Assembly (NCBI GenBank): GCA_964553615.1
Contig: CAZKMA010000021.1
Location: forward strand, 4,402-68,401
Reading direction: 5' to 3'
Origin: an uncultured Spirochaetales bacterium
GTDB taxonomy: Bacteria; Spirochaetota; Spirochaetia; DSM-27196; DATKUC01
Length of the DNA: 64,000 nt
Part shown: in pieces, positions 1-64,000 of the stretch
How positions within the stretch are numbered: position 1 is the first letter of the stretch
Layout of the letters: every line of letters starts with the position of its first letter
Translations under genes and position numbers: made by a program
The notes under the pieces: generated by a model
Told to the model about the DNA's origin: nothing
The model's input: only the letters and a program-made list of their open reading frames with translations
Database searches by the model: none

Positions 1-74
1 TGCCGGCCATACTCTTCTATTTTTCGGCCCAACGGTACATCGTGAAGGGTGTGACCCAGGGCGCGATCAAGTAG
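1..74 (+). CDS. carbohydrate ABC transporter permease, 3' end only (gene begins upstream of window)
   Basis: Frame 3 reads PAILFYFSAQRYIVKGVTQGAIK followed by TAG at 72-74. The QRY[IF]VKG.T.GA[IV]K tail is the typical C-terminus of MalG/BPD-type sugar ABC permeases. Confidence 0.6.
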   Translation, partial: PAILFYFSAQRYIVKGVTQGAIK

Positions 75-129
75 ACTCATCGGTTGTCCGGCCGCTGAAC
101 GACGCGCGCTTCTGGAGTATGATGGGGGA

Positions 130-1737
130 ATGGAGAACAAGCGCCTTTCGGGGTCAACGCACGGCAATAAACCGATAAGGAATTCATCCCACGGCACGCG
201 CGCACACACGGCGCCAGAGCCGTTTCGCGTAAAGCAGCGGGATCGGCAGTCAATTGAGCTGAAGTTTCGCTACATGCTCAGCCGCGAGCTCCGGCGCAAT
301 CGTCAGACATCGGATGTGAGCATCTATTTTTTCCTTCCGTACTCATTCAACGTCGGTCCGGATAACTACGACCGCAGTTCCTTTTATGACGATTTGAAGC
401 TCTATCTTCGTTTCAATACCCCGACCCTTACGGCCCAGGAGCTTCTGTCCCGTGAGTCCCGCATATCGCCCCTGGTCCGGGTTGAGCGCATGATACGCGC
501 CGCCCGAAGAGAGGGAAAGTCGATAGACAGCCGGAATTGCGTGTACGAGGGCAAGCTCCTCGGATGTATCTACAAATCACTCCTGCGGGATGTATTCGGC
601 AGCGCAGCCGCGGTATCTCCGCTTGGCCGGGAGACTTCCGTCTCTGGAGTCCGTGAATCCTTCAAGGAGATTCGCGACATTGCGCGGAGATTTCACCGTG
701 CAACCTCCGCAATAGAACAAAGGGTGAACGACGCCGATCCGGATCTTGTTCAGCACATGCGGATGATAGATGAGCATCTTTCGCTGCTGATCGAGAAATA
801 TGCGGCCACGCTCTTTCAGCGTCTTCGTGGTGGTGCGTCACGGGAGTTGCGGCATCAGTTGTCCCGTATTATTGCCAAGGAGATCGGTTACCGTGAGAAC
901 GCCGGCTATCCGACTGTCATCCGCGGCAGGCCCGATGAGGCAAAATTGGAGGAACACATCTACCGGGAGAAGATCCTGAAACGGTACGCTTCCGAAGTGC
1001 TGTTCTTTGATGTCAGACGCCGCAACACCGGGAAAGGCATGGAGCAGGTGCTTTACGCAGTGGCTGCCGGAATTGCCATGATTTTTGCAACCGGAATGGC
1101 ATTCCTCGGGCAATCCACCTACGGAAGGCTCACGACCTCGCTCTTCATCGTTCTGGTTGTGAGCTACATGCTCAAGGACCGGATGAAAGACTTTTTCCGG
1201 GATGCCTTTCGAAAAAGACTCGGCAGCCATTTTTTCGATCGAAGCGCACGGCTCTACGATTCACGGCACAGACGGAAACTTGCCATTGTCAGGGAAAGGA
1301 CCTCGTTTATTGCAGAGACGCGTATTGATCCTGTCGTCCGGGAGCTCAGGAATCGCGGAACCTTCGAGCGGGCGCTTGCGCGCACCACCGCCGAATCCGT
1401 ATTTCGTTACCACAAGAGGATTGTCCTGTTCACCAGGACTATGAAAGGAATTCACCGACGAATATCCGGGGTAGCCGACATCAGCATCATAGACCTGGGA
1501 GGCTTCCTTCGCGGTCTGGCGTCCCAACGCGGCCTCATTCCCTCGTTGGACGACAAGGGATCGATCGAGCTCAATCCGGTAAAACGGATCTACCACCTCA
1601 ACATGATTGTTCAAATGAAGACCGGTGATTCCGAAAGACAGTATCGCTACCGGATGATCATGGATGCGGGCGGCATTGTGCGCATCGAGCCGGTGGAAGG
1701 CGTGGATCCGATAGGCGGGGAACCGGTCGATTCTTAA
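130..1737 (+). CDS. hypothetical membrane protein (535 aa), no family recognised
   Basis: Long uninterrupted ORF. It has a charged N-terminal half, two central hydrophobic helices (VLYAVAAGIAMIFATGMAFLG and LTTSLFIVLVVSYML) and an Arg-rich C-terminal half. Opposite-strand ORFs inside it are shorter and look like shadows. Confidence 0.6.
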   Translation: MENKRLSGSTHGNKPIRNSSHGTRAHTAPEPFRVKQRDRQSIELKFRYMLSRELRRNRQTSDVSIYFFLPYSFNVGPDNYDRSSFYDDLKLYLRFNTPTLTAQELLSRESRISPLVRVERMIRAARREGKSIDSRNCVYEGKLLGCIYKSLLRDVFGSAAAVSPLGRETSVSGVRESFKEIRDIARRFHRATSAIEQRVNDADPDLVQHMRMIDEHLSLLIEKYAATLFQRLRGGASRELRHQLSRIIAKEIGYRENAGYPTVIRGRPDEAKLEEHIYREKILKRYASEVLFFDVRRRNTGKGMEQVLYAVAAGIAMIFATGMAFLGQSTYGRLTTSLFIVLVVSYMLKDRMKDFFRDAFRKRLGSHFFDRSARLYDSRHRRKLAIVRERTSFIAETRIDPVVRELRNRGTFERALARTTAESVFRYHKRIVLFTRTMKGIHRRISGVADISIIDLGGFLRGLASQRGLIPSLDDKGSIELNPVKRIYHLNMIVQMKTGDSERQYRYRMIMDAGGIVRIEPVEGVDPIGGEPVDS

Positions 1738-1763
1738 TCCGAGTAATTTTATCAGCTAAACAC

Positions 1764-1793
1764 TTGACCATACCTCGTCTCTGTCGCTATATT
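1764..1793 (+). promoter_or_regulatory. sigma70-like promoter upstream of marR-wrbA (TTGACC-18 nt-TATATT)
   Basis: TTGACC at 1764-1769 and TATATT at 1788-1793, with an 18-nt spacer. It lies in the gap upstream of the MarR gene. Confidence 0.45.
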
Positions 1794-1808
1794 GTTCAAC
1801 ATAGAACA

Positions 1809-1822
1809 GTTCGATGTCGAAC
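1809..1822 (+). promoter_or_regulatory. perfect palindrome GTTCGAtgTCGAAC, candidate MarR operator
   Basis: A 6+2+6 inverted repeat sits about 16 nt downstream of the predicted -10, directly upstream of a MarR-family gene. A related half-site, cgaac/gttc, flanks it. Confidence 0.4.
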
Positions 1823-1928
1823 TAAATGCATGTCGAATGTTCTTTTGCCCGTCATCCTGGTGACGGACCGGAACGCTGCTGTTACGCGCGGACAGCAGCG
1901 GCCGGACCAGGGCGGAAAAGGAGTTGCT

Positions 1929-2393
1929 GTGGGAACGAAGTATCAGGGAACAGAGCAGGAAGTGCTGGCCTTGAATACGTTCATACGACTTCAGCGTGCC
2001 GTGGGCGCCGTGGAAGGGTACCTCGGCCGGACGGATCCCTTCCCCGACCGGTTGACCGTAAGCCAGTTCGGCGTTCTCGAAGCGCTGCTCCACCTGGGGC
2101 CGTTATGCCAGAATGAGCTTGGGGCGAAAATCCTGAAGAGCAAGGCGAACATAACCGTTGTCGTCGATCATCTGGAGCGGGCCGGGCTCGTTTTGAGGGC
2201 CCCTCACCCGACAGACCGGCGAATGGTGCGTGTCGAGTTGACTCCCGAAGGGCGCAAATTGATAACAGAGATCTTTCCCGCTCGACTCCGGTCGATCGTG
2301 GAAGCCTTCAGCGTTCTGAGTTCCACCGAACAGGTGCAGCTTGGGACTCTGTGCAGGAAACTAGGTATTGGACTACAGGAGAGAGGAGACTGA
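1929..2393 (+). CDS. MarR family transcriptional regulator
   Basis: Winged-helix MarR pattern (LTVSQFGVLEALLHLGPLCQNELGAKILKSKANITVVVDHLERAGLVLRAPHPTDRRMVRVELTPEGR). I prefer the in-frame GTG at 1929, preceded by AAAGGAG, over the track start at 1764, which would include the promoter. Confidence 0.85.
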   Translation: MGTKYQGTEQEVLALNTFIRLQRAVGAVEGYLGRTDPFPDRLTVSQFGVLEALLHLGPLCQNELGAKILKSKANITVVVDHLERAGLVLRAPHPTDRRMVRVELTPEGRKLITEIFPARLRSIVEAFSVLSSTEQVQLGTLCRKLGIGLQERGD

Positions 2394-2396
2394 GAT

Positions 2397-3005
2397 ATGA
2401 AGATAAAGGTAATTTTCTACTCGACATATGGTCACATGTTGCAGATGGCAAAGGCCGCAGCCGAAGGTGTAAAAGAGGCCGGTGCGGAGGTCGAGCTGCT
2501 TCGCATTCCGGAGACGCTTCCGAATGAAGTTCTGGAACAGATGGGCGCGCTCGAGGCCCAGAAGCAGTTTGCCGACATTCCGCTGGCAACGGTGGAATCG
2601 CTCGCGGAAGCTGATGGTTTCATTTTCGGCGTCCCGACCAAGTATGGAACGATGGCATATCAGGTGAAACAGTTCCTGGATCAGACCGGTCAGCTGTGGG
2701 CAACCCAGGCACTCGGGAACAAGCCTGCCGCGGTCATGTCGAGCACGGCGACTCAGCACGGGGGACAGGAGATGGCACTCATCTCAATGTATGTTTCGCT
2801 CATGCACCACGGCATGATACCCGTGGGACTGCCGTATTCTTACCAGGGGCAGATGGGCGTTGACGAAGTTGTCGGTGGATCACCCTACGGCGCAACAACA
2901 AGCACCGGCGGAGACGGTTCCCGCATGCCGAGCAAGCGCGAGCTGGACGGAGCCCACTACCAGGGAAAGAGACTCGCGGAGATCGCGAAGAAATTGAGTG
3001 CCTGA
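2397..3005 (+). CDS. wrbA: NAD(P)H:quinone oxidoreductase, WrbA type (flavodoxin-like)
   Basis: MKIKVIFYSTYGH...GFIFGVPTKYGTMAYQVKQFLDQTGQLW...STATQHGGQE matches WrbA along its full length. It starts 3 nt after the marR stop. Confidence 0.9.
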   Translation: MKIKVIFYSTYGHMLQMAKAAAEGVKEAGAEVELLRIPETLPNEVLEQMGALEAQKQFADIPLATVESLAEADGFIFGVPTKYGTMAYQVKQFLDQTGQLWATQALGNKPAAVMSSTATQHGGQEMALISMYVSLMHHGMIPVGLPYSYQGQMGVDEVVGGSPYGATTSTGGDGSRMPSKRELDGAHYQGKRLAEIAKKLSA

Positions 3006-3029
3006 GCGCGGACACATCTCCAGCAATGA

Positions 3030-3067
3030 GGGCCGATCGGCGAAACGCCGACCGGCCCATTTTTTTT
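3030..3067 (+). terminator. Rho-independent terminator after wrbA
   Basis: A 13-bp GC-rich stem (gggccgatcggcg / cgccgaccggccc, one mismatch) with loop aaa, followed by a T8 run at 3060-3067. Confidence 0.85.
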
Positions 3068-3127
3068 CCGAAGGTCTTCGGCACGCCGCTCTTGGCCAGT
3101 TCCGAAGTCATCTGCTACTATCAATTC

Positions 3128-4381
3128 ATGCAATTCTCTCAATTCGGTGAAAAGCTTGCCGGCCATTCGGGGATACTCCAGCTCATGGACGATCTCGGCA
3201 AGGCGTTGCAGGGGCCTGAGAAGGTACAGATGCTCGGCGGAGGAAACCCGGCGCATCTGCCGCAGATGAATGCGCTCTGGAGAGCGCGGATGGGCGAAAT
3301 CCTTGCCAATCAGGATGAGTTCGAGCATATGGTTGCGGACTACGACACGCCCCGCGGAAAGGACGCATTTCTGGAGTCGATCGCCGGGTTCCTCCGACGA
3401 CAGTACGGATGGGCAATCGGCCCGGAAAATGTCGCAGTTACCAATGGCAGCCAGAGTGCGTTTTTTTTCCTCTTCAACATGCTTGCGGGCCCGTATCCGG
3501 ACGGAACCAACCGCAGGATTCTCTTTCCGCTGGTACCGGAGTACATCGGGTATGCGGATCAGGGTGCTCACGACGATATGTTTGTCGCGGCCATGCCTAA
3601 AATCGACGAGCTGGAGGATCGTTCCTTCAAATACCATGTGAACTTTGATCAGCTCCCGATCGACGACACGGTTTCTGCCATCTGTGTTTCGCGGCCAACA
3701 AACCCGACCGGAAATGTTCTGACCGACACTGAAGTTCTTCATCTGGCTTCGCTTGCCGAGGAACGCGGAATTCCACTTCTTGTAGATAATGCGTACGGCA
3801 TGCCGTTCCCCGGCATCATATTCACGGACGCTTCTCCGGTATGGAACAGGAACATTGTGCTCAGCATGAGCCTTTCCAAGCTTGGACTCCCGGCGGTCAG
3901 AACAGGTATCGTCGTGGGACGTGAGGACATCATCCAGGCGCTTTCGAGTGTAAACGCAATTGCGAGTCTCGCGAACGGGAGCCTCGGGCAGGTTCTTACG
4001 AAGCCCCTGTTCGACGATGGGAGTATCGTTTCCCTCGTTTCGGAGGTTGTGCGTCCGTTCTACGAAGCGCGCGCGAAGCAGGCACGATCCTGGATTCGCG
4101 AATATTTCCCCGCCGATCTGGACTACGCCGTACACGTGTGTGAGGGATCTCTCTTTCTCTGGATCTGGTTCCGGGGACTGAGCGGCACCTCACGCGAGCT
4201 GTACGAACGGCTGAAGCGGCGGGGTGTTATCATTGTGCCCGGGGAGTACTTCTTTTTCGGCATTGAGGAAGACTGGCCGCACAGGAGACAGTGCATACGC
4301 GTAAACTACTGTCACAACGAAGAATCCGTGCGGACCGGCATCAAAATAATTGGCGAAGAGGCGCAGAACCTCTCCCGATGA
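3128..4381 (+). CDS. avtA: valine-pyruvate aminotransferase-like PLP aminotransferase
   Basis: MQFSQFGEKLAGHSGILQLMDDLG...LGGGNPAHLP...YDTPRGKDAFLESIAGFLRRQYGW...SLSKLGLP (PLP-Lys context) resembles AvtA. The start is moved to the ATG at 3128 because the track start at 3026 overlaps the wrbA terminator. Confidence 0.8.
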   Translation: MQFSQFGEKLAGHSGILQLMDDLGKALQGPEKVQMLGGGNPAHLPQMNALWRARMGEILANQDEFEHMVADYDTPRGKDAFLESIAGFLRRQYGWAIGPENVAVTNGSQSAFFFLFNMLAGPYPDGTNRRILFPLVPEYIGYADQGAHDDMFVAAMPKIDELEDRSFKYHVNFDQLPIDDTVSAICVSRPTNPTGNVLTDTEVLHLASLAEERGIPLLVDNAYGMPFPGIIFTDASPVWNRNIVLSMSLSKLGLPAVRTGIVVGREDIIQALSSVNAIASLANGSLGQVLTKPLFDDGSIVSLVSEVVRPFYEARAKQARSWIREYFPADLDYAVHVCEGSLFLWIWFRGLSGTSRELYERLKRRGVIIVPGEYFFFGIEEDWPHRRQCIRVNYCHNEESVRTGIKIIGEEAQNLSR

Positions 4382-4388
4382 GGCAAAC

Positions 4389-5399
4389 ATGGTCGTAGTA
4401 ACCGGAGCGACCGGTCATCTTGGTGGCGTCCTCGTGCGGCGCCTGATCGATGCCGGTGAAACCGTCAGAGTAATTACCCGAAGGCAGAGCGTGATGAGCG
4501 GACTCGAAGGCCTTCCCGTGGAGATACACGACACCGGCCTGCTCGACACGGCCGCTCTCGAACGTGCGTTTTCCGGCGCCTCGGTCGTGTATCACGCTGC
4601 AGCACTGATCTCCTTCGCCGGCGGCAGTACGGAAGAGCTTCACCGTGTGAACGTCGACGGGACGCGAGCCGTCCTGGACGCCGCACGGAATGCCCGCATC
4701 GGACGGTTCGTCCACGTAGGCTCAATAGAGACCTTTCCCCTTACCCTTGGTAAGTTCCCGATTACCGAAGCTTCCGGGATAGATCCCCTCCATACGGTGA
4801 TGGAATACGGGAAGACGAAGGCGCTTTCGACGCAGATGGTGCTCGACGCCGCCGCGGACGGACTCGATGCGGTCGTTGTCTGTCCGACGAGTTTCCTCGG
4901 GCCGCCGGATTTTCGTCTTTCGCCCGTCGGGAGACTGATCCGTGACTTTGCGCTTGGACGGCTTCCTGCCGTGGTTGACGGCGGTTTCGACTTCGTTGAC
5001 GTCCGGGATGTGGCAGATGGAACGCTGCGTGCAGCAGAGTTCGGGAGAACGGGAGAGTGTTACCTCCTTTCCGGAAGATACACGACTCTTCCGCAGATGA
5101 TGGAGATGCTCAGGGAAATGACGGGCCTTTCGGGGCCAAAGCTCTGCCTCCCGACGCGCCTCATTCTGCCGTTCATGCCGCTCGTCGAGATGTATTACCG
5201 GATTGCGGGCAGGCCACCGCGTTTCACCCGGGACAGCCTGCACATTGTTTCTCTTCATGCCACGGTGGATTCGTCCAAGGCGAGAGACGAGCTTGGCTAC
5301 AGTCCGCGACCGCTCACTGTCACACTGTCGGACACGCTTTCATGGTTCAGACAGGCCGGAATGATCCCTCCGGAGGTGGCTACCACAGAAACGGAATGA
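4389..5399 (+). CDS. NAD-dependent epimerase/dehydratase (dihydroflavonol reductase / HpnA-like SDR)
   Basis: Rossmann motif VVVTGATGHLGGVLVRRL at the N-terminus, and a YGKTK catalytic Tyr-x3-Lys. The ATG at 4389 follows the avtA stop. Confidence 0.8.
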   Translation: MVVVTGATGHLGGVLVRRLIDAGETVRVITRRQSVMSGLEGLPVEIHDTGLLDTAALERAFSGASVVYHAAALISFAGGSTEELHRVNVDGTRAVLDAARNARIGRFVHVGSIETFPLTLGKFPITEASGIDPLHTVMEYGKTKALSTQMVLDAAADGLDAVVVCPTSFLGPPDFRLSPVGRLIRDFALGRLPAVVDGGFDFVDVRDVADGTLRAAEFGRTGECYLLSGRYTTLPQMMEMLREMTGLSGPKLCLPTRLILPFMPLVEMYYRIAGRPPRFTRDSLHIVSLHATVDSSKARDELGYSPRPLTVTLSDTLSWFRQAGMIPPEVATTETE

Positions 5400-6138
5400 C
5401 CGCGCGGCGTTCTGGAGGGTAATCGGGAAAGTTCGCATGGTACCAGCGATGATGTGAAATGCCTCGCGGCAGGAGATTTGCTATCGTAAAGACCGCGAAA
5501 GAGAGACCTGCAACTGACCACGTTGCAAGCGCAAAACCGCACCATTGGATGATTTCGCCGAAGTAGTTCGGACTCGATACATAGGTGAACATCCATCCGC
5601 GCGGAATCCGGTAGGTGCGATCTCCGGGCTTCCGGAGGGAGCGCAGGATTGCGTCCGACCTGATGTGGATTACCATTCCGGCAAGGAATATCGCTACTCC
5701 TCCGATAAACCTCGGGTCCCCGAGCCACGCGCTGCCATAGTTGATCCCGCTGTCAAACAGGTAATAACCGTTCACGTAACCGTTTGCCGTATTGTAGACC
5801 ATGGCCATGACAATCAGGATGACCGGGAAATTCCGTGGGCCCGCCTCCTTCAGCATGAATGGATAGATGAAGGTCCGGTAGACGTAGTGTACCAGCCAGA
5901 GGACAAGGAAGACGAGGGGCAGCAGGCCATGGTATGTGCCGAACAGTGCCATGAGCGCTATCACAAAGACCGCAGGTGACTCCATGATGAGCCATGCCCA
6001 GTGTGGCTTCAACGCAAGCCCCCACCCGCTCCGCATGTATCGTCCGTACGGGGCCGTCAGAAAAAAGAGTGCAACAAAAGTAAGGACGGCCGCTGCGAAT
6101 ATCGCCCAGAGCACTATGTGGTACAGATCGACGTGCAT
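5380..6138 (-). CDS. 3-oxo-5-alpha-steroid 4-dehydrogenase (SRD5A/DUF1295-like) family membrane reductase
   Basis: Polytopic protein ending ...YRIPRGWMFTYVSSPNYFGEIIQWCGFALATW...HHRWY...FPDYPPERRAVIPFLW, the hallmark C-terminal block of the steroid 5-alpha-reductase family. Its 3' end overlaps the convergent epimerase gene by 20 nt. Confidence 0.8.
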   Translation of the reverse strand: MHVDLYHIVLWAIFAAAVLTFVALFFLTAPYGRYMRSGWGLALKPHWAWLIMESPAVFVIALMALFGTYHGLLPLVFLVLWLVHYVYRTFIYPFMLKEAGPRNFPVILIVMAMVYNTANGYVNGYYLFDSGINYGSAWLGDPRFIGGVAIFLAGMVIHIRSDAILRSLRKPGDRTYRIPRGWMFTYVSSPNYFGEIIQWCGFALATWSVAGLSFAVFTIANLLPRGISHHRWYHANFPDYPPERRAVIPFLW

Positions 6139-6261
6139 AGCTCCCCCGTCCCGCTACCATACTCCGTGGAGCAGTGGTGCGGCAAGCGGATGTGCCGCGA
6201 ACGCAGACAGCTGCGGGCGCTGCAGTTGACATTTCGTGCGCTGTGCCGGTAGCATGCCGCC

Positions 6262-6717
6262 ATGATTCCGGAAAAAGTACGCACGGTGCTGGATGCCCAC
6301 GGTCTTGAGCCCCTCGAGTTTGAACCGGGCAGCACGCCCACTGCAGAGACGGCGGCGGCGAGGATTGGTGTCCTGGTGGGGCAGATTGCGAAATCCATTC
6401 TCGTTCGTGGCAAGGACGGAGTCTTCCGCATGGCCGTTCTTCGCGGCGACCGGAGGATCTCCTCTGCTCGATTCAAGGCCATTACCGGAGCAAAACATTC
6501 AATGGCCTCCGCCGAAGAGACTGAACGGGTAACCGGATTTCGCCCGGGGGGCGTGTGTCCGTTTGCCGTAAACGGTCTGGAAATCTACCTGGACCGAGGT
6601 CTCGCGGAGTATCCGCTTATCTATCCTGCGGCAGGAACGGACGCCACCGGTGTTCCCATGTCTTTCCAACAGATGGTGGAAATTACCGGCGGAACAGTCT
6701 GCGATCTGGCTGACTGA
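6262..6717 (+). CDS. YbaK/EbsC-type aminoacyl-tRNA editing (deacylase) domain protein
   Basis: 151 aa with ...GQIAKSILVRGKDG...TGFRPGGVCPF...IYLD, typical of YbaK/ProX-like trans-editing domains. Confidence 0.7.
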   Translation: MIPEKVRTVLDAHGLEPLEFEPGSTPTAETAAARIGVLVGQIAKSILVRGKDGVFRMAVLRGDRRISSARFKAITGAKHSMASAEETERVTGFRPGGVCPFAVNGLEIYLDRGLAEYPLIYPAAGTDATGVPMSFQQMVEITGGTVCDLAD

Positions 6718-6826
6718 CTCAAAATCCTGCGGCTCCTGCCGTTACACACTTTTCTCCATCACGCTGCAACTATTTCCGGACGCTCGCGGTCAGTAGTTGT
6801 ATCCCCACCGTAAGACGGAGCGTGCG

Positions 6827-8410
6827 ATGGATTTTACGAATTTCCTGCTGGTTTACCCGGAGACCCCCGACACGTACTGGAGTTACAAACATGCTATTTC
6901 CTTTGTAGGCAAGAAGGCGCTGATGCCGCCGCTCGGACTTGCCACAATTGCCGCAATGATTCCCGAACGTTACTCGGTGCGGCTTGTCGACATGAATGTA
7001 GAACCGCTTACAGACGACGACCTGAAAAGCGCAGATCTGGTTCTGCTTTCCGCCATGCTCGTGCAGAAGACTTCGTTTCAGGAAGTTGTAGCCCGATGCA
7101 ACAGGGTAGGCGTTCCCGTTGCGGCCGGTGGTCCCTATCCCACATCCTGTCCCGACGAAATGAGCGCGGTCGACTTTCTTGTTCTGAATGAGGGCGAAAC
7201 AACGTTTCCGCGGTTTCTCGACGACTGGCTTGCGGGTCAACCGCAACGGGTCTACGAGGATGCCTCCCGGCCGGATATTCGGACCGCGCCGATCCCGCGG
7301 TTCGACGTCATCGACATGGACCGTTACGACACGCTTCCGCTTCAGTTCTCGCGCGGCTGTCCGTTTCACTGCGAGTTCTGCGACATTGTGCACCTCTTCG
7401 GCCACACTCCGCGCACGAAGACCCCGGAGCAGTTCATACGCGAGCTGGATGCGGCATATCGCACCGGATTCCGGGGAAGTCTTTTCATTGTGGATGACAA
7501 TTTCATAGGAAACAAGCACGCGGTGAAGCGTCTGCTGCCCGCGATTGAAGCCTGGCAGCAGAAGCACGGGATGCCGTACCAGTTAGCTACGGAAGCGAGC
7601 CTGAATCTTGCCGCGGACGACGAGCTGCTCGCCATGATGGAACGAGCCGGCTTTGTCATGGCGTTCATTGGAATTGAGTCCCCGGTAGAGGAATCACTGA
7701 ATCTGGTTGGGAAGACTCAGAACCTGCAGAATGACATGGCACAGGCGATACGGAAGATCCAGAGCCACGGCATTGAAGTAACGGCAGGCTTTATCGTCGG
7801 ATTCGATACCGATCCGATCGACATTTTTGACCGGCAGATCCGGTTCGTGGAGGAACTTGCGGTGCCGGTGGCGATGGTCGGACTCCTGATGGCGCTTCCG
7901 CATACGAAACTCTGGGAGCGGCTGGATGCAGAAGGCCGCATCCTTTCCCGGTCGGACGGGAACAACACTCACGGTTCACTCCTCAATTTCAGGACTACCC
8001 GCGATCCGGTGGAACTTGTCCGTGGTTACCGCCGGGTTCTCGGAACAATATACCGTCCGCGCAACTACTTCCATCGGTGCATCGAACTGCTTCGGAGGCT
8101 TCCGGCAATTCGACCCGCACACGGCTCGGGGAACCGGATTCACTATAGGGAATTGCGGGCGCTGGCGCGGTCACTGGCCGTACAGACCTTCTCGAGATAC
8201 GGATTCAGCTATCTTGGATATCTCGTTCATGCACTGATCGTGAAGCCTTCACAGGTGGTCAGGATTTTTACGCTGGCCATCCAGGGACACCATTTCTTCA
8301 CTATTACACGTGCAATGCTCCAGGATCTCCCGCAGGTTGCCGAAGCGCCGGCGAAGAGGGAAAGGGCTCGCCGCAGCAGCAGTGCACAACCCGTCAGTGT
8401 TCGCCTTTGA
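6827..8410 (+). CDS. B12-binding domain radical SAM protein (DUF4070-type C-terminus)
   Basis: N-terminal cobalamin-binding-like fold (LGLATIAAMIP...DLVLLSAML). It also has the radical SAM CxxxCxxC motif (FSRGCPFHCEFCDI) and a long helical C-terminal extension. The ATG at 6827 is preferred. Confidence 0.85.
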   Translation: MDFTNFLLVYPETPDTYWSYKHAISFVGKKALMPPLGLATIAAMIPERYSVRLVDMNVEPLTDDDLKSADLVLLSAMLVQKTSFQEVVARCNRVGVPVAAGGPYPTSCPDEMSAVDFLVLNEGETTFPRFLDDWLAGQPQRVYEDASRPDIRTAPIPRFDVIDMDRYDTLPLQFSRGCPFHCEFCDIVHLFGHTPRTKTPEQFIRELDAAYRTGFRGSLFIVDDNFIGNKHAVKRLLPAIEAWQQKHGMPYQLATEASLNLAADDELLAMMERAGFVMAFIGIESPVEESLNLVGKTQNLQNDMAQAIRKIQSHGIEVTAGFIVGFDTDPIDIFDRQIRFVEELAVPVAMVGLLMALPHTKLWERLDAEGRILSRSDGNNTHGSLLNFRTTRDPVELVRGYRRVLGTIYRPRNYFHRCIELLRRLPAIRPAHGSGNRIHYRELRALARSLAVQTFSRYGFSYLGYLVHALIVKPSQVVRIFTLAIQGHHFFTITRAMLQDLPQVAEAPAKRERARRSSSAQPVSVRL

Positions 8411-8473
8411 ATACGCTCGGGGAAGGTGATAGGATGTTCACCATAGAGTCCGTTAGTGGCAAAAGGAGAAATC

Positions 8474-8815
8474 ATGGGGTCGGTTCCTTCCGCGGCTGCA
8501 CAGATCATGGTGACGGTAATTCCAATTGTTGCGATCGTCCTGGGATCTGCGGTTGTTTTTTTCTACCTCCTGTGGCGGCACAAACAGCGTATTCTCATGA
8601 TAGAGAAGGGGATGTCACCTCATCAGCCGTTCGATATGTTGTCTTTCAGTCTGCTGGCGGGCCTGCTGAATTTTGGTGTTGGGTTGGTGCTGTCGATCTT
8701 CTTCCTCGTGAAGGAGGGAGCGAGCTACAGCCTGCTGGGCGGACTCATACCGTTTTCAATTGGTTTGAGTCTTCTCGCATTCTATCGGGCGAAGCGGGCG
8801 AACAACGACAGATGA
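8474..8815 (+). CDS. small polytopic membrane protein (3-4 TM) preceding an ECF sigma factor
   Basis: The ATG at 8474 is preceded by AAAGGAG. The protein is hydrophobic (IMVTVIPIVAIVLGSAVVFFYLLW...LLAGLLNFGVGLVLSIFF...). Its stop overlaps the sigma start in ATGA (8812-8815). Confidence 0.65.
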   Translation: MGSVPSAAAQIMVTVIPIVAIVLGSAVVFFYLLWRHKQRILMIEKGMSPHQPFDMLSFSLLAGLLNFGVGLVLSIFFLVKEGASYSLLGGLIPFSIGLSLLAFYRAKRANNDR

Positions 8816-9372
8816 CTCCGGACAGGAATCCGGACATCGCGGATGTCGATATCGTAAAGAGAGTGGTTCAAGGAGAAACCGAACTGTTCCGGCATATCGT
8901 TACGCGATACCAGCGGCGTGTTATCGCCATGGGTATACGTTTTCTTCATAATCGGGAAGCGTCCGAAGACTATGCGCAGGAGGTATTCATCCGGGTCTAT
9001 CGCAATCTCCATACGTTTCGGGGCGAGTCGCGGTTCTATTCCTGGCTCATGCGCATTGCCTATCACATGGCAATCGACGCCAGCGCCTCCCGGAAACGGA
9101 CCGACAGCCTCGGGGACTTCGAACCGCAGGATGGCGCGGACACTCCCGAGCAACAACTGCTTCGGCGCCAGGCGGCGGGGGCCATCCGGGACGCAATGAA
9201 AGAGCTTTCTCCCTATCACGCAGTGTGCATTGACCTGTATTTCTTTTTCGATCTCCGCTACGAGGAGATCAGCAACATGACCGGTTATCCCCTCAACACC
9301 GTTAAGTCCCATGTCAGGCGTGCAAAGGTCAAGCTGAGGCAGATTCTCGACGATTCGGTATCGGAGGTATGA
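8812..9372 (+). CDS. ECF (sigma-70 family group 4) RNA polymerase sigma factor
   Basis: Region 2 (EDYAQEVFIRVYRNLHTFRGESRFYSWLMRIAYHMAID) and region 4 (EISNMTGYPLNTVKSHVRRAKVKLRQ) are both present. The longer track ORF from 8407 is rejected because it overlaps the membrane protein gene. Confidence 0.9.
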   Translation: MTPDRNPDIADVDIVKRVVQGETELFRHIVTRYQRRVIAMGIRFLHNREASEDYAQEVFIRVYRNLHTFRGESRFYSWLMRIAYHMAIDASASRKRTDSLGDFEPQDGADTPEQQLLRRQAAGAIRDAMKELSPYHAVCIDLYFFFDLRYEEISNMTGYPLNTVKSHVRRAKVKLRQILDDSVSEV

Positions 9373-9373
9373 A

Positions 9374-9880
9374 ATGAACTGTGAAGATGTACGCGCCCTG
9401 TTTTTCGAACTCGACAAAGGCGAGTCCCTGCCCTCCGCAATACGTGAACACACCGAAACCTGCGAATCGTGCCGGTTGACGATTGCGCGCATGAGCAATG
9501 CAATGAACATGATGCCGGACCAGGTCGGCGCAGACTGGGCCGTGGATGAGCTGTTTGTTACGCATTTCACCGACTCGGTCATGGACATGGTGTATCAGGA
9601 GCGGTCCGCCGATGGCGCCGCGAAGCGCGCGTCCAACAGGTCTCTTGCGAGCTGGGTTGTGGCGGGAGTAATAATCCTCGCCGCAATGCCCCTCATCTCC
9701 TTCAGTAATTCATTCAGGTGGCTTTCCGGAGCCTACGGAAACAGACTCGATTTCCCCATCCACCTGATTTTCGGCATCATTGTCGCGGTGTACAGCTTGC
9801 TCTTCATCGGGTCCCATCTGAAGGAGATATCTCGCTGGCTCCACCTGAAGCCATACACGATATCATCGGAATCCAGCTGA
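9374..9880 (+). CDS. zinc-binding (HxxxCxxC) anti-sigma factor, membrane anchored
   Basis: Starts 1 nt after the sigma stop. The N-terminus MNCEDVRALFFELDKGE...EHTETCESC carries the ZAS-type H-x3-C-x2-C motif. C-terminal TM helices are present. Confidence 0.75.
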   Translation: MNCEDVRALFFELDKGESLPSAIREHTETCESCRLTIARMSNAMNMMPDQVGADWAVDELFVTHFTDSVMDMVYQERSADGAAKRASNRSLASWVVAGVIILAAMPLISFSNSFRWLSGAYGNRLDFPIHLIFGIIVAVYSLLFIGSHLKEISRWLHLKPYTISSESS

Positions 9881-9883
9881 CCC

Positions 9884-10732
9884 TCAGTGCGCACCGAAGA
9901 TGGATTCGAGGGCATTCCTCATGACACCGGCGTCGGCATCCGCGCCCGTCCAGTACTTGATTCCAATAATACCCTGATTCACGAGCATCTCGAGCCCGTC
10001 GATGACCGTGCATCCGCAGGAATCCGCCGCCTGAATCAGGTTGGTACGTGGCGGGTTCGGAATCACGTCCGAAACGACCATCCGCTGTTTCAACGATTCG
10101 AAAGCAATGTCCAGGTGCGCATCGCCGTCCGGATACAGTCCGATGGAAGTTGCGTTAATCACGACATCGCAGACGTCCGGAACTGCAAAGGTGTGGTCCC
10201 AGACGACCAGTTCGGCAGCCACATTCAGCTTTCTCGCAAGCAGATCCACCAGTTCCTCACCGCGTTTTCTGGTCCGATTCACCACGGTAATATGCGCGGC
10301 GCCCGCGAGGGCAAGTTCAACCGCAATTGCGCGGGCCGCACCGCCTGCCCCGAACAGGACCACTCTCTTCCCGCGTGGACTCGTGCGCGACTCCAGGGCG
10401 CGCAGAAAACCCTTACCGTCGGTATTTTCCCCAATGAGTGAGTTTCCCCGGCGGACCACGCAGTTCACTGCACCCATCACCTGTGCCGATTCTCCGAGCC
10501 CATCAAGATGCTCTATTACCGAAATCTTGTGCGGGATGGTGCAGTTGAAGCCGGCGAATCCCATTGCTCGTGCCCCTCGAACTGCAGTCCCCAGATCCGA
10601 CGGGTCCACCTCTATTGTGAGGTATCGCCAATCCAGGCCCAGGTGCCGATATGCCGCCTCCACCATTGGTTGTGTCGGGTTCTCGGCCACCGGTTTACCG
10701 AAGACTGCGGTCAGTTCCTGTTTGAAGTTCAT
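9884..10732 (-). CDS. aroE: shikimate dehydrogenase
   Basis: MNFKQELTAVFGKPVAENPTQPMVEAAYRHLGL...FNCTIPHK...NTDGKGF...VLFGAGGAARAIA matches AroE. The ATG at 10732 is chosen. The 440-aa track ORF runs upstream across the DRTGG gene and is not credible. Confidence 0.9.
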   Translation of the reverse strand: MNFKQELTAVFGKPVAENPTQPMVEAAYRHLGLDWRYLTIEVDPSDLGTAVRGARAMGFAGFNCTIPHKISVIEHLDGLGESAQVMGAVNCVVRRGNSLIGENTDGKGFLRALESRTSPRGKRVVLFGAGGAARAIAVELALAGAAHITVVNRTRKRGEELVDLLARKLNVAAELVVWDHTFAVPDVCDVVINATSIGLYPDGDAHLDIAFESLKQRMVVSDVIPNPPRTNLIQAADSCGCTVIDGLEMLVNQGIIGIKYWTGADADAGVMRNALESIFGAH

Positions 10733-10802
10733 GTGAGTTCCCCCTTCGTCATTGTAACGGGGGTATGGTCTGCTGTACCATTGTCGCTTACAGAGGTCAA
10801 AT

Positions 10803-11144
10803 GTGAATATCGAAGACATCATACAGGCGGTCGACGGCAGCGTGATCTGTGGTGCCGGCTCTCCGGCTACGGTACAGTACGGCTTCGCGTCCGACCTGAT
10901 GAGCGATGTCCTGACCATCACCGCAGACAGCGTGCTCCTCATTACCGGACTCGCATCCATCCAGACAATCCGTACCGCCATTGTTGCTGATATCGGATCT
11001 ATCCTCTTTGTCCGCAACAAGCGCGTAACCTCAGACATGAGCGACCTCGCAGCCGAAAACGGCCTTATTCTCATTTCAACAACCGCTTCCATGTTCAAAT
11101 CCAGCGGCATCCTCTTTGCCCGTGGATTGAAGCCGGTATATTGA
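10803..11144 (+). CDS. small DRTGG-domain protein
   Basis: GTG start. ...GFASDLMSDVLTITADSVLLITGLASIQTIRTAIVADIGSILFVRNKRV...LILISTTASMFKSSGILFARGL matches the ~110-aa stand-alone DRTGG proteins of anaerobes. Confidence 0.7.
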   Translation: MNIEDIIQAVDGSVICGAGSPATVQYGFASDLMSDVLTITADSVLLITGLASIQTIRTAIVADIGSILFVRNKRVTSDMSDLAAENGLILISTTASMFKSSGILFARGLKPVY

Positions 11145-11265
11145 ACTTTACCTCCTGATCCGGGAGGCAAGACGGAGAAGTCAGCCATAGTGCCCAAAAT
11201 CCTCACTAAATGCGTTAGAATTTATGCGCACAACACGACTTTCATGTTGATAGGAGGAGTAGACT

Positions 11266-12966
11266 ATGAAACGAATCGCAGTGCTGTTGTTCTGTTTGGT
11301 TGCGCTGTCGTTTTCGTCCTTCGCCCAGGCGAACGGCTCGTCCGACATCACCAATTTCGCACTCGACTGGGGAGTAAACAGTGCAAACTCAGTGCTTCCC
11401 TTGCCGGAGACGGCGTACAGTTATCTCTATCCGGAGACAGCGTACCGCTACAATCCGAGCGTTCTTACCGATGTGAGGCGCGTGTACATCATGCCACATG
11501 TATACCTATCCGCGAATCACAATCAGCCCACCTACACCCGGCGCGATGCCACGATCGGCGCTCTCGGGGGCACTGAGACCACCACCAGCACCGGCCGGCA
11601 AATCGTACCGGATGCAACAGCCTTCATGCCGATCAGCAGTACGATATTTTCCGGGATCTCGGCCAGTTATACGAACAGAGGCGGAGAGACTACCGTGGTA
11701 GACGACCGGTACACTTCTGCCACGTCGAGCATTACCACCGTAAGCGGGAAGTCGCTTACCAGCGGATTCTCCGTACAGCCGTACTTCGCAGCAAAGCTCA
11801 GCGGTCTTGACATCGGTTTTTCGCCGCTGGTGGTCTACCAGAACTCCCCCGGGGACAAGGTGTTCAATACAACAACCGATGCCGCGGCGAATGGCGGGAA
11901 GACCTACTACACTGCCGGTGCAGGGGCAAGCCACCCGACAAGCACAAATATTCAACTCTCTGGAACCATCGGTGCCCGGAAGAGGACGGATGCACTGGAC
12001 ATCGGACTCGCATTCAATGCATCCTACCGCAGCTCCGACAAATCCAGTGTGTGGTATGCGGCAGATACCACCGGGAACACCTTTGCGGATACGATTGTGA
12101 CGGGTCAGAGTTACTACACGAACACGACGTGGGGTCTGGGAAATGCAGCATACGCCAATATGGACAAGGGAACATCCCTGAGTCTTGCGGTAACCCCGAG
12201 TGTTGTTTACACGGTGTCACCCGCGCTGAAGATCATCGGGATGGTGCAGTGGCAACCATACAACACGGTCCGGACACAGCAGTACCTGCGCACGACGGCG
12301 ACCGACAGGAGTGATTATCAGGAACACCAGACCTACGGTTTGTTGAACCTTGTTGCGGTGGGCGGCATCGAGGTCGTTCCGTTCGGCGGTGCGTCTCTCC
12401 GCGTGGGAATTGGATATACCTCCAGTAACTGGGAGAATCTGATCGCCGTTCAGACCAGCGCGGCGGGAACAAGTACGTTGACCGCGGGCAATCCCGGTTA
12501 TCCGGAGTTTGCACTCGGTGCGCAACCCGACAATCAGGTCGTTCAGAACGCGGGCAACTCAGATGCGTACGCGTCCAATGCAATTCTCCTTCTGACCGGA
12601 TTCCGGTGGGACATTACGCCGCGAATTACCGTCTTCAGCCGACTGGGAGCGACCCTCGAGTTCAAGAAAATCATCTATCGCGTCTTCAACACGAGCGACA
12701 ACAAAGTGTGGGAGGAGGTTTCTCCGTCAACTGATTTCTCGCTCGGTGCCGACCCTCTGCTTGGTGTTGCGGTGAAGATATCGGACAATGCTATCATTTC
12801 TCTCAGCGCACCAAGTGGCACGGGGAATATTTCAGTCTCGAGTCAGACGATCGGAGACGGCATTCCGCAGACGGGGGGAACCGCGACGACGACGACCACG
12901 ATCGACAGCACGACCTCCAGGAGTGGCGACTTTACCGTAGACTTGAACTTCATTCTCGGACTCTGA
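11266..12966 (+). CDS. secreted outer-membrane beta-barrel/porin-like protein (566 aa)
   Basis: Signal peptide MKRIAVLLFCLVALSFSSFAQA. The protein is rich in Thr/Ser/Gly/Asn/Tyr with alternating amphipathic stretches and no long hydrophobic helices. The family is not identified. Confidence 0.6.
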   Translation: MKRIAVLLFCLVALSFSSFAQANGSSDITNFALDWGVNSANSVLPLPETAYSYLYPETAYRYNPSVLTDVRRVYIMPHVYLSANHNQPTYTRRDATIGALGGTETTTSTGRQIVPDATAFMPISSTIFSGISASYTNRGGETTVVDDRYTSATSSITTVSGKSLTSGFSVQPYFAAKLSGLDIGFSPLVVYQNSPGDKVFNTTTDAAANGGKTYYTAGAGASHPTSTNIQLSGTIGARKRTDALDIGLAFNASYRSSDKSSVWYAADTTGNTFADTIVTGQSYYTNTTWGLGNAAYANMDKGTSLSLAVTPSVVYTVSPALKIIGMVQWQPYNTVRTQQYLRTTATDRSDYQEHQTYGLLNLVAVGGIEVVPFGGASLRVGIGYTSSNWENLIAVQTSAAGTSTLTAGNPGYPEFALGAQPDNQVVQNAGNSDAYASNAILLLTGFRWDITPRITVFSRLGATLEFKKIIYRVFNTSDNKVWEEVSPSTDFSLGADPLLGVAVKISDNAIISLSAPSGTGNISVSSQTIGDGIPQTGGTATTTTTIDSTTSRSGDFTVDLNFILGL

Positions 12967-12985
12967 AGCGGACATATGTTGCCGG

Positions 12986-13017
12986 AGCCTGTTCCCACGC
13001 GGGACAGGCTTTCTTCC
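12986..13017 (+). terminator. Rho-independent terminator after the OMP gene
   Basis: Stem agcctgt(t)ccc / gggacaggct with loop acgc, followed by the T-rich ttcttcc. Confidence 0.55.
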
Positions 13018-13069
13018 GTGACATATCCTTTCTTTGGGTGTAGTATTTTTACCAACCGGGGGGTGAAGG

Positions 13070-13552
13070 GTGAAAACGAGGTTTCTTGGACTCCTGCTTC
13101 TGGCGTTGAGCGCAGGAGTGGCGTTCGCACAGTCCGAAATGAGTGTCACCGTCAAGGAGACTCAGGTAAGGGATCGTCCGTCTTTTCTCGCAAAAAGCGT
13201 GGCGAAGGTTGCATACGGCGACAGGCTTACGGTGATGAGCAAGCGGAGCGGCTGGGTTCAGGTCAAGGTGCCTGCAAACGGCATGGAAGGCTGGGTCAGC
13301 GCGTCCGCGCTCACGGAAAAAAAGATAGTCTTTCAGGCCGGGGCGTCGAACGTCGACAAGACTGCGTCGAGCAGTGAGGTCGCACTTGCCGGTCGGGGAT
13401 TCAACAAAGAGGTCGAGGCGAAGTATAAGTCGGCCAACGATCTGGACTACACGTGGGTTGACCGGATGGAAACCTTCGGTGAGCCGACGAGCGCACTGGT
13501 GGCATTTATGGAGGCAGCAGGTCTCCATTACGGAAACGGGGGTGACAAATGA
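13070..13552 (+). CDS. secreted bacterial SH3 (SH3b) domain protein
   Basis: GTG start and signal peptide MKTRFLGLLLLALSAGVAFAQ. The SH3_3-like core is VRDRPSFLAKSVAKVAYGDRLTVMSKRSGWVQVKVPANGMEGWVSASAL. Confidence 0.7.
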   Translation: MKTRFLGLLLLALSAGVAFAQSEMSVTVKETQVRDRPSFLAKSVAKVAYGDRLTVMSKRSGWVQVKVPANGMEGWVSASALTEKKIVFQAGASNVDKTASSSEVALAGRGFNKEVEAKYKSANDLDYTWVDRMETFGEPTSALVAFMEAAGLHYGNGGDK

Positions 13553-14487
13553 AAAGGCTGCGTCCTCTTGGTTCCCGTCATGGCCGGCCGGTCGTTCTCT
13601 TTGGGATTGCCGCGGTGATAGTCTTGGCGCTTGGCAGTTGCACGAGTTTTTCGCTCGGCAACATTGGATCGCGAATTGTGTCCGGCGATATTACGCAGGA
13701 GCAGGCGAGCTCGGTGCAGAAGACCGTGACCGCAGTACAGAAGAGTACCGAGGATATTACGCCCGAGCAGGAATACTACATCGGGCGCGCCGTTGGTGCG
13801 GTTATCCTCCGGAAGTACAAACCCTATGACGATCCAAAGGCAGATACCTATATCAACACCCTTGGACAGGCCCTCTCGCTCGTTTCGGATCGCCCCGAAT
13901 TGTACCTCGGGTACCGATTTCTCATCCTGGACTCCAACGACATCAACGCGCTTTCCACGCCGAGTGGATTGGTTTTCATAACGCGCGGTCTGCTCAGGCT
14001 CGCTCACACGGAGGCCGGTGTTGCCGCGATCCTTGCGCATGAGATCGGTCACATAGAGGACAAGGATGCTATCAAGGCTATCAAGACCTCCCGCGTAACC
14101 GCGGCGCTGACGAATGCCGCAATTACGACCGCGCAGTTTGCCACCAGCCAGGACGTGGCAAAGCTCACATCGGTGTTCAGCGATTCAATCAACGACATAA
14201 CACAGAAGCTCGTGAACAGCGGTTATTCCCGGGGCGCGGAGCTGGAGGCCGACCATCAGGCGGTCCGGATTCTCGAGCGAGCGGGCTATGATCCGCACGC
14301 GCTTATCGATGTGCTCGAGCAGATGAAGACCCACCTGAAACCGGGTGGTCTGGACTTTGCGAAAACCCACCCGAGCCCGGATGTGCGCATAGAAGCTGCA
14401 CAGAAAGATATCGGTAATTATGTCGCGCCGGGGTACGACAGCACGGTGACTCGAAAACGGTTTGAAGCAGCAATGAACGGCATCTGA
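13549..14487 (+). CDS. M48 family zinc metallopeptidase, lipoprotein
   Basis: Overlaps the SH3b gene by 4 nt (ATGA). It has a lipobox-like LALGSC and the HExxH motif in AILAHEIGHIEDKD, plus a downstream E (GAELEAD). The architecture is Ste24/BepA-like. Confidence 0.85.
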   Translation: MKRLRPLGSRHGRPVVLFGIAAVIVLALGSCTSFSLGNIGSRIVSGDITQEQASSVQKTVTAVQKSTEDITPEQEYYIGRAVGAVILRKYKPYDDPKADTYINTLGQALSLVSDRPELYLGYRFLILDSNDINALSTPSGLVFITRGLLRLAHTEAGVAAILAHEIGHIEDKDAIKAIKTSRVTAALTNAAITTAQFATSQDVAKLTSVFSDSINDITQKLVNSGYSRGAELEADHQAVRILERAGYDPHALIDVLEQMKTHLKPGGLDFAKTHPSPDVRIEAAQKDIGNYVAPGYDSTVTRKRFEAAMNGI

Positions 14488-14501
14488 TTCGAGGTGGGCG
14501 T

Positions 14502-16679
14502 ATGATGGAAAAAGGCGCGGCTATGCGACCCCGGCTTCTCCGCGGTGTTCTTATTGGAGCCGGGGCGGGAATCCTTGCGATCATTATCTGGTTGAGCGGA
14601 ATCCTTGCCGGTTTCGAATCACCGACCTGGGATGCGCGGGTCAGAATGTTCGCTCACCCCGATGCGGCAACGAGCCAGGTCGTTCTGATTCTGCTGGATC
14701 AGAACAGTTTCGACTGGGGCAAGAGCACGAACGGCTGGTCGTGGCCATGGCCACGCGAAGTCTACGGCGCAATTGTGGATTTCTGTAACCGTGCAGGTGC
14801 AAAGTCACTCGCGTTCGACGTGCTCATCGCCGATCCATCGTCCTACGGCGTTGCAGACGATCAGGCACTCGGAGCGTCGATCAAGGATTACGGTCGGTTC
14901 GTCGCAGCCGCGTTCCCGGGAAATGAAAAGGGAGGCGCCACCGCGTGGCCGAGTGGAGTACCGGTTCCGGGTCTCTCCGTCAACGGACTGCAAAGCTGGC
15001 TTTCCCCGTCCATTCAACCTGTGCTCCGTGACCCCTATGTCCTGTTTCCTATTCCTGAGATGGCGCGAAATAGCCGCATGCTGGGTGCCGCAAGCTTCAC
15101 GAAGGACCCCGACGGTGTGTACCGTCGCGGGAGACTCTTCACCCTCTTCGACGGGCGGGTCGTTCCTTCGATTGCTCTTGCCATGTACGCGGCGGCGGAC
15201 TCTTCCGTTCCACAGATCTCGATTCGTCCGGGGACCCTGGTGGTCGACGGCAGAAACATTCCGATCAACAGCACAGGGCAGGCTCTTCTGCATTATGTAA
15301 CCCGGACCAACACCCACAAGAGCTACTCCGCCGCGGCAATTATCCAGAGCGACATTCAGCTCCAATCGGGAGAAAAACCGAACATCGATCCGAAAGAGCT
15401 TGCAGGCAAGTATGTGCTGTTCGGGTTTTCCGCTCCCGGTCTGCTCGACCTCCGTCCTTCGCCGATCGATCCGATTGTTCCCGGTACCGAGATCCACGCG
15501 ACGATGCTCGACAATCTCCTGTCGAACTCGTTCATGCGCGACATGCCGGTCTGGGAGACCATGGCACTGTTTCTGCTCTTCGGAATAGCTGCCGGAGTAG
15601 CGGGATCGGTCGTCGCCGGTGTTGTTGCCACCCCACTGCTCTTTATCCTCGTACTCGCCGCGCCGGTTGGTCTGAGTTTTCTCTTTTACGGCGGCGGTGT
15701 GTGGATGCCGCTCATCGGGATGGAGCTCGGGGGCGTGCTCGCGCTCGTGGGTGCAAATGTCTTGAACTATGCCACCGAGGGGCGTCAGCGGCGCTACATC
15801 AAGAACGCGTTTCAGCAGTATCTGAGTCATGCAGTTATCGATCAGCTCATTGCCCATCCGGAACGCCTTACGCTTGGCGGTGAGCGTCGCGAGCTCTCGA
15901 TATTCTTTTCCGATCTGCAGGGATTCACCGGCATTTCCGAAGGTCTTTCGCCTGAAGAGCTCACCGCGCTCCTGAATGACTATCTTTCGGCAATGACCGA
16001 CATTATTCAGGAGGAGGGCGGCACCATCGACAAGTACGAGGGAGATGCCATTATCGCCTTCTGGAATGCTCCGGTACCTCAGGAAGACCACGCAATCCGG
16101 GCGGTTCGCGCTGCTCTCCGGTGTCAGGCGGCGCTCGCAGAGCTCAGGCCCGCATTCAGGGAGCGCGTGGGCAAGGACCTTTTCATGCGTGTGGGAATTA
16201 ACACCGGGCCCGCGGTCGTCGGAAATATGGGTTCTCACACCCGGTTCGATTACACGATGCTCGGTGACGCAGTGAACCTGGCGTCGAGGCTGGAAGGAAT
16301 CAACAAGCAGTTCGCCACCTACACCATGATATCTCAGGCAACTCTGAACGCCATAGACGGCGCGTTTCCCGCGCGCGAGCTTTCACGCGTAGCAGTGGTC
16401 GGGCGCAAGGAGCCGGTGGTCGTCTACGAGCCGATGTTCCAGGAGGAGTATGCGGCCGCCACGGAAAGTCTCGCCGCCTTTGCGGAAGCGCTTCCCCTGT
16501 TCTATGAAGGGCGTTTCCTCGAGGCGGCCGAAAAGTTCGAGGATTGCCCGGACACTGATCCCGCCGCGCGAATGTACGCGAAGAAATGCAGACAACTTGC
16601 CGAGCAATACGGCAGCACATCGACATCGGACGATCCGCCTTCCGACTGGACCGGCGTCTGGATCATGACGGAGAAGTAG
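14502..16679 (+). CDS. CHASE2 sensor domain-containing class III adenylate/guanylate cyclase
   Basis: An N-terminal TM is followed by a ~330-aa periplasmic region (CHASE2-like: ILLDQNSF...WPWPR), then three TM helices. The cyclase core follows (LSIFFSDLQGFTGISE...DKYEGDAIIAFWNAP...RVGINTGPAVVGNMGS..RFDYTMLGDAVNLASRLE). Confidence 0.9.
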   Translation: MMEKGAAMRPRLLRGVLIGAGAGILAIIIWLSGILAGFESPTWDARVRMFAHPDAATSQVVLILLDQNSFDWGKSTNGWSWPWPREVYGAIVDFCNRAGAKSLAFDVLIADPSSYGVADDQALGASIKDYGRFVAAAFPGNEKGGATAWPSGVPVPGLSVNGLQSWLSPSIQPVLRDPYVLFPIPEMARNSRMLGAASFTKDPDGVYRRGRLFTLFDGRVVPSIALAMYAAADSSVPQISIRPGTLVVDGRNIPINSTGQALLHYVTRTNTHKSYSAAAIIQSDIQLQSGEKPNIDPKELAGKYVLFGFSAPGLLDLRPSPIDPIVPGTEIHATMLDNLLSNSFMRDMPVWETMALFLLFGIAAGVAGSVVAGVVATPLLFILVLAAPVGLSFLFYGGGVWMPLIGMELGGVLALVGANVLNYATEGRQRRYIKNAFQQYLSHAVIDQLIAHPERLTLGGERRELSIFFSDLQGFTGISEGLSPEELTALLNDYLSAMTDIIQEEGGTIDKYEGDAIIAFWNAPVPQEDHAIRAVRAALRCQAALAELRPAFRERVGKDLFMRVGINTGPAVVGNMGSHTRFDYTMLGDAVNLASRLEGINKQFATYTMISQATLNAIDGAFPARELSRVAVVGRKEPVVVYEPMFQEEYAAATESLAAFAEALPLFYEGRFLEAAEKFEDCPDTDPAARMYAKKCRQLAEQYGSTSTSDDPPSDWTGVWIMTEK

Positions 16680-16684
16680 TCGGC

Positions 16685-18073
16685 ATGATCACATTTCTCC
16701 TGGACCGGATAGTCCGCGCAATGCAGGGCGGCGGAAATCCGTACGCGGTCTCTCTGATGAGCCGTGCAGGGCGGCGCGCCTGGTACCGAGGACGAACCGA
16801 GATTCAGGATTCCGAGACTGAATTCGGTGCGGGGCTGCTCTATCACCTCCAGGAGAAGAGGCTCGTCCCGTCCATGCGATGGGCGGCGACCCATTCGCCT
16901 TACTACCGTGAGCTGTTCGCCCAAAATCACGTAACCCCGCGGGATATCCGCTCGATCGCCGATCTTCGCGCTCTTCCGTTTACAGAACGCGAGCACCTTG
17001 CGGAATGGAGACGATTTCTCGCGGTACCCGAAGGTGAGGTGTACCGTATTGTCACCTCTGCCGGTACCCGCGGAACCGCCCGGACCACAGCCTTCACCGC
17101 GGCGGACTGGCATCGGGTCTGTTCCGCCCGTTCCGTTGCAATCGGGAGCCTGCTTCCGCGATCGGTCTGGCACCACGGCCGACCAAAGGCGCTCTTGATT
17201 TCTCAACCCGCCATACCCATGTGGGCGGACGCGGAATCTACCGCCGATGCCCTCAGACTGCTCGGATTCGACGTGCTGACCGTGCCGGATTCTGAGCCGG
17301 AGGAGGCCGTGCGCTGGATAGTGGATTTCGAACCGCCCGTAATTGCCGGGACGCCTCTTTCTCTGTGGAGCACTGCCCGCTGTGCGTCGGAGGTTCGCGC
17401 TTCCTTCAAACCTTCGCTTATCCTCGGACTCGGTGAACACGCGACACCTGCGGTTCGTGCACAGACCGAGTCTCAGTGGGGTCTGGCGCCCGTGGAAGGG
17501 TACGGAAGCGCTGAAATTGGCGGAATCCAGACCATATCCCTTCCGAACTGCCGTGGTGTTCATCTGAATGGTCTCGACTTCATTTGTGAAGTGATAGATC
17601 CCGACACGGGAGAGGCGGCTCCACTCGGCGAACTGGTCATTACGACCATGCTCCGGAAGGCTATGCCCCTGATCCGTTACCGTACCGGGGACACGGTTCG
17701 CCTTGTGCAGCACAATTGCAGGGTTCCATTTCCGTCAGTCGAGATTGTCGGCGACGACGATTCGCTCCTCTGGGGAGGGGTGCGTATCTCCGCATCCGAG
17801 CTCGTTGCGCGGCTTCAAACGCAGATCGGTTTCGCCGGAAAACTGGAATTGACGGCGGAATGGGTGGATGGCCGGGAACTTCTGACCTGCACCGTGGAGG
17901 GAGATCCTGATGAGCGTGGCGCGGCAGAACGCGTTCGAGCCGGAATAGAAGCAGCGTATCCGGGGATATCGGAAGACCGCCGGGAAGAGTCGAGATTCGA
18001 AGTCCGGGTGAGAGATCAGTTGCGGAGCCAGGTGAAATCCTACCGTATTCGGGATTTCAGATCGTTGCAATAG
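16685..18073 (+). CDS. adenylate-forming enzyme, phenylacetate-CoA ligase/coenzyme F390 synthetase-like
   Basis: PaaK-like order of motifs (HSPYYRELF...DIRSIADLRALPFTEREHL...YRIVTSAGTRGTARTTAFT...EGYGSAE...YRTGD). The P-loop is atypical, with TRGTAR where TTGKPK is expected. The ATG at 16685 lies 5 nt after the cyclase stop. Confidence 0.7.
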   Translation: MITFLLDRIVRAMQGGGNPYAVSLMSRAGRRAWYRGRTEIQDSETEFGAGLLYHLQEKRLVPSMRWAATHSPYYRELFAQNHVTPRDIRSIADLRALPFTEREHLAEWRRFLAVPEGEVYRIVTSAGTRGTARTTAFTAADWHRVCSARSVAIGSLLPRSVWHHGRPKALLISQPAIPMWADAESTADALRLLGFDVLTVPDSEPEEAVRWIVDFEPPVIAGTPLSLWSTARCASEVRASFKPSLILGLGEHATPAVRAQTESQWGLAPVEGYGSAEIGGIQTISLPNCRGVHLNGLDFICEVIDPDTGEAAPLGELVITTMLRKAMPLIRYRTGDTVRLVQHNCRVPFPSVEIVGDDDSLLWGGVRISASELVARLQTQIGFAGKLELTAEWVDGRELLTCTVEGDPDERGAAERVRAGIEAAYPGISEDRREESRFEVRVRDQLRSQVKSYRIRDFRSLQ

Positions 18074-18084
18074 AGGAGGATGCG

Positions 18085-18684
18085 GTGGACGCAGCAAAGA
18101 GTGTTCTCCTTTTCTCGAGCGGCATCCGTTACCCCAGCCCGTTTGCACGGCTTCAGCTTGCTCGGATCATATCCTCAATGGAGGCTGTTTCAGTACGGAA
18201 GACCTCGCGTCTCGATCGTCTCGGGCGGCTCGAAACAGCGGATACACCCGGAGTAGTGCTGCACGTCGGACACTCAACGCCGAACCAGGGAAACGGAGAT
18301 GCAGAGGCATTCATTGACGACTATCTGTTGCAGGGGGGTGGTGTTCTTGTTGTTGGAGGATCCGCTGCACCGAACGTCGATTCAAAAACTACCATACGGC
18401 AGGCGATACTCGTGCACCAGATCAACGAGTTTTCGCGAGTGTTCGATCAGACTGCAGACTTCACCATTGAGGAGACGCTCGTTCCCGCGATTTCCGGGAT
18501 CTCATACGATGTTCATTTCGCGGGATTCGACGCAACCGGAAACAGCGTTCCTGCGGTCTGGACCCGCTATCGCGGCAAAGGACGAATGTGCGGGATCGCA
18601 TTCGGAAACCGATCCGTAACCCTCAGGAACCCGCAGGTGCGAGGCATTATTCATCAGGCACTCAGATGGATGCTCATGACCTGA
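18085..18684 (+). CDS. hypothetical protein, possibly ThuA-like/class-I amidotransferase-like fold
   Basis: GTG preceded by GAGGAGGA. It is the last gene of the operon. Only weak resemblance (VLLFSSG...GGGVLVVGG...KGRMCGIAFGN) supports the fold suggestion. Confidence 0.5.
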   Translation: MDAAKSVLLFSSGIRYPSPFARLQLARIISSMEAVSVRKTSRLDRLGRLETADTPGVVLHVGHSTPNQGNGDAEAFIDDYLLQGGGVLVVGGSAAPNVDSKTTIRQAILVHQINEFSRVFDQTADFTIEETLVPAISGISYDVHFAGFDATGNSVPAVWTRYRGKGRMCGIAFGNRSVTLRNPQVRGIIHQALRWMLMT

Positions 18685-18685
18685 A

Positions 18686-19096
18686 CTACGGATTCTGCCC
18701 GCTCTGAGCTTTCCCGTTCTGCTGTTGTTTGAGGTAATCCTGCAGGATCTGAACGAGCTCCTGGAGCGTCTCTTTCGGAATCTGATTCAAACGGGCTTCC
18801 ATCTGAGAAGCGAGTTTCTTCAGTTCAGCCGTTGATTCCTTTGTCTTCTGAATGTCTCCGATGAGGGACTCCATCGTTGCGCGGAGCTCGCTCAGACTCT
18901 TCACGTCCGACTTGACCTTGCGCACCTCGTTCGTGTTTTCGGCAATACCTGCGCGGGTCTCCTCCTGTACGGTGGCCAGGTGTGTGTCCACGTACTGGGT
19001 AGTGGCGAGGAATCCAAGAAATCCGGTGGAAGCACAACTCGAGAGCAGGAGGCTGAGAGAGATCGCACCGACGGCCATGGAAAGAGAAAGCTTCAT
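18686..19096 (-). CDS. coiled-coil lipoprotein
   Basis: Signal plus lipobox (LSLLLSSC), then a heptad-rich, Glu/Lys/Gln-rich sequence to the C-terminus. Confidence 0.7.
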   Translation of the reverse strand: MKLSLSMAVGAISLSLLLSSCASTGFLGFLATTQYVDTHLATVQEETRAGIAENTNEVRKVKSDVKSLSELRATMESLIGDIQKTKESTAELKKLASQMEARLNQIPKETLQELVQILQDYLKQQQNGKAQSGQNP

Positions 19097-19146
19097 GGTT
19101 CACCTCCGAAACGGTTCCTATTCCTATCATGGAGCAACCGCAGGAC

Positions 19147-20094
19147 TCAAGTGGAGATGAGTGTATTGACGGCTTCCGTCGCTGCGGCAATCTGCGTGGC
19201 CGGGTCTTCGGGCAGGACACGAAAGGGCGTCCCCATCGCAGAGAGAAGGGAACCGTACGTCTCCAGTTGTTCTCCCGCGGAGCGTGGATCGATGAGAGTC
19301 AGGTCGTAGTGGTCGCGCTCTGCCGCCTGCTGAAGCAGAAGCAGGGTCCGTGAATCAATGTCCGGGAATCTCGCACGCGCCTCGACGCCGATGCGAAGTG
19401 CGGATGTCGCGATGATCAGCACGCGATCGGCCTGACGTGCGAGCGCAGCTTCGGATGCATGCTGGGCGCGCAGAATGATGGAAAGATCCGAAGGTTCTAT
19501 TGACCGGTTGTGGTATTTCTCCCAGAAAATCTGATAGGCAGGTACAAAGAGCGTTTCAAAATGCTGAGCCACCGCGTGCGCGAACCCATCGCTCTCTGAT
19601 ATTATCTGGACCCGTTTCAGGAAGTAGGGACGGACCGGTTCCGGGATATACTTCCAGTACCGCATAGGGGAAGTTCGAATATCGGTTGCCGAAACGGGGA
19701 ACTGCGTTCGTGACGGATCCACTGCAATGAATGTTGCCCCAAGATCTGAAGCAAGCTGTATTCCGTACTGTTCAGACGCAAATACGAAGGAAATGGGGCC
19801 GCTCACGTGCGATCGGATAGTGTCCGCCCAGATACCCGTTGACCCGGGAACATCCTTCCGTGCTTCCGGGACTGCTTCGGTAATATGGACCATCTGAACG
19901 CCCGGAAAGAGTTCCTTCATCCACGAGTATCTCAGGCTTCCGGGAATCGGTTCGTTCGGAAGGGTGCATACGAGTACCGTCAGCTCATCGCAATAGCTGC
20001 GTGCAAAGTTGACCAGGTAGAGATGCCCGTAGTGGGGAGGCATGAAGCGGCCAATGACCACGCCACGAGTGGGGGTGTGGGACGTTGTTTGCAT
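19147..20094 (-). CDS. nadR: NadR-type nicotinamide-nucleotide adenylyltransferase with degenerate ribosylnicotinamide-kinase-like domain
   Basis: N-terminal cytidylyltransferase motif GVVIGRFMPPHYGHLYLV (H-x-G-H). The C-terminal half aligns in layout with the NadR kinase domain, but the P-loop position reads IISESDGFA, with no GK[ST]. Confidence 0.7.
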   Translation of the reverse strand: MQTTSHTPTRGVVIGRFMPPHYGHLYLVNFARSYCDELTVLVCTLPNEPIPGSLRYSWMKELFPGVQMVHITEAVPEARKDVPGSTGIWADTIRSHVSGPISFVFASEQYGIQLASDLGATFIAVDPSRTQFPVSATDIRTSPMRYWKYIPEPVRPYFLKRVQIISESDGFAHAVAQHFETLFVPAYQIFWEKYHNRSIEPSDLSIILRAQHASEAALARQADRVLIIATSALRIGVEARARFPDIDSRTLLLLQQAAERDHYDLTLIDPRSAGEQLETYGSLLSAMGTPFRVLPEDPATQIAAATEAVNTLIST

Positions 20095-20139
20095 AACCGG
20101 TCAACTATAGTAACATTAATCCCGGGGAGGGGGAACATC

Positions 20140-21123
20140 ATGCACGAAGATCGCACATACCTTATTGGATTCGACCTCGGCGGTACGAAGATGCTCGGCT
20201 GCCTTCTGGACCGGAAACTCGACATCGTGGCGCGAAACAAACAGAAGGTTGGAGACGGTTCCAGCGCCGAGCAGGTGTTCACCCGGATCCTGAGCTGCAT
20301 TCACAATCTGCTCGAGACGGCGAAGGTCGACATTTCTCAAGTTGCAGGAGCCGGAGTAGCTATCCCCGGGCCTATCGATCTTGCGAACGGTGTTGTGCTG
20401 GAGACCCCGAACCTCGGATTCCGCAATTTTCCGCTGAAGAAGCGACTGGCTGCGGAACTTGGAATTCCCGTCATCCTTGAGAATGATGTGAACGCCGGGA
20501 CGTACGGCGAGTACGTGAAGGGGGTCGCAAAGGGTATGAAGCACCTCCTCGGCGTATTTCCCGGAACGGGGATTGGCGGCGGGATCATCATAGACGGGAA
20601 ACTCTATCGCGGGGCAACCGGCGGCGCCGGCGAGGTTGGCCATATGATCATACAGGTAGACGGCAGACTTTGCGGCTGCGGCCAGTACGGTTGCCTCGAA
20701 TCGGTTGCGTCCAAAACGGCAATCTCGAAGGATGCAGCAATGCTCGCCGCGACCGGCAGCGCGCAGACCATGGCCAAGCTCGCCGGAAGCGACATCTCGA
20801 AGATGAAGAGCAGTGTTTTTTCCAAAGCGATTGTCGGAGGCGACAAATCCATTGCACGTCTTGTAGACCGTTCCGCGAGCTTCCTCGGGATCGGGCTGGC
20901 CAATCTTGTGAACATTTTCAATCCCGAGGCAATAGTCCTTGGCGGCGGACTCGTTGAGCGATTCGGGAAATCGTACGTGGCGATTGTTGAGCGGTCCATG
21001 CAGGAGCACGCTATGCCGTATCTGGCGAAGGGCGTGAAGCTTCTGGAAGCACAACTGGGCGATGATGCGGTGGCGATTGGAGTCGGATCGCTCCTGTCGG
21101 ATCATCTTGCCGATCGGAAATAG
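20140..21123 (+). CDS. ROK family sugar kinase (glucokinase-like)
   Basis: YLIGFDLGGTKM (ATP-binding DxGGT). ROK signature with zinc cysteines (GEVGHMII...CGCGQYGCLE). The ATG at 20140 is preceded by a G-rich RBS. Confidence 0.85.
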   Translation: MHEDRTYLIGFDLGGTKMLGCLLDRKLDIVARNKQKVGDGSSAEQVFTRILSCIHNLLETAKVDISQVAGAGVAIPGPIDLANGVVLETPNLGFRNFPLKKRLAAELGIPVILENDVNAGTYGEYVKGVAKGMKHLLGVFPGTGIGGGIIIDGKLYRGATGGAGEVGHMIIQVDGRLCGCGQYGCLESVASKTAISKDAAMLAATGSAQTMAKLAGSDISKMKSSVFSKAIVGGDKSIARLVDRSASFLGIGLANLVNIFNPEAIVLGGGLVERFGKSYVAIVERSMQEHAMPYLAKGVKLLEAQLGDDAVAIGVGSLLSDHLADRK

Positions 21124-21134
21124 CACGTAAAAAC

Positions 21135-22685
21135 ATGGAAGCGAAACGTCCGCACGGCTACAAGACAGTAGCGGTCATCGATATCGGCTCGACGGCAATC
21201 CGCATGGTCATAGCGGAGATCGACCCGGAAGGGGACTGGCGAAGGCTTGACCGGGCAGCGAAACCGCTCCCGCTCGGACGGGATGTATTCATGTCCGGAT
21301 ACCTCAGCCGGGAAACAATGCTCGGGGCGGTGAAAATTCTGACCGGATTTCTGGAACTGCTGTCCGGCTGGCACATAAGCCCCAGAGACGTGCGGGTAAT
21401 TGCGACCAGTGCCATCCGCGAGGCACGGAATCGGGATACCTTTGTTGACAGGGTTTCCATCCGGACCGGACTCCGTATCAACATCATAGAAGGCGTCGAA
21501 GAGAACCATCTCACCTATCTCGCGGTCCAGCATGCCGTAACCAACATGCAGGGACCGTTCGCCCGTTCGAGCTCCCTGATCATCGAGGTCGGTGGCGGGA
21601 CGACCGAGGTCATGATGCTGGATCGAGGAAAGATGGTCGCGGCGCACTCTTTCCGCATCGGGACTGTACGGATCGAACAGACGGTGAGGCCACGCTGGGA
21701 ATCCGGAAGCCAGATGGAAGAGTATCTCCGCGAAAATCTTCGGGGAACTCTGGAGATAATGAACACGGAGTTGAAGCTTGCGCGCATCCACTACTTTGTG
21801 GCAGTCGGTGGAGATGCACGCCTTGCCGCCTCCAATGTTGGGCGTCAGGAAGCGGAACATTACTGGCTCATCGACAAGAAGGCATTTAACGATTTCCTGA
21901 CGGAACTCGAAGAGCTTTCGGTCGATCAGATTGTGAGCAAACTCGCTGTAACATATAACGAGGCGGAAGGACTCGTGCCGGCACTTGTCATCTATCGTCT
22001 TTTTCTCGAGGCCACGAGCGCTACCCAGCTCATTGTTCCGGACGTCAGTATCCGAGAAGGAATGCTCGTCAGTTTCGCGCTCGGAACCGCGAAGGATGTC
22101 GAACAGCAGCTGTATGGCCAGGTCATCACATCCGCGATGAGTATTGGCCGAAAGTATCATTCGGACGAGAAACACGCGCTGCACGTCCGGAATCTGGCAC
22201 TATCATTTTTTGATCAGTTCCAGGCCGAACACGGGCTGGACGGACACTCCCGCCTTCTCATGGAAGTTGCGGCCATCCTGCACGACATCGGGAACTTCGT
22301 GCGCGCGAGTGGCCACCACAAGCATGGGCAATATCTGGTCGCGAATTCGGAGATTTTCGGGCTGTCGCGGGACGATATACGGATCATCTCCAACGTAATT
22401 CGCTATCATCGAAAATCAATGCCGTTGGCATCGCACAGTACCTTCATCTCTCTTCGCCAGGAACAACGGATTGTGGTTCAAAAGATTGCGGCAATGCTTC
22501 GCATTGCCGACGGACTGGATCGCAGCCATCTGCAGCGCGTGAAGTCAGTCCGGATCGAGGTGAAGGAGGGCGATCTCCTGGTCCACTGTGAGAACCACGG
22601 AGATATCTCGGTGGAGAAATACGGCATGCCGGCAAAGGCACAGATGTTCGAGGATGTGTTCGGATACAATGTTGTGATCACATAA
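21135..22685 (+). CDS. ppx: exopolyphosphatase / GppA phosphatase with C-terminal HD domain
   Basis: Ppx/GppA ASKHA fold (VAVIDIGSTAIRMVIAEI...ATSAIREARN...EVGGGTTE) and an HD region (AAILHDIGNFV..SGHHKHG). Confidence 0.9.
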   Translation: MEAKRPHGYKTVAVIDIGSTAIRMVIAEIDPEGDWRRLDRAAKPLPLGRDVFMSGYLSRETMLGAVKILTGFLELLSGWHISPRDVRVIATSAIREARNRDTFVDRVSIRTGLRINIIEGVEENHLTYLAVQHAVTNMQGPFARSSSLIIEVGGGTTEVMMLDRGKMVAAHSFRIGTVRIEQTVRPRWESGSQMEEYLRENLRGTLEIMNTELKLARIHYFVAVGGDARLAASNVGRQEAEHYWLIDKKAFNDFLTELEELSVDQIVSKLAVTYNEAEGLVPALVIYRLFLEATSATQLIVPDVSIREGMLVSFALGTAKDVEQQLYGQVITSAMSIGRKYHSDEKHALHVRNLALSFFDQFQAEHGLDGHSRLLMEVAAILHDIGNFVRASGHHKHGQYLVANSEIFGLSRDDIRIISNVIRYHRKSMPLASHSTFISLRQEQRIVVQKIAAMLRIADGLDRSHLQRVKSVRIEVKEGDLLVHCENHGDISVEKYGMPAKAQMFEDVFGYNVVIT

Positions 22686-22699
22686 GGGCAAGTTTAATT

Positions 22700-24868
22700 A
22701 TGGAAAATGTAGTTCGCAGGTACAAGAAGCACGAAGGGGGCCGCTACTTCAATCGGGAGTTGAGCTGGATCGAGTTCAACCGTCGGGTGTTGTCCGAGGC
22801 TATTCGACAGGACATCCCCCTTCTGGAACGGCTTCGATTTCTCTGCATTGTGGCATCAAATTTCGACGAGTTCTTCATGGTCAGGGTGGCATCTCTGAAG
22901 CGGCAGATTCAGACCCGGAACAAGGTTGTATGTCCGTCCGGAATGAGCCCCGAAGAGCAGTTGCGCGAAGTCATACAGCGAGTCCGAGAAATGGTTGCAA
23001 CGAAGTATGATTGCCTGCTGAACGACATCATGCCGAAACTCGGAGATGCCGGCCTTCTGCTCAAGACACCGGAGACGTATTCGCCGCAACAGAAGAGATA
23101 TCTGGAGGAGCTGTTTCGGGAGGAGATCTTTCCCGTTTTAACCCCCGTCCGATGCGAGCTTGGCAAACCTCTTCCCTATTCGGGAAATCTCCGGCTTCAT
23201 GCGGCGTTTCTGCTTCGACCGATCGTACGCGAACATCTTCTTATTCCCGAAGCGGGGGAGCTTTCGTTTGCCATTGTGCAGATTCCATCCGGTATACCGA
23301 GGATTCTCTACCTGCCGGATTCTGAAGGCTCAGTCTCTTTCGCTCTGCTCGAACACGTGGTTGTCGAACATGCAGCCCAGCTGTTCCCGGGTTACGAAAT
23401 TGTTGAAGACATCTTCTTCCGTGTAACACGCGACGCCGACCTGGGCGTGGACGAAGAACGCGATGAAGACTTTGTCGAGGCGATGACTCAGGTCCTCGAA
23501 TCTCGCCGATCCGGAATGGCAGTACGATTGAGCCTGAACAAACCCACTGCACGCTTGCGAAACATCCTTACCGAGGCACTTGGCCTGGACCCGTCCGAGG
23601 TGTATGTCAAAACAGACCCGATGGATCTGAGTACCTTCATGGAGCTGGTGGAATTACCGGGCTTTGATCATCTTCGGAACGAGAAGTGGATTCCGCAGGA
23701 TTCGCCCTATGTTCCCGAGGAAAGCTCCATCTGGGATGCAATCAAGAAGCAGGACATTCTTCTTCATCATCCCTTCGAATCGTTCGGTCCCGTAATTCGT
23801 CTGGTGCGGGAGTCTGCCGAGGATCCGGCTGTTCTTGCAATCAAAATGACACTGTACCGTACCAGCGGAACGTCGCCTATTGTGCACGCGCTGGAGCTCG
23901 CCGCTGAAAATGGGAAACAGGTGACCGTTCTCGTTGAACTCAAGGCACGATTTGATGAAGAGCAGAATATCGAATGGGCCCAGCGGCTGGAACGCGCAGG
24001 GGTCATTGTGGTGTACGGCATTGCGCGCTTGAAAGTGCACGCAAAGGCGCTTCTTATTATCCGGCGGGAGGAGAAAGGGATAACCCGTTACGTCCACCTC
24101 GGCACCGGCAACTATAACGACAAGACCGCGCGACTGTACACCGATCTTGGCCTCCTGACCGCAGATGATGATCTCGCCTACGAGGTTGGTCTGTTCTTCA
24201 ATTCCATTACCGGTTATTCCGCAATTCCCGCACTCAGTAAGCTCGTCATGGCGCCCACAGCGCTGAAGGGACGGTTGCTGCAGCTCATTGACCGGGAAGC
24301 TCAGAGGTCGACTCCGGAAAATCCCGGGGTGGTTATCCTCAAGCTGAATGCCCTTGCGGATCCGGACATCATAGAGGCGCTCTATCGCGCATCGGGCCTC
24401 GGAGTCAGAATCTCTCTCATCGTTCGTGGAATCTGTATGCTCGTTCCGGGAGTGCAGGAGATGAGCGAAAACATTACCGTCATGAGCGTCGTGGACCGGT
24501 ATCTGGAGCATTCGCGTCTCTACTACTTTTACAACGGCGGAGCCGAGGAAATATTTTGCGGCAGCGCGGATCTCATGCCGCGGAACCTCGAAAGACGCGT
24601 GGAGCTGCTGTTCCCTGTCGAAGATGCCGGACTGAAGAAGCGTATCAAGAAGGTTCTGGACACCTACCTGACCGACAGCTCGAACTCTCACATACTCCAG
24701 AAGGATGGAAGTTACGTCAGACGGGTGCCGGGGAGTGGCCCGGCAAAGCGATCTCAGCAGGTGCTCTACGATGCCGCCCGCAGCAGGGCGGACATCGTAG
24801 CTCCGGTCAATCGGAAAGAGTTCAATGTTCGCCGCAAGCCTTCCGCCTCCGGCCGTGCGCATGTCTAG
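22700..24868 (+). CDS. ppk: polyphosphate kinase 1
   Basis: YFNRELSWIEFNRRVLSEA at the N-terminus. Two PLD-like HKD-type domains (KVHAKALLI, YLEHSRLYYF). Full-length PPK1 layout. Confidence 0.95.
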   Translation: MENVVRRYKKHEGGRYFNRELSWIEFNRRVLSEAIRQDIPLLERLRFLCIVASNFDEFFMVRVASLKRQIQTRNKVVCPSGMSPEEQLREVIQRVREMVATKYDCLLNDIMPKLGDAGLLLKTPETYSPQQKRYLEELFREEIFPVLTPVRCELGKPLPYSGNLRLHAAFLLRPIVREHLLIPEAGELSFAIVQIPSGIPRILYLPDSEGSVSFALLEHVVVEHAAQLFPGYEIVEDIFFRVTRDADLGVDEERDEDFVEAMTQVLESRRSGMAVRLSLNKPTARLRNILTEALGLDPSEVYVKTDPMDLSTFMELVELPGFDHLRNEKWIPQDSPYVPEESSIWDAIKKQDILLHHPFESFGPVIRLVRESAEDPAVLAIKMTLYRTSGTSPIVHALELAAENGKQVTVLVELKARFDEEQNIEWAQRLERAGVIVVYGIARLKVHAKALLIIRREEKGITRYVHLGTGNYNDKTARLYTDLGLLTADDDLAYEVGLFFNSITGYSAIPALSKLVMAPTALKGRLLQLIDREAQRSTPENPGVVILKLNALADPDIIEALYRASGLGVRISLIVRGICMLVPGVQEMSENITVMSVVDRYLEHSRLYYFYNGGAEEIFCGSADLMPRNLERRVELLFPVEDAGLKKRIKKVLDTYLTDSSNSHILQKDGSYVRRVPGSGPAKRSQQVLYDAARSRADIVAPVNRKEFNVRRKPSASGRAHV

Positions 24869-24947
24869 CTCTTTCGGTATAAGCGACCGTGTTGATTTTT
24901 CGGCCTCCAGGTTGCGGATGTCTCGCCGTACCGTTAAAGTGACGAAT

Positions 24948-25370
24948 ATGGACCGTGAAGCATTACGCGAGGATCTCGAACACGCAATCAAGCTCACATT
25001 TTCCCGTTCCGGAGGCGCGGGAGGCCAAAACGTAAACAAGGTGAATACGCGAGTTACCGCGCGGGTTGAAATAGCCTCCCTGAAGTCGCTCTCTCCGGAT
25101 CAGATTGAGCGGATTCGCTCAGGGCTCTCCAATCGAGTGAACGAATTGGGAGAGCTCGTCATTCATGTAGGCGAAGAGCGATCCCAGCTCCGGAATCGCC
25201 AGATTGCAGTCGAACGGTTGGTTGAGCTACTCGTCTCATTCGGGAGACGACCACGAACGCGACGGCCTACCCGGCCCAGCCGTGCATCTCGCGAAACCCG
25301 GCTCCGAGGGAAGCGAAAGCAGAGCGTCAAGAAGCATCTTCGCAGCAATCATGGGCTGGACGAACAATGA
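24948..25370 (+). CDS. arfB: alternative ribosome-rescue factor ArfB (peptidyl-tRNA hydrolase, GGQ domain)
   Basis: RSGGAGGQNVNKVNT GGQ motif plus a basic C-terminal tail (RRPRTRRPTRPSRASRETRLRGKRKQSVKK). The ATG at 24948 is preferred over the track start, which overlaps ppk. Confidence 0.9.
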   Translation: MDREALREDLEHAIKLTFSRSGGAGGQNVNKVNTRVTARVEIASLKSLSPDQIERIRSGLSNRVNELGELVIHVGEERSQLRNRQIAVERLVELLVSFGRRPRTRRPTRPSRASRETRLRGKRKQSVKKHLRSNHGLDEQ

Positions 25371-25402
25371 CACTTCAAGTATTGCATTGAGAGGGGGGGG
25401 AG

Positions 25403-26260
25403 ATGGCCCATTGCGTTGTACCGGAAGCCGAGGAGATTCTAGACGTCGAGTTCAAGGTTCTCGACCATGGGTTTGTTCGACTTGTCGATTATATGGGGGG
25501 CGACGAGCGCATTGTGCAGGCGGCGCGTGTCTCCTACGGAGCAGGAACAAAATCCTACCGCCAGGACCGTGCACTCATAGATTACCTGTTGAGAAATGAG
25601 CACACATCTCCGTTTGAACAGGTCAGCCTCACTTTTCATGCCAAGATGCCCATTTTTGTCGCGCGACAGTGGGTCCGGCACCGTACGGCGCGGCTGAACG
25701 AGATTTCCGGTCGGTACAGCGTTATCAAGGACGAATTCTACGTGCCGGAGGGCGACAAGATCGCCATGCAGAGCGAAGACAACAAGCAGGGCAGGGAGAC
25801 GGCGCCGATGGCGGAACCGCTTCAGGAGAAGGTGCGAGATTCGATTACGGCGGGCCAACGGGCGGCCTACGAATCGTACGAGGAGTTGCTCGCCACTGGT
25901 CTGGCGCGGGAGATAGCGCGCATCAACTTGCCGCTCAGCACGTACACCGAATGGTACTGGCAGATAGATCTGCACAACCTTTTCCACTTCCTTCATCTTC
26001 GGATGGATCCGCACGCCCAGTTCGAGATCCGTGAATATGCACGCACCATGTTCGATATCGCGACGAGGGTGTGCCCCGCCGCGTGCGCATCGTTCCAGGA
26101 GCACATCCTTGGCTCGGTTAAGCTGTCACGATCGGAGTTTGAGCTGGTAAGGCAGATGTCGGACGATGATACGGTTCGCCGACTCGCCGCGGAGAGTAAT
26201 ATTTCGGGCCGTGCGCTCGATCGGCTGATCGAAAAGATGAAGGGGAATTCTTCACCCTGA
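25403..26260 (+). CDS. thyX: FAD-dependent thymidylate synthase
   Basis: ThyX motif RHRTARLNEISGRYS and the surrounding conserved blocks (HTSPFEQVSLTFHAKMPIFVARQW). Confidence 0.95.
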   Translation: MAHCVVPEAEEILDVEFKVLDHGFVRLVDYMGGDERIVQAARVSYGAGTKSYRQDRALIDYLLRNEHTSPFEQVSLTFHAKMPIFVARQWVRHRTARLNEISGRYSVIKDEFYVPEGDKIAMQSEDNKQGRETAPMAEPLQEKVRDSITAGQRAAYESYEELLATGLAREIARINLPLSTYTEWYWQIDLHNLFHFLHLRMDPHAQFEIREYARTMFDIATRVCPAACASFQEHILGSVKLSRSEFELVRQMSDDDTVRRLAAESNISGRALDRLIEKMKGNSSP

Positions 26261-26394
26261 ATCACGGAATAAGTGGATTTGATGTTGTTTCTTTGTGCAT
26301 AATTTATCCAAAAAACAAAAAGAGAACAATATCTCATTTTCTGCTTGATTCATTGAGGATTGTGTTGTATCCTCCTCTAACGAGGAGACATGTT

Positions 26395-26883
26395 ATGGCT
26401 GAGGAAACGATTGTCGAAAAATCACAGTTTCTGACGTTCACGCTCGATCAGGAGCAGTATGCGATTGACGTGGCAAAAGTGAAGGAAGTCCTTGAGTATA
26501 CGAACGTTACACGCGTACCGCGAACCCAGGAGTTTATGCGCGGCGTAATAAACTTGCGCGGCAGCGTCGTTCCGGTAATCGATTTGCGGATGAAGTTTGG
26601 AATGGACAAGACGGAAACGACCATCGACACGTCTATTGTTGTTGTAGAGGTGGAGATAGACGGTGAAACAGTAGTCCTGGGTACGCTGGCAGATTCCGTC
26701 CAGGAGGTCGTCGATCTGGACAGGAATCAGATAGAGCCGGCGCCGCAAATCGGGACAAAGATCAATACCAGCTTTATTCAGGGAATCGGCAAACAGGATG
26801 AGCACTTCATTATCATTCTCAATATTGACCGGGTTTTCACGGATGCGGAAATCCTGAATGTCGCCGAACACGCGACGGCATGA
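26395..26883 (+). CDS. cheW: chemotaxis coupling protein CheW
   Basis: QFLTFTLDQEQYAIDVAKVKEVLEY..VTRVPRTQEFMRGVINLRGSVVPVIDLR is a canonical CheW domain. The ATG at 26395 follows an AT-rich promoter region. Confidence 0.9.
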   Translation: MAEETIVEKSQFLTFTLDQEQYAIDVAKVKEVLEYTNVTRVPRTQEFMRGVINLRGSVVPVIDLRMKFGMDKTETTIDTSIVVVEVEIDGETVVLGTLADSVQEVVDLDRNQIEPAPQIGTKINTSFIQGIGKQDEHFIIILNIDRVFTDAEILNVAEHATA

Positions 26884-26903
26884 TTTTACCGGCATAAGCC
26901 GGA

Positions 26904-27731
26904 TTATCTGACGAGTGCAGACAGGAGTGCCGCTATCACGGCGCCTGTCGCGCAACTCGCAATATTCACCACGTCGTTGTTCACGCCTGATAGCCCGCGG
27001 ATACGTATGTTCTTTGTGCCATCTCCACGGGTTTTTCGTTCGGTTATTCTGCCGGTGGATTCATCCCGGTACGTCGCCTGGATGGTGGCACCGATCACGC
27101 TGTCCACGATTGAGCCCGCGAAACCACTTCCTGTAACAATTCCCACAATCAAGAGGTCGCGGGGCCGGAACGACCAGCTGTTCGTCGCGAGGAGTCCTAT
27201 TCCGTAGATGAGGCCGATGAACAGGGCGCCGAGGAGCGCCGCGACTGTTCCGAATGCCGTTACTCCACCGGACATTCCGGCGGGAACGGCGCGGCCGGAG
27301 ATTATGGACACGGGACGTTGCCGGGAAAGCATTCCAATCTCCGTGGCCCAGGTGTCGGCGTTCGCCTCGGCAAACGATGCGGCAAGTGCGGCGAGCCATA
27401 TGGTGTTGCCGCTCAGCGCGTAGATTGTTGCGGCAAGGAACCCGATGCCGCCGTTCGCCATGACCTGCAGACTGTCTCTGCGATCGCCTTTTTCAATCAT
27501 GACCGCAGACGATTCCTTCCGTGCCCTGCCAATCCTGCTGAGAATCGAGGAAGAGAGGAAGAACGCGCCGAGGACAGTCCACGCCGACCAGCCGGAGAAT
27601 ATGAGAATCCCGGCGCTTACGAGGAATCCGACTGCGGCTCCTCCCGCGGTAACCGCCTTTCTCCAGTATGCGCCTGCGGCCAGCAGAAGATTTACCGCGA
27701 CGATCGTTACAAATGAAACTGGCGATAGCAT
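26904..27731 (-). CDS. DUF92/TMEM19 family membrane protein (VTE6 phytyl-phosphate kinase family)
   Basis: Polytopic Gly/Ala-rich protein with the DUF92-like blocks ...FAEANADTWATEIG... and ...GVNNDVVN.... Its start overlaps the upstream kinase gene's stop by 1 nt. Confidence 0.65.
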   Translation of the reverse strand: MLSPVSFVTIVAVNLLLAAGAYWRKAVTAGGAAVGFLVSAGILIFSGWSAWTVLGAFFLSSSILSRIGRARKESSAVMIEKGDRRDSLQVMANGGIGFLAATIYALSGNTIWLAALAASFAEANADTWATEIGMLSRQRPVSIISGRAVPAGMSGGVTAFGTVAALLGALFIGLIYGIGLLATNSWSFRPRDLLIVGIVTGSGFAGSIVDSVIGATIQATYRDESTGRITERKTRGDGTKNIRIRGLSGVNNDVVNIASCATGAVIAALLSALVR

Positions 27732-28414
27732 CAGACCCTCGCCAGGTTGAACAGCACGGTGGTCAGAATGGGCACGGTCAGATTGTCCAGGCCGAATGGT
27801 GTCAAAACCTCAATAGCGGTGGCAGTTGCCGCCACTTTGACCGATGTCAGAATGATTGAGTCAATTCCGCCGGCGAAGGAAAAGACCGAGAGTACTCCGA
27901 TTGATACGAGGAGGGATGCCAGAAACATGGCAACCGTTCCGCGAACAGATTTGAAGGTCCCAAAACCGAAGACTGTGAATCTCAGCCTGGAGCTTCTCCT
28001 GCCGATCAGCGCCGCCATTCCGTCTCCCCATCCCATGATCAGGACTCCGAGAGCGCCGGTATAGACAGGGAATACTCCTCCGAAAGTCAGGAATACCAGC
28101 ACGAGAAGGGAAACCGGATAGTAGATTGTGCCGAGACTTGCACGTGCCGCCTCGGAATCCAGTGCGGAAAACAGAGGCCGTTTCAGCGCGAACAGATTGA
28201 ACGCAATGAAGAACAGCGGGCCAATCGCCGCCACCCACGGTTTGTGGTGGAAGAGCATTGCAATGATCCACCAGTGTGCAACTCCAATGTGAACGATCTT
28301 CCGTCCCGTGTCGCCATCTATCTGATTTCGGTGGATGAGAATTTGAACGAAGCCGAGAAGAGAAAATATGAAAACAAATGAAACGAGGATGCCAAGAATG
28401 TCACGCATACCCAC
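27731..28414 (-). CDS. CTP-dependent polyprenol (phytol/dolichol) kinase family membrane protein (VTE5-like)
   Basis: Polytopic. RKIVHIG and the C-terminal MGWGDGMAALIGRR motif are typical of the phytol kinase/dolichol kinase/CDS-related family. Confidence 0.7.
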   Translation of the reverse strand: MGMRDILGILVSFVFIFSLLGFVQILIHRNQIDGDTGRKIVHIGVAHWWIIAMLFHHKPWVAAIGPLFFIAFNLFALKRPLFSALDSEAARASLGTIYYPVSLLVLVFLTFGGVFPVYTGALGVLIMGWGDGMAALIGRRSSRLRFTVFGFGTFKSVRGTVAMFLASLLVSIGVLSVFSFAGGIDSIILTSVKVAATATAIEVLTPFGLDNLTVPILTTVLFNLARV

Positions 28415-28470
28415 GCATTGTAGCGAGCTTGCACAAGCGGTGCAATTGATCTATTCTGAAGGGGATTCCA

Positions 28471-29217
28471 ATGGCAGTTCAAGATAAACAAAAACGGCTG
28501 GCTGTGCTCATCGATGCAGATAACACCCAACCATCAATCATTGAGGCATTGCTCGAAGAGATCGCCAAATACGGCGTATCGAGTGTGCGCAGGATCTACG
28601 GAGACTGGACGAGTCCCAATCTCAAGGGATGGAAAGACGTTCTTCTCGAGTATGCAATCCAGCCGATTCAACAATTTGCATATACCCGTGGCAAAAACGC
28701 CACCGACAGCGCGATGATCATCGACGCGATGGACTTGCTGTACACCGACAAATTTGACGGTTTCTGCATCGTCTCGAGTGACAGTGATTTCACGCGTCTG
28801 TCGGCGCGCGTACGCGAGTCGGGACTCACCGTCTACGGGTTCGGCGAACAAAAGACTCCGAAGGCGTTTGTCGGTGCATGCGACAAGTTCATCTATACCG
28901 AAATTCTTCGAAAGCGGGATGAAAAAGAGCCCGAAGTTCGCAAGGCACCAAGCTCGAAAGAGCTGAAGAGCGACACGCGGCTGGTCACGCTGCTACGAAA
29001 TGCGGTTGAGGACTCTGCCGACGAGAACGGATGGGCGCACCTGGGTACGGTCGGTCAGAATCTTGCAAACCGCGCTCCTGAGTTCGATCCCCGGAACTAC
29101 GGCTACAAGAAGCTTGGAGATCTCATTCGAGCGACCGGCCTGTTCGAAATTGATGAGCGATCCGCAGAAAACTCCCCGGCAAAAAATCTGTATGTGCGGG
29201 ATATTCGACGGCGGTAA
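28471..29217 (+). CDS. NYN (LabA-like) nuclease domain + OST-HTH/LOTUS domain protein
   Basis: N-terminal LAVLIDADNT...GKNATDSAMIIDAMDLLY...FCIVSSDSDFTRLSARVRESG (NYN/DUF88). C-terminal WAHLGTVGQNLANRAPEFDPRNYGYKKLGDLI (OST-HTH). Confidence 0.85.
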   Translation: MAVQDKQKRLAVLIDADNTQPSIIEALLEEIAKYGVSSVRRIYGDWTSPNLKGWKDVLLEYAIQPIQQFAYTRGKNATDSAMIIDAMDLLYTDKFDGFCIVSSDSDFTRLSARVRESGLTVYGFGEQKTPKAFVGACDKFIYTEILRKRDEKEPEVRKAPSSKELKSDTRLVTLLRNAVEDSADENGWAHLGTVGQNLANRAPEFDPRNYGYKKLGDLIRATGLFEIDERSAENSPAKNLYVRDIRRR

Positions 29218-29220
29218 CGA

Positions 29221-29649
29221 ATGGCATTCATGAAAAGACGCAGTAGCCGATCGGATGAGCGGGCGCGTTTGATCGAGCGCGGATTTCGACTGCGATCGCT
29301 CGACATTCTTGCAATTGCCCTGGCGCTCGGTGTGGTTGTGCTCTTTTCCGTAAACGCGTACACCGGATCAGGAAACAGCAGCGAGGTAATTGTCCAGGCG
29401 GATGGGAAGGACTTTCTCTATCCGCTCAATCAGGATACCGAGTTCAAGGTAACCGGTCCCATCGGAAAAACTACCATTCAGATCAAGAACCATTCCGTCC
29501 GCGTTGTTGATTCGCCCTGTCGCGACAAGATCTGCATTGCCGCGGGGTGGCTCTCTCACACCGGTCAGTGGACTGCCTGTCTTCCCAATCGTGTCTTTGT
29601 CAGAGTTGAGGGTGGAAAGCCGGCCACGGTGGATGCTCAGACCTTCTGA
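29221..29649 (+). CDS. NusG domain II-containing protein (DUF1312-like), N-terminal TM anchor
   Basis: A TM helix (ILAIALALGVVVLF) is followed by ...IVQADGKDFLYPLNQD...IKNHSVRVVDSPCRDKICI..GWLSHTGQWTACLPNRVFVRVEG, the C-x3-C...C pattern of NusG_II proteins found next to flavinylation genes. Confidence 0.7.
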   Translation: MAFMKRRSSRSDERARLIERGFRLRSLDILAIALALGVVVLFSVNAYTGSGNSSEVIVQADGKDFLYPLNQDTEFKVTGPIGKTTIQIKNHSVRVVDSPCRDKICIAAGWLSHTGQWTACLPNRVFVRVEGGKPATVDAQTF

Positions 29650-29785
29650 TCCGACCGCCCTTTGACGTCTGGGCACACGCAGTTGCGGACCTGTCTTTCA
29701 GCACTATCATCCTTTTTGTAAGCAATCTCAATTGCATTTCACCTGGTTACCTCCATGCCGCAGTCAACGTCCATCTCGAAATGGT

Positions 29786-29814
29786 TTGACATATGCCGAG
29801 AAACAGGATAGGAT
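29786..29814 (+). promoter_or_regulatory. sigma70-like promoter of the FMN_bind gene (TTGACA-17 nt-TAGGAT)
   Basis: Consensus -35 TTGACA at 29786-29791, a 17-nt spacer and TAGGAT at 29809-29814, about 45 nt upstream of the ATG. Confidence 0.55.
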
Positions 29815-29859
29815 AAAATTATACCCAATTCACATCATAGCTTACCACGGGAGGAGAAT

Positions 29860-30693
29860 ATGAAGCGGCTAATGGTAGTCATGCTGTTGCTCGCAGTCGC
29901 ATTTGCGGCGTTTGCGAACGGCGAGAAGGAGAAGGGCGCTATCGGCTCTTCTGGGGCCCTGAAGGACGGAAGCTATTTTGCGACCTACACGACCGCAGAC
30001 AATCACGGCTGGCAGCCGTTCATGCGGATCGAGGTTGCCGGAGGTAAAATCGCTTCGGTTGCATACAACTATGTGAGTCCGGACGGAAAGATGTTCAAGA
30101 CTCAGGACAATCAGTACAACACAACCATGCTGAAGTTTGCCGGAACGAATCCTGAGAAGGCATACCCGGAGCTTGAAAAGCGGATAATATCCGCCCAGTC
30201 CGGCAAGATAGACGCGGTAACCGGGGCTACGCACTCGAGTGAAACCGCCATGGAGCTTGCTTCCGATCTTGTTTCTCGCGCCGGGACAGGAAATACCGCC
30301 GATCTGGTTCTGCCTATGACGGGAATGTATACGGCGGAAGACAAGCCGGACGAGCACGGCGGGTGGATCGGTCATCTTGAGGTGACATTCGGCGATCAGG
30401 GGAAGGTCACGAAGGTGGTCTACGACGAGGTCAAGAAAGAGAATAACAAGATTGTCGCCTACAAAAGCAAGGACATGGAATACGAGAAGAACTTCAAGGC
30501 CAAGAGCGGCATCAGTCAGGGAGAAGCTTACACCAGGCTGAGTGCCGAGCTGACGGCGACCGCCAAACTGAATACCGTTGATGCGGTCACGGGTGCCACA
30601 GGAACGAGTGAGCGGTTTAACGCGCTTGTGGAAAATATCAAGATGCAGCGGACAGGTGTTGCGCCTTCGGCAATAAAGGCGATGCTCAAGTAG
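29860..30693 (+). CDS. secreted protein with two FMN_bind domains (PplA-like flavinylation substrate)
   Basis: Type-I signal peptide (LLAVAFAAFANG). There are two repeats, each containing the ApbE target motif D-A-V-T-G-A-T (DAVTGATHSS at 30211-30240 and DAVTGATGTS at 30580-30609). Confidence 0.85.
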   Translation: MKRLMVVMLLLAVAFAAFANGEKEKGAIGSSGALKDGSYFATYTTADNHGWQPFMRIEVAGGKIASVAYNYVSPDGKMFKTQDNQYNTTMLKFAGTNPEKAYPELEKRIISAQSGKIDAVTGATHSSETAMELASDLVSRAGTGNTADLVLPMTGMYTAEDKPDEHGGWIGHLEVTFGDQGKVTKVVYDEVKKENNKIVAYKSKDMEYEKNFKAKSGISQGEAYTRLSAELTATAKLNTVDAVTGATGTSERFNALVENIKMQRTGVAPSAIKAMLK

Positions 30694-30719
30694 CCTGGAA
30701 TTGCTCCGCAGAGATCGCC

Positions 30720-30769
30720 ATGGCCGTTGTCCTCCGATGTCCTGCACCGGAGGCAACGGCCATTCTTTC
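30720..30769. terminator. long hairpin between convergent FMN_bind and apbE genes (probable bidirectional terminator)
   Basis: atggccgttg(t)cctcc ... ggagg caacggccat forms a ~15-bp stem with one bulge, followed by tctttc on the + strand. Confidence 0.55.
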
Positions 30770-30788
30770 GGCGTGTGTTCTCAGACTC

Positions 30789-31925
30789 TCAGTTTGTTAC
30801 GTTGTCCGCCTTTTCTATCTGATCAATGGTGGAAACGGGGGGCGTATAATTCGGACCGGCTGCTGCGGTGGAAATATCCTCGATGTGGTAATCGGAGTTG
30901 GTGAGGGTGAACTTCCCATCCAGGCCGGGAGTGTAGTAGACCTTCTTGTTGTCGGTCACAAATATGGCATCGACACCCTTCATGTCACGGATCAGTTTAT
31001 AGCCATTTTCAAGCCCAAGCACGAATACCGATGTCGAAAGTCCGTCACAGATCATGGATACGTTGCTGTAGATCGTGGTGCTGGTCAGATGGTCCTGCAC
31101 CGGATAACCTGTCTTCGGGTTGATAATGTGGTGATACATGACTCCGTTCCTGATGAAGTAACGTTCGTACGGTCCCGAGGTAACGACCGACATATTTGTT
31201 GCGTTAACGATACCGAGGTAGCCACCGCGCGGGGCAAACGGTGTCTGGATTCCGATGCGCCAGGGCTTCCCGTCTGGTTTCGCGCCCATTACCAGGATGT
31301 TGCCGCCGAAATCGAGGATGGCGTGTTTGACCCCTTCCTTGATGAGAATCTGTTCAGCCTGGTCTGCAGCGTATCCCTTGGCGATGCCACCCAGATCGAT
31401 TCCCATCCCTTTCTTCTCCAGATACACGGAGTGATCGGCTTCATTCAATTTTATCCAGTGCCAGTTCACCAGAGGAAGCAGTTTCTTGATCTCTTCCGGG
31501 GATGGAAGTTGTTCATGATCGGTGCCGATGCCCCATAGTTTTACGATGGGTCCGACCGAGATATCGAAGGCACCGTCAGTCAACTTGCTGAATTCGAGTG
31601 CCGTCTTTATTACGTCGAAGACGTCTGGGGTTACCTGTACCGGTTTGATGCCGGCATTCCTGTTTATTTCGACAACTTCGCTGCTGTTTCCTTCCGTTGT
31701 CATGCGGTTATGAATGTCGCGCACGCGGGCAAACGCTTTTTCGAGAACCGAGGGGTCTACCCGATCGTACACGGTCATGGTAATGGTGGTGCCAAGAAGC
31801 AGTTCCGTGCGGGAAAATGGCTTCGTGGATGTCCTGCTGCCACATCCAGTGACCAATACCAGAGTGAGGGTAGCCACGCCCAGCAGCGCAGCCGTTGTCC
31901 AGCGAAACGGTGTTACTCTGTTCAT
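30789..31925 (-). CDS. apbE: FAD:protein FMN transferase (ApbE/Ftp), lipoprotein
   Basis: Lipobox LVLVTGC. ApbE blocks are present (TMTVYD...RDIHNRMT...GAFDISVGPIVKLWG..., GIAKGYAADQ, VVTSGPYERYF). It also has a ~40-aa C-terminal extension. Confidence 0.9.
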   Translation of the reverse strand: MNRVTPFRWTTAALLGVATLTLVLVTGCGSRTSTKPFSRTELLLGTTITMTVYDRVDPSVLEKAFARVRDIHNRMTTEGNSSEVVEINRNAGIKPVQVTPDVFDVIKTALEFSKLTDGAFDISVGPIVKLWGIGTDHEQLPSPEEIKKLLPLVNWHWIKLNEADHSVYLEKKGMGIDLGGIAKGYAADQAEQILIKEGVKHAILDFGGNILVMGAKPDGKPWRIGIQTPFAPRGGYLGIVNATNMSVVTSGPYERYFIRNGVMYHHIINPKTGYPVQDHLTSTTIYSNVSMICDGLSTSVFVLGLENGYKLIRDMKGVDAIFVTDNKKVYYTPGLDGKFTLTNSDYHIEDISTAAAGPNYTPPVSTIDQIEKADNVTN

Positions 31926-31938
31926 GATAGAACTATTA

Positions 31939-32029
31939 GTACCATATTTATCGAATTGAGGTCAATGTATTACTCTTTTAGCAAGTAAAAAGTGATAACT
32001 GACTTGCGTTAATTCGATAAACATGGTAC
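31939..32029. promoter_or_regulatory. 19-nt inverted repeat pair (GTACCATATTTATCGAATT / AATTCGATAAACATGGTAC) in the apbE-ndh divergent promoter region
   Basis: The arms at 31939-31957 and 32011-32029 match at 18/19 positions as reverse complements and are separated by 53 nt. Each arm overlaps the spacer and -10 of a predicted outward-facing promoter. Confidence 0.6.
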
Positions 32030-32091
32030 GATAATTTTATACCGAAACATCACCATCTTTTTGGGAAACCAAAATCAGCGGAGGCCGCAGT

Positions 32092-34269
32092 ATGGCAGAG
32101 AAGACACGTATTGCTGTGTTAGGAGCCGGTTACGCCGGCATAGCTGCTACGAAACTGCTCTACAAGAGGTACAAGAAGAACCCCAACGTAGAGATCAGTA
32201 TTATCGACCGGAACCCGTACCACACCCTCATGACGGAGCTTCACGAAATTGCCGGGTCCAGAACCGAGCCTGGGGCAGTTCAGGTGAGCCTGGCGAAGAT
32301 CTTCGGCGGGAAACGCATGAAGGTCGTCATTGACGAAATCGATACGATTGAGTTCGAACAGAACAAACTTGTGTCGAAATTAACTGAATACCCCTACGAC
32401 TATCTCATCATCGGCGCCGGCGCTGAGCCGGAATTCTTTGGAACGCCCGGTGTCCAGGAGCATTCCTTTACCTGCTGGTCCCTGGAGGATGCAATTCGCA
32501 TTCGCGTCCACGTAGAAGACATGTTTCGCGAGGCAGCCAAGGAGCCGAACGAGTCGAGGCGCAGAGAACTGCTGACATTTGTACTGGCTGGGGCGGGGTT
32601 TACCGGCGTTGAGCTTGCCGGAGAACTTCTCGAGCGGCGCGATGTGTTGTGCGAGCAATATCATATCAACCCCAAAGAGGTCCGGGTCGTCATTGTTGAA
32701 ATGAAAGACACGATCCTGCCAATTCTGCCGGAATGGCCACAGAAGAAGGCTGAAAAGTACCTCCAGAAACGTGGCGCAGAAATCATGCTCAATGCTCCGG
32801 TAGCGGAGGCTTCAGAGGGTTCTGTACGGGTTGCCGGCGATCACGACCTCGAGATCCGTACCGAAACCTTTATCTGGACCTGCGGAGTTCACGGGTCCGA
32901 GTTCACTTCGAAGATTGAGCTGACCAAGGGGAACTGTTCGCCTGACCACGGAGCGGTTGCTTCAATCGAGGGTATTCACGGCATGGCCGGATGCCATTTC
33001 GACGACGACGAACGGTATGTCGTCGGAGAGCGCGGTCGGATCAGTGTAAACAAATACTGTCAGTCCGTGGACTTCGACAACGTCTATCTCGTCGGGGACG
33101 TCATGTGGTACGTTATTGGCGACAAGGTCGTGCCGCAGATAGTCGAGACGGCGTTGCAGTCAGGAGAAGTCACTGCCAGGAATATCATCACGGATATTGA
33201 GGGTGGTGAGAAAGAGGGCTTCAATCCGAAGTACCACGGATTCATGGTTTCAATCGGCGGGCGGTATGGTGTAGCTCACGGCATGGGGATGTCGTTTTCC
33301 GGGTTCATGGCCATGTCTGCAAAGCACCTCATTAACCTGCATTATCTGCTCGGACTTGCGGGAATTAACGCCGTGTGGGAATACATGCAGCACGAGTTTT
33401 TCACAATGAAGGACCGGCGCAGTTTTATCGGTGGACACCTGTCATGGAAGATTCCGTCCTATTGGGCCTTTCCGCTTCGATTGTGGCTCGGCGGAAAATG
33501 GCTTTACGAGGGAATCAAGAAGGTCACCGAAGGCTGGCTCAATCCCGGCAAGGAGGGACTCGCGCACGTATGGTCAGGAGCCATTCGAATGCCTGGTGTG
33601 AGTTTTGCTGCCGAGGCAACGTCCGCAGCAACGGCTGCGACGGGGGCAGCGGCGGGACACGTTGCGCAGGCGGCAACGAGTGCTGCGGCAAATGCGACCT
33701 CGGCAGCGACGGCGGTTGCACAAGCTGCACCGGCAGCCGCTCAGGCGGCGGCTGACGCAACATCGGCAGCAACTGGGGCAGTAGCCGGCGCGGTAGCCGG
33801 TGCGGCACACACTGCCGCAGCTGCGGCCTCCTCCTACGGGCAGGCACTGAGCGGCCCATGGGGCGTGTACACCTGGTTTGCCCACAATGTCCTCAGCGCT
33901 TCGCCGCTGCTGGCGTTTCTTCTGCAGGCCGTCGTTGTCATAGTTGAGATCGGCCTTGGACTTGCGTTCGTTGGTGGAGCCTTCACCTGGCTTGCCGCTG
34001 TCGTATCCATTCTCATTGGCGTAATGTTCATCGCCTCAGGATGGGGAAGTCCGGAGCTGCTCTGGTACATGTTCGGCGCTCTCGTCATGATGGGTGGTGC
34101 CGGGCGCGCTCTCGGCCTCGATCACTGGATCATGCCGTGGCTGAAGGGCTGGTGGAACGGTACCCGGTTTGCCAAGCGCACCTACCTCTACACCGATGAA
34201 CCGCACGATCGATGGAACGGAAAGCGAGCAAGTCGACCGCAATCCAACATTTCTGTGTCATCACGATAG
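32092..34269 (+). CDS. ndh: type II NADH dehydrogenase (NDH-2) fused to a C-terminal DoxX/DoxD-like membrane domain
   Basis: Two Rossmann motifs (IAVLGAGYAGIA and FVLAGAGFTGVELAGEL) and the NDH-2 C-terminal blocks up to ~aa 430. These are followed by WLGGKWLYEGIKKVTEGW, an Ala-rich linker and then ...VEIGLGLAFVGGAFTWLAAV...MMGGAGRALGLDHW, which is DoxX-like. Confidence 0.8.
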   Translation: MAEKTRIAVLGAGYAGIAATKLLYKRYKKNPNVEISIIDRNPYHTLMTELHEIAGSRTEPGAVQVSLAKIFGGKRMKVVIDEIDTIEFEQNKLVSKLTEYPYDYLIIGAGAEPEFFGTPGVQEHSFTCWSLEDAIRIRVHVEDMFREAAKEPNESRRRELLTFVLAGAGFTGVELAGELLERRDVLCEQYHINPKEVRVVIVEMKDTILPILPEWPQKKAEKYLQKRGAEIMLNAPVAEASEGSVRVAGDHDLEIRTETFIWTCGVHGSEFTSKIELTKGNCSPDHGAVASIEGIHGMAGCHFDDDERYVVGERGRISVNKYCQSVDFDNVYLVGDVMWYVIGDKVVPQIVETALQSGEVTARNIITDIEGGEKEGFNPKYHGFMVSIGGRYGVAHGMGMSFSGFMAMSAKHLINLHYLLGLAGINAVWEYMQHEFFTMKDRRSFIGGHLSWKIPSYWAFPLRLWLGGKWLYEGIKKVTEGWLNPGKEGLAHVWSGAIRMPGVSFAAEATSAATAATGAAAGHVAQAATSAAANATSAATAVAQAAPAAAQAAADATSAATGAVAGAVAGAAHTAAAAASSYGQALSGPWGVYTWFAHNVLSASPLLAFLLQAVVVIVEIGLGLAFVGGAFTWLAAVVSILIGVMFIASGWGSPELLWYMFGALVMMGGAGRALGLDHWIMPWLKGWWNGTRFAKRTYLYTDEPHDRWNGKRASRPQSNISVSSR
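33607..33834 (+). repeat. Ala/Thr/Ser low-complexity coding tract inside the ndh fusion gene
   Basis: Translates to AAEATSAATAATGAAAGHVAQAATSAAANATSAATAVAQAAPAAAQAAADATSAATGAVAGAVAGAAHTAAAAASS. The nucleotides are GCN-rich with reiterated gcagc/gcggc units. Confidence 0.8.
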
Positions 34270-34320
34270 TCTGCATTGTAGAACCCGGAAAATCTTAGTA
34301 CATTACATAACGGGAATCAT

Positions 34321-34346
34321 GCGGCCGGAATCCTCCGGCCGCTTTT
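34321..34346 (+). terminator. Rho-independent terminator after ndh
   Basis: Perfect 9-bp stem gcggccgga / tccggccgc with loop atcc, followed by TTTT. It lies only 38 nt upstream of the next ATG. Confidence 0.8.
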
Positions 34347-34384
34347 AGCAAATACGTGGCACACTGCTGCGGACGGGATGGAGA

Positions 34385-35512
34385 ATGACGCACTTCTGGG
34401 ATGACTTCCCGGCTATTCAACATGATCTGGAACGTGTCCATGATGTCATTCTGGACAATGTTCGCAGCCGGAACGTGACTATCACCCGCGCATTGACAAA
34501 TCTTGCGAATCGGAACGGAAAGTTGCTCCGGCCCGGGTTCGTGCTGTTGAGCGCTCGCCTGAAGGGCGACCTCATGAACGGAAATGACGGCAACGGGACG
34601 ATGGGCAATTTCGTGGAAAATGGCGATTTCGTCGGAAACGGCGGTTTCGTTGGAAACGGTCATGGATTTTCGGCCGAAGCAGCGGAATCCGGTCGTGGTG
34701 CCCGCACAGTTGCCGAAATACGGCCACTTCCGGAGAAGATCTACAAAATTGCCGCGTCCGTCGAGATGCTGCACATGGCGACCCTCATTCACGACGACGT
34801 GATAGACGAGGCCAACAACCGCCGCGGTCAACCGACGGTTCACGTCGAATACGGCAAGAAAGAGGCCATTCTGATGGGTGACTACCTCTTCAGCCGGACC
34901 TATCGGCTTCTTGCCGACAATACCAGCATCGAGAACGCAAAACGGCTTGCTCTGGTCGTGAGCCAGATTGTAGCCGGCGAAATCGATCAGTCTATTCCCG
35001 GCGAGCAGATCAGCTACGGACCGCGAACCTATATTCGCCGAGTCGTCGGAAAGACTGCCACCCTCATAGCCGATAGCTTCTATCTCGGAGCTTCGGAAGC
35101 CGATATGGGCCTTGCCCGGAGTACCTATCTCAGGCGGATTGGATACAGCATCGGGATGGCGTTCCAGATAATCGACGATATTCTCGATTTCACCGGTTCG
35201 GCCGATGTGCTCGGGAAGGCGCCGGGTTCCGACCTCCGTCAGGGAGTTGTGACGCTGCCACTCATCTACGCAATGCGCGCAAACGGCAAGGACGTTATCT
35301 GGAAAAGACTCTACACCCCGGAGAGGCTTACGAGTTCCGACTTGACCGCAATTATCGAGGCAATAGACCGGGAGGGCGGGTTCGCCATGGCCCGGGACAA
35401 AGCGGAGCAGTATACCCGCCGTGCTCTACGCCAGATCGCGTTTCTCCCACGCGGCGAGAACAAAGACGTACTGGCAGCGGTGGCCAGAAAGCTTCTCGAT
35501 CGTACCTACTGA
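34385..35512 (+). CDS. long-chain polyprenyl diphosphate synthase (hepta/octaprenyl type) with Gly/Asn/Phe repeat insertion
   Basis: FARM LIHDDVIDEANNRRG and SARM FQIIDDILDF are both present, as is KLLRPGFVLLSARL. A ~50-aa insertion precedes the FARM helix. Confidence 0.9.
   Translation: MTHFWDDFPAIQHDLERVHDVILDNVRSRNVTITRALTNLANRNGKLLRPGFVLLSARLKGDLMNGNDGNGTMGNFVENGDFVGNGGFVGNGHGFSAEAAESGRGARTVAEIRPLPEKIYKIAASVEMLHMATLIHDDVIDEANNRRGQPTVHVEYGKKEAILMGDYLFSRTYRLLADNTSIENAKRLALVVSQIVAGEIDQSIPGEQISYGPRTYIRRVVGKTATLIADSFYLGASEADMGLARSTYLRRIGYSIGMAFQIIDDILDFTGSADVLGKAPGSDLRQGVVTLPLIYAMRANGKDVIWKRLYTPERLTSSDLTAIIEAIDREGGFAMARDKAEQYTRRALRQIAFLPRGENKDVLAAVARKLLDRTY
34604..34675 (+). repeat. in-frame 18-nt tandem repeat (3 good copies + 1 degenerate) inside the polyprenyl synthase gene
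   Basis: ggcaatttcgtggaaaat / ggcgatttcgtcggaaac / ggcggtttcgttggaaac / ggtcatggattttcggcc encode GNFVEN GDFVGN GGFVGN GHGFSA. Confidence 0.85.
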
Positions 35513-35535
35513 CAATTCCACCGGGAGTCCGCTGT

Positions 35536-37089
35536 CTACTCCGGGTATTTTCGCCGTATTTCCCTGAAGGTGTCCTGGACTCCAACGAGCAGGTCCACCA
35601 GAACGGGGTCGAAATGCTTCTCGCGATCACCGACAATGTCTGCCATCGCCTGTTCGTGACTCCAGGGTTCCTTGTAGGGCCGTTTTGATGTCAGAGCATC
35701 GTACACGTCGGCCAGTGCCGTTATCCGGGCGGAGAGCGGGATCTCTGAACCAGCAATTCCGTGCGGGTATCCTGTGCCGTCCCACCGCTCGTGGTGATGC
35801 AGGGCGATTCGTGAGGAGAGAGTCAGGAACGATTGCTTACCGAGCTCCTGGTCCGCCTCGTTCAGGATGTTCCAGCCCCAGATTGTGTGTTTCTTCATGA
35901 TTGTCCACTCCTGCGGCGTCAGGGTCGCCTCTTTCAGGAGGATGCTGTCCGGAACTCCAACCTTTCCTATGTCGTGCAGCATGGACGAGAGAAAGATGTC
36001 ATCGATGTACTCGTCGGAGATGTTGAATTTGTATGGCTGGTGCCGGTAGACCTCGGCCGCAAGCGCGCCATTGTATTCGGATATCCTGTACAGATGTTTC
36101 CCGGTTTCCAGGTCACGGTACTCGGCAAGCGCGGCGAGGGATTTCATGGCGGTGGACTGGGTTTTTTGCAGCACCGAGGTCGTTGCCTGGAGTTTTTCGT
36201 TCACGACCCGATGTCGTTCCAGTGTTTCCTGAAGGTCTTCATTCAATCTGAGATAGTTGCTTACATCGAACAGGACTCCCAGCGTGTTCCTCCCTACGAG
36301 CGTTGCCGCATTCTGGACAATGCGGGTCTCTCCTTCCCCGGTGCGGATATGGGCGTTGATTGATCCGGGTTGATCCTGCAGAATTCGAAGCATTCCCTCC
36401 TGCCACAGATCATCTCCGACGAAGAACGGTCCGTGCTCGTTCACCTCGTCGATGTTGCCGTACTTGAACGTCCGCAGAAAGACCTGATTTGCCGTAACAA
36501 AGCGACCGGCCGGGTCGGTGACGTACATCGGAACGTTCAGCATGTTCATGAGGCGGCCAAGAACGCCGGGCGTCAGTGAATCCGGTTCGTCACTCTTGCG
36601 GCGGAGCATTCGGGTTTCCTTGCGGAGCATTCCGACGGTTGTCAGATCCTGAGCCTTGGATGCGAGGAATCCGAGCATGAGCGCATTCTGCTTGAGAAAT
36701 CGGCGCGGGGATTCGCACTTCACGAGAATGGCGCCGTTCGCATCGCCCACCGGGTTTTTCAGCGGATAGTAAAGGGTAACATCCTTCTGGAATTTCTGCG
36801 GGAATATGCTCTGCGGAACAGGCGATTTCCCGTTCAGAACCGCGGGTCCGCGCGGGAAGAGCGCCGCCTGCCGTGAAGGGAGCAGAAAACTGAAGTCTAC
36901 CGGTTTTTCCCCGTCAGGGCTGTCGAAGTACACAATTCTCGTCGAGTGAACGTCAGGGAATCGTTCAATCCAATCGAGAAGCCTTTTCATCTTCTGCGAA
37001 TGGGACAATTCGCAATCGAGTTCTTCGAACAGGTCCAGCAGCTGTTCCAGCACGCGTGTCATCCGATTCCACTCCCCTCTCATTACCAC
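35536..37089 (-). CDS. HD-GYP domain cyclic-di-GMP phosphodiesterase with N-terminal sensory (GAF/PAS-like) regions
   Basis: The C-terminus has HDIGKVGVPDSILLK...HHERWDGTGYPHG...ALADVYDALTSKRPYK, a canonical HD-GYP. The start is uncertain (GTG 37089, ATG 37083 or ATG 37062). Confidence 0.85.
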   Translation of the reverse strand: MVMRGEWNRMTRVLEQLLDLFEELDCELSHSQKMKRLLDWIERFPDVHSTRIVYFDSPDGEKPVDFSFLLPSRQAALFPRGPAVLNGKSPVPQSIFPQKFQKDVTLYYPLKNPVGDANGAILVKCESPRRFLKQNALMLGFLASKAQDLTTVGMLRKETRMLRRKSDEPDSLTPGVLGRLMNMLNVPMYVTDPAGRFVTANQVFLRTFKYGNIDEVNEHGPFFVGDDLWQEGMLRILQDQPGSINAHIRTGEGETRIVQNAATLVGRNTLGVLFDVSNYLRLNEDLQETLERHRVVNEKLQATTSVLQKTQSTAMKSLAALAEYRDLETGKHLYRISEYNGALAAEVYRHQPYKFNISDEYIDDIFLSSMLHDIGKVGVPDSILLKEATLTPQEWTIMKKHTIWGWNILNEADQELGKQSFLTLSSRIALHHHERWDGTGYPHGIAGSEIPLSARITALADVYDALTSKRPYKEPWSHEQAMADIVGDREKHFDPVLVDLLVGVQDTFREIRRKYPE

Positions 37090-37149
37090 TATCGGGTTAG
37101 GAGCGATCTCGATTGACAGGAAATTATTGTGTTTTGGTCATGATTCGGT

Positions 37150-37959
37150 TTATGGAAGGCGGTACAGTGCTCCGAAGTCTCTATACAGCTGCCCGGCAAG
37201 GAATACATGGGGATTCATGTACACCTGTGACCTCATTCTCATGGGGGAATTGACTATCTCGGTCCGCCCGTTCTCCACCCGGGTATACATGGCCGGGTGG
37301 ATCAGGTTCATGTGCTCCACCACAATGCCTCGTGCATAATTCTGATGAACATAGTCTATTGTGCCGTCGGAATGCACTCCGAGCACAATGCCGGCATGGG
37401 TCAGCGGATCGTCCCACTTCCCGTCTTCGTTGCTGTCGTACGTGTTGTCCCAGAAAATGATGTCTCCGGTCTGCGGGTACCGGGTCGTATAGAGCAGCCC
37501 CCGAGCTTTTGCTATCCGATAGAGGCGGGTTACGCCATTGCCTGTGACATTGTTGAAGTAGGGCATGAGATCGATGCCGGCCTTAAAGTAGATGGCAAGG
37601 ATAGTTCCGGTGCAATCGTAATTGAAGCGGTGGCCGTCAATGAGCAGGTTCGTCCGGCCGAGCATCCACTTCGCCGCCGCCAGGATGCGTCTCTGCCTTT
37701 CCGAGAGGGATTTGGTGCCGGCGGTGGTGTACGCCGCGGGGACCGTTGCGCTGCCGGCGGATTGCGCCCCGGCGTACTGTCCGAACAAACCCGTATCGGA
37801 GGGCATAATCATCACGCAGGATCCGAGGAGCGCTGCACCAGCTGCGACTGACACCGCGGTAAACGCGGATCTGAAGAAGCGCTGCAGCTTCAAAAGCGCA
37901 GTCCTGTGGCGCGGATTCTTGTGCCCATCGTCTGTACTTCCCACGCAATCTGCAGACAT
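37150..37959 (-). CDS. NlpC/P60 (C40) family cell-wall peptidase lipoprotein
   Basis: Lipobox ALLGSC. The catalytic Cys context is FNYDCTGTILAIY and the His context is THAGIVLG..DGTIDYVH. Confidence 0.7.
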   Translation of the reverse strand: MSADCVGSTDDGHKNPRHRTALLKLQRFFRSAFTAVSVAAGAALLGSCVMIMPSDTGLFGQYAGAQSAGSATVPAAYTTAGTKSLSERQRRILAAAKWMLGRTNLLIDGHRFNYDCTGTILAIYFKAGIDLMPYFNNVTGNGVTRLYRIAKARGLLYTTRYPQTGDIIFWDNTYDSNEDGKWDDPLTHAGIVLGVHSDGTIDYVHQNYARGIVVEHMNLIHPAMYTRVENGRTEIVNSPMRMRSQVYMNPHVFLAGQLYRDFGALYRLP

Positions 37960-38003
37960 TTCTGATCCTCCGACTACAGTATCGTCTGTCGGGCCGTTTC
38001 CCG

Positions 38004-38603
38004 TTAACCCGGGTCGCTCCGGTATCCAATGCCTATCAGAAACGATTCGAAGGACTCCTTTCGGCTGGACTTCGGTTTGAAGGGTTTTGCACTGTTGAAC
38101 CGTTCGCGAAAGAGTTTCAGAAAGGTCTGTTCATCCCCCCCCTGGAAGATCTTCACCATAAGGTTCCCGCCCCGTGTCAGATGACCGACCGCAATCTCCA
38201 GTACCATGTCGACCAGGGCGCTTGATCGAGCGGTGTCTACGGTTCGGTTTCCCGTGGTCGACGGGGCCGCATCGCTCAGGATTACGTCGAAGGGTCCTTG
38301 CCTGGACAACCATCCCTGCGCTTCCGGACTGAAAACATCTCCCTGCAGGAACTCCAGATTGTCGGGTATTCCGGGGAGGTTGAGAGGATTAAGGTCTATC
38401 GCAAAGACTGGTCCAGGTGACACTATGCCTGCGCTGTATGCGCTCCAGCTTCCGGGTGCGGCTCCCACGTCGAGCACCCTGTCTCCGCGCTTCAGAATCC
38501 GGTATCGTTCCTGAGCTTCCTGCAGCTTGTAGACGGATCGGGCCGGATAGCCTTCCCGGTGAGCCCTGCGGGTGTAGTGATCCGGTTCGTCACGTCCTGC
38601 CAT
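38004..38603 (-). CDS. rlmE: 23S rRNA (uridine2552-2'-O)-methyltransferase RlmE/FtsJ
   Basis: YPARSVYKLQEAQERYRILKRGDRVLDVGAAPGSWS...DVILSDAAPSTTGN...MVKIFQG is full-length FtsJ. It contains an internal G8 (C8 on +) tract at 38135-38142. Confidence 0.9.
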   Translation of the reverse strand: MAGRDEPDHYTRRAHREGYPARSVYKLQEAQERYRILKRGDRVLDVGAAPGSWSAYSAGIVSPGPVFAIDLNPLNLPGIPDNLEFLQGDVFSPEAQGWLSRQGPFDVILSDAAPSTTGNRTVDTARSSALVDMVLEIAVGHLTRGGNLMVKIFQGGDEQTFLKLFRERFNSAKPFKPKSSRKESFESFLIGIGYRSDPG

Positions 38604-39590
38604 TCAATCTGCCTGTGCAAGTGCGGAAAGGAAGGTAAATGCCCGGTCGGAGAATCCCGGTAGATTCTCATGGCCAAAGTCCGGGTAGATCTCGATCTGT
38701 TTGGCAGACATGATGCGGTTGTATACCGCGAAATGCGTGGACGGCGGGCACACATCGTCCTGGAGGCCGGACGCAAGCAGTACATCAGCGCGGATGCGGT
38801 GAGCGAGGTGCTGAATATCGATGTAGCCGAGCCGAGCAAATATCTCCTTCTCCCGACTATGGGTCGGGTCAAAGCGGCGGAAATACTCCTTGAGCTCGAC
38901 ATACGCATGGTCGACGAGGTCCATCTCCCAGACTCTCTGGTAGTCGCACAGGAATGGAAAGCGTGCGACTGTCTTTCGTATCCGGGGTTCGAGAGCCGCA
39001 CAGACCAGGGCCAGTGCCCCGCCCTGGGACCCTCCGGAGGTCCCGACGCGCGTCTCATCGATCTCCTCCATAGCCATGACAATGCGGGCAAGCTGGGCTG
39101 TGTCAAGGAAGATCTGCCGGAACAGCATCTTTTCGGGAGCGTCGTCCAGACCGCGAATGATGTGTCCCCGCAACGTATTACCACGGATCCCACCACGATC
39201 CTCCGAGAGCCCTCCCTGACCTCGCGCGTCCAATGCCGCGACCGTAAATCCTGCAGCGACGTAGCCGAGTTTTTCCGACCAGTCCCCGGCGTCTCCGCTG
39301 TAGCCGTGGAAAAGCAGCAGTGCCGGACCGGAGCCGCGCGATGAAGCTGGGGCGGAAGCTTTTGGCCGAAGGAGTTGCGAGTGAACCCGCGCGCCGCCAA
39401 CTCCAGTGAAGTACATGTCGAAACACTCAACATTCGGCGCCTGAAAAGCCGCCGGTATCAGTTCGAGCTCATCGGGCTGAACCTTCAGTTCTTCCAGCGC
39501 GCGGTCCCAGTACTGGTCCGCATCCGCAGGTTTGGGGTTACGACCACGGTAGGTCCTCAGCTCGGGAAGCGGCAGATCAAGCATCGGCAT
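38604..39590 (-). CDS. acetyl xylan esterase / cephalosporin-C deacetylase (CE7, AXE1 family)
   Basis: LPELRTYRG...DFDQYW-like N-terminus. It also has FHGYSG, the nucleophile elbow GGSQGG, and C-terminal ...IYPDFGHE. Confidence 0.85.
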   Translation of the reverse strand: MPMLDLPLPELRTYRGRNPKPADADQYWDRALEELKVQPDELELIPAAFQAPNVECFDMYFTGVGGARVHSQLLRPKASAPASSRGSGPALLLFHGYSGDAGDWSEKLGYVAAGFTVAALDARGQGGLSEDRGGIRGNTLRGHIIRGLDDAPEKMLFRQIFLDTAQLARIVMAMEEIDETRVGTSGGSQGGALALVCAALEPRIRKTVARFPFLCDYQRVWEMDLVDHAYVELKEYFRRFDPTHSREKEIFARLGYIDIQHLAHRIRADVLLASGLQDDVCPPSTHFAVYNRIMSAKQIEIYPDFGHENLPGFSDRAFTFLSALAQAD

Positions 39591-39592
39591 GA

Positions 39593-40780
39593 CTATTCTC
39601 CTATGGGTAGAACATAACTCTTCAAGGGAGGAATTCCGTTGAAATAGACCGAGCTGTAACTCTGAGTATACGCCCCGGCGGTGAAGATGTAGACCTTGTC
39701 TCCCGCACTGGTCGAACTCGGCATCTTGTACTTGAAATCCTGGTACATGACATCCATGGAGTCGCAGGTCGGTCCAGCAAGAATGATTTCCTCAGCCTCT
39801 CCCTGGCCTTCAAAGTAGATCGGGTATTTTATCGCCTCTCCAATCGACTCGATAAGACCGCCGAAGAGGCCGACATCGAGGAAGGTCCACCGGTAGAGAT
39901 TGTTTTTAGACTTCTTGGATATTCTGATAATTTCTGATACAATCACGCCGGCGTCCGCCGTCATTGCCCGGCCGGGTTCCATGTAGATTTCCGGGAAGTT
40001 GTCTCCGAAATCCTCGATAAGGAAGCGCTTGATTTCGCTCGCGTACACATCCAGAGGCAGGGTCGGAGATAGGTAGCTCGCAGGGAATCCGCCGCCGAGG
40101 TTGATCATCTTGAGGGAAATCCCTTCGTCCGCCTCGAGTGCGTCAAACAGGTACTTACAGCGGGCAATGGCGTCATCCCACTGACCGATATCCCGCTGCT
40201 GAGATCCGACGTGAAACGAAAAGCCGTACGGCTCGAGTCCCGCGTTGCGCGCTTCAATGATAAGGTAGTATATCATGTCCGAGTGGGCACCGAACTTTCT
40301 GGACAGCGGCCAGTCAGAGCCGGTACCCTCGGTCAACAGTCGAAAGAAAACCTTCGAACCGGGGGCGTGCTCTACGATATTCGCCAGATCTTCCTGGGAA
40401 TCCGTCACAAAGAGGCGAATACCCCGATCGTAGAAATACCTGATATCGCTGCTCTTCTTGATAGTATTTCCGGAGCTCATCCTCTCGGGCTCCACACCGA
40501 GTCGAAGCAGTTGGTCAAGCTCGAAGCGGGTTGCGACGTCGAAGCATGACCCGAGCTCGTTGAGCAGCTGAATAACTTCGTCCTGCGGATTCGCCTTTAC
40601 CGCGTAGTAGATCTGAGCAAACGGAAGCGCGTTCTTCATCTCGCCATACTTCCGGCGAATTGCTTCCAGGTCGATTATGAGGCAGGGAGTTTCCTTGTCC
40701 TTGGCGAACTCCTTGATCCTGTTGAAGCGTTCGCGCGTCATGTAGCGATCCAGAGGAAAGTAGTAATTTTCCTTGATCAT
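39593..40780 (-). CDS. ornithine (Orn/Lys) decarboxylase, alanine-racemase-fold PLP enzyme
   Basis: IYYAVKANP (PLP-Lys), HVGSQ, GGGFP and the C-terminal CDSMD active-site Cys block. The ATG at 40780 is preceded by AGGAGG. The upstream extension in the track ORF is rejected. Confidence 0.85.
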   Translation of the reverse strand: MIKENYYFPLDRYMTRERFNRIKEFAKDKETPCLIIDLEAIRRKYGEMKNALPFAQIYYAVKANPQDEVIQLLNELGSCFDVATRFELDQLLRLGVEPERMSSGNTIKKSSDIRYFYDRGIRLFVTDSQEDLANIVEHAPGSKVFFRLLTEGTGSDWPLSRKFGAHSDMIYYLIIEARNAGLEPYGFSFHVGSQQRDIGQWDDAIARCKYLFDALEADEGISLKMINLGGGFPASYLSPTLPLDVYASEIKRFLIEDFGDNFPEIYMEPGRAMTADAGVIVSEIIRISKKSKNNLYRWTFLDVGLFGGLIESIGEAIKYPIYFEGQGEAEEIILAGPTCDSMDVMYQDFKYKMPSSTSAGDKVYIFTAGAYTQSYSSVYFNGIPPLKSYVLPIGE

Positions 40781-40874
40781 GATGCCTCCTGTCCACGGGT
40801 GTAACCAGCATACAATAGAGAAAAACTCTACGCATGTCACTCCGTCCAAAACTGAATTACCACCCGCGTCAGTC

Positions 40875-40903
40875 TTGACTGCCTGACGGTCAATCCTTAC
40901 ATT
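40875..40903 (+). promoter_or_regulatory. sigma70-like promoter (TTGACT-17 nt-TACATT) placing the TSS at or next to the rhomboid ATG (possible leaderless mRNA)
   Basis: -35 at 40875-40880 and -10 at 40898-40903. The ATG at 40910 is 6 nt after the -10, with no Shine-Dalgarno in between. Confidence 0.35.
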
Positions 40904-40909
40904 CTGAGC

Positions 40910-41557
40910 ATGAGCAAAAGCTCCGGATTGCAGCGGCCGTTCGAGTACCGCGAGTACAACGTAACCATAATTCTCATTGCAGCAAATGCATTGGTCTTTC
41001 TGCTGAACAATGTTGCTCCTCAGACACGCCTCGAAATGTCTCTGGTGTCGCCGGCGGTGCTGGGCTACAACGTTCATACGCAGTTCTGGCAGCTTCTGAC
41101 CTACATGTTCGTACATGCAAACTTCTCACACATTTTTTTCAATATGCTGGGACTTTTCTTCTTCGGTCTTCAGCTGGAGCGGAGAATCGGCAGCACCGAG
41201 TTTCTGATCTTCTACCTTGTGTCCGGTATCGGCGCGGGTCTTATCTCACTGCTCATCTTCTGGCTGACCGGAGCGCCGACTGTATTGCTTGGCGCGTCGG
41301 GCGCGGTGTTTGCGGTGCTCCTTGGATTTGCCACCTACTTTCCAACCGCCATGATCTACGTGTTCGGCATTATTCCTATTCGTGCACCCATTCTGGTCCT
41401 CATCTATACCGCAATAGAGCTCTTTTCACAGTTCTTCGGCGCACGTTCCGGCGTTGCGCATCTGACTCATCTTGCGGGTTTTGCCGTTGCCTATCTCTAT
41501 CTTGTTGCGCGTCTTGGGATCAATCCAGTTCGAGAGTTCATGAATTCGCGCCGATAA
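40910..41557 (+). CDS. rhomboid family intramembrane serine protease
   Basis: HANFSHIFFNM, the catalytic GASGAVFAVLG (GxSG) and the downstream AHLTHLAGF histidine, across six TM segments. Confidence 0.9.
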   Translation: MSKSSGLQRPFEYREYNVTIILIAANALVFLLNNVAPQTRLEMSLVSPAVLGYNVHTQFWQLLTYMFVHANFSHIFFNMLGLFFFGLQLERRIGSTEFLIFYLVSGIGAGLISLLIFWLTGAPTVLLGASGAVFAVLLGFATYFPTAMIYVFGIIPIRAPILVLIYTAIELFSQFFGARSGVAHLTHLAGFAVAYLYLVARLGINPVREFMNSRR

Positions 41558-41563
41558 TAAGGC

Positions 41564-42265
41564 GTGAGTTATTTCCGCATCCATCATCGGCTGATACCTG
41601 CCATAGCGCGGGTACTGTGTATTTGTCTCTTTCTTGCATATTCCCCCGCATTACTCTCTGCGTCCGGGGACACGCTGCTTATTGCTGAGTTCTCGGCGGA
41701 GACTCACCCCCTTATCCGGGATACAGCCGCGCCCCCGACCCGGGATGAAATAATCCGGTCCCTGCTGCATGAGGCGCAGTACGTCTTTTCGGGAATGGTG
41801 TACGGTTTCAACTTTGTGTATACTCCGGCCGACCCGGCCAGGAAAGTCTCCGACGCATTTGATCTCAAACTGATTGCCGAGATCCCGTGGGGCGATCCAC
41901 GGATGTCCGTTCTCGATACCCGGACCGCAAACGGTCTGTTCTTCGCCCGAATCACCTACCGTCCGGCGGACTTCCAGGTGGCACGGTGGGAGGCATGGCA
42001 GAGCAACTCCAATGCGCATGCCTCCGGGGAAGGGAAGGCTTCCTATCTCAAGGGATCGCCTGCACGCAGGACTGCGGTGGAAGAGGCGGTGAAAAACGCA
42101 ATCAGGCGGTACGTGAGCGGGAGAATTTACAGCAGACCCCGCGAGATTTCCGGCAGTCTGGCCCTTCTCGACGCACCGCGCATCATAGTGCAGACCGGCA
42201 ATTACGTGGCAACGGTACGGATTGCCCTCGACGTTCGATCGGTCAAACCGTATACGGTCTTCTGA
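41564..42265 (+). CDS. hypothetical secreted protein (233 aa)
   Basis: GTG start 6 nt after the rhomboid stop. An N-terminal hydrophobic signal-like segment is present (VLCICLFLAYSPALLSASG). No family recognised. Confidence 0.55.
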   Translation: MSYFRIHHRLIPAIARVLCICLFLAYSPALLSASGDTLLIAEFSAETHPLIRDTAAPPTRDEIIRSLLHEAQYVFSGMVYGFNFVYTPADPARKVSDAFDLKLIAEIPWGDPRMSVLDTRTANGLFFARITYRPADFQVARWEAWQSNSNAHASGEGKASYLKGSPARRTAVEEAVKNAIRRYVSGRIYSRPREISGSLALLDAPRIIVQTGNYVATVRIALDVRSVKPYTVF

Positions 42266-42697
42266 TTACAGGACAAGGGCAGAGGCAACAAATGCAAGGC
42301 CCCCGCCGACCAGCATTCCGACAGCAATCTCGAGTACTGAGTGCCCAATCATCTCGGAGATTTTTGTCTCTTCGTGCGCACCGAGTCTGTCAAGCACACG
42401 GTTGAAGCGAATGGACAGGCTCTGGACGTGTCCTCGCAATCGGTATGCGTCGAATATTACAATCACCGCGAAGGCCGCGGTGACTGCAAAGATATCAGAA
42501 CCGATGCCGTTCTTCATTCCGATGAGTACCGTCAGAGCCGTTACGAACGCGGAGTGCGCACTCGGGATTCCTCCGGCTGTGGCCAGATATTTCCACTCTA
42601 GCTTCCCGTCCTTGATTGAGTAATACACGAGCTTGAACACCTGGCATGCCACCTGGACTACACCAGCGGTAATGAGCACGGCGGGGAAACTGTTCAC
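42266..42697 (-). CDS. divergent PAP2 family membrane protein (DUF212)
   Basis: ...ATAGGIPSAHSAFVTALTV...FDAYRLRGH...GHSVLEIAVG matches the acid phosphatase/vanadium-haloperoxidase-related DUF212 pattern. Confidence 0.8.
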   Translation of the reverse strand: MNSFPAVLITAGVVQVACQVFKLVYYSIKDGKLEWKYLATAGGIPSAHSAFVTALTVLIGMKNGIGSDIFAVTAAFAVIVIFDAYRLRGHVQSLSIRFNRVLDRLGAHEETKISEMIGHSVLEIAVGMLVGGGLAFVASALVL

Positions 42698-42706
42698 CCG
42701 ATCCTC

Positions 42707-44227
42707 CTACAAAAGTCGGTTTCGAATTTCTGCGCTTACATAGTCCAGGATTGCCACGGTAATTGCAATAAACCAGACGGCGATTCCTGCAGAACGATAG
42801 TCCAGAAGCCGAATATACTGCACCAGGAGGAATCCTATTCCACCGCCGCCAACTAACCCGATGACGGTGGACATTCGCACGTTGATATCCCAGCGGTAGA
42901 TCGAAAACGATATAAAGGGCGATATCATCTGCGGAATCACCGCATACATGATGGTCTGGAGCCTCCCGGCGCCGGTGGCCTGGATTGCTTCGATCGGGCC
43001 GTGGTCAATTCCCTCAATGGCCTCGGAATAGAGCTTTCCAAGCGCCGCGACCGAATGCAGCGTCAGCGCGATAATGCCGGCGAATGGTCCGAGACCAACC
43101 CACACCACCGCAATCAGCGCCCAGATCAGCGGTTCGATTGATCGGACAATATTGAGAATGGTTCGTGTTATGAAATAGATGGTCAGGGTTATCCAGGACG
43201 CGGACATTATGTTCCGTGCTGCAAGAAACGCAATGGGAATTGAGAGCAGAATACCGAAGAATGTCGCCATCATTCCCATCATGATTGTCTCGACCATGCG
43301 TGCAACGGTAAGTTTGAGCGGCTCGCTCGGGAGAGGCGGACCTGCACGGAAGATCTGCCGTGCCTCTACTATGTGGTACTGCGGCCCCTTTGCGCTGGGC
43401 GGCATGATCGCGTACGGCATGGCGAAGGTGACCGAAAAACGGCCCTTTGCATCGGTCACTACGCTCAGGTATTTTCCGTTTTCTCTCGGCTGGAAATCGT
43501 TTCCGAGCGGATCGATCCACCAGATTCCTGTCCGGGTATCCGGTTTGAAATTCCCGCCACGCAGGTGGATACGCGTCCCCGGCACGATCTGGTTGTCCTG
43601 GTCCCTGGAGGACAGATTGCCGTTCGTCGGCTCGGCAATGACGTAGGGTTTGTCGGCAATCGGCTGATTGACGGGCGGCGCAGGATACTGGTTTCCGATG
43701 AGTATCTTTGCTCCTGCTTTTACGACATTGTCCTTGTACGTAATTGCCGCTTCCCACGGCCAGAGCACCTTGGACAGCGGCCCCCATGCCTTCGGCGCTT
43801 CGGTGACCATTTTCCCTACGTTGATCTCCGAAATTTGCCATCCGAGCGCAAAGAATGCAACGAGCACTGCAATGAATACCCCGGCACCTGTTTTACGCCG
43901 TCTTTTTGCCGTACGATAGGCGTCCCACGCCGTCCAGAGCCACGCAACGAGCGTTGCGACAACGACCAGTCCCACGAAGAATGGACGGCGACCAATCGCT
44001 TTCGCGAAAATGTCCCATCCTCCGGACACGCGTGGCGCAAGGTCTATTGTTCTCCAGACCAGAAGCGCAATTATGGACATCAGAGAGCCAATGATGAGCA
44101 GTCCGCGTCCGACCTGCCGGTTCAAAATCTGTCCGAGCCCGGGGAATATGAGGGACGCAATTCCCGCAACGGGTGCAGGTGTAAGGGGTCGAACAGTGTC
44201 GTCGTTTCTCAGCTTCTGCTGCTTCAT
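42707..44227 (-). CDS. phnE: phosphonate ABC transporter permease PhnE with ~240-aa N-terminal membrane/periplasmic extension
   Basis: The C-terminal 260 aa are canonical PhnE (RSIEPLIWALIAVVWVGLGPFAGIIALTLHSVAALGKLYSEAIEGID..PIEAI.ATGA). The N-terminal half adds 3-4 TM helices and a beta-rich soluble segment. Confidence 0.85.
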   Translation of the reverse strand: MKQQKLRNDDTVRPLTPAPVAGIASLIFPGLGQILNRQVGRGLLIIGSLMSIIALLVWRTIDLAPRVSGGWDIFAKAIGRRPFFVGLVVVATLVAWLWTAWDAYRTAKRRRKTGAGVFIAVLVAFFALGWQISEINVGKMVTEAPKAWGPLSKVLWPWEAAITYKDNVVKAGAKILIGNQYPAPPVNQPIADKPYVIAEPTNGNLSSRDQDNQIVPGTRIHLRGGNFKPDTRTGIWWIDPLGNDFQPRENGKYLSVVTDAKGRFSVTFAMPYAIMPPSAKGPQYHIVEARQIFRAGPPLPSEPLKLTVARMVETIMMGMMATFFGILLSIPIAFLAARNIMSASWITLTIYFITRTILNIVRSIEPLIWALIAVVWVGLGPFAGIIALTLHSVAALGKLYSEAIEGIDHGPIEAIQATGAGRLQTIMYAVIPQMISPFISFSIYRWDINVRMSTVIGLVGGGGIGFLLVQYIRLLDYRSAGIAVWFIAITVAILDYVSAEIRNRLL

Positions 44228-45033
44228 TTTTCACCATCCTCTTCTGCTGCACTCATCCCAGTCAGCGGCCCGGTGTTTACCCGGACGGCCTCCTCGCCGT
44301 AGATTTCCTTGAACTGATCATCCGTCATCTTGCGGATGTCGTCGCGGGTGCCTTCGTACACGACGCGGCCGTCGCGCAGGCCGATAACCTGCGTTGAATA
44401 TCGCTGCACGAGGTCCAGGTAGTGAAGACTGCATATGATGGTCATGCCCTCTTCCCGGTTCAGCGTTTCCAGATAGCCGAGGATGGTGTGCGCAAGCACC
44501 GGATCGAGACTTGCCACCGGCTCATCGGCAAGAATGATTGAGGGCTGTTGCATGAGTGCTCGGGCAATTCCCACGCGCTGCTGCTGGCCTCCGGAGAGCT
44601 CGCTGGCCCGCTTCCGCGCCTGATCGGTCAATCCAACCCTCCTGAGTGCCTGCGTTGCCAGTTCACGGTCCTCCCGGGGGAATCGGTGAAGCAGACTTGT
44701 GAGGGTTCCGACGTACCCGAGCCGACCAGCCAGAACGTTTGTAAGAACACTCGACCGCCGAACCAGGTTGAAGTGTTGAAAGATCATTCCAATGCGGCGT
44801 CGTATGGTTCTGAGACCGGCGGAGTCGGCGGCTGTGACATCTGTTCCATCCCATATTATCTGGCCGCCGCTCGGCTCAATGAGCCGATTTATGCAGCGCA
44901 GAAGGGTTGATTTCCCCGATCCCGACAGTCCGATGACGACCAGGAATTCACCTTCCTTCACGGTGAAGCTTACATCCTGAAGGGCGCGCGTGCCGTCGTC
45001 ATACACTTTGGTGAGATTGCGTATTTCAAGCAT
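44224..45033 (-). CDS. phnC: phosphonate ABC transporter ATP-binding protein
   Basis: Walker [10 protein letters not shown], signature LSGGQQQR and Walker B ILADEP, with a PhnC-type N-terminus ([16 protein letters not shown]). It overlaps phnE by 4 nt. Confidence 0.9.
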
Positions 45034-45066
45034 GAAGTGTATCCGCTCCTATGGTTGTTGTTGGAA

Positions 45067-45103
45067 TAAAAAAGAAAGGCCACCCCGGCATGACAGGGTG
45101 TGG
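45067..45103 (-). terminator. intra-operon hairpin + U-run after phnD (attenuating terminator)
   Basis: On the minus strand, ccacaccc..ggggtgg is followed by cctttctttttta. A second hairpin (tggacggc...gccgtcca) lies just upstream of it. Confidence 0.45.
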
Positions 45104-45164
45104 AGCCGTCGGGGTAGCCTCGGACGTAATTGGACGGCAGCCAGGCGGCGGCCGTCCAGCGCCG

Positions 45165-46070
45165 TTACTTCATGAGATCTTCGATCTTGACTCCCGATGC
45201 CTGCAGCACTTGCCGGAACGGATCGTAGAAGCTGTCCCCCTGCTTTTCCAACCCGGTCCACTGATATGCCTGATTCAGCGCCTTCTTGCCCTCTTCGGTC
45301 TTTGAAATTGCGAGCAGCGCATTGGTGAGCTGGTCCTGGATGTCCTGCGGCACTCCAGGCGAAAACTGAACACCATCGTTCGGTATGTTAACGGAGACGT
45401 TAATGACCTTGACCTTGTCGTTTACGTCCGGATGGTCCTTCTTTATGCTTTGTCGCGCATCTACGAACGTCGCGCCGGCATCCACGTCTCCGTTGTAGAC
45501 AGCGGTGGCGACAGCGGTATGTCCGCCGGCGTCCACAATGCGCTTCAGATCCGTGTCCGGATTAATTCCGTTCGCCCGCATTGTGAGCTCGGGAATGATC
45601 CATCCGCTGGTAGAGAGCGGGTCAGGCCGTGCAAACGTTTTCCCCTTCAGATCTGCAAGGGTATTGATTCCACTGTTCACGTTTGCAATGATCTGACCAT
45701 TGTAGTACGGCGATCCGAACCTGACCGCTACAAGGGCGGCCTTTGCAACGCCACGGTCGGCGGCCAGAACGTATGCAAACGTGGCAAGCGAGGCCATGTG
45801 GGCCTTTGGCGGCTTGCTCGACAGCGCTTCGATGACGCCCGCATAGTCGGTAGCCACCATTACCTTCACATAGAGACCGGTCTGCTTGAGAATAAGGTCC
45901 GCAACCGAGTTCCCTCCGGCTACGATCTTCTGCGTATCCCCCGACGGTACGAACGCCCAGATGATGGGGTTCTCTTCACTTCCGAGCTTTGGCGGCTCTT
46001 TTGCCCCCGAAGCCATGGCGAGCCCGGCTACTGTTGCCAGCATAACGAGCACGACGAATACTCTCTTCAT
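45165..46070 (-). CDS. phnD: phosphate/phosphite/phosphonate ABC transporter substrate-binding protein
   Basis: Signal peptide MKRVFVVLVMLATVAGLAMA and PhnD-like blocks (FVPSGD...ATFAYV...GWIIPE). The ATG at 46070 is preceded by AGGAGG. Confidence 0.85.
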   Translation of the reverse strand: MKRVFVVLVMLATVAGLAMASGAKEPPKLGSEENPIIWAFVPSGDTQKIVAGGNSVADLILKQTGLYVKVMVATDYAGVIEALSSKPPKAHMASLATFAYVLAADRGVAKAALVAVRFGSPYYNGQIIANVNSGINTLADLKGKTFARPDPLSTSGWIIPELTMRANGINPDTDLKRIVDAGGHTAVATAVYNGDVDAGATFVDARQSIKKDHPDVNDKVKVINVSVNIPNDGVQFSPGVPQDIQDQLTNALLAISKTEEGKKALNQAYQWTGLEKQGDSFYDPFRQVLQASGVKIEDLMK

Positions 46071-46116
46071 GGCGAAACCTCCTGTGTTGTCTTGAGGACC
46101 CTGTAACCTCTCCATG

Positions 46117-47025
46117 TTATGAGAGTATTAGTGTAACAGGGAATTCCAGAATACAACAGGCTCCATTTTCATTTCGCAGCGTTAGTGACCCGTGAAAATG
46201 GGAGGCAATATCCCGTAAACACGAGAGGGAGTTCCCGACCTCTGCGGTGTCGCGCACGAACGTATCCGGAAATCCTGGCCCGCGATCGCAAAATCGGATT
46301 GTAAGCCCGTCTTCTTCGGCTGTGAGCTCGAGCGAGAACCATGGTGGAGCGTCTTTCTGTCTGCCGTACGCGAGCATATTCGAGGTCATTTTCGCAACAG
46401 CAAGTCCCAACTGAATGGCGGTTTCCGGTTCAACCGTGCAGCGATCAAACTCCGTCTCCCATTCGCCCTCTATTCCGGGTGGAAACAGATCCGGGATGAT
46501 CGTCTGGAAGTACGCGCCAAGCTCGGTTCGCGACGGAACCTGCTGGCCGTATGCACTCTCGTACAGGAGTGGGAGTATTGCGCTCGAAGAGGTGCTATCT
46601 GATCTGTCCAGCAGGGAAATCGTCTGGCGTACAGTGGCGCCGATCCTGCTGCGCAGGTAGTCCCGCTCTCCGGAAGTCTTCAAGAGTACCGATTTCAGAT
46701 CCGCCCTCTCCTGAAGAGTACGCACCAGTGTTCCAACGAGTATCCCGATGATCATGATGGCAACAAGGGGAACCATATAGTGCAGAAGGAGACTGCCGAG
46801 GGCTACACGGTCCGTCCGGGAGGCAATTACCAGGGTAACCGGCACGTTGATGACGGAAAGGAAACCGCCGGCCCAGATTCGTGAGGTCGCCGCCAGGGAA
46901 ACCGGAATCAACGCCAGGAATGCCGCCGGTATTGGCCAGGATGCAATGAGCGGGAAGAGCATGACGAATGCGATGTAGAGGATCAGTGCAACTGCAAAGC
47001 GCCAGTAGGCGCGTGACCAGTTCAT
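46117..47025 (-). CDS. membrane histidine-kinase-like protein (HisKA_2/HWE layout) lacking the phospho-acceptor His
   Basis: Four N-terminal TM helices. The DHp position reads ERDYLRSRIGATVRQTISLL where E[IL]HHRVKNNLQ.I.SLL is expected. The N-box Asn (MTSNMLAYG) and G1 (CDRGPGFP) are present. Confidence 0.65.
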   Translation of the reverse strand: MNWSRAYWRFAVALILYIAFVMLFPLIASWPIPAAFLALIPVSLAATSRIWAGGFLSVINVPVTLVIASRTDRVALGSLLLHYMVPLVAIMIIGILVGTLVRTLQERADLKSVLLKTSGERDYLRSRIGATVRQTISLLDRSDSTSSSAILPLLYESAYGQQVPSRTELGAYFQTIIPDLFPPGIEGEWETEFDRCTVEPETAIQLGLAVAKMTSNMLAYGRQKDAPPWFSLELTAEEDGLTIRFCDRGPGFPDTFVRDTAEVGNSLSCLRDIASHFHGSLTLRNENGACCILEFPVTLILS

Positions 47026-47026
47026 G

Positions 47027-48292
47027 CTATAGAGTCACCCGAATCCAGGTACCGAGTCCCGGCCGTGTACGTATTTCCAGCATTCCGCCGAGTTCCTTCA
47101 CGTTGCGGCCCACCCGCATAAGCTCCGTGCTCGGCCCATCCAGAGGGGCTGGGCCGTTCAGCCGGGCGTCGATGCATTCAATGCAGTTTTCTGATTCACA
47201 ATCAAAGCAGTATTCGAGGCCGGGCCCCGTATCCTGCACGGTTATTGACGCGCGTTCTCCTGCACGCTCAATCTCCGCGCGAATGACCGGGAGTTCACCT
47301 CGGGGAGGTAATTCGGCGACTGACGTACAGGAAGTACGAAGAACATCTTCTACAACGCTGAGGATCTTTGCGCGGGACCCCAGATAGGTCGGCTCGGCCG
47401 TTGGTTTGAACTGGAACACAATCTGTTTCCCGAACTTCGGGTCCACGCGGAAGATATAGATGGCGGACTCTGTGAGCATATTGAGATCGAGGATCTCCTG
47501 TTCGGTGTGGGAGGGTGCGGTAGTTACGTAACGAACCAGGTCGATGCGTCTGCTGATCCGTGCGACGACGTCTTCCAGGCGATCCAGCTTGTTCATATCC
47601 GGTGCATCATTCGAGTCTCGCAGTGCCTTCAATTCCCTTGTTGCCGCACTCGCCAGGTTCAAATCATTCTTCAGGTCGTGGGCAAGACCGGCGGTGTTCT
47701 TGCCGAACTCGACAAACGGCATATCTACCGCCATCTGATTTCTCAGTGCATCGCGCTCAGCGGTTGCATTTCGAAGGTCCTCCTCAAAGACGAGCCAGAG
47801 AAACATGACCACCACGGCGACCAGAATCACACCCGAAAGAAAGTTGCTGAACTCATTGTGATGAATGAGATTTCCCGCGACAAGCGCGCCGAGAGTGAGC
47901 GCTCCTATCACGCCGATCTTGATCCAGCGTCCGCGGTCGAGGAGACCGTATTTCAAGAGCAGGAAAGTGCCGATGGCGATGATTGTCTCACCTCCGGCCG
48001 CCACATCTCTCAGACTCATGATGTAAATGAGCCCTTCAACGATCAGCACTGAGACCTGAATGTACTTGCCGGCATTTTTCTCCGGAGCCAGGAACAGGAC
48101 GATGGCGAGAACGGTCGGAATGCCAACCCCGATGATTGTCGGGGAGAGCAGGATTTCCAGAATTGTTTTGTGGTTGTACAGGAGGTACCCGAACGCATCG
48201 ACGGCCATGGCGCCACCGAAGAAGAATATGAGCAGCACATTGATCTTCTGGTACTTCGTCAGACCGCCACGGGTTCGTGATCTCTCCATCAA
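47027..48292 (-). CDS. membrane sensor histidine kinase with H-box but atypical ATP-binding domain (4-Cys insert)
   Basis: Five to six TM helices and an H-box AGLAHDLKNDL. The N-box position reads VVEDVLRTS, with no Asn. G1 is QDTGPGL, followed by CFDCESENCIEC. There is no GxGxG G2 box. Confidence 0.7.
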   Translation of the reverse strand: MMERSRTRGGLTKYQKINVLLIFFFGGAMAVDAFGYLLYNHKTILEILLSPTIIGVGIPTVLAIVLFLAPEKNAGKYIQVSVLIVEGLIYIMSLRDVAAGGETIIAIGTFLLLKYGLLDRGRWIKIGVIGALTLGALVAGNLIHHNEFSNFLSGVILVAVVVMFLWLVFEEDLRNATAERDALRNQMAVDMPFVEFGKNTAGLAHDLKNDLNLASAATRELKALRDSNDAPDMNKLDRLEDVVARISRRIDLVRYVTTAPSHTEQEILDLNMLTESAIYIFRVDPKFGKQIVFQFKPTAEPTYLGSRAKILSVVEDVLRTSCTSVAELPPRGELPVIRAEIERAGERASITVQDTGPGLEYCFDCESENCIECIDARLNGPAPLDGPSTELMRVGRNVKELGGMLEIRTRPGLGTWIRVTL

Positions 48293-48353
48293 TGCTCATT
48301 ATATGGGCGCAATTTTGAATGTAAAGAGGAGATCAACCGTTCCACGAAGGACG

Positions 48354-50045
48354 CTAGAGCAGATTCCGTTCGCGGAGTCTCTTCGCAATTTGATCGAAGC
48401 TGATCCCGTACTGCTCGGCGATGTCCCTGGCGAAACTCTTGCCTTCCGGGGGACCGCTGCGGATGTGGTAGGTGCGAACGGCGGACGCCGATCCGGCGTC
48501 CTCCCGGATTCCGGCAACGAGACTTCCCAGGCGGCTTTTCCCCTGAAACTCCCGGTTCAGAGACTCGATCCGTTCAGCCAGCCCGTGAAGGTGGGTGGCA
48601 AAGATCCCGCGTGTACCGAGCACGCACAGGGCCCGAACGATATCCTCGGCAAGGTATTCGCCCTCTCCCGGGCTCGTGCTGGTCAGAGATTCGTTCAACA
48701 GAATGACCGAACGACTGGTAATCTCTTCAAACATGCGTGCAAACCGTTCTGCCTCTTCGCCGAGCCTGCCGGTATTCAGCAGCCCGCGTTCTTCCGCAGG
48801 GAAATGAGTCACAATCCAGTCGGCCGGGCTCAATGCAGCCGAACGTGCAGGAACGAAGATGCCGCACTGGGCAAGTACCTGGAGTAAGCCGATTCCTTGA
48901 GTGAAGGTTGTCTTTCCGCCCTGGTTGGGCCCGGTGAGAATCTGGATTCTGCTCTCATCGTTGAAATATGCGCTATTCAGCACCAGGTCTTCTGAAATGT
49001 CGGGCGGGGCCTGCCCATGCGCATCGTGGGGCACAAGACGGAGAGCCAGGACGATATTGTAAAAGTCCGCAGCTTCCAGATGGCGGTCGTCGATGGGCCG
49101 GATCGCCGGCTTGCACACCGGGAGCCCCGCCTTCTCGATTGTCTGGAGCAGGGTCAATGCTCCGAGGTAGAATGCCGCTTCATGCTGGAGCGTTTTCAGG
49201 ACTGCAGTGTTCGTCGTGATGTAGCGGTTGAGAACCCGGACCATGGGCCGGACGGTGGAACCAAGAAGCTGCTCCAGATCCTGAAACAACGGCGCAAGAG
49301 GGACCTTGAGCCGCGGATCGTGTGCGTATTCGTCTGGAACCGGGGATGAATGCAGTGGAGTGGAAGTCTTGAATGCGTCGTCATCCGGCCGTCCGAAGAG
49401 TCGGGGAAGCAGAGACTTCTCCTGGTACTCCTGTTCGTTGATGGAGATCAGCGTCGCATCCACCGGACGAAGACGTTCGTCCAGATTAATGCCGATCGTG
49501 ACGCTTCGCTTGCGGCGCAATCCCTCCCGCAGGGTCGGAAGCTCCCGACGAAGGCTCACGAACTGGTCCGTGCGCGTCGTTTTCTCCAGATGGTCACGCA
49601 GGAGAAGCAGACCCTGCGAACGGACCTCCGAATCAACGTGATGAAATGCCTCGTGGAGAGTATCCAGACACTCCACGTACAGTTCGAGCTCGCCGAGTCG
49701 CCAGATAGCCTCCTGAAGGGGAGAGCGGGAATCCCGCCGCGTATCCGCGAAAAGCGCAATCTCGCTGATTTTCGGAATAATCTGATGGAACGCGGTCGCT
49801 ATTGCGGGAGATCGGTACAGGTCCTCGAATATGTCCTGGCGGTATCGAATTACGGCTTCTTCTGTCGGTGGCGAGGAGAGGATCTCGAGTACGTGCTGGT
49901 AGTTTATCCCCTCCCGGCTCATTCTCCGGGCAATCTCATCGAGCCCGAGGTCTTTTACGGTCTCATCGGCCAATTGCCGGGAATTGACGCGAGCCTCCGC
50001 CTGTTGTGGAAAGAGGAGACTTGTTCGAAACGCATCTTGTCGCAC
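48354..50045 (-). CDS. MutS-related ATPase (MutS domains III + V only; no mismatch-binding or Smr domain)
   Basis: Walker A TGPNQGGKTTF, then Walker B ILLNE and TH..L as in the MutS ATPase domain. The helical N-terminal core is MutS_III-like. GTG start. Confidence 0.8.
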   Translation of the reverse strand: MRQDAFRTSLLFPQQAEARVNSRQLADETVKDLGLDEIARRMSREGINYQHVLEILSSPPTEEAVIRYRQDIFEDLYRSPAIATAFHQIIPKISEIALFADTRRDSRSPLQEAIWRLGELELYVECLDTLHEAFHHVDSEVRSQGLLLLRDHLEKTTRTDQFVSLRRELPTLREGLRRKRSVTIGINLDERLRPVDATLISINEQEYQEKSLLPRLFGRPDDDAFKTSTPLHSSPVPDEYAHDPRLKVPLAPLFQDLEQLLGSTVRPMVRVLNRYITTNTAVLKTLQHEAAFYLGALTLLQTIEKAGLPVCKPAIRPIDDRHLEAADFYNIVLALRLVPHDAHGQAPPDISEDLVLNSAYFNDESRIQILTGPNQGGKTTFTQGIGLLQVLAQCGIFVPARSAALSPADWIVTHFPAEERGLLNTGRLGEEAERFARMFEEITSRSVILLNESLTSTSPGEGEYLAEDIVRALCVLGTRGIFATHLHGLAERIESLNREFQGKSRLGSLVAGIREDAGSASAVRTYHIRSGPPEGKSFARDIAEQYGISFDQIAKRLRERNLL

Positions 50046-50055
50046 ACTATAAACT

Positions 50056-50090
50056 ACAGCAGCACCGTGCTGCTGTCAAAAGACAGCAGC
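50056..50090. promoter_or_regulatory. two mutually exclusive perfect hairpins sharing the segment GCTGCTGT
   Basis: acagcagcac/gtgctgctgt (50056-50076) and gctgctgtc-aaaa-gacagcagc (50069-50090) overlap in the central arm. They lie between the BON stop and the MutS-like start. Confidence 0.5.
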
Positions 50091-50140
50091 GGAAAACAAC
50101 TGCGTCGAGGTATAGGCGTGAGCAGGCGTGCAAACCGCGG

Positions 50141-50395
50141 TCAGGCGGTTCTGGAATTCGTCCGGTTCTTAACTGCGAGGTCGTTCTGGACCTCAATATC
50201 GGGCCCGGCCGCTCCCCGAGAGGTTCGCGACACATGCTCCTTTTCTTCTTCCGTGTTCACGGATCCGAAGATGTGGAGGACCGATTTCTTGCGAAAGAGC
50301 GAGCCAACTTTCCGTTCTTCGATGTTGACATTTGTTGAGTGAATCAGGGGATCGTTGGCCAGCTCATCCAGTATGCGTCTGATGAGCTCGTTCAT
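50141..50395 (-). CDS. BON domain protein (84 aa)
   Basis: MNELIRRILDELANDPLI.STNVNIEE......L.GSVNTEEEKE...........V.NDL fits the BON pattern. The ATG at 50395 is preceded by AGGGGGA. Confidence 0.65.
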   Translation of the reverse strand: MNELIRRILDELANDPLIHSTNVNIEERKVGSLFRKKSVLHIFGSVNTEEEKEHVSRTSRGAAGPDIEVQNDLAVKNRTNSRTA

Positions 50396-50481
50396 AGTAT
50401 TCCCCCTGAGATTATTATAAACCTCAATGGCGGAATGCGCACGAAAAAACACGTTCCGCGGTTCCAGGCATCTGCTCCGTG

Positions 50482-50510
50482 TTGACAGCGAAACAGCTTC
50501 CGAAGATAAT
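50482..50510 (+). promoter_or_regulatory. near-consensus sigma70 promoter for tRNA-Val (TTGACA-17 nt-GATAAT)
   Basis: TTGACA at 50482-50487 and GATAAT at 50505-50510, with an exact 17-nt spacer, about 40 nt upstream of the tRNA 5' end. Confidence 0.65.
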
Positions 50511-50549
50511 ATCCTCGTATGACCGTCCGAACCGGGGAGCGGTTTTCGT

Positions 50550-50621
50550 GGGCGATTAACTCAGTGGGAGAGTGCTTCCTTCACACGGAAGAAGTCAGCA
50601 GTTCAAATCTGCTATCGCCCA
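50550..50621 (+). tRNA. tRNA-Val (anticodon CAC)
   Basis: Manual cloverleaf fold. Acceptor GGGCGAT/ATCGCCC, D arm ACTC-AGTGGGA-GAGT, and anticodon arm CTTCC-TTCACAC-GGAAG. Variable loop AAGTC, T arm AGCAG-TTCAAAT-CTGCT, discriminator A. The 3' CCA is not encoded. Confidence 0.9.
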
Positions 50622-50695
50622 CGAAGGCCGTAGCCTCCCCGGCCCAGTCTGCAAATCCCTCAATGATTCATGGCCACACCTGCTGCCCACCGACG

Positions 50696-50704
50696 TGATA
50701 CAAT
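50696..50704 (+). promoter_or_regulatory. extended -10 element (TGaTACAAT) upstream of the SDR gene
   Basis: TG at 50696-50697 and TACAAT at 50699-50704, 22 nt upstream of the TTG start at 50726. No good -35 is present. Confidence 0.35.
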
Positions 50705-50725
50705 GTTCGTACGGGAGACAAGCCA

Positions 50726-51547
50726 TTGGCAGATCAGGCATTGCGCGGCAAAGCAGTAGTTGTGACCGGTTCGAGCCGCGGCATTGGACGCGAGACGGCA
50801 CTTCGTTTGGGACTGCTCGGTGCCGGTGTCGTCATAAACGGCCGTGATACGGCTGTGCTCGAAAGGTCACGGGATTATCTTCTCCAACACGGCGTAGATG
50901 TGAATGTCTGCCAGGGCGATGTGACCAATCCTGAGGACTGTCGACGGCTGGTAGAGACGTGCGTAACCCGCTATGGAAGACTCGATGTATTGGTAAACAA
51001 CGCGGGAGTATCCATGCGAGGCACGTTTTCCGACCTCGTTCCTGAGGTGGTCGATCGCGTGTTGACCACAAACATTGCCGGAGCAGTGCTTCCATCCGTT
51101 GCTGCAATGTCCGAGCTCCGCAGGTCCGGCGGCTCGATCGTCTTCATCTCAAGTCTCGCGGCACTGCGCGGTTTCCCCGGAGTCTCTATCTACTCGGCGG
51201 CAAAGATGTCACTGACCGCAATTGCCCAATCCCTCGAAGCTGAGTTGTATGGTTCGGGCGTCCATGTCGGGATCGTCTATCTCGGTTTCACCGAGAATGA
51301 TCCCGAAAAGCGTTCCCTCTCCTCCGACGGATCGGAGATTTCCGTTCGGAGGAGGGCGCACATGACACAGGCTCAGGCTGCCGAACGTATTGTCAGCCTG
51401 GTGCTCCGGAGGAAACGGACTAGTGTCCTGACCATCGAGGGCCGACTTCTGGGTTTGCTTCAGAGGATGTTCCCGCGGCTCGTTCAGTTTGTCATGAACC
51501 GGTCCGGGGGGAAGATTCACCTGGAGGCAAACCATGACCGACCTTGA
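50726..51547 (+). CDS. short-chain dehydrogenase/reductase (SDR)
   Basis: TTG start. VVVTGSSRGIGRETA (TGxxxGxG), NNAG, and catalytic S...YSAAK. Confidence 0.85.
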   Translation: MADQALRGKAVVVTGSSRGIGRETALRLGLLGAGVVINGRDTAVLERSRDYLLQHGVDVNVCQGDVTNPEDCRRLVETCVTRYGRLDVLVNNAGVSMRGTFSDLVPEVVDRVLTTNIAGAVLPSVAAMSELRRSGGSIVFISSLAALRGFPGVSIYSAAKMSLTAIAQSLEAELYGSGVHVGIVYLGFTENDPEKRSLSSDGSEISVRRRAHMTQAQAAERIVSLVLRRKRTSVLTIEGRLLGLLQRMFPRLVQFVMNRSGGKIHLEANHDRP

Positions 51548-53066
51548 CAGTTGGATTGCAGATCGCACCTTTCATCACTCACAGTTTCAAAATGTTGGTG
51601 ATCTTGTTGCCCGGAAGGAGGCTCTCGGGGTCACCATTAGCCTCTGTTTCCCCGCGTTGAACGAAGAAAAGACCATTGGCCGGGAGATTCGCGTGCTGAA
51701 GCGTGAGTTTATGGAGCGCCATCGCCTGATCGACGAGATTGGCGTTGTGGACAGTGGCAGCACCGATCGGACGCGAGAGACAAGTGAGCGCGCCGGTGCG
51801 ACAGTATTCCTTGCTTCGGACTATCTCCCCGAGTTTGGACCCCGACGGGGAAAAGGCGAGAATCTCTGGAAGAGTCTCTATCTCTTTTCCGGCGATATTA
51901 TTGTGTGGGTTGATTCCGATATCCGGAATATTCATCCAAAGTTTGTTTACGGCCTGCTTGGACCTCTTCTGGAATATCCGGAGATAGGCTACGTGAAGGC
52001 GTTCTATCGTCGTCCTGTTCAGTCCGGCAGACGGATGGTTCCTGGAGGCGGCCGCGTAACCGAGCTGCTGGTTCGACCGTTTCTCAATCTTCTCTACCCC
52101 GACCTGGCGCTTCTCGCGCAGCCGCTTTCCGGCGAATATGCGGGCCGTCGGGCAATTCTCGAGCAGGTACCGTTTTTCAGCGGGTACGGCGTCGAGATCG
52201 GGCTTCTCATTGACATTGAACACCGGTTCGGGTTGCGGGCAATGGCACAGGTGGACATGGACGAGCGCGTTCACCGGAATCAAAATATTGAGAGTCTGCG
52301 CCGAATGTCCTACGTCATTCTCTCGGTGCTCATTAAGCGGTCGGAGCAGCTCGGCAAGCTTGCGCTGCTCGAAGGACTCGGGCACCAGATGAACATCGTA
52401 CAGCGCCAGGGAACGCACTATCTTCGTGCAACCGAGGAGGTGCACGGCGTCGAGCGTCCACCAATGATTACGGTGCATTCGTATCAGGAGCAGCGTGGCA
52501 TCCAGGAAGACGACACCACATTGATCGGAACCTTCATACAGTCCAATTCGACCATCGTTCCCGCAATCAGTGATCTTCTGGACACCGCCATTGTTCGACT
52601 CACCCTGTCCGCATCCGAGCGGGACGCGGCGCTCGGCGAACTCGTCGACCTTGTTCCCGACGATGTTCTGACCGGCAGTCGTTCACGGATTCTCGCCGGG
52701 CTGCTCGAGCGGGAAGAGCGGATGACAACCGGAGTAGGGCAGGGACTCGCGATACCGCACCTGGTCAGTTCGGAGATCCGTTCGCTGACCCTGGTAATTG
52801 GCGCTTCATCCACGGGGGTGGATTTCAACTCCCTGGACCAGATCCCGGTGAAGCTCATCTTCGTCATTCTTGCACCCGAAAACATGCGTTCCCGGTATCT
52901 GCAGGTTCTCGCGGGGCTTGCCCGACTCCTGCGGGAGGAGCAGATAGTTCAACGGGCGTTGACTTCTTCAACTGCAGAAGAGCTCATTGCTCTCATGAAA
53001 AAGTATGAGGCGCTCATCCGCCTGAAACGTGAGCTCGAACCGGGATCGCCCTCCCCGGGAACATAA
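51534..53066 (+). CDS. gpgS: glucosyl-3-phosphoglycerate synthase-like GT81 glycosyltransferase fused to a PTS EIIA(Ntr/Fru)-type domain
   Basis: N-terminal 330 aa: ISLCFPALNEE...RGKGENLWKSL...IIVWVDSDI...VKAFYRRP...GGGRVTELLVRPFLNLLYPDLA...QPLSGEYAGRR...GYGVEIGLLID (GpgS blocks, DxD). C-terminal 150 aa: TGVGQGLAIPH...VKLIFVILAP (PTS_EIIA_2 with the phosphorylatable His). It overlaps the SDR gene by 14 nt. Confidence 0.75.
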   Translation: MTDLDSWIADRTFHHSQFQNVGDLVARKEALGVTISLCFPALNEEKTIGREIRVLKREFMERHRLIDEIGVVDSGSTDRTRETSERAGATVFLASDYLPEFGPRRGKGENLWKSLYLFSGDIIVWVDSDIRNIHPKFVYGLLGPLLEYPEIGYVKAFYRRPVQSGRRMVPGGGRVTELLVRPFLNLLYPDLALLAQPLSGEYAGRRAILEQVPFFSGYGVEIGLLIDIEHRFGLRAMAQVDMDERVHRNQNIESLRRMSYVILSVLIKRSEQLGKLALLEGLGHQMNIVQRQGTHYLRATEEVHGVERPPMITVHSYQEQRGIQEDDTTLIGTFIQSNSTIVPAISDLLDTAIVRLTLSASERDAALGELVDLVPDDVLTGSRSRILAGLLEREERMTTGVGQGLAIPHLVSSEIRSLTLVIGASSTGVDFNSLDQIPVKLIFVILAPENMRSRYLQVLAGLARLLREEQIVQRALTSSTAEELIALMKKYEALIRLKRELEPGSPSPGT

Positions 53067-53186
53067 AACTGACTTTCTGAATAGTCTATATGGTCTATAT
53101 TTATCCGATTACTCTTGCGAAACATGCATATTTGGGTTATGCTTTAGGTTCAACATGCAACCCGTTGGGGTTAGGGGCAATTCTTC

Positions 53187-53381
53187 ATGAACGATGCAAT
53201 CGTTTATATGGAAGGCACCGAAAAGTCCTTTCCCGGTGTTCATGATCTCGATAATTGTCGTTTCGAGTTGCTTCCCGGAGAGGGCCATGCGCCGGTGCGC
53301 CGGTTTGTCGACACCGGTTTCCACTGGTACGGCAAGACCAACATAGACGATTCTCCAATCAAGTCACTTCTCTATAACTGA
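53187..53381 (+). pseudogene. relic of a sugar-type ABC transporter ATPase (N-terminal ~35 aa recognisable, Walker A lost)
   Basis: IVYMEGTEKSFPGVHDLDNCRFELLPGEGHAPV parallels the RbsA/MglA-type start L.M.GI.KSFPGV.ALDNV...L.PGE.HAL.GENGAGKST. The sequence then diverges and stops after 64 codons. It lies in an AT-rich patch. Confidence 0.5.
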
Positions 53382-53403
53382 GTTTCCCGTTTCCAGGCCA
53401 TGC

Positions 53404-53438
53404 GGGCTGTCCGGTTTATTCCGGGCAGCCCCTTTTTT
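53404..53438 (+). terminator. Rho-independent terminator after the relic ORF
   Basis: Stem gggctgtccgg / ccgggcagccc (11 bp, one G-U pair) with loop tttatt, then a T6 run at 53433-53438. Confidence 0.75.
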
Positions 53439-53593
53439 CGGCTTGCTGCGTGTGCGCGGCATCCGGCTCCGGGCGAAGCCGCGCCTTGCAGGGCGGTCCA
53501 TCCGTGAGCAGGAGCTCCAACAGGAATCATGGACATGTTTTCCGGAAATGCATCACAAAAATCCCGTCACGTGCGTCTTATACTGGGAAGACA

Positions 53594-54145
53594 ATGAATG
53601 CAGACAATGACCACGACATGACACGTTCACGAATTGAGAAAACGTACCGCGAAGGCAGGAAGGGTTTCCTGCGCCGCGCGCGGCGTGCAGCCGGGTCACT
53701 GGTAGATGCGGAGGATGTTGTTCAGGATGCGTTTCTGGCGGCACTTGCCAACATCGACGCGCTGACTCTCGTGAACAACGCAACCTCGTGGGTCTACACC
53801 GCAATACGGAATCGAGCAATCGATTTGTGGAGACGCAGCAGGACCCGGGAGGCGTCGGGGCAAATTGACATTGCCGACGAGACGCTCTCGGAAATAGCGT
53901 TTGCCACCGGGCTTCGTCCAGACGACGCATTCATTCTGGGGGAACTCTCGGATGCGCTTGTGGATGCGATAGACGCGCTGCCTGAACCGCAGCGGGCGGT
54001 TATCCATGCACAGGTATTTGAAGGAACAACGTTTCGAGAGATTTCTGAGCAATCCGGGATTCCGATTGAGACATTGGCGGCCCGAAAGCGCGCTGCAGTG
54101 CGTGCGCTGGGTCTGGCCCTTCGTGGCTGGATCGAGGAAGACTAA
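53594..54145 (+). CDS. ECF RNA polymerase sigma factor
   Basis: Region 2 DAEDVVQDAFLAAL...WVYTAIRNRAIDLWRR and region 4 LPEPQRAVIHAQVFEGTTFREISEQSGIPIETLAARKRAAVRAL. The ATG at 53594 is preferred over the track start at 53450. Confidence 0.85.
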   Translation: MNADNDHDMTRSRIEKTYREGRKGFLRRARRAAGSLVDAEDVVQDAFLAALANIDALTLVNNATSWVYTAIRNRAIDLWRRSRTREASGQIDIADETLSEIAFATGLRPDDAFILGELSDALVDAIDALPEPQRAVIHAQVFEGTTFREISEQSGIPIETLAARKRAAVRALGLALRGWIEED

Positions 54146-54170
54146 GACGAGCCGCATGGAGGAGGAGACT

Positions 54171-54539
54171 ATGGTACGAGAACACGGGGATGGGCGCCGG
54201 CGGCGGCACCTTGATTGGCAAAGCCGCGGAATCGGCGTGAAAATTGGAATTATCATTGCAGGGATCTGCGCAGCCGGAGGGTTCTTTGTCCTTTTCGGAT
54301 ACGTGGTAGTGTGGCTCTGGAACTGGTTGATGCCGGCTATCTTCAATCTCCCGGCTATCGGTTTCTGGCAGGCATGGGGGCTCCTTGTCCTTTCGAGCAT
54401 CCTGTTCAAAGGCCATCCATCGGCAAATCAGTATCGCCATGACCGACGCCGCAAGCGGGCGCTTCGGGAGCGCCTCCACGACTTCGAGAACAACAACCGG
54501 CCGGAAGATGGGATTGCCGGAGCGGACGGTGTGGTCTGA
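54171..54539 (+). CDS. small membrane protein (2 TM, basic termini) downstream of the ECF sigma; possible non-canonical anti-sigma
   Basis: The ATG at 54171 is preceded by GGAGGAGGAG. The TM helices are IGIIIAGICAAGGFFVLFGYVVVWLW and FWQAWGLLVLSSILF. The ATG at 54156 is an alternative start. Confidence 0.55.
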   Translation: MVREHGDGRRRRHLDWQSRGIGVKIGIIIAGICAAGGFFVLFGYVVVWLWNWLMPAIFNLPAIGFWQAWGLLVLSSILFKGHPSANQYRHDRRRKRALRERLHDFENNNRPEDGIAGADGVV

Positions 54540-54590
54540 CGGCGGTGCACGTCTGTCCGTGGTGGCTCGGATCGCTTCCGGCGATTCCGA

Positions 54591-54650
54591 GCCGGCGGCT
54601 ATCGAAGCCGGCGGCAATCGAGCCGGCGGCTATCGAAGCCGATGGCGGCG
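54591..54650. repeat. 15-16-nt tandem repeat, 3 full + 1 partial units (gccggcggcWatcga[a])
   Basis: The units are at 54591-54606, 54607-54621 and 54622-54637, with a partial unit at 54638-54650. They lie in the convergent gap between the membrane protein and rluA-family genes. Confidence 0.8.
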
Positions 54651-54656
54651 TGGTAG

Positions 54657-55412
54657 TTACACCGGCGCGAGATGGTCGTACTTTGTGAGCACCTTCAACA
54701 GATAGGCAAAGTCTTTGGGATACGGTGCCTCGAATGAACAATCTCGATCGAAAAGACGGAACGCAAGAGAGTGCAGATGAATTGATGGGCGCAGGATGAT
54801 TGCCCGCTCTTCCTCATCCACTGCTTTCCGGTACCCAGGCTTCAGGCGGGACAGGAAGGGAAACTCGCCGCGGTAGAGCGGATCGGCCAGGAGCGGGAAA
54901 CCCTCTCGCGTCAGGTGAGCGCGGATCTGGAGTCGACGGCCCGTAAGCGGCACACAGCTCAGCAGCGAAAAGCGCGAGGAGGACGCAAGCGTTGATACGA
55001 CAGTGGTGGCCGGTCGACCCTTGCGGGTGTCAACCACCGAACGGAAAACCTGCGTGTGGGTGGTATCCGACTTGACGGCGGTGAGTCGAACCGGCCAGAC
55101 AATTTCGTGGTCAACGAACGCAGACCGTCCCCATACGACTGCATGAAAGATCGCGGTAGTCTCCGACTTCCGGAATCGCTGGGCAAGGTCCTTGAAAACC
55201 GGAAAAGACCTGGCTGCAACCACAATTCCACTGATGTCCGTATCCACACGGTTGCAGAGTCTGCTCCCCGGTGCGTAGCTTCCGAGCAGCAAGGAGAGGT
55301 TCGGCGCACGTACGTCGTTTTCCGTGGAGATGGCAACTCCGGCGGGCTTGCTCAGGACGATCAGATCATCGTCCTCGTGAAGGATCATCTCTTCAATGCG
55401 CGGCTGTTTCAT
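54657..55412 (-). CDS. RluA family pseudouridine synthase
   Basis: ILHEDDDLIVLSKPAGV...RVDTDISGIVVAA (variant of HRLDxxTSG with the catalytic Asp)...LTGRRLQIRAH...LHS. Its start overlaps the amylosucrase stop (ATGA). Confidence 0.8.
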   Translation of the reverse strand: MKQPRIEEMILHEDDDLIVLSKPAGVAISTENDVRAPNLSLLLGSYAPGSRLCNRVDTDISGIVVAARSFPVFKDLAQRFRKSETTAIFHAVVWGRSAFVDHEIVWPVRLTAVKSDTTHTQVFRSVVDTRKGRPATTVVSTLASSSRFSLLSCVPLTGRRLQIRAHLTREGFPLLADPLYRGEFPFLSRLKPGYRKAVDEEERAIILRPSIHLHSLAFRLFDRDCSFEAPYPKDFAYLLKVLTKYDHLAPV

Positions 55413-57361
55413 ATTGTACCCCGGCGCATGAGCCAGACGGTCTGATACGGTTCCAGAACCAGCGGTTCGACTGCCGAATGCGGCGAGTTCGTAATAAGAT
55501 CCGTAAACGAAATTCCTTCTCCCTCCGCTCGCAGAATACTTCCCGGGAAGTTGATTTTCTGCTCGCCAAAATTCGCCAGCACGAACAACCGCGACGCAGC
55601 ATGTTCTCGGACAAAGCCGAGGACGTGAGGATTCCTGGTATCTGGAAACTGTGTCGGAACGGAAGCTGCAAACACCGGGTGACCTTTCCTTATCCGGATC
55701 ATCTGCTCGAGCCTGGTAAAGACTCTGCCGACCGGACTGTGAGGCTCGGCGCGGAGTCGGTCGCGCTCCGGATCGTATTTCGGGCGATGAACCCAACGTG
55801 AGTCGTGCGCCTTGACCGGGTCTTTCGTGAACGAGTAGTCATTGAGGGTGGCAAGTTCGTCTCCAAGGTAGATCAGCGGAATTCCGCCGACCGCGAGGAT
55901 GATGCTGTGAACGAGAATTATCCGGCGAACCGCGAGTTCGACCTCGACCTCAGTCTCTTCTGCCAGCGCTTTCTCGAGTCCCGATAGAGATGCGCAGGTG
56001 CCTGAAATGCGGCAGTCTCGTGTTTCGGGATTATACTGGAACGGCATTCCGCGCGCAAAGCTTCCCGGGAAAACACCCGTGTAAAAGTCGTTCAGAAACA
56101 TGCGGTGGTCGAAACCATTTTTCCCCATAGCGGCCGCGTCTTCGTCGGAAAAGGTCCAACCGATATCATCGTGACATCGCACGTAGTTGACCCACGAACA
56201 ACTGTTCGGAATTTCAAAACGCTTCTGCATCGAGTAGCGCAGTAAGTCTATCTCCCGCGTGGCGAGTCCCTCCCACAGGAGAGCCATGAGAAGCGGATTG
56301 TAAGAGAGGGCACATTCATCCTTGCTGATGTACTGTTCCACCTCATCAGGGTGCACAATAGCCTCGGACTTGAACATGAGCGACGGACAGGCAAGCGCTG
56401 AGACCGCGTTGAACGCCTGAATGAGCGTGTGCGCCTGCGGAAGATTCTCACACGTGGTGCCCTCCTCCTTCCATGTAAAGGCAAGCGCGTCCAGTCGAAG
56501 AACATCCACGCCGCAGTTGGCGAGGAAGATCATCTCCTCGCACATGCTGCGGAACACTTCCGGATTATGATAGTTCAGATCCCACTGGTAACTGTTGAAG
56601 GTTGTCCACACCCACTTCTGCACATCTTCACGGTAGGTGAAATTTCCACGCCGAACCTGGGGGAATATTTCCCGAAGGTTTTTTTCGAACCTGTCAGGCA
56701 TGGTCCTGTCCGGAAAGAGGAAATAGTAATCCTCGTAGGCCGGGTCGCCCTGCAGCGCTCGAACCGCCCACTCGTGTTCATCGGAGGTGTGATTGAAAAC
56801 AAAATCCACTACCAGGCTGATTTCTGCACCGTGGAGCTTATCCGTGAGCGTGCGAAGATCCGCTATGGTTCCGAGATTCGGTTGCACTGCGCGGTAGCTG
56901 GAGACTGCGTAACCTCCATCGTTTTCCCCTTCAGGACAGGCAAAGAACGGCATGAGATGGAGATACGTCACGCCAAGTTGCTTCAGGTAAGGAATGCGGT
57001 CTTGCATTCCTGCAAGGTCTTTGGCGTACAAGTCGACATAACAGACCGCACCGAGCATCTGCTCGGACGTGAACCATGACGGAGACTCCTCCCGAATACG
57101 GTCAAGAGATCTCAGCTCTTTCGGCCTTGCAGACCAACCATTCAGTGCGGTCTTGAGTATTCGTTCAAGGTGGTAGAAAAAGTCGAATTGATTTCCATAG
57201 AGTCCGAGGAGCAACCGGAACAGTCGTTCGAAGTGATGCTCGAGCCGTTGCGCAAATAGCTGGAAGCTTTGCAGCTCCGCTTCCGGCAGATTTTCTCCAA
57301 GGCGGGGCAGGAGGCGATCAAGGGTCCGTCGTGCATCGGGAGACATGACCCTATTAAACAA
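55409..57361 (-). CDS. amylosucrase (GH13 sucrose glucosyltransferase)
   Basis: Collinear with my recollection of Neisseria amylosucrase over the whole length: VCYVDL.A.DL.G...IPYL..LG.TYLHLMP.F.CPEG..DGGYAVSSYR, VVDF.FNHTS.EHEWA, TFNS.QWDLNY.NP.VF, LR.DA.AF.WK..GT.CENLPQAH, NYVR.HDDIGW. Confidence 0.9.
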   Translation of the reverse strand: MFNRVMSPDARRTLDRLLPRLGENLPEAELQSFQLFAQRLEHHFERLFRLLLGLYGNQFDFFYHLERILKTALNGWSARPKELRSLDRIREESPSWFTSEQMLGAVCYVDLYAKDLAGMQDRIPYLKQLGVTYLHLMPFFACPEGENDGGYAVSSYRAVQPNLGTIADLRTLTDKLHGAEISLVVDFVFNHTSDEHEWAVRALQGDPAYEDYYFLFPDRTMPDRFEKNLREIFPQVRRGNFTYREDVQKWVWTTFNSYQWDLNYHNPEVFRSMCEEMIFLANCGVDVLRLDALAFTWKEEGTTCENLPQAHTLIQAFNAVSALACPSLMFKSEAIVHPDEVEQYISKDECALSYNPLLMALLWEGLATREIDLLRYSMQKRFEIPNSCSWVNYVRCHDDIGWTFSDEDAAAMGKNGFDHRMFLNDFYTGVFPGSFARGMPFQYNPETRDCRISGTCASLSGLEKALAEETEVEVELAVRRIILVHSIILAVGGIPLIYLGDELATLNDYSFTKDPVKAHDSRWVHRPKYDPERDRLRAEPHSPVGRVFTRLEQMIRIRKGHPVFAASVPTQFPDTRNPHVLGFVREHAASRLFVLANFGEQKINFPGSILRAEGEGISFTDLITNSPHSAVEPLVLEPYQTVWLMRRGTI

Positions 57362-57499
57362 CAGAACCGTTGCCGTTTCAAGTTGCTTCCGGTTTCCGAC
57401 GCCGGGACGTCATTTTTTCCGTTGGACTTCCGGAAAACGGGCGCAGTGATTATCGTTTTCAGATATAATGGTGAATCGGGGCGCTATAACGCGGTTGAT

Positions 57500-59140
57500 A
57501 TGAGCACATGGACAGTTCCCGGAGCGGTCTTCGGCTTCGGCAGTACAGTATTTCTCTTCGGCGTATTCCTGTATCTCTATATTCGCGAACATCGGCAACC
57601 GCTATTCTGGTTGACCATTGCGTGGGGTCTCTACGGTGTCCGCTATGTTATAGAGTTGCTGGAGATAGTGATTGGTTCGTCCACGCTGGAGCGGACACTC
57701 ATTCAGGTTCTCGTCATCCTCAGCGCCAACTTCCTCGTGCTCGGCACTCATACCCTTACCGGCCGGAGAGGGACTTTCCGTTTGACCGCCGTCTCTCTGG
57801 TTGCCGTTGTATTTGTTATTGGGTTCTCCTTTTTCCCGGGGCTCAATCTTGCTTCAACTTTGCTCGCCTTTGCTTTTACCGGTAGTCTGTACATCTGGAT
57901 CGGGGTAGTGTTCCTTGGTGTTCAGTCGGAGGCTTCTATCGGGTCCCGAGCCACGGCCGTGTTGTTTATTCTCTGGGGGCTCCATAAGTTTGACTATCCG
58001 TTTCTCCGGCAGCACCCGGTCGCTGCGGGATGGGGTTTCCTTCTCGCTGCGCTTCTGGGCATGGGCACCGCAATCTCGATTCTCCTGCACTATCTGGATG
58101 TGAGCAAGAACGCACTGGTCCGGAGTGAAAAGCTGTACAGGTTGCTCTCCGAACGTGCTCACGACATGATATTCCGGTACACTTTCGACCCCAGTCCGTC
58201 TTTTGAGTATGTGAGTCCGTCCAGCACAACCCTCGTCGGCTACTCGCCGGAGGAACATTATGCAGATCCTTCGCTTGCCGGCAAAATAGTGCATCCCGAC
58301 GATCGAGCCATTTTTACCTCGATACCGCAGTCGAACACGGGGGATATCCGCACCTTCCGCGTCATTCACCGGGATGGACGTGTTATCTGGCTCGAACAGT
58401 TATCCACGATCCTGCGCAACGAAAAAGGACGAACCATTGCGGTCGAGGGAACAATCCGGGATGTCTCGACGCGTGTTGAAAGGGAGGAGATGCTGCGCCG
58501 AGGCGAAGAACATCTGCATAGCGCTGTGCGCGAAAAGGATACGCTTCTTCAGGAACTCCATCATCTGGTAAATAATAATCTGGCCATCATACTCAGCCTT
58601 GTAGATTTCGAGATGCGGAAATACGGTGGCGCGGTCATGCCGGCACTTCGGAAAATCCAGCGCCGCGTAATGTCCGTTGCGTTGATCCACTCGCTTCTCT
58701 ACAACGGCAAGGATTCCCGGAGTCTGGATTTCCGGCAATATTGTCAATCTCTCGTGGAACATATCCGGGTAACATATCCGAAACCCTCGGCACGGCATGA
58801 GATCGTCGTTTCGATTGCCGCAGGAAATCTGGATATCGACCGGGCGAAGTCGTGTGGACTGATCATATCGGAGCTCGTCCCGAATGCGCTCGAACACGCG
58901 TTCGGGACCGGTGAGACTCAAGGAAGGGTGGAAGTCACATTCTCATGCGAGTCCGAAAGGTGTACTCTTGTCGTCTGTGATAACGGCTGTGGTTTCCCGC
59001 CGGACTTTGACTGGCGTCGGAAAACGAACTCCGGCCTCTTTATCGTGAGTTCCCTGTGTGACCAGCTCGACGCTCACATGAACATTCAATCAACACCCGG
59101 TCTTCGCGTGGAAGTTTCATTTCCCAGGAAAGGGAGGTAG
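57500..59140 (+). CDS. 7-TM sensor histidine kinase (PAS + HisKA_2 + HATPase_c)
   Basis: Seven N-terminal TM helices and a PAS region (MIFRYTFDP...HPDD...GRVIWLEQ). The H-box is ELHHLVNNNL, the N-box ELVPNALEHAF and G1 CDNGCGFP. The first in-frame ATG not overlapping the amylosucrase gene is chosen. Confidence 0.85.
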   Translation: MSTWTVPGAVFGFGSTVFLFGVFLYLYIREHRQPLFWLTIAWGLYGVRYVIELLEIVIGSSTLERTLIQVLVILSANFLVLGTHTLTGRRGTFRLTAVSLVAVVFVIGFSFFPGLNLASTLLAFAFTGSLYIWIGVVFLGVQSEASIGSRATAVLFILWGLHKFDYPFLRQHPVAAGWGFLLAALLGMGTAISILLHYLDVSKNALVRSEKLYRLLSERAHDMIFRYTFDPSPSFEYVSPSSTTLVGYSPEEHYADPSLAGKIVHPDDRAIFTSIPQSNTGDIRTFRVIHRDGRVIWLEQLSTILRNEKGRTIAVEGTIRDVSTRVEREEMLRRGEEHLHSAVREKDTLLQELHHLVNNNLAIILSLVDFEMRKYGGAVMPALRKIQRRVMSVALIHSLLYNGKDSRSLDFRQYCQSLVEHIRVTYPKPSARHEIVVSIAAGNLDIDRAKSCGLIISELVPNALEHAFGTGETQGRVEVTFSCESERCTLVVCDNGCGFPPDFDWRRKTNSGLFIVSSLCDQLDAHMNIQSTPGLRVEVSFPRKGR

Positions 59141-59142
59141 CT

Positions 59143-59532
59143 GTGGCAGAGCCTGCGATCATTCGAGTGCTTGTCGTTGAAGACGAAGCGTTGATCCGGA
59201 TGACACTCCGGTTCATGCTCGAGGACCTCGGTTGTGAGGTGGTCGGGGAAACTTCCTACGGCGAGGATGTGCGCATGATGTGCGAGGAGGTATCTCCGGA
59301 GGTGGTATTCATGGACATCCGGCTCAAGGGAACTATGGACGGAATCCAGGCGGCCGGCCAGGTGAACGAAGCAGGCAATGCTGCGATTGTCTTCATGAGC
59401 GCCTACGATTACGCCGGAAGAACTCAGGCCGGCAATCTGAGGAATGTCGTGGCCTTTGTCGGAAAGCCGTTTCTGCAAGAAGACATCGAAACCGTACTTC
59501 CGGCAGTTCGGAAACTCAGGAGTACGGATTAG
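59143..59532 (+). CDS. stand-alone response regulator receiver domain (CheY-like)
   Basis: GTG start 2 nt after the kinase stop. VLVVEDE...VVFMDIRL (phospho-Asp)...VFMSAY...GKPF. Confidence 0.85.
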   Translation: MAEPAIIRVLVVEDEALIRMTLRFMLEDLGCEVVGETSYGEDVRMMCEEVSPEVVFMDIRLKGTMDGIQAAGQVNEAGNAAIVFMSAYDYAGRTQAGNLRNVVAFVGKPFLQEDIETVLPAVRKLRSTD

Positions 59533-59545
59533 CGGTGCATCTGTC

Positions 59546-59875
59546 TCACTCGCCCGGACTATCTTCGAATACCACTGCAGTGCCGTATGCCATGAGTTCC
59601 GAAGCACCCTGCATCATGGAAGTCGTCGTGAATCGTACCGCAACCACCGCGTTGGCACCGAGCTCCTTTGCGTCTTCCATCATCCGGTCAAGGGCCTGCT
59701 CGCGGGATTCCGCCATCATCTTCGTGTAGTCGACTATTTCTCCGCCGACCAGGTTCTTGAATGCCGCCATCAAATCCCGCCCGATATGTCGGGCACGAAT
59801 TGTGTTTCCGCGTACGAGTCCAAGGACCCGGCCGATTCGCTTCCCGGGAATAGTTTCGGTGGTTACCAGAATCAT
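59546..59875 (-). CDS. ybjQ: YbjQ/UPF0145 family protein
   Basis: MILVTTETIPGKRI..VLGLVRGNTIRARHIGRDLMAAFKNLVGGEI.DYTKMM.ESREQALDRM...A.ELGANAVV.VRF matches YbjQ over its full length. Confidence 0.9.
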   Translation of the reverse strand: MILVTTETIPGKRIGRVLGLVRGNTIRARHIGRDLMAAFKNLVGGEIVDYTKMMAESREQALDRMMEDAKELGANAVVAVRFTTTSMMQGASELMAYGTAVVFEDSPGE

Positions 59876-60306
59876 CGGATCACCTCTTTATATCGATCGT
59901 TGCGGGATTCCCGTATTCTATCCGAAATGGTAATACCGAGTAAGATCAGAAAACCCGTAACCGCGACAGCCACGATCCCCTTGACCCAGATGTCGGCTCT
60001 GTCCGTGGTGAACAGGGTAATAATCGCATAGACCAGCAGTAACACGTAGGAACCGATGAAGAGTCCGAAGCCGACCGAACTGCCGATCTTTCGCGTGGTC
60101 TTCTTTGCCACCGCATCGTACCACTCTACCGGTCTTTCGGGTGCAGTAGTGCTTTCCAGACGGCGGCGAAGTCTGAGCAACTCGACGTATTCGTTCCTCA
60201 GGTCATATGAGCCTTCCACCTGTGACATGACCTCCGCTATTTCCTGCTCCGGCAGCTCGTTGTCTACGAGCGCCTGGATCTTGAGCTTCAGTTCTTCGAT
60301 TTTCAC
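59872..60306 (-). CDS. membrane-anchored anti-sigma factor (no zinc motif)
   Basis: Overlaps both neighbours by 4 nt. N-terminal LVDNELPEQEIAEV anti-sigma-like helix and two C-terminal TM helices. Confidence 0.6.
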   Translation of the reverse strand: MKIEELKLKIQALVDNELPEQEIAEVMSQVEGSYDLRNEYVELLRLRRRLESTTAPERPVEWYDAVAKKTTRKIGSSVGFGLFIGSYVLLLVYAIITLFTTDRADIWVKGIVAVAVTGFLILLGITISDRIRESRNDRYKEVIR

Positions 60307-60875
60307 TGCGACTCCTCCTTCAGAAGGACTTTCTTCAGATTCATTCGCGCGTTGTACAACCGTGACATGACGGTTCCAACCGGAATCTCCAGAATTTCGG
60401 CCATTTCAGCATAGGTCGAATTCTCAAAATGCTTCAGAATGATGATTTCCCGATGCTCGCTGCTGAGCTCTCCGAGCGCCCGGTGAAGCGCAGCATTCTC
60501 CTGCTCGGCAACCAATGCCGCGTCAGGGTCCGGCGTAACGTCCGACAGAAGTGCATCCTGGTCTCCCAGGTTCACGGTGCGACTACGTCGTTTCCGGTGC
60601 GTTGATGTGAGGTTGCGGGCAATTCGGTACAGCCACGGGTAGAAAGGTCGACAGACTTCGAACGAGGCGAGCGCGCGGTAGGCACGATAGAACGCCTCCT
60701 GCGTAAGGTCCGCCGCGTCCTCCGGGTTGCCCGTAAGATAGTAAATCGCCCGGTGCAGGCGCGGTCCGCATTCTCGAACGAGCACGCCGAACGCATTGCG
60801 GTCTCCCCTCTGTGCCCGCTGGATGAGCTCCGACTCACTGAGTGCGCTTTTATCGAGCATCTGTGTGCTTGCCAT
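60303..60875 (-). CDS. ECF RNA polymerase sigma factor (RpoE-like)
   Basis: LIQRAQRGDRNAFGVLV...PEDAADLTQEAFYRAYRAL.SFE....FYPWLYRIARN (region 2). YAEMAEILEIPVGTVMSRLYNARMNLKK (region 4). Confidence 0.9.
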   Translation of the reverse strand: MASTQMLDKSALSESELIQRAQRGDRNAFGVLVRECGPRLHRAIYYLTGNPEDAADLTQEAFYRAYRALASFEVCRPFYPWLYRIARNLTSTHRKRRSRTVNLGDQDALLSDVTPDPDAALVAEQENAALHRALGELSSEHREIIILKHFENSTYAEMAEILEIPVGTVMSRLYNARMNLKKVLLKEESQ

Positions 60876-60878
60876 CTG

Positions 60879-62543
60879 CTACCGCCGGATTGCGAAGGAA
60901 CGCTCGTAGCGACGGTCGGCATAACGCAGGACTGAATGCCTGAGAACGAGCCATGCACCAAACGCTGCGGTGGCCGCGACAAAATTGGCAATGGATCCGG
61001 ATACACCCGCGTACGCCGCGACACCGGTAATCAACGCCAGCCCGAGGAGCCCGAGGATGACCAGTCCCATTGAGAGTAATACATTCATGTTCTGTTTCAT
61101 TGCCTGTTGGGGATGACTCCAGTCGGTCAACGGCCGGCGAAGATCTCCATAGACAGTAATAAAAAAAAGCATGAGGAGAATTGGAATCCCGGCCACAACA
61201 AGCGAGATTGCTTCCAGTAGCGTGAAGCTCAGAAGAACCGACACAATGACGCTGTTGAGCGCGAACGCCGGGTAGAAGAGCAGGAAATAACATCCAAGTT
61301 TTCCGCCGACCTGCGTCGAACCCGGCAGAGGAAGACTCAGGCTGAAGGAGATATTCCGTCCTTCCCGAGAGATACTCGTGGCGGAGACTGTGTTGAATCC
61401 AGCCATCATTGAGAGGACCGCGAGTGTTATCGGTGCCGTGAAGGGGAAGCTTCGGATGGTTGGAACCATCGAAGCGAGGAGATCCTGCGGTGTAACGAGA
61501 ACAACGATGATCAAAACCAGCGGAATTGCCAGCACCTCGCCAATAGCCTCGAAGAGAAATGCGGAATTTGAGGTGAGGATGAAGAACTCCCTCGCGATAA
61601 GCGCTCGCACTACCGATCGTCGCGGGCGTACACTCTCCGTTGCGCGGTGTGCGTTTCTTCCCCGCGATTCGCCCTGACTGGTAAGCTGCGAAACATAGTT
61701 TGTGCGAACAATGGTCAAAACGCCCACGACAACAGCAATCTGAAAGACCACGAAGAGCATCAGAGCCAGTGGTGAGACGAACGCATCCGCGCCCCAGGAT
61801 GCGGGAAATACGGCTCGCTCGATTCTCGAGAAGACATCCGCTGCTGTCTTCATTGCGGCCGTCGGCTGCATCCCCGCAAGACTCCCCATCATCGTTCGCG
61901 AAATGGCTACCTGGAATGCTATCAGCAGAAGGAAGAGAACGCCCATTCCCGAAGCTTCGAGCGCAACACGATGTTTGCTCACGTTCACTGCTCGCGTAAT
62001 AGTGAAGACCAGAAGCAAGGCGAGGTTTACCGGCAGCAGACCGCCGAGCAGCATAGCAACTGCCGTGGCAACAATTCCGAGAAGGGATATTCCTGCGCCG
62101 ATGAAGTACACGCACACTGCCGGCACAAATGCGGCGAGGTAGATTGGGAAACTGTAGGCATAGAGAAGAAGATAGTTAACGCCGACTATGCGTCCGGGAG
62201 GAATGGGCAGTGCAAGCAGCATCCTCCCGTCGCGGGCAAGGTAGAAGACACTGAGGCCAAGCGGAAAGAGAGCGACAAATGTGAGCACCCACGCAACGAG
62301 CAACCCGGCAAACAGAACGAGTTCCTCGTTTCCTGTCGAGCGGCCGATCGCGAATATTGCCACATAGTTATTTATGAGGAAGAAGACCATGACCGCAGCC
62401 CCGACTGCGATTCCGAGCGCTGCCAGCGGCACAACCCATAGCTGGTCCTGACTTCGCAACTGCCTGAGCTTCGCACGCGAGAACCACGTGGTCGCCTCTA
62501 TCTTAGCCTTCAGAAGTGACAGTGTGCTGATCGAATTTTCCAT
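60879..62543 (-). CDS. large polytopic permease of a putative ABC exporter (about 12 TM)
   Basis: 554 aa, almost entirely hydrophobic helices. Its start overlaps the upstream ABC ATPase gene by 41 nt. It resembles the 'putative ABC exporter' permeases paired with DrrA-like ATPases. Confidence 0.7.
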   Translation of the reverse strand: MENSISTLSLLKAKIEATTWFSRAKLRQLRSQDQLWVVPLAALGIAVGAAVMVFFLINNYVAIFAIGRSTGNEELVLFAGLLVAWVLTFVALFPLGLSVFYLARDGRMLLALPIPPGRIVGVNYLLLYAYSFPIYLAAFVPAVCVYFIGAGISLLGIVATAVAMLLGGLLPVNLALLLVFTITRAVNVSKHRVALEASGMGVLFLLLIAFQVAISRTMMGSLAGMQPTAAMKTAADVFSRIERAVFPASWGADAFVSPLALMLFVVFQIAVVVGVLTIVRTNYVSQLTSQGESRGRNAHRATESVRPRRSVVRALIAREFFILTSNSAFLFEAIGEVLAIPLVLIIVVLVTPQDLLASMVPTIRSFPFTAPITLAVLSMMAGFNTVSATSISREGRNISFSLSLPLPGSTQVGGKLGCYFLLFYPAFALNSVIVSVLLSFTLLEAISLVVAGIPILLMLFFITVYGDLRRPLTDWSHPQQAMKQNMNVLLSMGLVILGLLGLALITGVAAYAGVSGSIANFVAATAAFGAWLVLRHSVLRYADRRYERSFAIRR

Positions 62544-63261
62544 CGGTTAGCTCCAGAAAAAGTCTTTCAAGCGTAGCGTTCTCTTCTCCGGCAGAACTGC
62601 GCAACTCTTCGAGCTGGCCGACCGCAATCATGCCCCCCCGATGAATGATACCAACCTGATCGCAGAGCCGCTCGGCCACATCGAGTACGTGGGTCGAGAA
62701 GAATACGGTCTTTCCGCGTTTGCACAGGCTGCGCATCTTCTCCTTCAGGAGAAAAGCCGAACGTGGATCCAACCCGACAATAGGCTCATCCAGAATGAAG
62801 ACATCCGGATCGTGGAGCAGAGCCGCAATAATGGAGACCTTCTGCTTCATGCCGTGGGAATAGGAGGCAATTCGATCCGGAAGCGCATCTTTCAATTCAA
62901 ACTCTTCGGCAAGTTTTTCTATGATTACGCGTTCGGCGTTTCCAACCCCGTAGACATCTGCAATGAACGAAAGAAATCGGAGCCCGCTCATGTTTTCGTA
63001 GAGCGCAGGCTCATCGGGCACATATCCGATCCTTCGCTTCACCTCAATGGGGTTCTTCAGAACGTCGATATCCTCGACACGCACGGATCCACTATCCGGC
63101 TTCAGTAACCCGATGAGGGTCTTGATCGTCGTTGTCTTTCCCGCTCCGTTTGGCCCCAGGAACCCGAAGAGCTCCCCGCGCTGGACAGTGAGACTCAGCC
63201 CATCCAGCGCGCGGGCCCCACCGCGGACGTACGTCTTTGTGACGTCCCTCAGTTCAATCAT
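62503..63261 (-). CDS. ABC transporter ATP-binding protein (ABC-2/DrrA-like)
   Basis: Walker A GPNGAGKTT, signature YSHGMKQK (variant of LSGGM.QR), Walker B FILDEP and an H-loop STHV. The RBS is GGAG. Confidence 0.9.
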   Translation of the reverse strand: MIELRDVTKTYVRGGARALDGLSLTVQRGELFGFLGPNGAGKTTTIKTLIGLLKPDSGSVRVEDIDVLKNPIEVKRRIGYVPDEPALYENMSGLRFLSFIADVYGVGNAERVIIEKLAEEFELKDALPDRIASYSHGMKQKVSIIAALLHDPDVFILDEPIVGLDPRSAFLLKEKMRSLCKRGKTVFFSTHVLDVAERLCDQVGIIHRGGMIAVGQLEELRSSAGEENATLERLFLELTDGKFDQHTVTSEG

Positions 63262-63608
63262 CTTCTACTCCAGTTCTGAACTTGGAATGTGCTCCCGTGC
63301 AGCATCCGTCATTGCACCAATGCGTGCGGGGACAGGCAGGATCACCGGAATCGCCGCCGGTCGCTGGCTGATGAAAATCCACTGGAGCCTTCGACTCATT
63401 CAGATGTCTATATTACTCCTATGCGTCCGGATTATTCATGTTCTCTTTCCACGTTTTTTTGTGCTCCCGGAATCCCGGCCTTCGGCCGACCGTGTTGGTC
63501 GACGGCGATGTTCCGGGCGCGCGGAGGTGATTTGAAGGAGATAGGTGACAGGTCTGCGCCGTGGATTTGTGTGAGTCTCAAAATGCCGATTCCCGACCTC
63601 GCACATGC

Positions 63609-63640
63609 GGGCCAGGATAATTCCTGGCCCGGGCGTTTTT
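63609..63640. terminator. GC-rich hairpin (9-bp perfect stem) with T-run on the + strand, 60 nt downstream of the minus-strand SBP gene
   Basis: gggccagga-taat-tcctggccc, then gggcgttttt. Strand assignment is ambiguous because the T-run is on +, yet the only nearby terminating gene is on -. Confidence 0.4.
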
Positions 63641-63689
63641 ACAAAATGCTCTTGCCGTATTTCGCCCGATCTATGCGGTCGTCGTTGTA

Positions 63690-64000
63690 CTATCGACCTT
63701 CACCAAGCTGGTGAATTATCCTGTCCGGATTGAACTTCTGCGGGATAAGACCCAGCTGCACCATCGTGGCAACCGAATCGACATAGCGTGGAACATCGAG
63801 GGTGCCGTACCCGGCGGGCGAGGTGTAGAGCGCGATGGTTGAAAGCAAAGCATCTTTCAGATACGGCTTCTGGCTCTCGTTGGCGCCGGTAATGTATTTC
63901 ATGGCAATCCCAACCGCCTCGTCCGGGTGGGCTGCGGTATAGGCCATAGCCTTCCTTGTAGCGTTGAAGAACCGGTCAAGAACCGGCCCCCGTTGGGCAA
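63690..64000 (-). CDS. ABC transporter substrate-binding protein, NMT1/THI5-like (nitrate/sulfonate/taurine type), 3' part only
   Basis: The frame stays open to the window edge (AQRGPVLDRFFNATRKAMAYTAAHPDEAVGIAMKYI...). The F..A..KA..Y...NPDEA block is typical of NMT1-like SBPs. The gene starts beyond 64000. Confidence 0.65.
   Translation of the reverse strand, partial: AQRGPVLDRFFNATRKAMAYTAAHPDEAVGIAMKYITGANESQKPYLKDALLSTIALYTSPAGYGTLDVPRYVDSVATMVQLGLIPQKFNPDRIIHQLGEGR

Follow-up and report, generated by a model that had tools for sequence, protein, structure and literature searches.

What do CHASE2 domains detect? They belong to the most widespread of the sensor domains that bacteria expose outside the cytoplasm. 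To our knowledge, the NsrA/uL2 system of Sinorhizobium is the sole case in which the input of such a domain and its mode of detection are known. The original prediction for this locus, that the CHASE2 ligand is generally unknown, needs the Sinorhizobium case as a qualification. The question is raised here by five plus-strand genes, g1 to g5, in the window (the whole 64,000-nt stretch of DNA analysed), the third of which encodes a CHASE2 cyclase (Table 1). The five genes, their spacing, the hairpin upstream and the motifs quoted for them were all found as claimed when compared with the open reading frame list, direct translation and folding.

Table 1. Positions of the genes and sequence elements of the locus, numbered from the first letter of the window.
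Feature	Position	Strand	Remarks
Terminator-like hairpin and U-rich tract	12986..13017	+	Ends upstream 566-aa gene
Sigma-70-like promoter match, GTGACA-17-TAGTAT	13018..13046	+	Directly upstream of g1; consensus match only
g1, secreted SH3b-plus-tail protein	13070..13552	+	GTG start; 160 aa (ORF list and direct translation)
g1 tail core	13364..13471	+	aa 99-134; ASSxEVALAG[KR]GFNxEVEAxYKxxxxLDYTWVDRME
g2, M48 zinc-metalloprotease lipoprotein (predicted)	13549..14487	+	312 aa (ORF list, translation)
g3, CHASE2 receptor adenylate cyclase (predicted)	14502..16679	+	725 aa (ORF list, translation)
g4, divergent PaaK-like adenylate-forming enzyme	16685..18073	+	462 aa
g5, protein with ThuA-matching C-terminus	18085..18684	+	199 aa; in only some closest relatives

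The genes g1 and g2 overlap by 4 nt (ATGA; spacing -4), and the following gaps are 14 nt (g2-g3), 5 nt (g3-g4) and 11 nt (g4-g5). The upstream hairpin (12986-13010) is followed by UUUCUUCC; the 61-nt stretch folded at -27.7 kcal/mol (z = -4.9), and none of 200 shuffled sequences folded as well. Internal promoters or terminators had been named as possible counter-evidence to common transcription. Three promoter-like and six terminator-like matches were present internally, compared with 4.3 and 8.7 expected from shuffled sequence, and neither number is above chance. Nothing in the sequence speaks against a single five-gene transcript. The genes surrounding the five-gene stretch are housekeeping genes.

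The g1 product carries a signal peptide ending AFA|QS, an SH3b domain (aa 22-83) and a conserved tail (aa 84-160). Membership of the SH3b group was evident from the Pfam SH3_3 score of 36.3 bits (cut-off 27), and AlphaFold2 (AF2) modelled a bacterial SH3 fold with pLDDT above 90 over aa 22-83. Foldseek matched this domain to the SH3b domains of the NlpC/P60 dipeptidyl-peptidase VI and the endolysin Psm with an rmsd of 1.5-1.7 Å. The domain is of the peptidoglycan-hydrolase type and, judged by these nearest folds, may bind peptidoglycan or peptides. The most conserved part of g1 is the tail core, where the majority-residue frequency is 0.80; for the SH3b domain it is 0.65. Modelled without a partner, this core had a low-confidence pLDDT of 36-63. 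High conservation together with low pLDDT for the protein alone would be expected if the core acquires its fold by contact with a partner. With the tail alone as query, no Pfam family was matched at E <= 10. Relatives of g1 are about 160 aa long, with no fusions or alternative domain architectures.

The g2 product matched Peptidase_M48 with 98.2 bits (Pfam cut-off 20.3). In a family alignment of 29 sequences, H164, E165 and H168 of the HEIGH motif (aa 164-168) and E231 were invariant, as is characteristic of M48 proteases, and so were His274 of a THP motif and Cys31 of the lipobox LGSC (aa 28-31). The invariance of H164, E165, H168, E231 and H274 indicates a protease that is predicted to be catalytically intact, and the signal peptide with its invariant lipobox cysteine predicts a lipid-anchored periplasmic lipoprotein. 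Relatives are of about 300-317 aa, again with no fusions or other domain architectures. The closest known protease domains are those of BepA and LoiP. Like the periplasmic M48 proteases BepA, LoiP and YcaL of Escherichia coli, g2 combines HExxH with a glutamate zinc ligand and a periplasmic location, and its THP histidine aligns with the BepA protease domain; in contrast to BepA it lacks a TPR domain, the 312 aa comprising the protease domain alone. Assignment of g2 as a BepA or LoiP equivalog was rejected, as the NCBIfam scores were 100.8 against 570 and 55.3 against 365, respectively. LoiP and YcaL are lipoprotein-anchored, as predicted for g2, but unlike for g2 we know of no dedication of BepA, LoiP or YcaL to a cyclase operon.

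The g3 product matched CHASE2 with 159.9 bits (Pfam cut-off 26.3) and Guanylate_cyc with 74.5 bits, and a homology search recovered a protein of 100% identity to it from a 71-kb NCBI contig. An AF2 model with pLDDT 90.5 contained helices at aa 2-31, 350-370, 376-397 and 405-439. The first transmembrane segment lies within the helix at aa 2-31, and the three long helices in aa 350-439 represent transmembrane segments and a linker; the CHASE2 domain (about aa 37-350, nt 14610-15551) sits between predicted transmembrane helices and would be periplasmic. No solved structure of similar fold was found for the CHASE2 model. The class III catalytic domain (aa 464-637, nt 15891-16412) has Pseudomonas aeruginosa CyaB (3r5g) as its best solved relative (E = 5.5e-37) and is followed by a conserved C-terminal extension ending WxGVWxMTxK. 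Residues D471, K511, D515, T585, N592 and R596 were invariant in 27 sequences, consistent with a class III catalytic site; from class III cyclases in general we take them to be the two metal-binding aspartates, the Lys/Thr specificity pair and the transition-state asparagine and arginine. We predict that g3 is a receptor of the inner membrane whose periplasmic CHASE2 domain drives an adenylate cyclase of class IIIb (Lys/Thr) on the cytoplasmic side. The periplasmic coupling that had been proposed for the locus is borne out to the extent that g1, g2 and g3 all have periplasmic parts.

Conservation of the neighbourhood was surveyed in the best 80 of at least 587 matching genome loci, all belonging to one orthologous cyclase family, and the triad was counted in loci of species-representative genomes with enough upstream DNA. 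Within these best 80, an M48 gene lay upstream of the cyclase in 65 of the 67 loci having at least 1 kb of upstream sequence, and 61 of the 64 with at least 1.55 kb contained SH3b, M48 and cyclase genes in that order on one strand. Median gaps in the triad loci were about 15 nt. Triads were found in Spirochaetota, Desulfobacterota, the PVC group and Gammaproteobacteria; their flanks were wholly different between loci, and no other gene cluster was common to them. Reciprocal look-ups started from the most distant g1 matches (41-43% identity) and from two M48 matches on contigs outside the listed cyclase hits, and all four led to a triad. Three genes are thus inherited as a block across phyla, and the predicted link between CHASE2 cyclase, SH3b protein and M48 protease passed the test of neighbourhood conservation. 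Two cyclase orthologues (L060 and L063) had unrelated genes upstream, so the cyclase does occur without these neighbours. Homologues of g1 number over a hundred, and those of g2 and g3 thousands. Distance matrices of the periplasmic parts correlated with each other (r = 0.52-0.69) above their correlation with the cyclase domain, and that of the g1 tail correlated best with M48 (r = 0.66). This is weak evidence; phylogeny and differing evolutionary rates confound correlations of the mirror-tree kind. Searches of the literature for CHASE2 with M48, metalloprotease or SH3 returned no description of the triad. The finding covers one orthologous cyclase family, not CHASE2 domains in general.

The last two genes differ from the triad in their distribution. 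The start of g4 (MITFLLD) is backed by alignment with relatives. The protein had no Pfam match, and its NCBIfam matches, of PaaK/DVU_1553 type, were under every cut-off (162.8 against 300 for the DVU_1553 family, 123.3 against 646 for PaaK), which excludes equivalog status. At the family level it resembles PaaK of the ANL superfamily: among solved structures it is closest to 2y27 (E = 7e-32, aa 52-412), and the motifs YGxAE (here YGSAE) and YRTGD and a C-terminal lysine are shared. It differs from PaaK by an additional conserved N-terminal segment of about 50 aa and by its P-loop TSAGTRGTAR (aa 124-133), which departs from the canonical [ST]SGTTGxPK and reads SAGTRGTAR at the aligned position of SSGTTGKPT in 2y27. 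Distant members of its own subfamily have the usual P-loop, unlike g4. The g5 product matched ThuA with 35.2 bits (cut-off 33.4) only over aa 149-196, corresponding to profile positions 162-209, the last 48 residues; a PDB sequence search gave nothing significant.

A single pathway of all five genes, in which the products of g4 (PaaK-like ligase) and g5 (ThuA-like) would work either downstream of cAMP or on the molecule being sensed, would fit the tight spacing of g4 and g5 (5 and 11 nt), the lack of a convincing internal terminator, the position of the ligase 3-5 nt behind the cyclase in four related contigs, and the rarity of the ligase subfamily, for which a search of 1.84 billion proteins gave 14 clusters at E <= 1e-30. 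The ligase, however, adjoins only the closest cyclase relatives (L002, L003, L086 and L087; 68-74% identity). It is missing at L088, where the cyclase is 62% identical, at L001 and L004, and at all 80 genome loci; g5 is missing at all of these and also at L086. Elsewhere the cyclase is followed by heterogeneous genes, including those for QueF, MBL-fold and transporter proteins, and conversely a metagenome scan with the alignment of the ligase subfamily yielded general PaaK-like proteins only (<=31% identity), at 80 loci of which none had a triad gene or g5 nearby. The five-gene unit is therefore not kept together in related genomes. As a general unit the five-gene pathway is largely refuted, and we regard it as very unlikely; the suggestion that the ligase acts downstream is likewise not supported. 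The conserved unit is the first three genes, and g4 and g5 are lineage-specific additions. They are probably co-transcribed with the triad in this lineage, with no evidence of a part in the signalling mechanism.

The triad parallels the NsrA-CyaK system of Sinorhizobium meliloti, with different accessory proteins. CyaK, like CyaD1 and CyaD2, is an inner-membrane CHASE2 class III adenylate cyclase, as predicted for g3, and shares about 31% identity with g3 over the CHASE2 and catalytic domains. In both cases an envelope accessory gene immediately precedes the receptor gene. The S. meliloti cyaK gene is preceded, with stop and start overlapping, by a gene for a 1197-aa FecR-domain protein that matches NsrA, and NsrA is needed for perception of the protein-type signal uL2 (PMC7529298, PMC13001267). 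The S. meliloti accessory is a single outer-membrane protein of about 1200 aa with a FecR domain and a beta-barrel, whereas the accessory here consists of a 160-aa SH3b-tail protein and an M48 lipoprotein protease. Pfam detected no FecR domain in the cassette genes, which sets them apart from the NsrA-CyaK type, and no M48 or SH3 gene was present among the annotated genes around S. meliloti cyaK. In a plasmid collection that includes pSymB, g1 was unmatched, g2 matched distant M48 proteases only, and the matches of g3 were CHASE2 cyclases of rhizobia, whose accessory gene is a different one. The secreted 566-aa protein encoded upstream of g1 was considered as an NsrA-like partner and rejected; it had no Pfam match and no homologue in any triad locus.

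The block inheritance of the three genes, the extracytoplasmic parts of all three products and the invariant protease and cyclase residues lead us to infer that g1 and g2 act as a co-sensor upstream of CHASE2, where they would gate or generate its input. We consider it probable that the functional unit is such a three-gene envelope-sensing cassette; gene order speaks for linkage rather than for any particular mechanism. Regulated proteolysis would be the most likely mechanism, with the g1 tail as substrate or partner of the g2 protease, as ligand read by CHASE2, or both. The SH3b domain would tie sensing to the cell wall, so that the cAMP output may report envelope state. More tentatively, g1 might be a cell-wall-tethered endogenous pro-ligand whose conserved tail is cleaved or freed by the M48 protease upon envelope perturbation, CHASE2 then reading the product. 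In CpxP-DegP-CpxA and NlpI-Prc, a small periplasmic protein sets sensor activity or target choice through proteolysis or an adaptor role. The logic of the cassette would be the same, by analogy only: the proteins come from unrelated families, and the cassette would signal by cAMP, not by phosphorylation.

The same conservation and localisation would also be expected if g1 served as an adaptor that directs g2, in the way that NlpI targets Prc, and g2 cleaved the periplasmic CHASE2 domain itself and so switched the cyclase on or off irreversibly. M48-CHASE2 distances do show the highest partial correlation (0.59), but direct cleavage of the receptor does not explain why the tail of g1 is the most conserved element, and no motif for a cleavage site came to light in CHASE2; we consider it rather unlikely. 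The kinship of g2 to the BepA and LoiP protease domains, and of the g1 SH3b domain to those of cell-wall hydrolases, would suit ordinary envelope quality-control factors, comparable to BepA, LoiP or YcaL, that have no more than a promoter in common with a cyclase of unrelated input. Such co-location appears improbable, given the strict order and adjacency in several phyla while all other neighbours vary, the presence of the g1 and g2 families in triads only in every look-up made, and the tail as a dedicated conserved module outside any Pfam family. An anti-phage role of Pycsar type was raised by matches of g3 to PADLOC PycC cyclase models (best E = 8e-32). These matches do not extend beyond the class III catalytic domain that the two have in common. 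With Lys/Thr, g3 carries the specificity residues of adenylate cyclases like CyaB, no adjacent effector gene has a cNMP-binding domain, g1, g2, g4 and g5 have no PADLOC matches, and the neighbouring genes are of housekeeping type; we rejected the defence reading, which has hardly any likelihood.

The operon picture is thereby corrected, in that the ligase and the ThuA-like gene are unsuited to interpreting the sensor. Retained whole in at least four bacterial lineages, the triad points to two specific partners in the periplasm and to one short peptide segment of high conservation, which makes the question of CHASE2 input testable with standard tools. If the tail of g1 is indeed released as a pro-ligand, CHASE2 would be the receptor for a periplasmic peptide that the cell makes itself and that a protease gates, and the cassette would be a bacterial protease-activated receptor cyclase linking outer membrane, peptidoglycan and inner membrane. 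For the input of CHASE2 sensors, the triad provides a concrete lead.

The five open reading frames of the original prediction were confirmed at their positions by the ORF list and by translation. They encode a secreted SH3b-plus-tail protein (g1, 160 aa), an M48 lipoprotein metalloprotease (g2, 312 aa), a CHASE2 receptor class III cyclase (g3, 725 aa), a PaaK-like ligase (g4, 462 aa) and a ThuA-like protein (g5, 199 aa). The mechanical ORF start of g4 is at 16586; because its relatives begin at a conserved MITFLLD or MVTFLID in the alignment, the start was placed at 16685. Promoter-like and terminator-like matches within the cluster did not exceed their frequency in shuffled sequence. The stop codon of g5 is one base from that of a convergent coiled-coil lipoprotein gene (18686-19096, minus strand; junction 18684-18686), leaving no space for a terminator between them.

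Features of the gene cluster and its upstream signals in the window
Feature	Position	Strand	Remarks
Hairpin with U-rich tail	12986-13010		-27.7 kcal/mol, z = -4.9
Promoter-like site	13018-13046		3′ of hairpin
g1	13070-13552	+	ORF list and translation
g2	13549-14487	+	4-nt overlap with g1; ORF list and translation
g3	14502-16679	+	14-nt gap after g2; ORF list and translation
g4	16685-18073	+	5-nt gap after g3; ORF list and translation
g5	18085-18684	+	11-nt gap after g4; ORF list and translation

To examine the conservation of this neighbourhood, which was the decisive test of the proposed coupling, one genome per GTDB species was scanned with an alignment of the cyclase family. At least 587 stretches contained relatives, and the best 80 were kept; six-frame ORFs from each locus were compared with the window proteins by phmmer. 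Their record titles assign these loci to Spirochaetota, Desulfobacterota/Thermodesulfobacteriota and Verrucomicrobiota/Kiritimatiellia/Lentisphaerae, with a few in Gammaproteobacteria (Nitrincola alkalilacustris and an Ectothiorhodospiraceae MAG). Cultured carriers include Desulfobotulus alkaliphilus (L075), N. alkalilacustris (L072) and Salinispira pacifica. Among these best 80 of at least 587, 67 loci extend 1 kb or more upstream, and 65 of them have an M48 gene; of the 64 that extend 1.55 kb or more, 61 have the order SH3b, M48, cyclase on one strand, the median gaps being about 15 nt. Two loci with unrelated oxidoreductases upstream (L060 and L063) and one fragmentary locus (L080) departed from this order. 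Contexts in the metagenome collection concurred. In reciprocal look-ups, the two most distant g1 matches (41-43% identity) were found in the triad, as were two M48 matches chosen because their contigs lay outside the listed cyclase matches. The predicted coupling of SH3b, M48 and CHASE2 genes is thus borne out, and the three-gene block is inherited together. A full-text literature search for CHASE2 with M48, metalloprotease or SH3 returned no paper describing it, and automated neighbourhood resources may already show the link; the triad, which is widespread, is apparently undescribed.

All-against-all clustering of neighbouring ORFs revealed no additional gene shared among the best 80 loci; the clusters that came next consisted of shadow ORFs from the triad, together with histidine kinases and ABC ATPases of a generic kind. 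Where a gene on the same strand lay within 80 nt after the cyclase, its identity varied: 5 of 30 were QueF, 2 of 30 encoded an MBL-fold protein and the others were singletons. The QueF-like gene (about 136-140 aa) directly follows the cyclase, at about 3-170 nt, in the Verrucomicrobiota/PVC loci L045, L046, L058, L059 and L060, the last of which is a locus without upstream SH3b and M48 genes. In one lineage (L171:1-6221 and L172:1-6157) the next genes after the triad, also on its strand, encode an MBL-fold protein and a mechanosensitive channel of the MscS type that carries a cNMP-binding domain; this channel is a plausible cAMP effector, fitting an envelope or osmotic theme. In seven MAG contigs (L006, L051, L057, L073, L078, L082 and L083) frameshifts break the cyclase or M48 gene into two or three pieces, which represent either assembly errors or pseudogenes.

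The original prediction had also placed the ligase and the 199-aa protein in the functional unit. Co-transcription of all five genes in the window is plausible, given the 5- and 11-nt gaps and Shine-Dalgarno-like sequences, and a five-gene pathway is an improbable alternative to the triad. The distribution of g4 and g5 does not bear out such a unit, and their inclusion was wrong, a shared function being unsupported. A g4 gene after the cyclase is confined to the closest relatives: L002/L003 and L087, at 68-69% identity, and L086, at 74%; g5 is present in L002 and L087 and missing from L086. Neither gene is found in a 62% identical relative (L088), or in any of the 80 genome loci (best 80 of at least 587; phmmer on six-frame ORFs), and none of 80 metagenome loci with PaaK-like relatives had a triad gene or g5 nearby. 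The five-gene set therefore consists of a conserved triad and a lineage-specific appendage, g4 and g5. g4 belongs to a rare subfamily of PaaK-like adenylate-forming enzymes (PDB 2y27, E = 7e-32), with only 14 cluster representatives at E <= 1e-30 among 1.84 billion proteins. Its P-loop reads TSAGTRGTAR, the usual TSGTTGxPK being kept in more distant subfamily members; g4 retains the remaining adenylation motifs as well as the C-terminal lysine. The match of g5 to ThuA is limited to the final 48 positions of ThuA, and the g5 sequence matched no solved structure.

Downstream of the cluster, the genes at 19147-24868, for an NadR-like NMN adenylyltransferase, a ROK kinase, Ppx/GppA and polyphosphate kinase, are in the same order as in L002, L086 and L087, indicating local synteny around the cassette within the lineage. 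Between a DRTGG-like gene and g1 lies a gene for a Thr/Ser/Gly-rich secreted protein of 566 aa (11266-12966, plus strand) without a Pfam family. It looks like a lineage-specific insertion, as it is missing at the same position in L086 and in all triad loci. A 510-aa ORF at 51534-53066 (plus strand) is an unusual fusion of an N-terminal family-2 glycosyltransferase and a C-terminal PTS EIIA-2 domain.

Among named relatives, the closest are Spirochaetia MAGs and Salinispira pacifica. The cyclase g3 contains CHASE2 and Guanylate_cyc domains (Pfam), and a cyclase with 100% identity to it is encoded on a 71-kb NCBI contig. In an alignment of 27 sequences D471, K511, D515, T585, N592 and R596 were invariant; they correspond to the residues of class III cyclases that bind metal (two aspartates), set specificity (the Lys/Thr pair) and act at the transition state (asparagine and arginine). 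Among solved structures the closest relatives are adenylate cyclases, one of them Pseudomonas aeruginosa CyaB (E = 5.5e-37), and for both reasons g3 is probably an adenylate cyclase. The CHASE2 region gave a confident model (pLDDT 90.5) with helices flanking both sides, and Foldseek found no similar solved structure (best E-value 0.36). Past the catalytic domain, a conserved C-terminal extension (aa 642-725; 16425-16676) reaches the last residues, with W716, G718, T723 and K725 invariant and the family consensus WxGVWVMTSK.

g2 is a Peptidase_M48 protein (98.2 bits) with a HEIGH motif and the lipobox LGSC. The nearest curated NCBIfam models, BepA and LoiP, scored far under their cut-offs, and the nearest solved relatives are a Geobacter M48 protein (3c37) and the BepA protease domain; a TPR domain is absent. 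Across the family alignment, the cysteine of the lipobox, the residues that bind zinc and a histidine within a THP motif do not vary. This histidine aligns with the THP of BepA, and we take it to correspond to the regulatory His246. Judged by the sorting rule of Escherichia coli, whose applicability in spirochaetes is uncertain, the threonine that follows this cysteine of the lipobox in g2 suggests an outer-membrane location, which would give one component per envelope layer.

In g1 a signal peptide (…AFA|QS) precedes a bacterial SH3 domain (SH3_3, 36.3 bits). The domain (aa 22-83) was modelled with pLDDT above 90, and the model can be superposed on SH3b domains from NlpC/P60 dipeptidyl-peptidase VI proteins and from endolysin Psm. 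Unexpectedly, the most conserved segment is the tail (aa 99-134, ASSxEVALAG[KR]GFNxEVEAxYKxxxxLDYTWVDRME), with a majority-residue frequency of 0.80 versus 0.65 for the SH3b domain. The tail matched no Pfam family even at E <= 10, and its predicted model had pLDDT 36-63. A segment that needs a partner to fold would be expected to combine strong conservation with no confident fold in isolation, and the tail may be of this kind. Neither g1 nor g2 has a dedicated NCBIfam model; the relatives of each are of uniform length and showed no other domain architecture.

All three triad products have periplasmic parts, and the predicted catalytic residues are retained in both enzymes. In a mirror-tree comparison of 52 complete triads, correlations among the periplasmic parts (r = 0.52-0.69) exceeded those with the cytoplasmic catalytic domain. 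M48 was the part that the g1 tail tracked most closely (r = 0.66; partial r = 0.58 with the cyclase domain controlled for). This co-variation is suggestive only, being confounded by phylogeny and rate differences. We consider it rather probable that g1, g2 and g3 form a functional triad, in which the SH3b-tail protein and the protease would act as co-sensor for the CHASE2 receptor. In the version that we prefer, regulated proteolysis, the tail would be a substrate or partner of g2, a ligand read by CHASE2, or both, and linkage to the cell wall through the SH3b domain would make cAMP a readout of envelope condition. That proteolysis by g2 generates the ligand is a tentative proposal, and on balance a doubtful one. 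Less probably, g2 may cleave the receptor itself with g1 as adaptor, or g1 and g2 may be quality-control factors simply co-expressed with g3; that the cassette is a defence system is very improbable.

The closest characterised system to the triad is that of CyaK, CyaD1 and CyaD2 of Sinorhizobium meliloti, CHASE2 cyclases that sense a protein-type signal (uL2) via the outer-membrane protein NsrA (PMC13001267, PMC7529298). On pSymB, cyaK (about 31% identical to g3) is preceded by a gene for a 1197-aa FecR-domain protein, with overlapping stop and start codons. As cyaK starts at the last base of this gene (L173:1228-6770), the two are probably translationally coupled. The size and position of the FecR-domain protein match NsrA, whose beta-barrel portion comprises aa 600-1200 (PMC7529298). 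In both systems the gene of an envelope accessory protein directly precedes that of a CHASE2 cyclase in a tight layout. The accessory proteins, FecR-domain in one and SH3b and M48 in the other, are unrelated. The triad may be regarded as a receptor cyclase with an envelope co-sensor encoded upstream, and it opens CHASE2 signal perception to experiment.

Follow-up and report, generated by a model that had tools for sequence, protein, structure and literature searches.

A pair of translationally coupled genes, encoding two predicted lipid kinases of the isoprenoid pathway, was identified in the window (the whole 64,000-nucleotide stretch of DNA analysed here, from a probable spirochaete). The best reading of this pair, and one that we consider fairly likely to be correct, is a two-step pathway from prenol through prenyl monophosphate to prenyl diphosphate that feeds prenyl-diphosphate consumers. 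This reading is favoured in part because the pair adjoins, in one genome or another, crtI-crtB, polyprenyl synthase or MenA-like UbiA genes, and the products of all of these genes are users of prenyl diphosphates.

Both ORFs are real genes and not chance ORFs, since 448 homologs of the upstream protein (in a 90% cluster database) and 364 homologs of the downstream protein were found. The initial annotation had described two ORFs abutting at nt 27731, and this is what the minus strand holds: base 27731 is common to the TGA stop codon of the upstream gene (27733-27731) and the ATG start codon of the downstream gene (27731-27729), giving a one-base overlap of the TGATG type. The junction reads GCG AGG GTC TGA TG CTA TCG, with a Shine-Dalgarno-like GAGGG run at 27740-27736 that lies within the upstream gene, 4 nt ahead of the downstream ATG. 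For the upstream gene, the gene callers used on identical metagenome contigs picked ATG 28408, two codons after the GTG, which gives a protein of 225 aa and is likely the start of the gene. The NYN/OST-HTH gene is divergent from the pair and the CheW gene is convergent with it, and the kinase and DUF92 genes therefore form a two-gene unit (Table 1). The promoter of the unit is presumably held in the 56-bp divergent region. A scan of consensus promoters and terminators returned sites no more numerous than in shuffled sequences. A TACAAT hexamer occupies minus-strand positions 28422-28417, 8 nt ahead of ATG 28408; it would be compatible with a 5' leader that is very short or lacking, and a search for a -35 element belonging to it found none.

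Table 1. Features of the kinase/DUF92 pair and its surroundings, in window coordinates.
Feature	Position	Strand	Remarks
CheW gene	26293-26883		Convergent with the kinase/DUF92 pair
Downstream DUF92 gene (PF01940/COG1836)	26904-27731	minus	275 aa membrane protein
Coupling junction	27729-27740	minus	GAGGG Shine-Dalgarno-like run, then TGATG (from sequence)
Upstream kinase-type gene	27731-28414	minus	227 aa from GTG 28414; TGA stop 27733-27731
Divergent intergenic region	28415-28470		56 bp, between the kinase gene and the NYN/OST-HTH gene (from sequence)
NYN/OST-HTH gene	28471-29217		Divergent from the kinase/DUF92 pair
NusG_II	29221-29649	plus	Pfam/NCBIfam
PplA-like FMN-binding lipoprotein	29860-30693	plus	PplA model 138.8 bits, below the 325 cut-off (NCBIfam)
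ApbE flavin transferase	30789-31925	minus	Pfam/NCBIfam
NDH-2 with C-terminal membrane extension	32092-34269	plus	Pfam/NCBIfam
HepT-like long-chain polyprenyl diphosphate synthase	34385-35512	plus	Pfam/NCBIfam

The two genes are genuinely paired, and the pairing is highly conserved. A scan that took one genome for each GTDB species recovered at least 582 proteins related to the upstream one, and the best 80 loci were kept. A DUF92 gene lies directly downstream on the same strand in 78 of these 80 loci; one of the two exceptions is at a contig edge, and the other, from Sphaerochaetaceae, has no DUF92 gene within 6 kb. The hosts belong to Spirochaetota, Clostridia, Tissierellales, Eubacterium, Erysipelotrichaceae, Christensenellaceae, Thermotogota, Acholeplasmataceae and other Mycoplasmatota, and no lineage with known phototrophs is behind any of the 80 loci. 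Among the related loci, 28 have an ATGA/GTGA overlap of 4 nt and two a TGATG overlap like that of the window; in about 25 the genes are separated by 1-22 nt, and in about 18 they are fused in frame. The fusions were verified with Pfam on proteins of 479-594 aa and occupy several separate positions in a neighbour-joining tree. In an exhaustive profile search, the upstream family comprises 9114 representatives at E ≤ 1e-3, and 40 of the best 150 of these are of fusion length (413-597 aa). Athalassotoga saccharophila, for example, carries a natural kinase/DUF92 fusion of 481 aa. Conserved adjacency in non-photosynthetic genomes, which had been put forward as a check on the initial annotation, is thus borne out by the 78 of 80 loci and the frequent fusions. 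It has almost no likelihood that the two genes are unrelated membrane proteins standing side by side by chance. The operon gave no promoter or terminator signal in our scan and DUF92 stands alone in some genomes, as such a view would have it, but order and strand are kept in those 78 loci over several phyla, start/stop overlaps are common and fusions recur independently. With such fusions and such conservation, chance adjacency is in effect refuted, and we rejected it.

Not every DUF92 gene is paired with a kinase gene: those of Bacillus and Oscillochloris have no kinase neighbour, and the DUF92 family may for this reason have other roles as well. The sole find of a tblastn search against plasmids was a distant kinase homolog (29% identity) in Brevibacillus laterosporus (NZ_CP011076.1, L088:3923-5242), where it lies within an unannotated ORF of 439 aa. 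Around this ORF are DUF3419, PPDK-like, GNAT and AMP-binding genes, and DUF92 is missing from the vicinity; remoter members of the kinase family therefore have other contexts.

The upstream gene had been assigned to the CTP-dependent phytol/dolichol kinase family, and the names of its homologs, a conserved R-K-x-x-H clamp and a fold match to TmCdsA support this assignment. Many homologs bear the label 'phytol kinase' at JGI and 'diacylglycerol/polyprenol kinase family protein' at NCBI, labels that are annotations and not experiments. An alignment of 32 homologs contains the invariant residues R38, K39 and H42, G130, D131 and G132, K155 and S156, E202, and D210 and N211, and the motif MGWGDGMAALIGRR given in the initial annotation is present at residues 127-140. 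The spacing of R38-K39-x-x-H42 equals that of the Arg29-Lys30-His33 'charged clamp' of PfPolK, the validated prenol kinase of Plasmodium (PMC10849223). The AF2 model of the upstream protein (pLDDT 93) is all-helical with 13 helical segments, and its best fold match in the PDB is the CDP-DAG synthase TmCdsA (4Q2E/4Q2G), with a probability of 0.99-1.0 and a TM-score of about 0.35. The TM-scores of the fold matches are low (0.31-0.37); the modelled fold is nevertheless polytopic and CdsA-like. Because of these homolog names, the large family, the R-K-x-x-H and other invariant residues and the TmCdsA-like model, the upstream protein is supported, at the level of sequence and model, as a putative polytopic membrane protein of the CTP-dependent prenol kinase type (VTE5/FOLK/PolK/Sec59-like).

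Curated profiles gave a different kind of answer. Scans of the upstream protein against Pfam and NCBIfam returned zero matches even at E ≤ 10, and PF01148 was touched by just one of 32 homologs (E = 0.0046). A sequence search of the PDB, with the single upstream sequence and with the profile of its family, gave no match. Curated HMMs for CTP-dependent prenol/dolichol kinases (COG0170; PF01148 superfamily) accordingly do not recognise the protein, nor do Pfam and NCBIfam assign it to any other family. Assignment to a different family by HMM, which would have refuted the initial annotation, was thus not seen, although no Pfam or NCBIfam model matched the upstream protein. The subfamily of the upstream protein lies outside the coverage of the Pfam and NCBIfam models.

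The downstream protein had been described as a DUF92 protein, the family of VTE6, and here the HMM evidence is unequivocal. The Pfam DUF92 model (PF01940) matches it with E = 6e-63 and 213 bits, compared with a gathering cut-off of 27.5, and residues 13-264 align to positions 2-251 of the 251-position profile, practically the full length of the model. The NCBIfam equivalog TIGR00297 scores 97.3 bits, below its cut-off of 205.85. Judged by these profile scores, the protein is a Pfam DUF92 member but not an equivalog by the NCBI criterion. In most DUF92 homologs, a zinc-ribbon-like C-x-x-C ... H-x-C motif is found in the loop ahead of the last helix. All of these cysteines (residues about 221-240) are lost from the window DUF92 protein, its closest relatives and some members from Chloroflexota.

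The AF2 model of the DUF92 protein has a pLDDT of 94.7, and the top three PDB matches in Foldseek are again TmCdsA, weakly, with probabilities of 0.6-0.8. Such a match raises the question of whether DUF92 could be a cytidylyltransferase that transfers CMP from CTP onto prenyl phosphate and yields a CDP-activated prenol, as CdsA and CarS would suggest. COG1836 has been reported to belong, distantly, to the cytidylyltransferase superfamily, being similar to pfam01148 by HHpred (97.6%) and with conserved metal-binding aspartates (Makarova, Galperin, Koonin 2015; PMC5898192), and the window protein retains the invariant D126 and D253. We consider this reading highly improbable, as VTE6 is described as a phytyl-phosphate kinase that makes phytyl-PP (PMC5745509, PMC9782597), the neighbouring phytoene synthase, polyprenyl synthase and MenA-like proteins take diphosphates and not CDP-alcohols, and the profile comparison between the kinase and DUF92 families is weak. 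In that comparison, hhalign of the upstream and DUF92 profiles gave a probability of 25% and E = 7.6e-4, with GWGDG..IG aligned to NADTWATEIG, and the cross-profile hmmsearch between the two families was marginal. Paralogy of the two genes is not claimed, in view of these two results.

All neighbouring ORFs of the loci were clustered and annotated, and two contexts emerged. The commonest context of the pair family-wide is a phytoene synthase/desaturase operon. In 21 of the 80 loci, a CrtB-like phytoene synthase gene runs directly up to the start of the kinase gene, with hosts in Eubacterium, Thermotogota, Acholeplasmataceae, Erysipelotrichaceae, Leptospirales, Sediminispirochaeta and Tissierellales. 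A gene for a CrtI-family desaturase is upstream in 16 loci, and a photolyase gene immediately follows DUF92 in nine. A polyprenyl (CrtE-type) synthase was not detected in the examined flanks of 18 of the 21 crtB-containing loci. Carriers of the crtI-crtB-kinase-DUF92 operon include Eubacterium limosum and E. callanderi. Tight operons of this order are seen in non-phototrophic Eubacterium, Acholeplasmataceae and Thermotogota (L018:3633-7430, L066:3572-8853 and L067:3068-7446), and further loci with the same genes are L015, L020, L039, L055, L056, L062, L072 and L074, often with photolyase next. A Tocopherol_cycl-like protein is encoded near the pair in 12 loci. Pfam Tocopherol_cycl matches (E = 6e-21, to the C-terminal half of the model) lie beside the pair at L072:1556-2530(-) and L067:8932-9969, and proteins of this type also occur at L038, L045, L046, L055, L062, L066, L071, L074, L077 and L082. 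None of these neighbours has an NCBIfam match, and they might be carotenoid hydratases/cyclases rather than chromanol cyclases.

The second context is that of the window itself, which belongs to a Spirochaetaceae clade with NYN, NusG_II, ApbE, NDH-2 and polyprenyl synthase genes as clade neighbours. Neighbours of the NusG_II/ApbE/NDH-2/synthase type are found at 8-15 of 38 spirochaete loci and are nearly absent from the other lineages. L001, a syntenic relative, also has a UbiA gene (MenA-like) and an ABC transporter. UbiA, CrtB and CrtI genes were all absent from the 64-kb window. The pair had been placed 1.5 kb from a polyprenyl synthase/quinone locus; this holds for the start of the cluster, which is 0.8-1.5 kb away and consists there of the NusG_II gene (29221) and the PplA-like gene (29860), and not for the synthase (34385-35512), which is about 6 kb off. 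In its gene content, region 29221-35512 is similar to the flavin-based extracellular electron transfer locus of the Listeria type, in which PplA, ApbE/FmnB, a specialised NDH-2, DmkA (UbiA) and DmkB (polyprenyl synthase) are encoded together. ApbE, NDH-2, NusG_II, HepT-like synthase and PplA-like genes are present in the window, the last with a score below the cut-off of the PplA model, whereas UbiA is absent from it. Gene context suggests a functional link between the pair and this flavin-based electron-transfer/quinone locus, and the association, confined to the clade of the window, may be inherited synteny.

Two further features of the window were observed. The NDH-2 (32092-34269) is a 725-aa protein whose oxidoreductase domain is followed by a roughly 100-residue Ala/Thr/Ser-rich low-complexity stretch and then by hydrophobic segments; these C-terminal segments are probably transmembrane, and the extension is unusual. 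At window positions 21135-25370, a Ppx/GppA-like gene (identified from the ORF sequence only) and a polyphosphate kinase 1 gene are followed by an RF-1-domain (ArfB-like) ORF that begins at 24825, within ppk, which ends at 24868, and the two share 44 nt. The gene order ppk, RF-1, thyX, cheW is kept in the relatives L001 and L083.

The long-chain polyprenyl synthase that neighbours the pair in the window could also speak for carrier-lipid recycling. The upstream protein would then be an undecaprenol/dolichol-type kinase that regenerates polyprenyl phosphate for envelope glycans, with DUF92 in an accessory or different role. The kinase family is related to the dolichol kinase Sec59, and the conserved archaeal context of DUF92 is uppS (PMC5898192). 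We nevertheless regard recycling of this kind as improbable. A monophosphate suffices for it, which leaves an obligatorily coupled or fused second enzyme unexplained; the pair is also found in the wall-less Acholeplasmataceae and other Mycoplasmatota; and crtB and crtI, not envelope genes, dominate as context, with uppS absent among the recurrent neighbours.

Recycling of carrier lipids, cytidylyl transfer and chance adjacency are all less likely than the two-step kinase pathway. Under the two-step pathway, the pair would be a bicistronic, translationally coupled operon for two successive lipid kinases. The upstream CdsA-fold enzyme, probably CTP-dependent, would convert a prenol to prenyl monophosphate, with farnesol, geranylgeraniol, phytol or a longer prenol as candidate substrates. 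The DUF92 enzyme would then phosphorylate this monophosphate once more, and the resulting prenyl diphosphate is what prenyltransferases and head-to-head synthases use. Coupling or fusion of the genes would secure stoichiometric co-production of both enzymes. The sink would probably be the side chain of a long-chain quinone in the window organism and phytoene/carotenoid synthesis in most other lineages. The kinase chemistry, nucleotide donor, chain length of the substrate and sink are all predictions in this scheme, and points against it are the upstream protein without an HMM match, the low TM-scores, the DUF92 score below the TIGR00297 cut-off, the DUF92 genes that have no kinase neighbour and the window without UbiA, CrtB or CrtI. 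A bolder proposal is that, in many anaerobic non-phototrophs, the kinase/DUF92 pair and not a CrtE-type GGPP synthase is the dedicated source of C15/C20 diphosphate for phytoene synthase, and in the spirochaete clade of the window would serve quinone prenylation instead; we think that this is unlikely.

The two families have known counterparts. VTE5 is a phytol kinase and VTE6 a phytyl-phosphate kinase, both experimentally characterised (reviewed in PMC9782597 and PMC5745509). As with VTE5 and VTE6 of Arabidopsis and Synechocystis, the same two families occur here in the same order, a CTP-type prenol kinase followed by a DUF92 prenyl-phosphate kinase. In contrast to those systems, the hosts of the window pair and of all 80 loci come from lineages without known phototrophs, and chlorophyll-derived phytol is therefore not an internal substrate. 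The genes here also differ in being overlapped or fused, in an upstream subfamily that escapes detection by PF01148 and in a DUF92 protein below the TIGR00297 cut-off. Like FOLK of Arabidopsis and PolK of Plasmodium falciparum, the upstream protein has the R-K-x-x-H clamp and is predicted to be a small polytopic all-helical membrane protein (PMC10849223); eight TM helices are reported for PfPolK (PMC10849223). Farnesol and geranylgeraniol would be the expected substrates, as for FOLK and PolK (PMC10849223). No partner second kinase has been identified for FOLK and PolK, whereas in the window the adjacent gene encodes a candidate partner.

For COG1836, a role in 'phytol-phosphate metabolism' had been predicted through the comparative genomics of SEED, mainly from prokaryotic gene clustering (Gerdes et al. 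2011, PMC3223725). Archaeal Sec59-like/DUF92 fusions, arCOG02245, have also been described, for example Mbar_A3310 (Makarova, Galperin and Koonin 2015, PMC5898192). In the bacterial fusions, as in these, the N-terminal half is dolichol-kinase-like and the C-terminal half is DUF92, and the same kinase step in isoprenoid metabolism is proposed for both. Unlike arCOG02245, which is archaeal and has uppS as its context, the genes described here are bacterial, mostly split but coupled, and set in crtB/crtI or quinone/electron-transfer contexts. Two-step prenol phosphorylation in a non-phototrophic prokaryote was reported in 1996 (cited in PMC9385802); unlike the window pair, those activities, in the passage that cites them, are biochemical and come without assigned genes. 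The prediction for COG1836 (2011), the characterisation of VTE6 and the archaeal fusions (2015) came before the present analysis, and the window pair is therefore a bacterial addition to a known two-enzyme system and not a new kind of system. In the searchable literature, we found no mention of how widely the pair occurs in lineages without known phototrophs, or of the embedding of the pair in crtI-crtB operons, an absence that is no proof of novelty in either case. The salvage of farnesol and geranylgeraniol was called a 'missing pathway' in a 2022 review (PMC9782597), and according to a 2024 paper its enzymes had yet to be identified in animals and in other organisms that are not plants (PMC10849223).

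For the window, the analysis gives a confident functional annotation of the pair, as predicted from sequence. The compact bacterial pairs and natural fusions are convenient candidates for the biochemistry and structural analysis of both kinase steps, and kinase/DUF92 pairs could be used in metabolic engineering to feed prenols into terpenoid pathways. The recurrent seat of the pair in carotenoid operons gives it a concrete, testable physiological role. If the pair does replace the CrtE-type synthase as proposed above, pigment or quinone synthesis in these anaerobes would be driven by the salvage of exogenous or recycled prenols, such as geranylgeraniol or phytol set free in sediments and guts from chlorophyll or from the lipids of archaea, and the crtI-crtB-kinase-DUF92(-photolyase) operon would represent a previously undescribed architecture of carotenoid cluster.

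Follow-up and report, generated by a model that had tools for sequence, protein, structure and literature searches.

Homology and synteny identify a spirochaete version of the flavin-based electron-export cluster of Listeria and lactic acid bacteria

FLEET, the flavin-based form of extracellular electron transfer (EET), is usually presented as a Gram-positive way of moving electrons out of cells without an outer membrane, and the canonical system supports high-flux NAD+ regeneration. In Listeria, Enterococcus and Lactiplantibacillus the locus comprises dmkA, dmkB, eetA, eetB, ndh2, pplA and fmnB (Light et al. 2018, as relayed in PMC8238504 and PMC9973259). Canonical EetA is a NusG_II protein with one transmembrane (TM) helix and the canonical Ndh2 tail is annotated as DoxD (Méheust 2021, Supplementary file 1); the same study defines EET operationally as an Ndh with a TM helix inside a flavinylation cluster. 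A clean eetA deletion in Listeria produced no EET phenotype (PMC9973259), and in L. plantarum Ndh2 and PplA are needed for DHNA-dependent EET, and Ndh2 and EetA for flavin-dependent EET (PMC9888254). Flavinylated periplasmic systems of Gram-negative bacteria are NapH-like, MsrQ-like, PepSY-like, DsbD-like or NQR/RNF-like (PMC8238504), and in the spirochaete Treponema pallidum the ApbE-family protein Ftp (TP0796) is a periplasmic flavin-trafficking lipoprotein (PMC4436053). The census of Méheust et al. 2021 also lists one Spirochaetota EET cluster, from Sediminispirochaeta bajacaliforniensis (NZ_KB899413.1_100-104), and the literature searched contained nothing on FLEET in spirochaetes beyond that table.

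Here we analysed a 64-kb stretch of DNA (the window) from an uncultured Spirochaetia bacterium of the phylum Spirochaetota, in which a block of genes occupies positions 29221-35512. A check of open reading frames and Pfam profiles bore out the five adjacent genes, with their domains, that a preliminary description had reported, and the same five-gene block is present on three independent metagenome contigs. Pairwise comparisons used the canonical FLEET locus of Enterococcus sp. AZ194 (L004) as the reference. Because all five proteins are homologous to their counterparts there, the case for flavinylation and electron transfer of a FLEET-like kind is stronger than the author of the preliminary description realized. 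Judged by these homologies, the locus is a real and well-conserved spirochaete version of the electron-export cluster of Listeria and lactic acid bacteria, and it is nearer to textbook FLEET than the preliminary description held. Since fmnB is transcribed divergently from ndh2, the block is not a single co-directional operon.

The first gene (29221..29649, forward strand; 142 aa) encodes a NusG_II protein (Pfam E = 1.7e-25) that matches Enterococcus EetA, likewise a NusG_II protein, by BLASTP (E = 6e-12). Its N-terminal TM anchor (residues 26-44) is followed by a predicted periplasmic NusG_II domain, and three cysteines (C100, C105 and C120) are invariant among 40 sequences. The protein had been listed as an addition to a locus lacking EetA; because canonical EetA is itself a NusG_II protein with one TM helix, it is EetA rather than an extra part. 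A gene for an NYN/LOTUS-domain protein (28471..29217, forward strand) ends 4 bp before eetA and adjoins it in 15 of 42 related loci.

The pplA-like gene (29860..30693, forward strand) encodes 277 aa with two FMN_bind stretches (Pfam E = 1.6e-12); its product shares 33% identity with Enterococcus PplA, and the alignment spans the two FMN domains (E = 2e-20). The NCBIfam PplA model NF041941 matches residues 28-258 (E = 2e-40) with 138.8 bits against a strict cut-off of 325 bits, so we regard the protein as a homologue rather than a curated equivalog. RnfG models match a stretch of only ~27-29 residues at E ~1e-3. Each domain carries the motif DAVTGAT, as previously noted, within the published flavinylation pattern [S/T]GA[S/T] (PMC8238504); the final threonines, Thr124 (codon 30229..30231, forward strand) in domain 1 and Thr247 (30598..30600, forward strand) in domain 2, are the predicted FMN-phosphoester sites. 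The type-I signal peptide (AFA|NG) recognized earlier was found together with a complete lack of cysteines, so this protein cannot be a lipoprotein; canonical PplA, by contrast, has a lipid anchor that holds it on the outside of the cytoplasmic membrane. It is predicted to be a soluble periplasmic protein with two FMN_bind domains and two FMN sites. Most other spirochaete PplA homologues have a lipobox, such as LALAAC in Salinispira. A homologue at 40% identity sits within an ndh2/pplA-apbE core, and a compositional signal of recent pplA transfer was sought and not found.

The third gene, fmnB/apbE (30789..31925, reverse strand; 378 aa), encodes an ApbE protein (Pfam E = 8e-95) with the lipobox LVTGC, 42% identical to Enterococcus FmnB (E = 2e-94). 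The preliminary description left its affinity as ApbE/Ftp. Among solved structures the nearest is that of the experimentally characterized FmnB of L. monocytogenes (7esa; 5.6e-93, 315 bits), ahead of T. pallidum Ftp (4ifu; 2e-57, 198 bits), and by this measure the lipoprotein, a predicted FAD:protein FMN transferase, is of the FLEET type and not the Ftp type. The divergent region between fmnB and ndh2 (31926..32091) contains a conserved 19-nt inverted repeat with arms at 31939-31957 and 32011-32029, a candidate operator pair or leader hairpin. Rfam searches of the intergenic regions returned no riboswitch or known RNA and nothing matching the repeat; the only Rfam match, to isrG, was sub-threshold, lay inside an Ala-rich coding repeat and was rejected as spurious. 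Promoter and terminator scans gave counts at chance level.

Ndh2 (32092..34269, forward strand; 725 aa) begins with a type-II NADH dehydrogenase part (32092..33408, forward strand; Pyr_redox_2, Pfam E = 8e-29; E = 2e-62 to the NDH-2 structure 4nwz), and residues 4-478 of the protein share 38% identity with Enterococcus Ndh2 (E = 4e-113). The alignment places a spirochaete-specific insert of ~35 aa in the catalytic part, with an invariant EGIHGMxGC at residues 293-301. The C-terminal membrane domain (33409..34269, forward strand) was delimited by alignment to the Enterococcus tail (E = 1e-6), hydropathy and an AF2 model that is all-helical (pLDDT 74.5). Hydropathy indicates an amphipathic or TM helix at ~453-475, an Ala-rich loop of ~100 aa and TM helices at 606-624, 630-648 and ~657-680, in agreement with the membrane topology proposed before. 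W470, E473, Q612, G629, T632 and GLD675-677 are shared without exception by 17 spirochaete sequences and by Enterococcus. The tail forms a narrow family of 166 clusters that is almost confined to such Ndh2 proteins; an exhaustive search, at single-sequence sensitivity, retrieved only Ndh2-type tails and fragments and no link to the wider DoxX family. Pfam DoxX matched the tail itself at a lenient threshold without significance (E = 0.13-0.95), and matches to DoxX/DoxD (Pfam PF07681/PF04173) appeared only in its homologues, by which alone the tail may be termed DoxX/DoxD-like. That likeness had been taken for a departure from the Listeria model, yet it is the norm, because the canonical tail is annotated DoxD and the Enterococcus tail aligns with the one here. 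With its C-terminal TM domain and with ApbE and FMN_bind genes as immediate neighbours, this K03885-type NDH-2 falls within the operational EET definition of Méheust 2021.

The last gene, of dmkB type (34385..35512, forward strand; 375 aa), encodes a polyprenyl synthase (polyprenyl_synt, Pfam E = 7e-55) homologous to Enterococcus DmkB (31% identity, E = 6e-58). In NCBIfam it is matched best by models of long-chain synthases (3e-66 for heptaprenyl component II and 2e-56 for solanesyl), all under their cut-offs and consistent with the long-chain polyprenyl-PP synthase initially proposed. The first DDxxD is preceded by small residues, A and T, at -5 and -4, which we take to be a long-chain trait. 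A G/N-rich insert of ~45 aa derives from an 18-bp tandem repeat. The absence of EetB, in the canonical cluster an Hpre_diP_synt_I/ECF-S-like FAD exporter, and of DmkA, a MenA-like DHNA prenyltransferase, had been claimed along with that of EetA; it held for the 64-kb window with Enterococcus and spirochaete queries (phmmer and tblastn for EetB). Searches of the window for ECF-T, men genes and a candidate terminal reductase were also negative, as were those of its major ORFs for Rnf/Nqr subunits. A 227-aa membrane protein encoded upstream (27731-28414, reverse strand) was considered as a divergent EetB and rejected: it has no EetB similarity and its homologues are named phytol/polyprenol kinase. 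This gene and its neighbour, which encodes a DUF92 membrane protein (26904-27731, reverse strand), are kept upstream as a pair in many related loci and are possibly linked to the locus in function.

Relatives of Ndh2 were found in 173 species genomes, the best 80 all from Spirochaetota. Adjacency of Ndh2 and DmkB is near universal (62 of 63 related loci), and EetA, FmnB, PplA, DmkA and EetB join variably. Among 42 related loci with full flanks, DmkB occurs in 41, EetA in 22, FmnB in 19, PplA in 11, DmkA in 10 and EetB in 2 (6 of 80 in the larger set), and nine have DmkB alone. About half of the related loci have none of FmnB, EetA and PplA within 6 kb; with the flavinylation module beside Ndh2 in only about half of the cases, the two need not be coupled. 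What lies between eetA and fmnB changes from genome to genome, and elsewhere this slot is taken up by DmkA, by an ABC transporter or by carotenoid genes: in the closest relatives (L006-L008) a MenA-type DmkA stands in the place of PplA, L007 and L016 have NitT/TauT-type ABC transporter genes there, and some other relatives carry DmkA beside the locus rather than inside it. The recurrent neighbours sampled around 80 related loci are unrelated housekeeping or signalling genes, with no Rnf/Nqr or terminal reductases among these clusters.

Set against the canonical system, the locus holds five of seven core genes (Ndh2 with its tail, EetA, a two-domain PplA, a lipoprotein FmnB and DmkB) and shares with it an ndh2 divergent from the flavinylation genes and an adjacent dmkB. 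Two of the four departures first claimed, the missing EetA and the DoxX-like tail, thus fall away, whereas the absence of EetB and DmkA in cis within 64 kb and the soluble, non-lipidated PplA stand. To these can be added the Ndh2 insert and long Ala-rich loop and the repeat-derived insert of DmkB. The diderm context was rightly recognized, because the organism belongs to Spirochaetota, and it places PplA in the periplasm. Novelty was overstated, as Méheust 2021 already places a Spirochaetota locus under extracellular electron transfer. In that Sediminispirochaeta cluster a lipoprotein ApbE is likewise divergent from an Ndh2 of ~700 aa (Pyr_redox_2 and DoxD, of the same clade as the Ndh2 here), followed by polyprenyl_synt; EetB (Hpre_diP_synt_I) is part of it and PplA does not occur within five genes, whereas the present locus has PplA and EetA and no EetB. 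T. pallidum Ftp is also a spirochaetal periplasmic ApbE-family lipoprotein, but FmnB here is markedly closer to Listeria FmnB and sits with Ndh2 and PplA, not with an Rnf-type system. In the Gram-negative flavinylated systems, as would be the case here, an FMN_bind protein flavinylated by ApbE works on the periplasmic side and draws on electrons pooled in the cytoplasm or membrane. In the membrane, however, the present locus has a tailed NDH-2 together with a quinone, and none of their five defining transmembrane apparatuses.

The homology of all parts, the extracytosolic targeting signals, the intact motifs and the conserved synteny make it fairly probable, in our judgement, that the locus is a spirochaetal orthologue of the FLEET/EET system of Listeria, Enterococcus and Lactiplantibacillus, working inside a diderm envelope; the periplasmic NADH-to-flavoprotein chain previously predicted is a reasonable expectation. 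In the chain that we infer, the membrane-bound type-II dehydrogenase Ndh2 would oxidize cytoplasmic NADH and reduce a demethylmenaquinone-type quinone, its long prenyl tail supplied by DmkB, with DmkA encoded elsewhere in the genome or the naphthoquinone scavenged. Electrons of the quinone pool would exit on the periplasmic side, where the Ndh2 tail and/or the single-pass EetA may take part, and would reach soluble periplasmic PplA, to which FmnB would have attached two FMN covalently at Thr124 and Thr247. Reduced PplA would then pass them to a periplasmic acceptor not encoded nearby, for which free flavins, Fe(III) in chelated form and a flavinylated reductase are candidates, and the net outcome would be NAD+ regeneration for a fermentative anaerobe. 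The outer membrane would separate a soluble PplA in the periplasm from any acceptor that is truly extracellular, which counts against the FLEET reading, as do the EetB, DmkA, ECF-T, men and reductase genes missing from the window, the lack of a recurrent terminal reductase beside related loci, the Listeria eetA deletion, the PplA score and the non-obligatory coupling.

The distribution among relatives would also suit two unrelated neighbouring modules: a respiratory NADH:quinone module of Ndh2 and DmkB, serving intracellular redox balance by feeding, for example, an oxidase or fumarate reductase or through DHNA-dependent NAD+ regeneration of the kind described for Listeria Ndh2, and a separate periplasmic flavoprotein function of EetA, PplA and FmnB. 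Ndh2–DmkB is the sole near-universal pair, many loci lack the flavinylation genes or have DmkB alone, the eetA-fmnB slot changes between genomes, and, according to the title of a preprint, Listeria requires that Ndh2 keep up intracellular redox homeostasis in a DHNA-dependent way (10.1101/2023.01.13.524026). We nonetheless consider such a split rather unlikely: this Ndh2 bears the EET-defining tail, whose narrow family hardly occurs on proteins of any other kind, the divergent fmnB/ndh2 order recurs among spirochaetes and in the context of the 40%-identity PplA, and FmnB is of FLEET rather than Ftp type.

The high-flux NAD+ regeneration that canonical FLEET supports also speaks against an assimilatory use of the same wiring, in which Fe(III) chelates or other periplasmic nutrients would be reduced for uptake and not for electron disposal. 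No iron-transport genes adjoin the locus in the window, and the ABC transporter genes in the slot of L007 and L016, which could favour uptake, include in L016 a substrate-binding protein that is NMT1/THI5-like and not siderophore-like. Even with the frequent co-localization of flavinylation genes and iron transporters, which is reported by Méheust et al. 2021 and implicates iron reduction and assimilation, we hold this use to be improbable. Least credible, and hardly to be expected, is that the FMN_bind protein carries no electrons and instead binds or stores flavin or acts as an envelope antigen, with ApbE mainly serving another target such as RnfG. The source name of some homologues is 'major membrane immunogen (membrane-anchored lipoprotein)', a narrow motif pattern matches several of the PplA-like proteins in spirochaete loci once or never, and close homologues occur apart from any Ndh2 (L005, L087 and L088); against this, both motifs here are perfect DAVTGAT within recognizable FMN_bind domains, the gene lies between eetA and a FLEET-type fmnB, and the major ORFs of the window yielded no Rnf/Nqr genes.

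Returning to the FLEET reading, a more specific and speculative form of it, which we advance tentatively, is that cytochrome-poor fermentative spirochaetes have a flavin-only periplasmic chain, with di-FMN PplA as a diffusing shuttle and EetA or the Ndh2 tail as the long-sought quinol-to-PplA link. PplA would ferry electrons from the inner-membrane NDH-2/quinone module to periplasmic or outer-membrane acceptors, a role like that of the small soluble multihaem cytochromes in Shewanella. EetA, kept with its three invariant periplasmic cysteines in a clade usually without EetB, would not be an FAD-exporter accessory.

Because spirochaete examples are already in the published census, the locus is a new instance and an orthologue of a known system. 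As a conserved and widespread diderm version, with its Ndh2 type in 173 species genomes, it shows the same parts apparently feeding a periplasm. The clade, in which EetA is kept, EetB is mostly not in cis and PplA is lipidated or soluble, could help with the mechanistic question, posed by canonical FLEET, of which component moves electrons out of the quinone pool and onto PplA, and cultured relatives (Alkalispirochaeta alkalica, Salinispira pacifica and Sediminispirochaeta bajacaliforniensis) make these ideas testable. The distribution suggests a quinone-linked way of disposing of NADH in many free-living spirochaetes regarded as 'strictly fermentative'.

An open reading frame check and profile matches confirmed the five genes of the preliminary description. 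On the plus strand lie genes for a 142-aa NusG_II protein (29221–29649; Pfam NusG_II, E = 1.7e-25) and a 277-aa PplA-like protein with two FMN_bind stretches (29860–30693; E = 1.6e-12), and further along the same strand those for the 725-aa Ndh2 (32092–34269; Pyr_redox_2, E = 8e-29) and the 375-aa polyprenyl synthase DmkB (34385–35512; polyprenyl_synt, E = 7e-55). The block was present as described, with one correction: the 378-aa ApbE protein (FmnB; minus strand, 30789–31925; Pfam ApbE, E = 8e-95) is transcribed divergently from Ndh2. Three independent metagenome contigs carry an identical five-gene block, and its genes do not stand out in GC or GC3.

As a reference for pairwise comparison, we retrieved the canonical locus of Enterococcus sp. 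AZ194 through its annotated PplA; its gene order is dmkB-eetB-eetA-ndh2 / pplA-fmnB-dmkA. Identity to the Enterococcus counterpart is 42% for FmnB (full length, 2e-94), 31% for DmkB (full length, 6e-58), 33% for PplA (both domains, 2e-20) and 21% for the NusG_II protein against EetA (about 117 aa, 6e-12), while Ndh2 aligns both at residues 4–478 (38%, 4e-113) and in its tail at residues 607–676 (29%, 1e-6). The canonical Lactiplantibacillus pentosus locus contains a polyprenyl_synt protein, a Hpre_diP_synt_I protein with 5 transmembrane (TM) helices, a NusG_II protein with 1 TM helix, a 637-aa Ndh (Pyr_redox_2 and DoxD, 3 TM), a two-FMN_bind lipoprotein and an ApbE lipoprotein (PMC8238504, supplementary tables), which by FLEET gene order are dmkB, eetB, eetA, ndh2, pplA and fmnB. 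By these comparisons, the NusG_II protein is EetA and the membrane tail of Ndh2 is the canonical FLEET tail. Two proposed departures from the Listeria system thereby fall away: EetA is not missing, with the NusG-II protein as an extra part, and the DoxX-like tail is not aberrant, as the L. pentosus Ndh is itself annotated with DoxD.

The catalytic domain of Ndh2 is that of a bona fide type-II NADH dehydrogenase (2e-62 to PDB 4nwz). In the tail, hydropathy marks strong TM helices at residues 606–624 and 630–648 with weaker helices on either side, and a multiple alignment identifies W470, E473, Q612, G629, T632, F646, S649, W658 and GLD675–677 as invariant residues common to Enterococcus. DoxX scores on the window tail are non-significant (E = 0.13–0.95); among 18 aligned homologues, DoxX matched 3 (best 2.5e-5) and DoxD matched 3 (best 3.9e-5), and published or precomputed annotations place DoxD or DoxX on the Ndh2 proteins of L. 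pentosus, Sediminispirochaeta and Salinispira. Searched exhaustively with the tail by phmmer, 1.84 billion representatives gave only 166 clusters, nearly all C-terminal in proteins of ~600–740 aa, or fragments. The AF2 model of the tail is all-helical (pLDDT 74.5) and matched no PDB fold. The tail is a narrow, Ndh2-specific membrane domain, remotely DoxX/DoxD-like. Between its helices 1 and 2 runs an alanine-rich loop (~100 aa, 45% alanine; residues ~495–595, window 33575–33875), whose length differs greatly among homologues, some having next to none of it and others over 150 residues; a sub-threshold Rfam isrG match on the opposite strand of the loop was rejected as spurious. The catalytic domain also holds a spirochaete-specific insert of ~35 residues (residues ~278–316, window 32920–33040), lacking in Enterococcus Ndh2, with an invariant EGIHGMxGC (H296, C301).

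Both halves of the PplA-like protein match the NCBIfam PplA model (E = 2e-40), at a score of 138.8 bits that falls below the strict cut-off of 325 bits. Its two DAVTGAT motifs read as anticipated, their final threonines being T124 (plus strand, 30229–30231) and T247 (plus strand, 30598–30600). The protein has no cysteine and a type I signal peptide (AFA|NG), in agreement with the earlier statement that it lacks a lipobox. Such a signal peptide is found in a minority of spirochaete PplA homologues, which are mostly lipoproteins, including a Salinispira protein 54% identical to that of the window. FmnB carries the lipobox LVTGC. Its similarity to Listeria monocytogenes FmnB (7esa; 5.6e-93, 315 bits) exceeds that to Ftp from the spirochaete Treponema pallidum (4ifu; 2e-57, 198 bits).

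EetA has a single N-terminal TM helix and a periplasmic NusG_II domain in which C100, C105 and C120 (CxxxxC ... CLP) are invariant across 40 sequences from spirochaetes and Enterococcus, a pattern that may reflect a metal-binding site or else a redox-active disulfide. A clean eetA deletion in Listeria had no EET phenotype, eetA and eetB co-localize in 3,328 genomes, and EetB is now understood to act as the ECF-S subunit in an FAD exporter that supplies FmnB (PMC9973259). In L. plantarum, flavin-dependent EET requires Ndh2 and EetA, and for DHNA-dependent EET, Ndh2 and PplA are needed (PMC9888254). That most spirochaete loci keep EetA without EetB is mildly informative about the step from quinol to PplA. 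A gene for an NYN (RNase-like) and OST-HTH/LOTUS protein (28471–29217) ends 4 bp upstream of the eetA start codon, and the conservation of this adjacency (15/42 related loci) suggests co-transcription. In two related loci, the gene directly after eetA (L049, 3104–4390; L050, 2608–3894) encodes a 428-aa membrane protein with EetB as its N-terminal part (Hpre_diP_synt_I, residues 41–181) and a hydrophobic, unannotated second half, which makes it an extended or fused EetB variant.

The best NCBIfam matches of DmkB are long-chain enzymes (heptaprenyl component II, 3e-66; solanesyl, 2e-56). Near its N-terminus it has a Gly/Asn/Phe-rich insert of ~45 residues that Enterococcus DmkB lacks, encoded in part by an 18-bp tandem repeat of 3.1 copies (34604–34659). 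Upstream of the locus, two genes with overlapping stop and start codons (minus strand, 26904–28414) encode a membrane protein of the DUF92 family and a 227-aa protein with five TM helices; they are kept in that position in many spirochaete loci (13 and 12 of 42). DUF92 is the family of the plant phytyl-phosphate kinase VTE6, and homologues of the 227-aa protein are named 'phytol kinase' or 'diacylglycerol/polyprenol kinase family' in their sources; the pair may form a prenol-to-prenyl-diphosphate salvage route beside a prenyl-dependent quinone system. The divergent fmnB/ndh2 intergenic region contains a 19-nt inverted repeat (31939–31957 and 32011–32029; GTACCATATTTATCGAATT / AATTCGATAAACATGGTAC), its arms 95% complementary and 53 nt apart. 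The three closest relatives keep the cores TTATCGAAT and ATTCGATAA unchanged; loci further removed gave no copy of the repeat, and it matched no Rfam family. It could act as an operator pair or as a leader structure.

The best Ndh2 homologues (top match 80% identical) all belong to Spirochaetia, with Alkalispirochaeta and Salinispira among them, which makes the host a diderm, as the preliminary description suggested. A genome scan with two peptide patterns, one of them EGIHGM[AKS]G from the catalytic insert, retrieved Ndh2 relatives in 173 genomes, one genome per species, and the best 80 of the 173 were all from Spirochaetota. In related loci we called open reading frames and assigned labels by phmmer, the queries being the window proteins and the FLEET proteins of Enterococcus. 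The order Ndh2 then DmkB is near universal, occurring in 62 of the 63 loci with enough downstream sequence. Within 6 kb of Ndh2 in the 42 loci with full flanks, DmkB was present in 41, EetA in 22, FmnB in 19, PplA in 11, DmkA in 10 and EetB in 2. The eetA–fmnB interval behaves as a variable cargo slot. It holds pplA in the window and about a dozen other loci. In the three closest relatives (L006–L008; 80–87% Ndh2 identity) it is occupied by a MenA-type DHNA prenyltransferase, to which one of them (L007) adds a NitT/TauT-type ABC ATPase and permease. Elsewhere it contains a complete ABC transporter whose binding protein is NMT1-like (L016) or a lycopene cyclase and a carotenoid-synthesis protein (L023). 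The 64-kb window, which outside the locus carries housekeeping, signalling and transport genes, yielded no UbiA-family gene or Hpre_diP_synt_I, upholding the reported absence of DmkA and EetB; both are seen in related loci, so the missing FLEET parts do occur in the clade. Nor did it yield Rnf or Nqr, men genes or an obvious terminal reductase, and no recurrent terminal reductase or Rnf/Nqr gene was found among the annotated neighbour clusters of related loci.

The best-supported reading is a FLEET chain of the canonical kind, set in the envelope of a diderm. Electrons would pass from NADH to Ndh2, then to a demethylmenaquinone-type quinone whose prenyl tail DmkB would supply, then to PplA, covalently flavinylated by FmnB at T124 and T247, and finally to an acceptor beyond PplA. 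Because PplA is soluble and an outer membrane is present, their immediate destination would be the periplasm. Homology, targeting signals, motifs and synteny of the locus are direct observations; we infer the identity of the quinone, the flavinylation of PplA, the direction of electron flow and the acceptor.

The loose linkage of Ndh2–DmkB to the flavinylation genes supports a rival reading, in which an ordinary NADH:quinone module just happens to lie beside a separate flavinylation module. Against such a chance pairing speak the FLEET-specific tail of Ndh2 and an FmnB of FLEET type, as does an ndh2/pplA-apbE core elsewhere whose PplA homologue is 40% identical to the window protein. FLEET wiring could instead be used to assimilate iron and not to dispose of electrons. 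With two perfect flavinylation motifs, PplA is unlikely to be a non-redox envelope protein.

A published census takes as its operational criterion for EET a flavinylation cluster that includes an Ndh bearing a TM helix, and counts 553 clusters in 547 genomes; the EET sheet of that census lists Sediminispirochaeta bajacaliforniensis (Méheust et al. 2021, PMC8238504), whose locus has the same ApbE/Ndh2–polyprenyl_synt arrangement as the window. The window locus thus belongs to an already known system, and differs from canonical FLEET in minor ways: a soluble PplA, clade-specific inserts, and eetB and dmkA not in cis. Beyond the entry in that census, the literature searched yielded no paper discussing FLEET/EET in spirochaetes. 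The interest of the locus lies mainly in the role of a FLEET chain inside the periplasm and of EetA without EetB.
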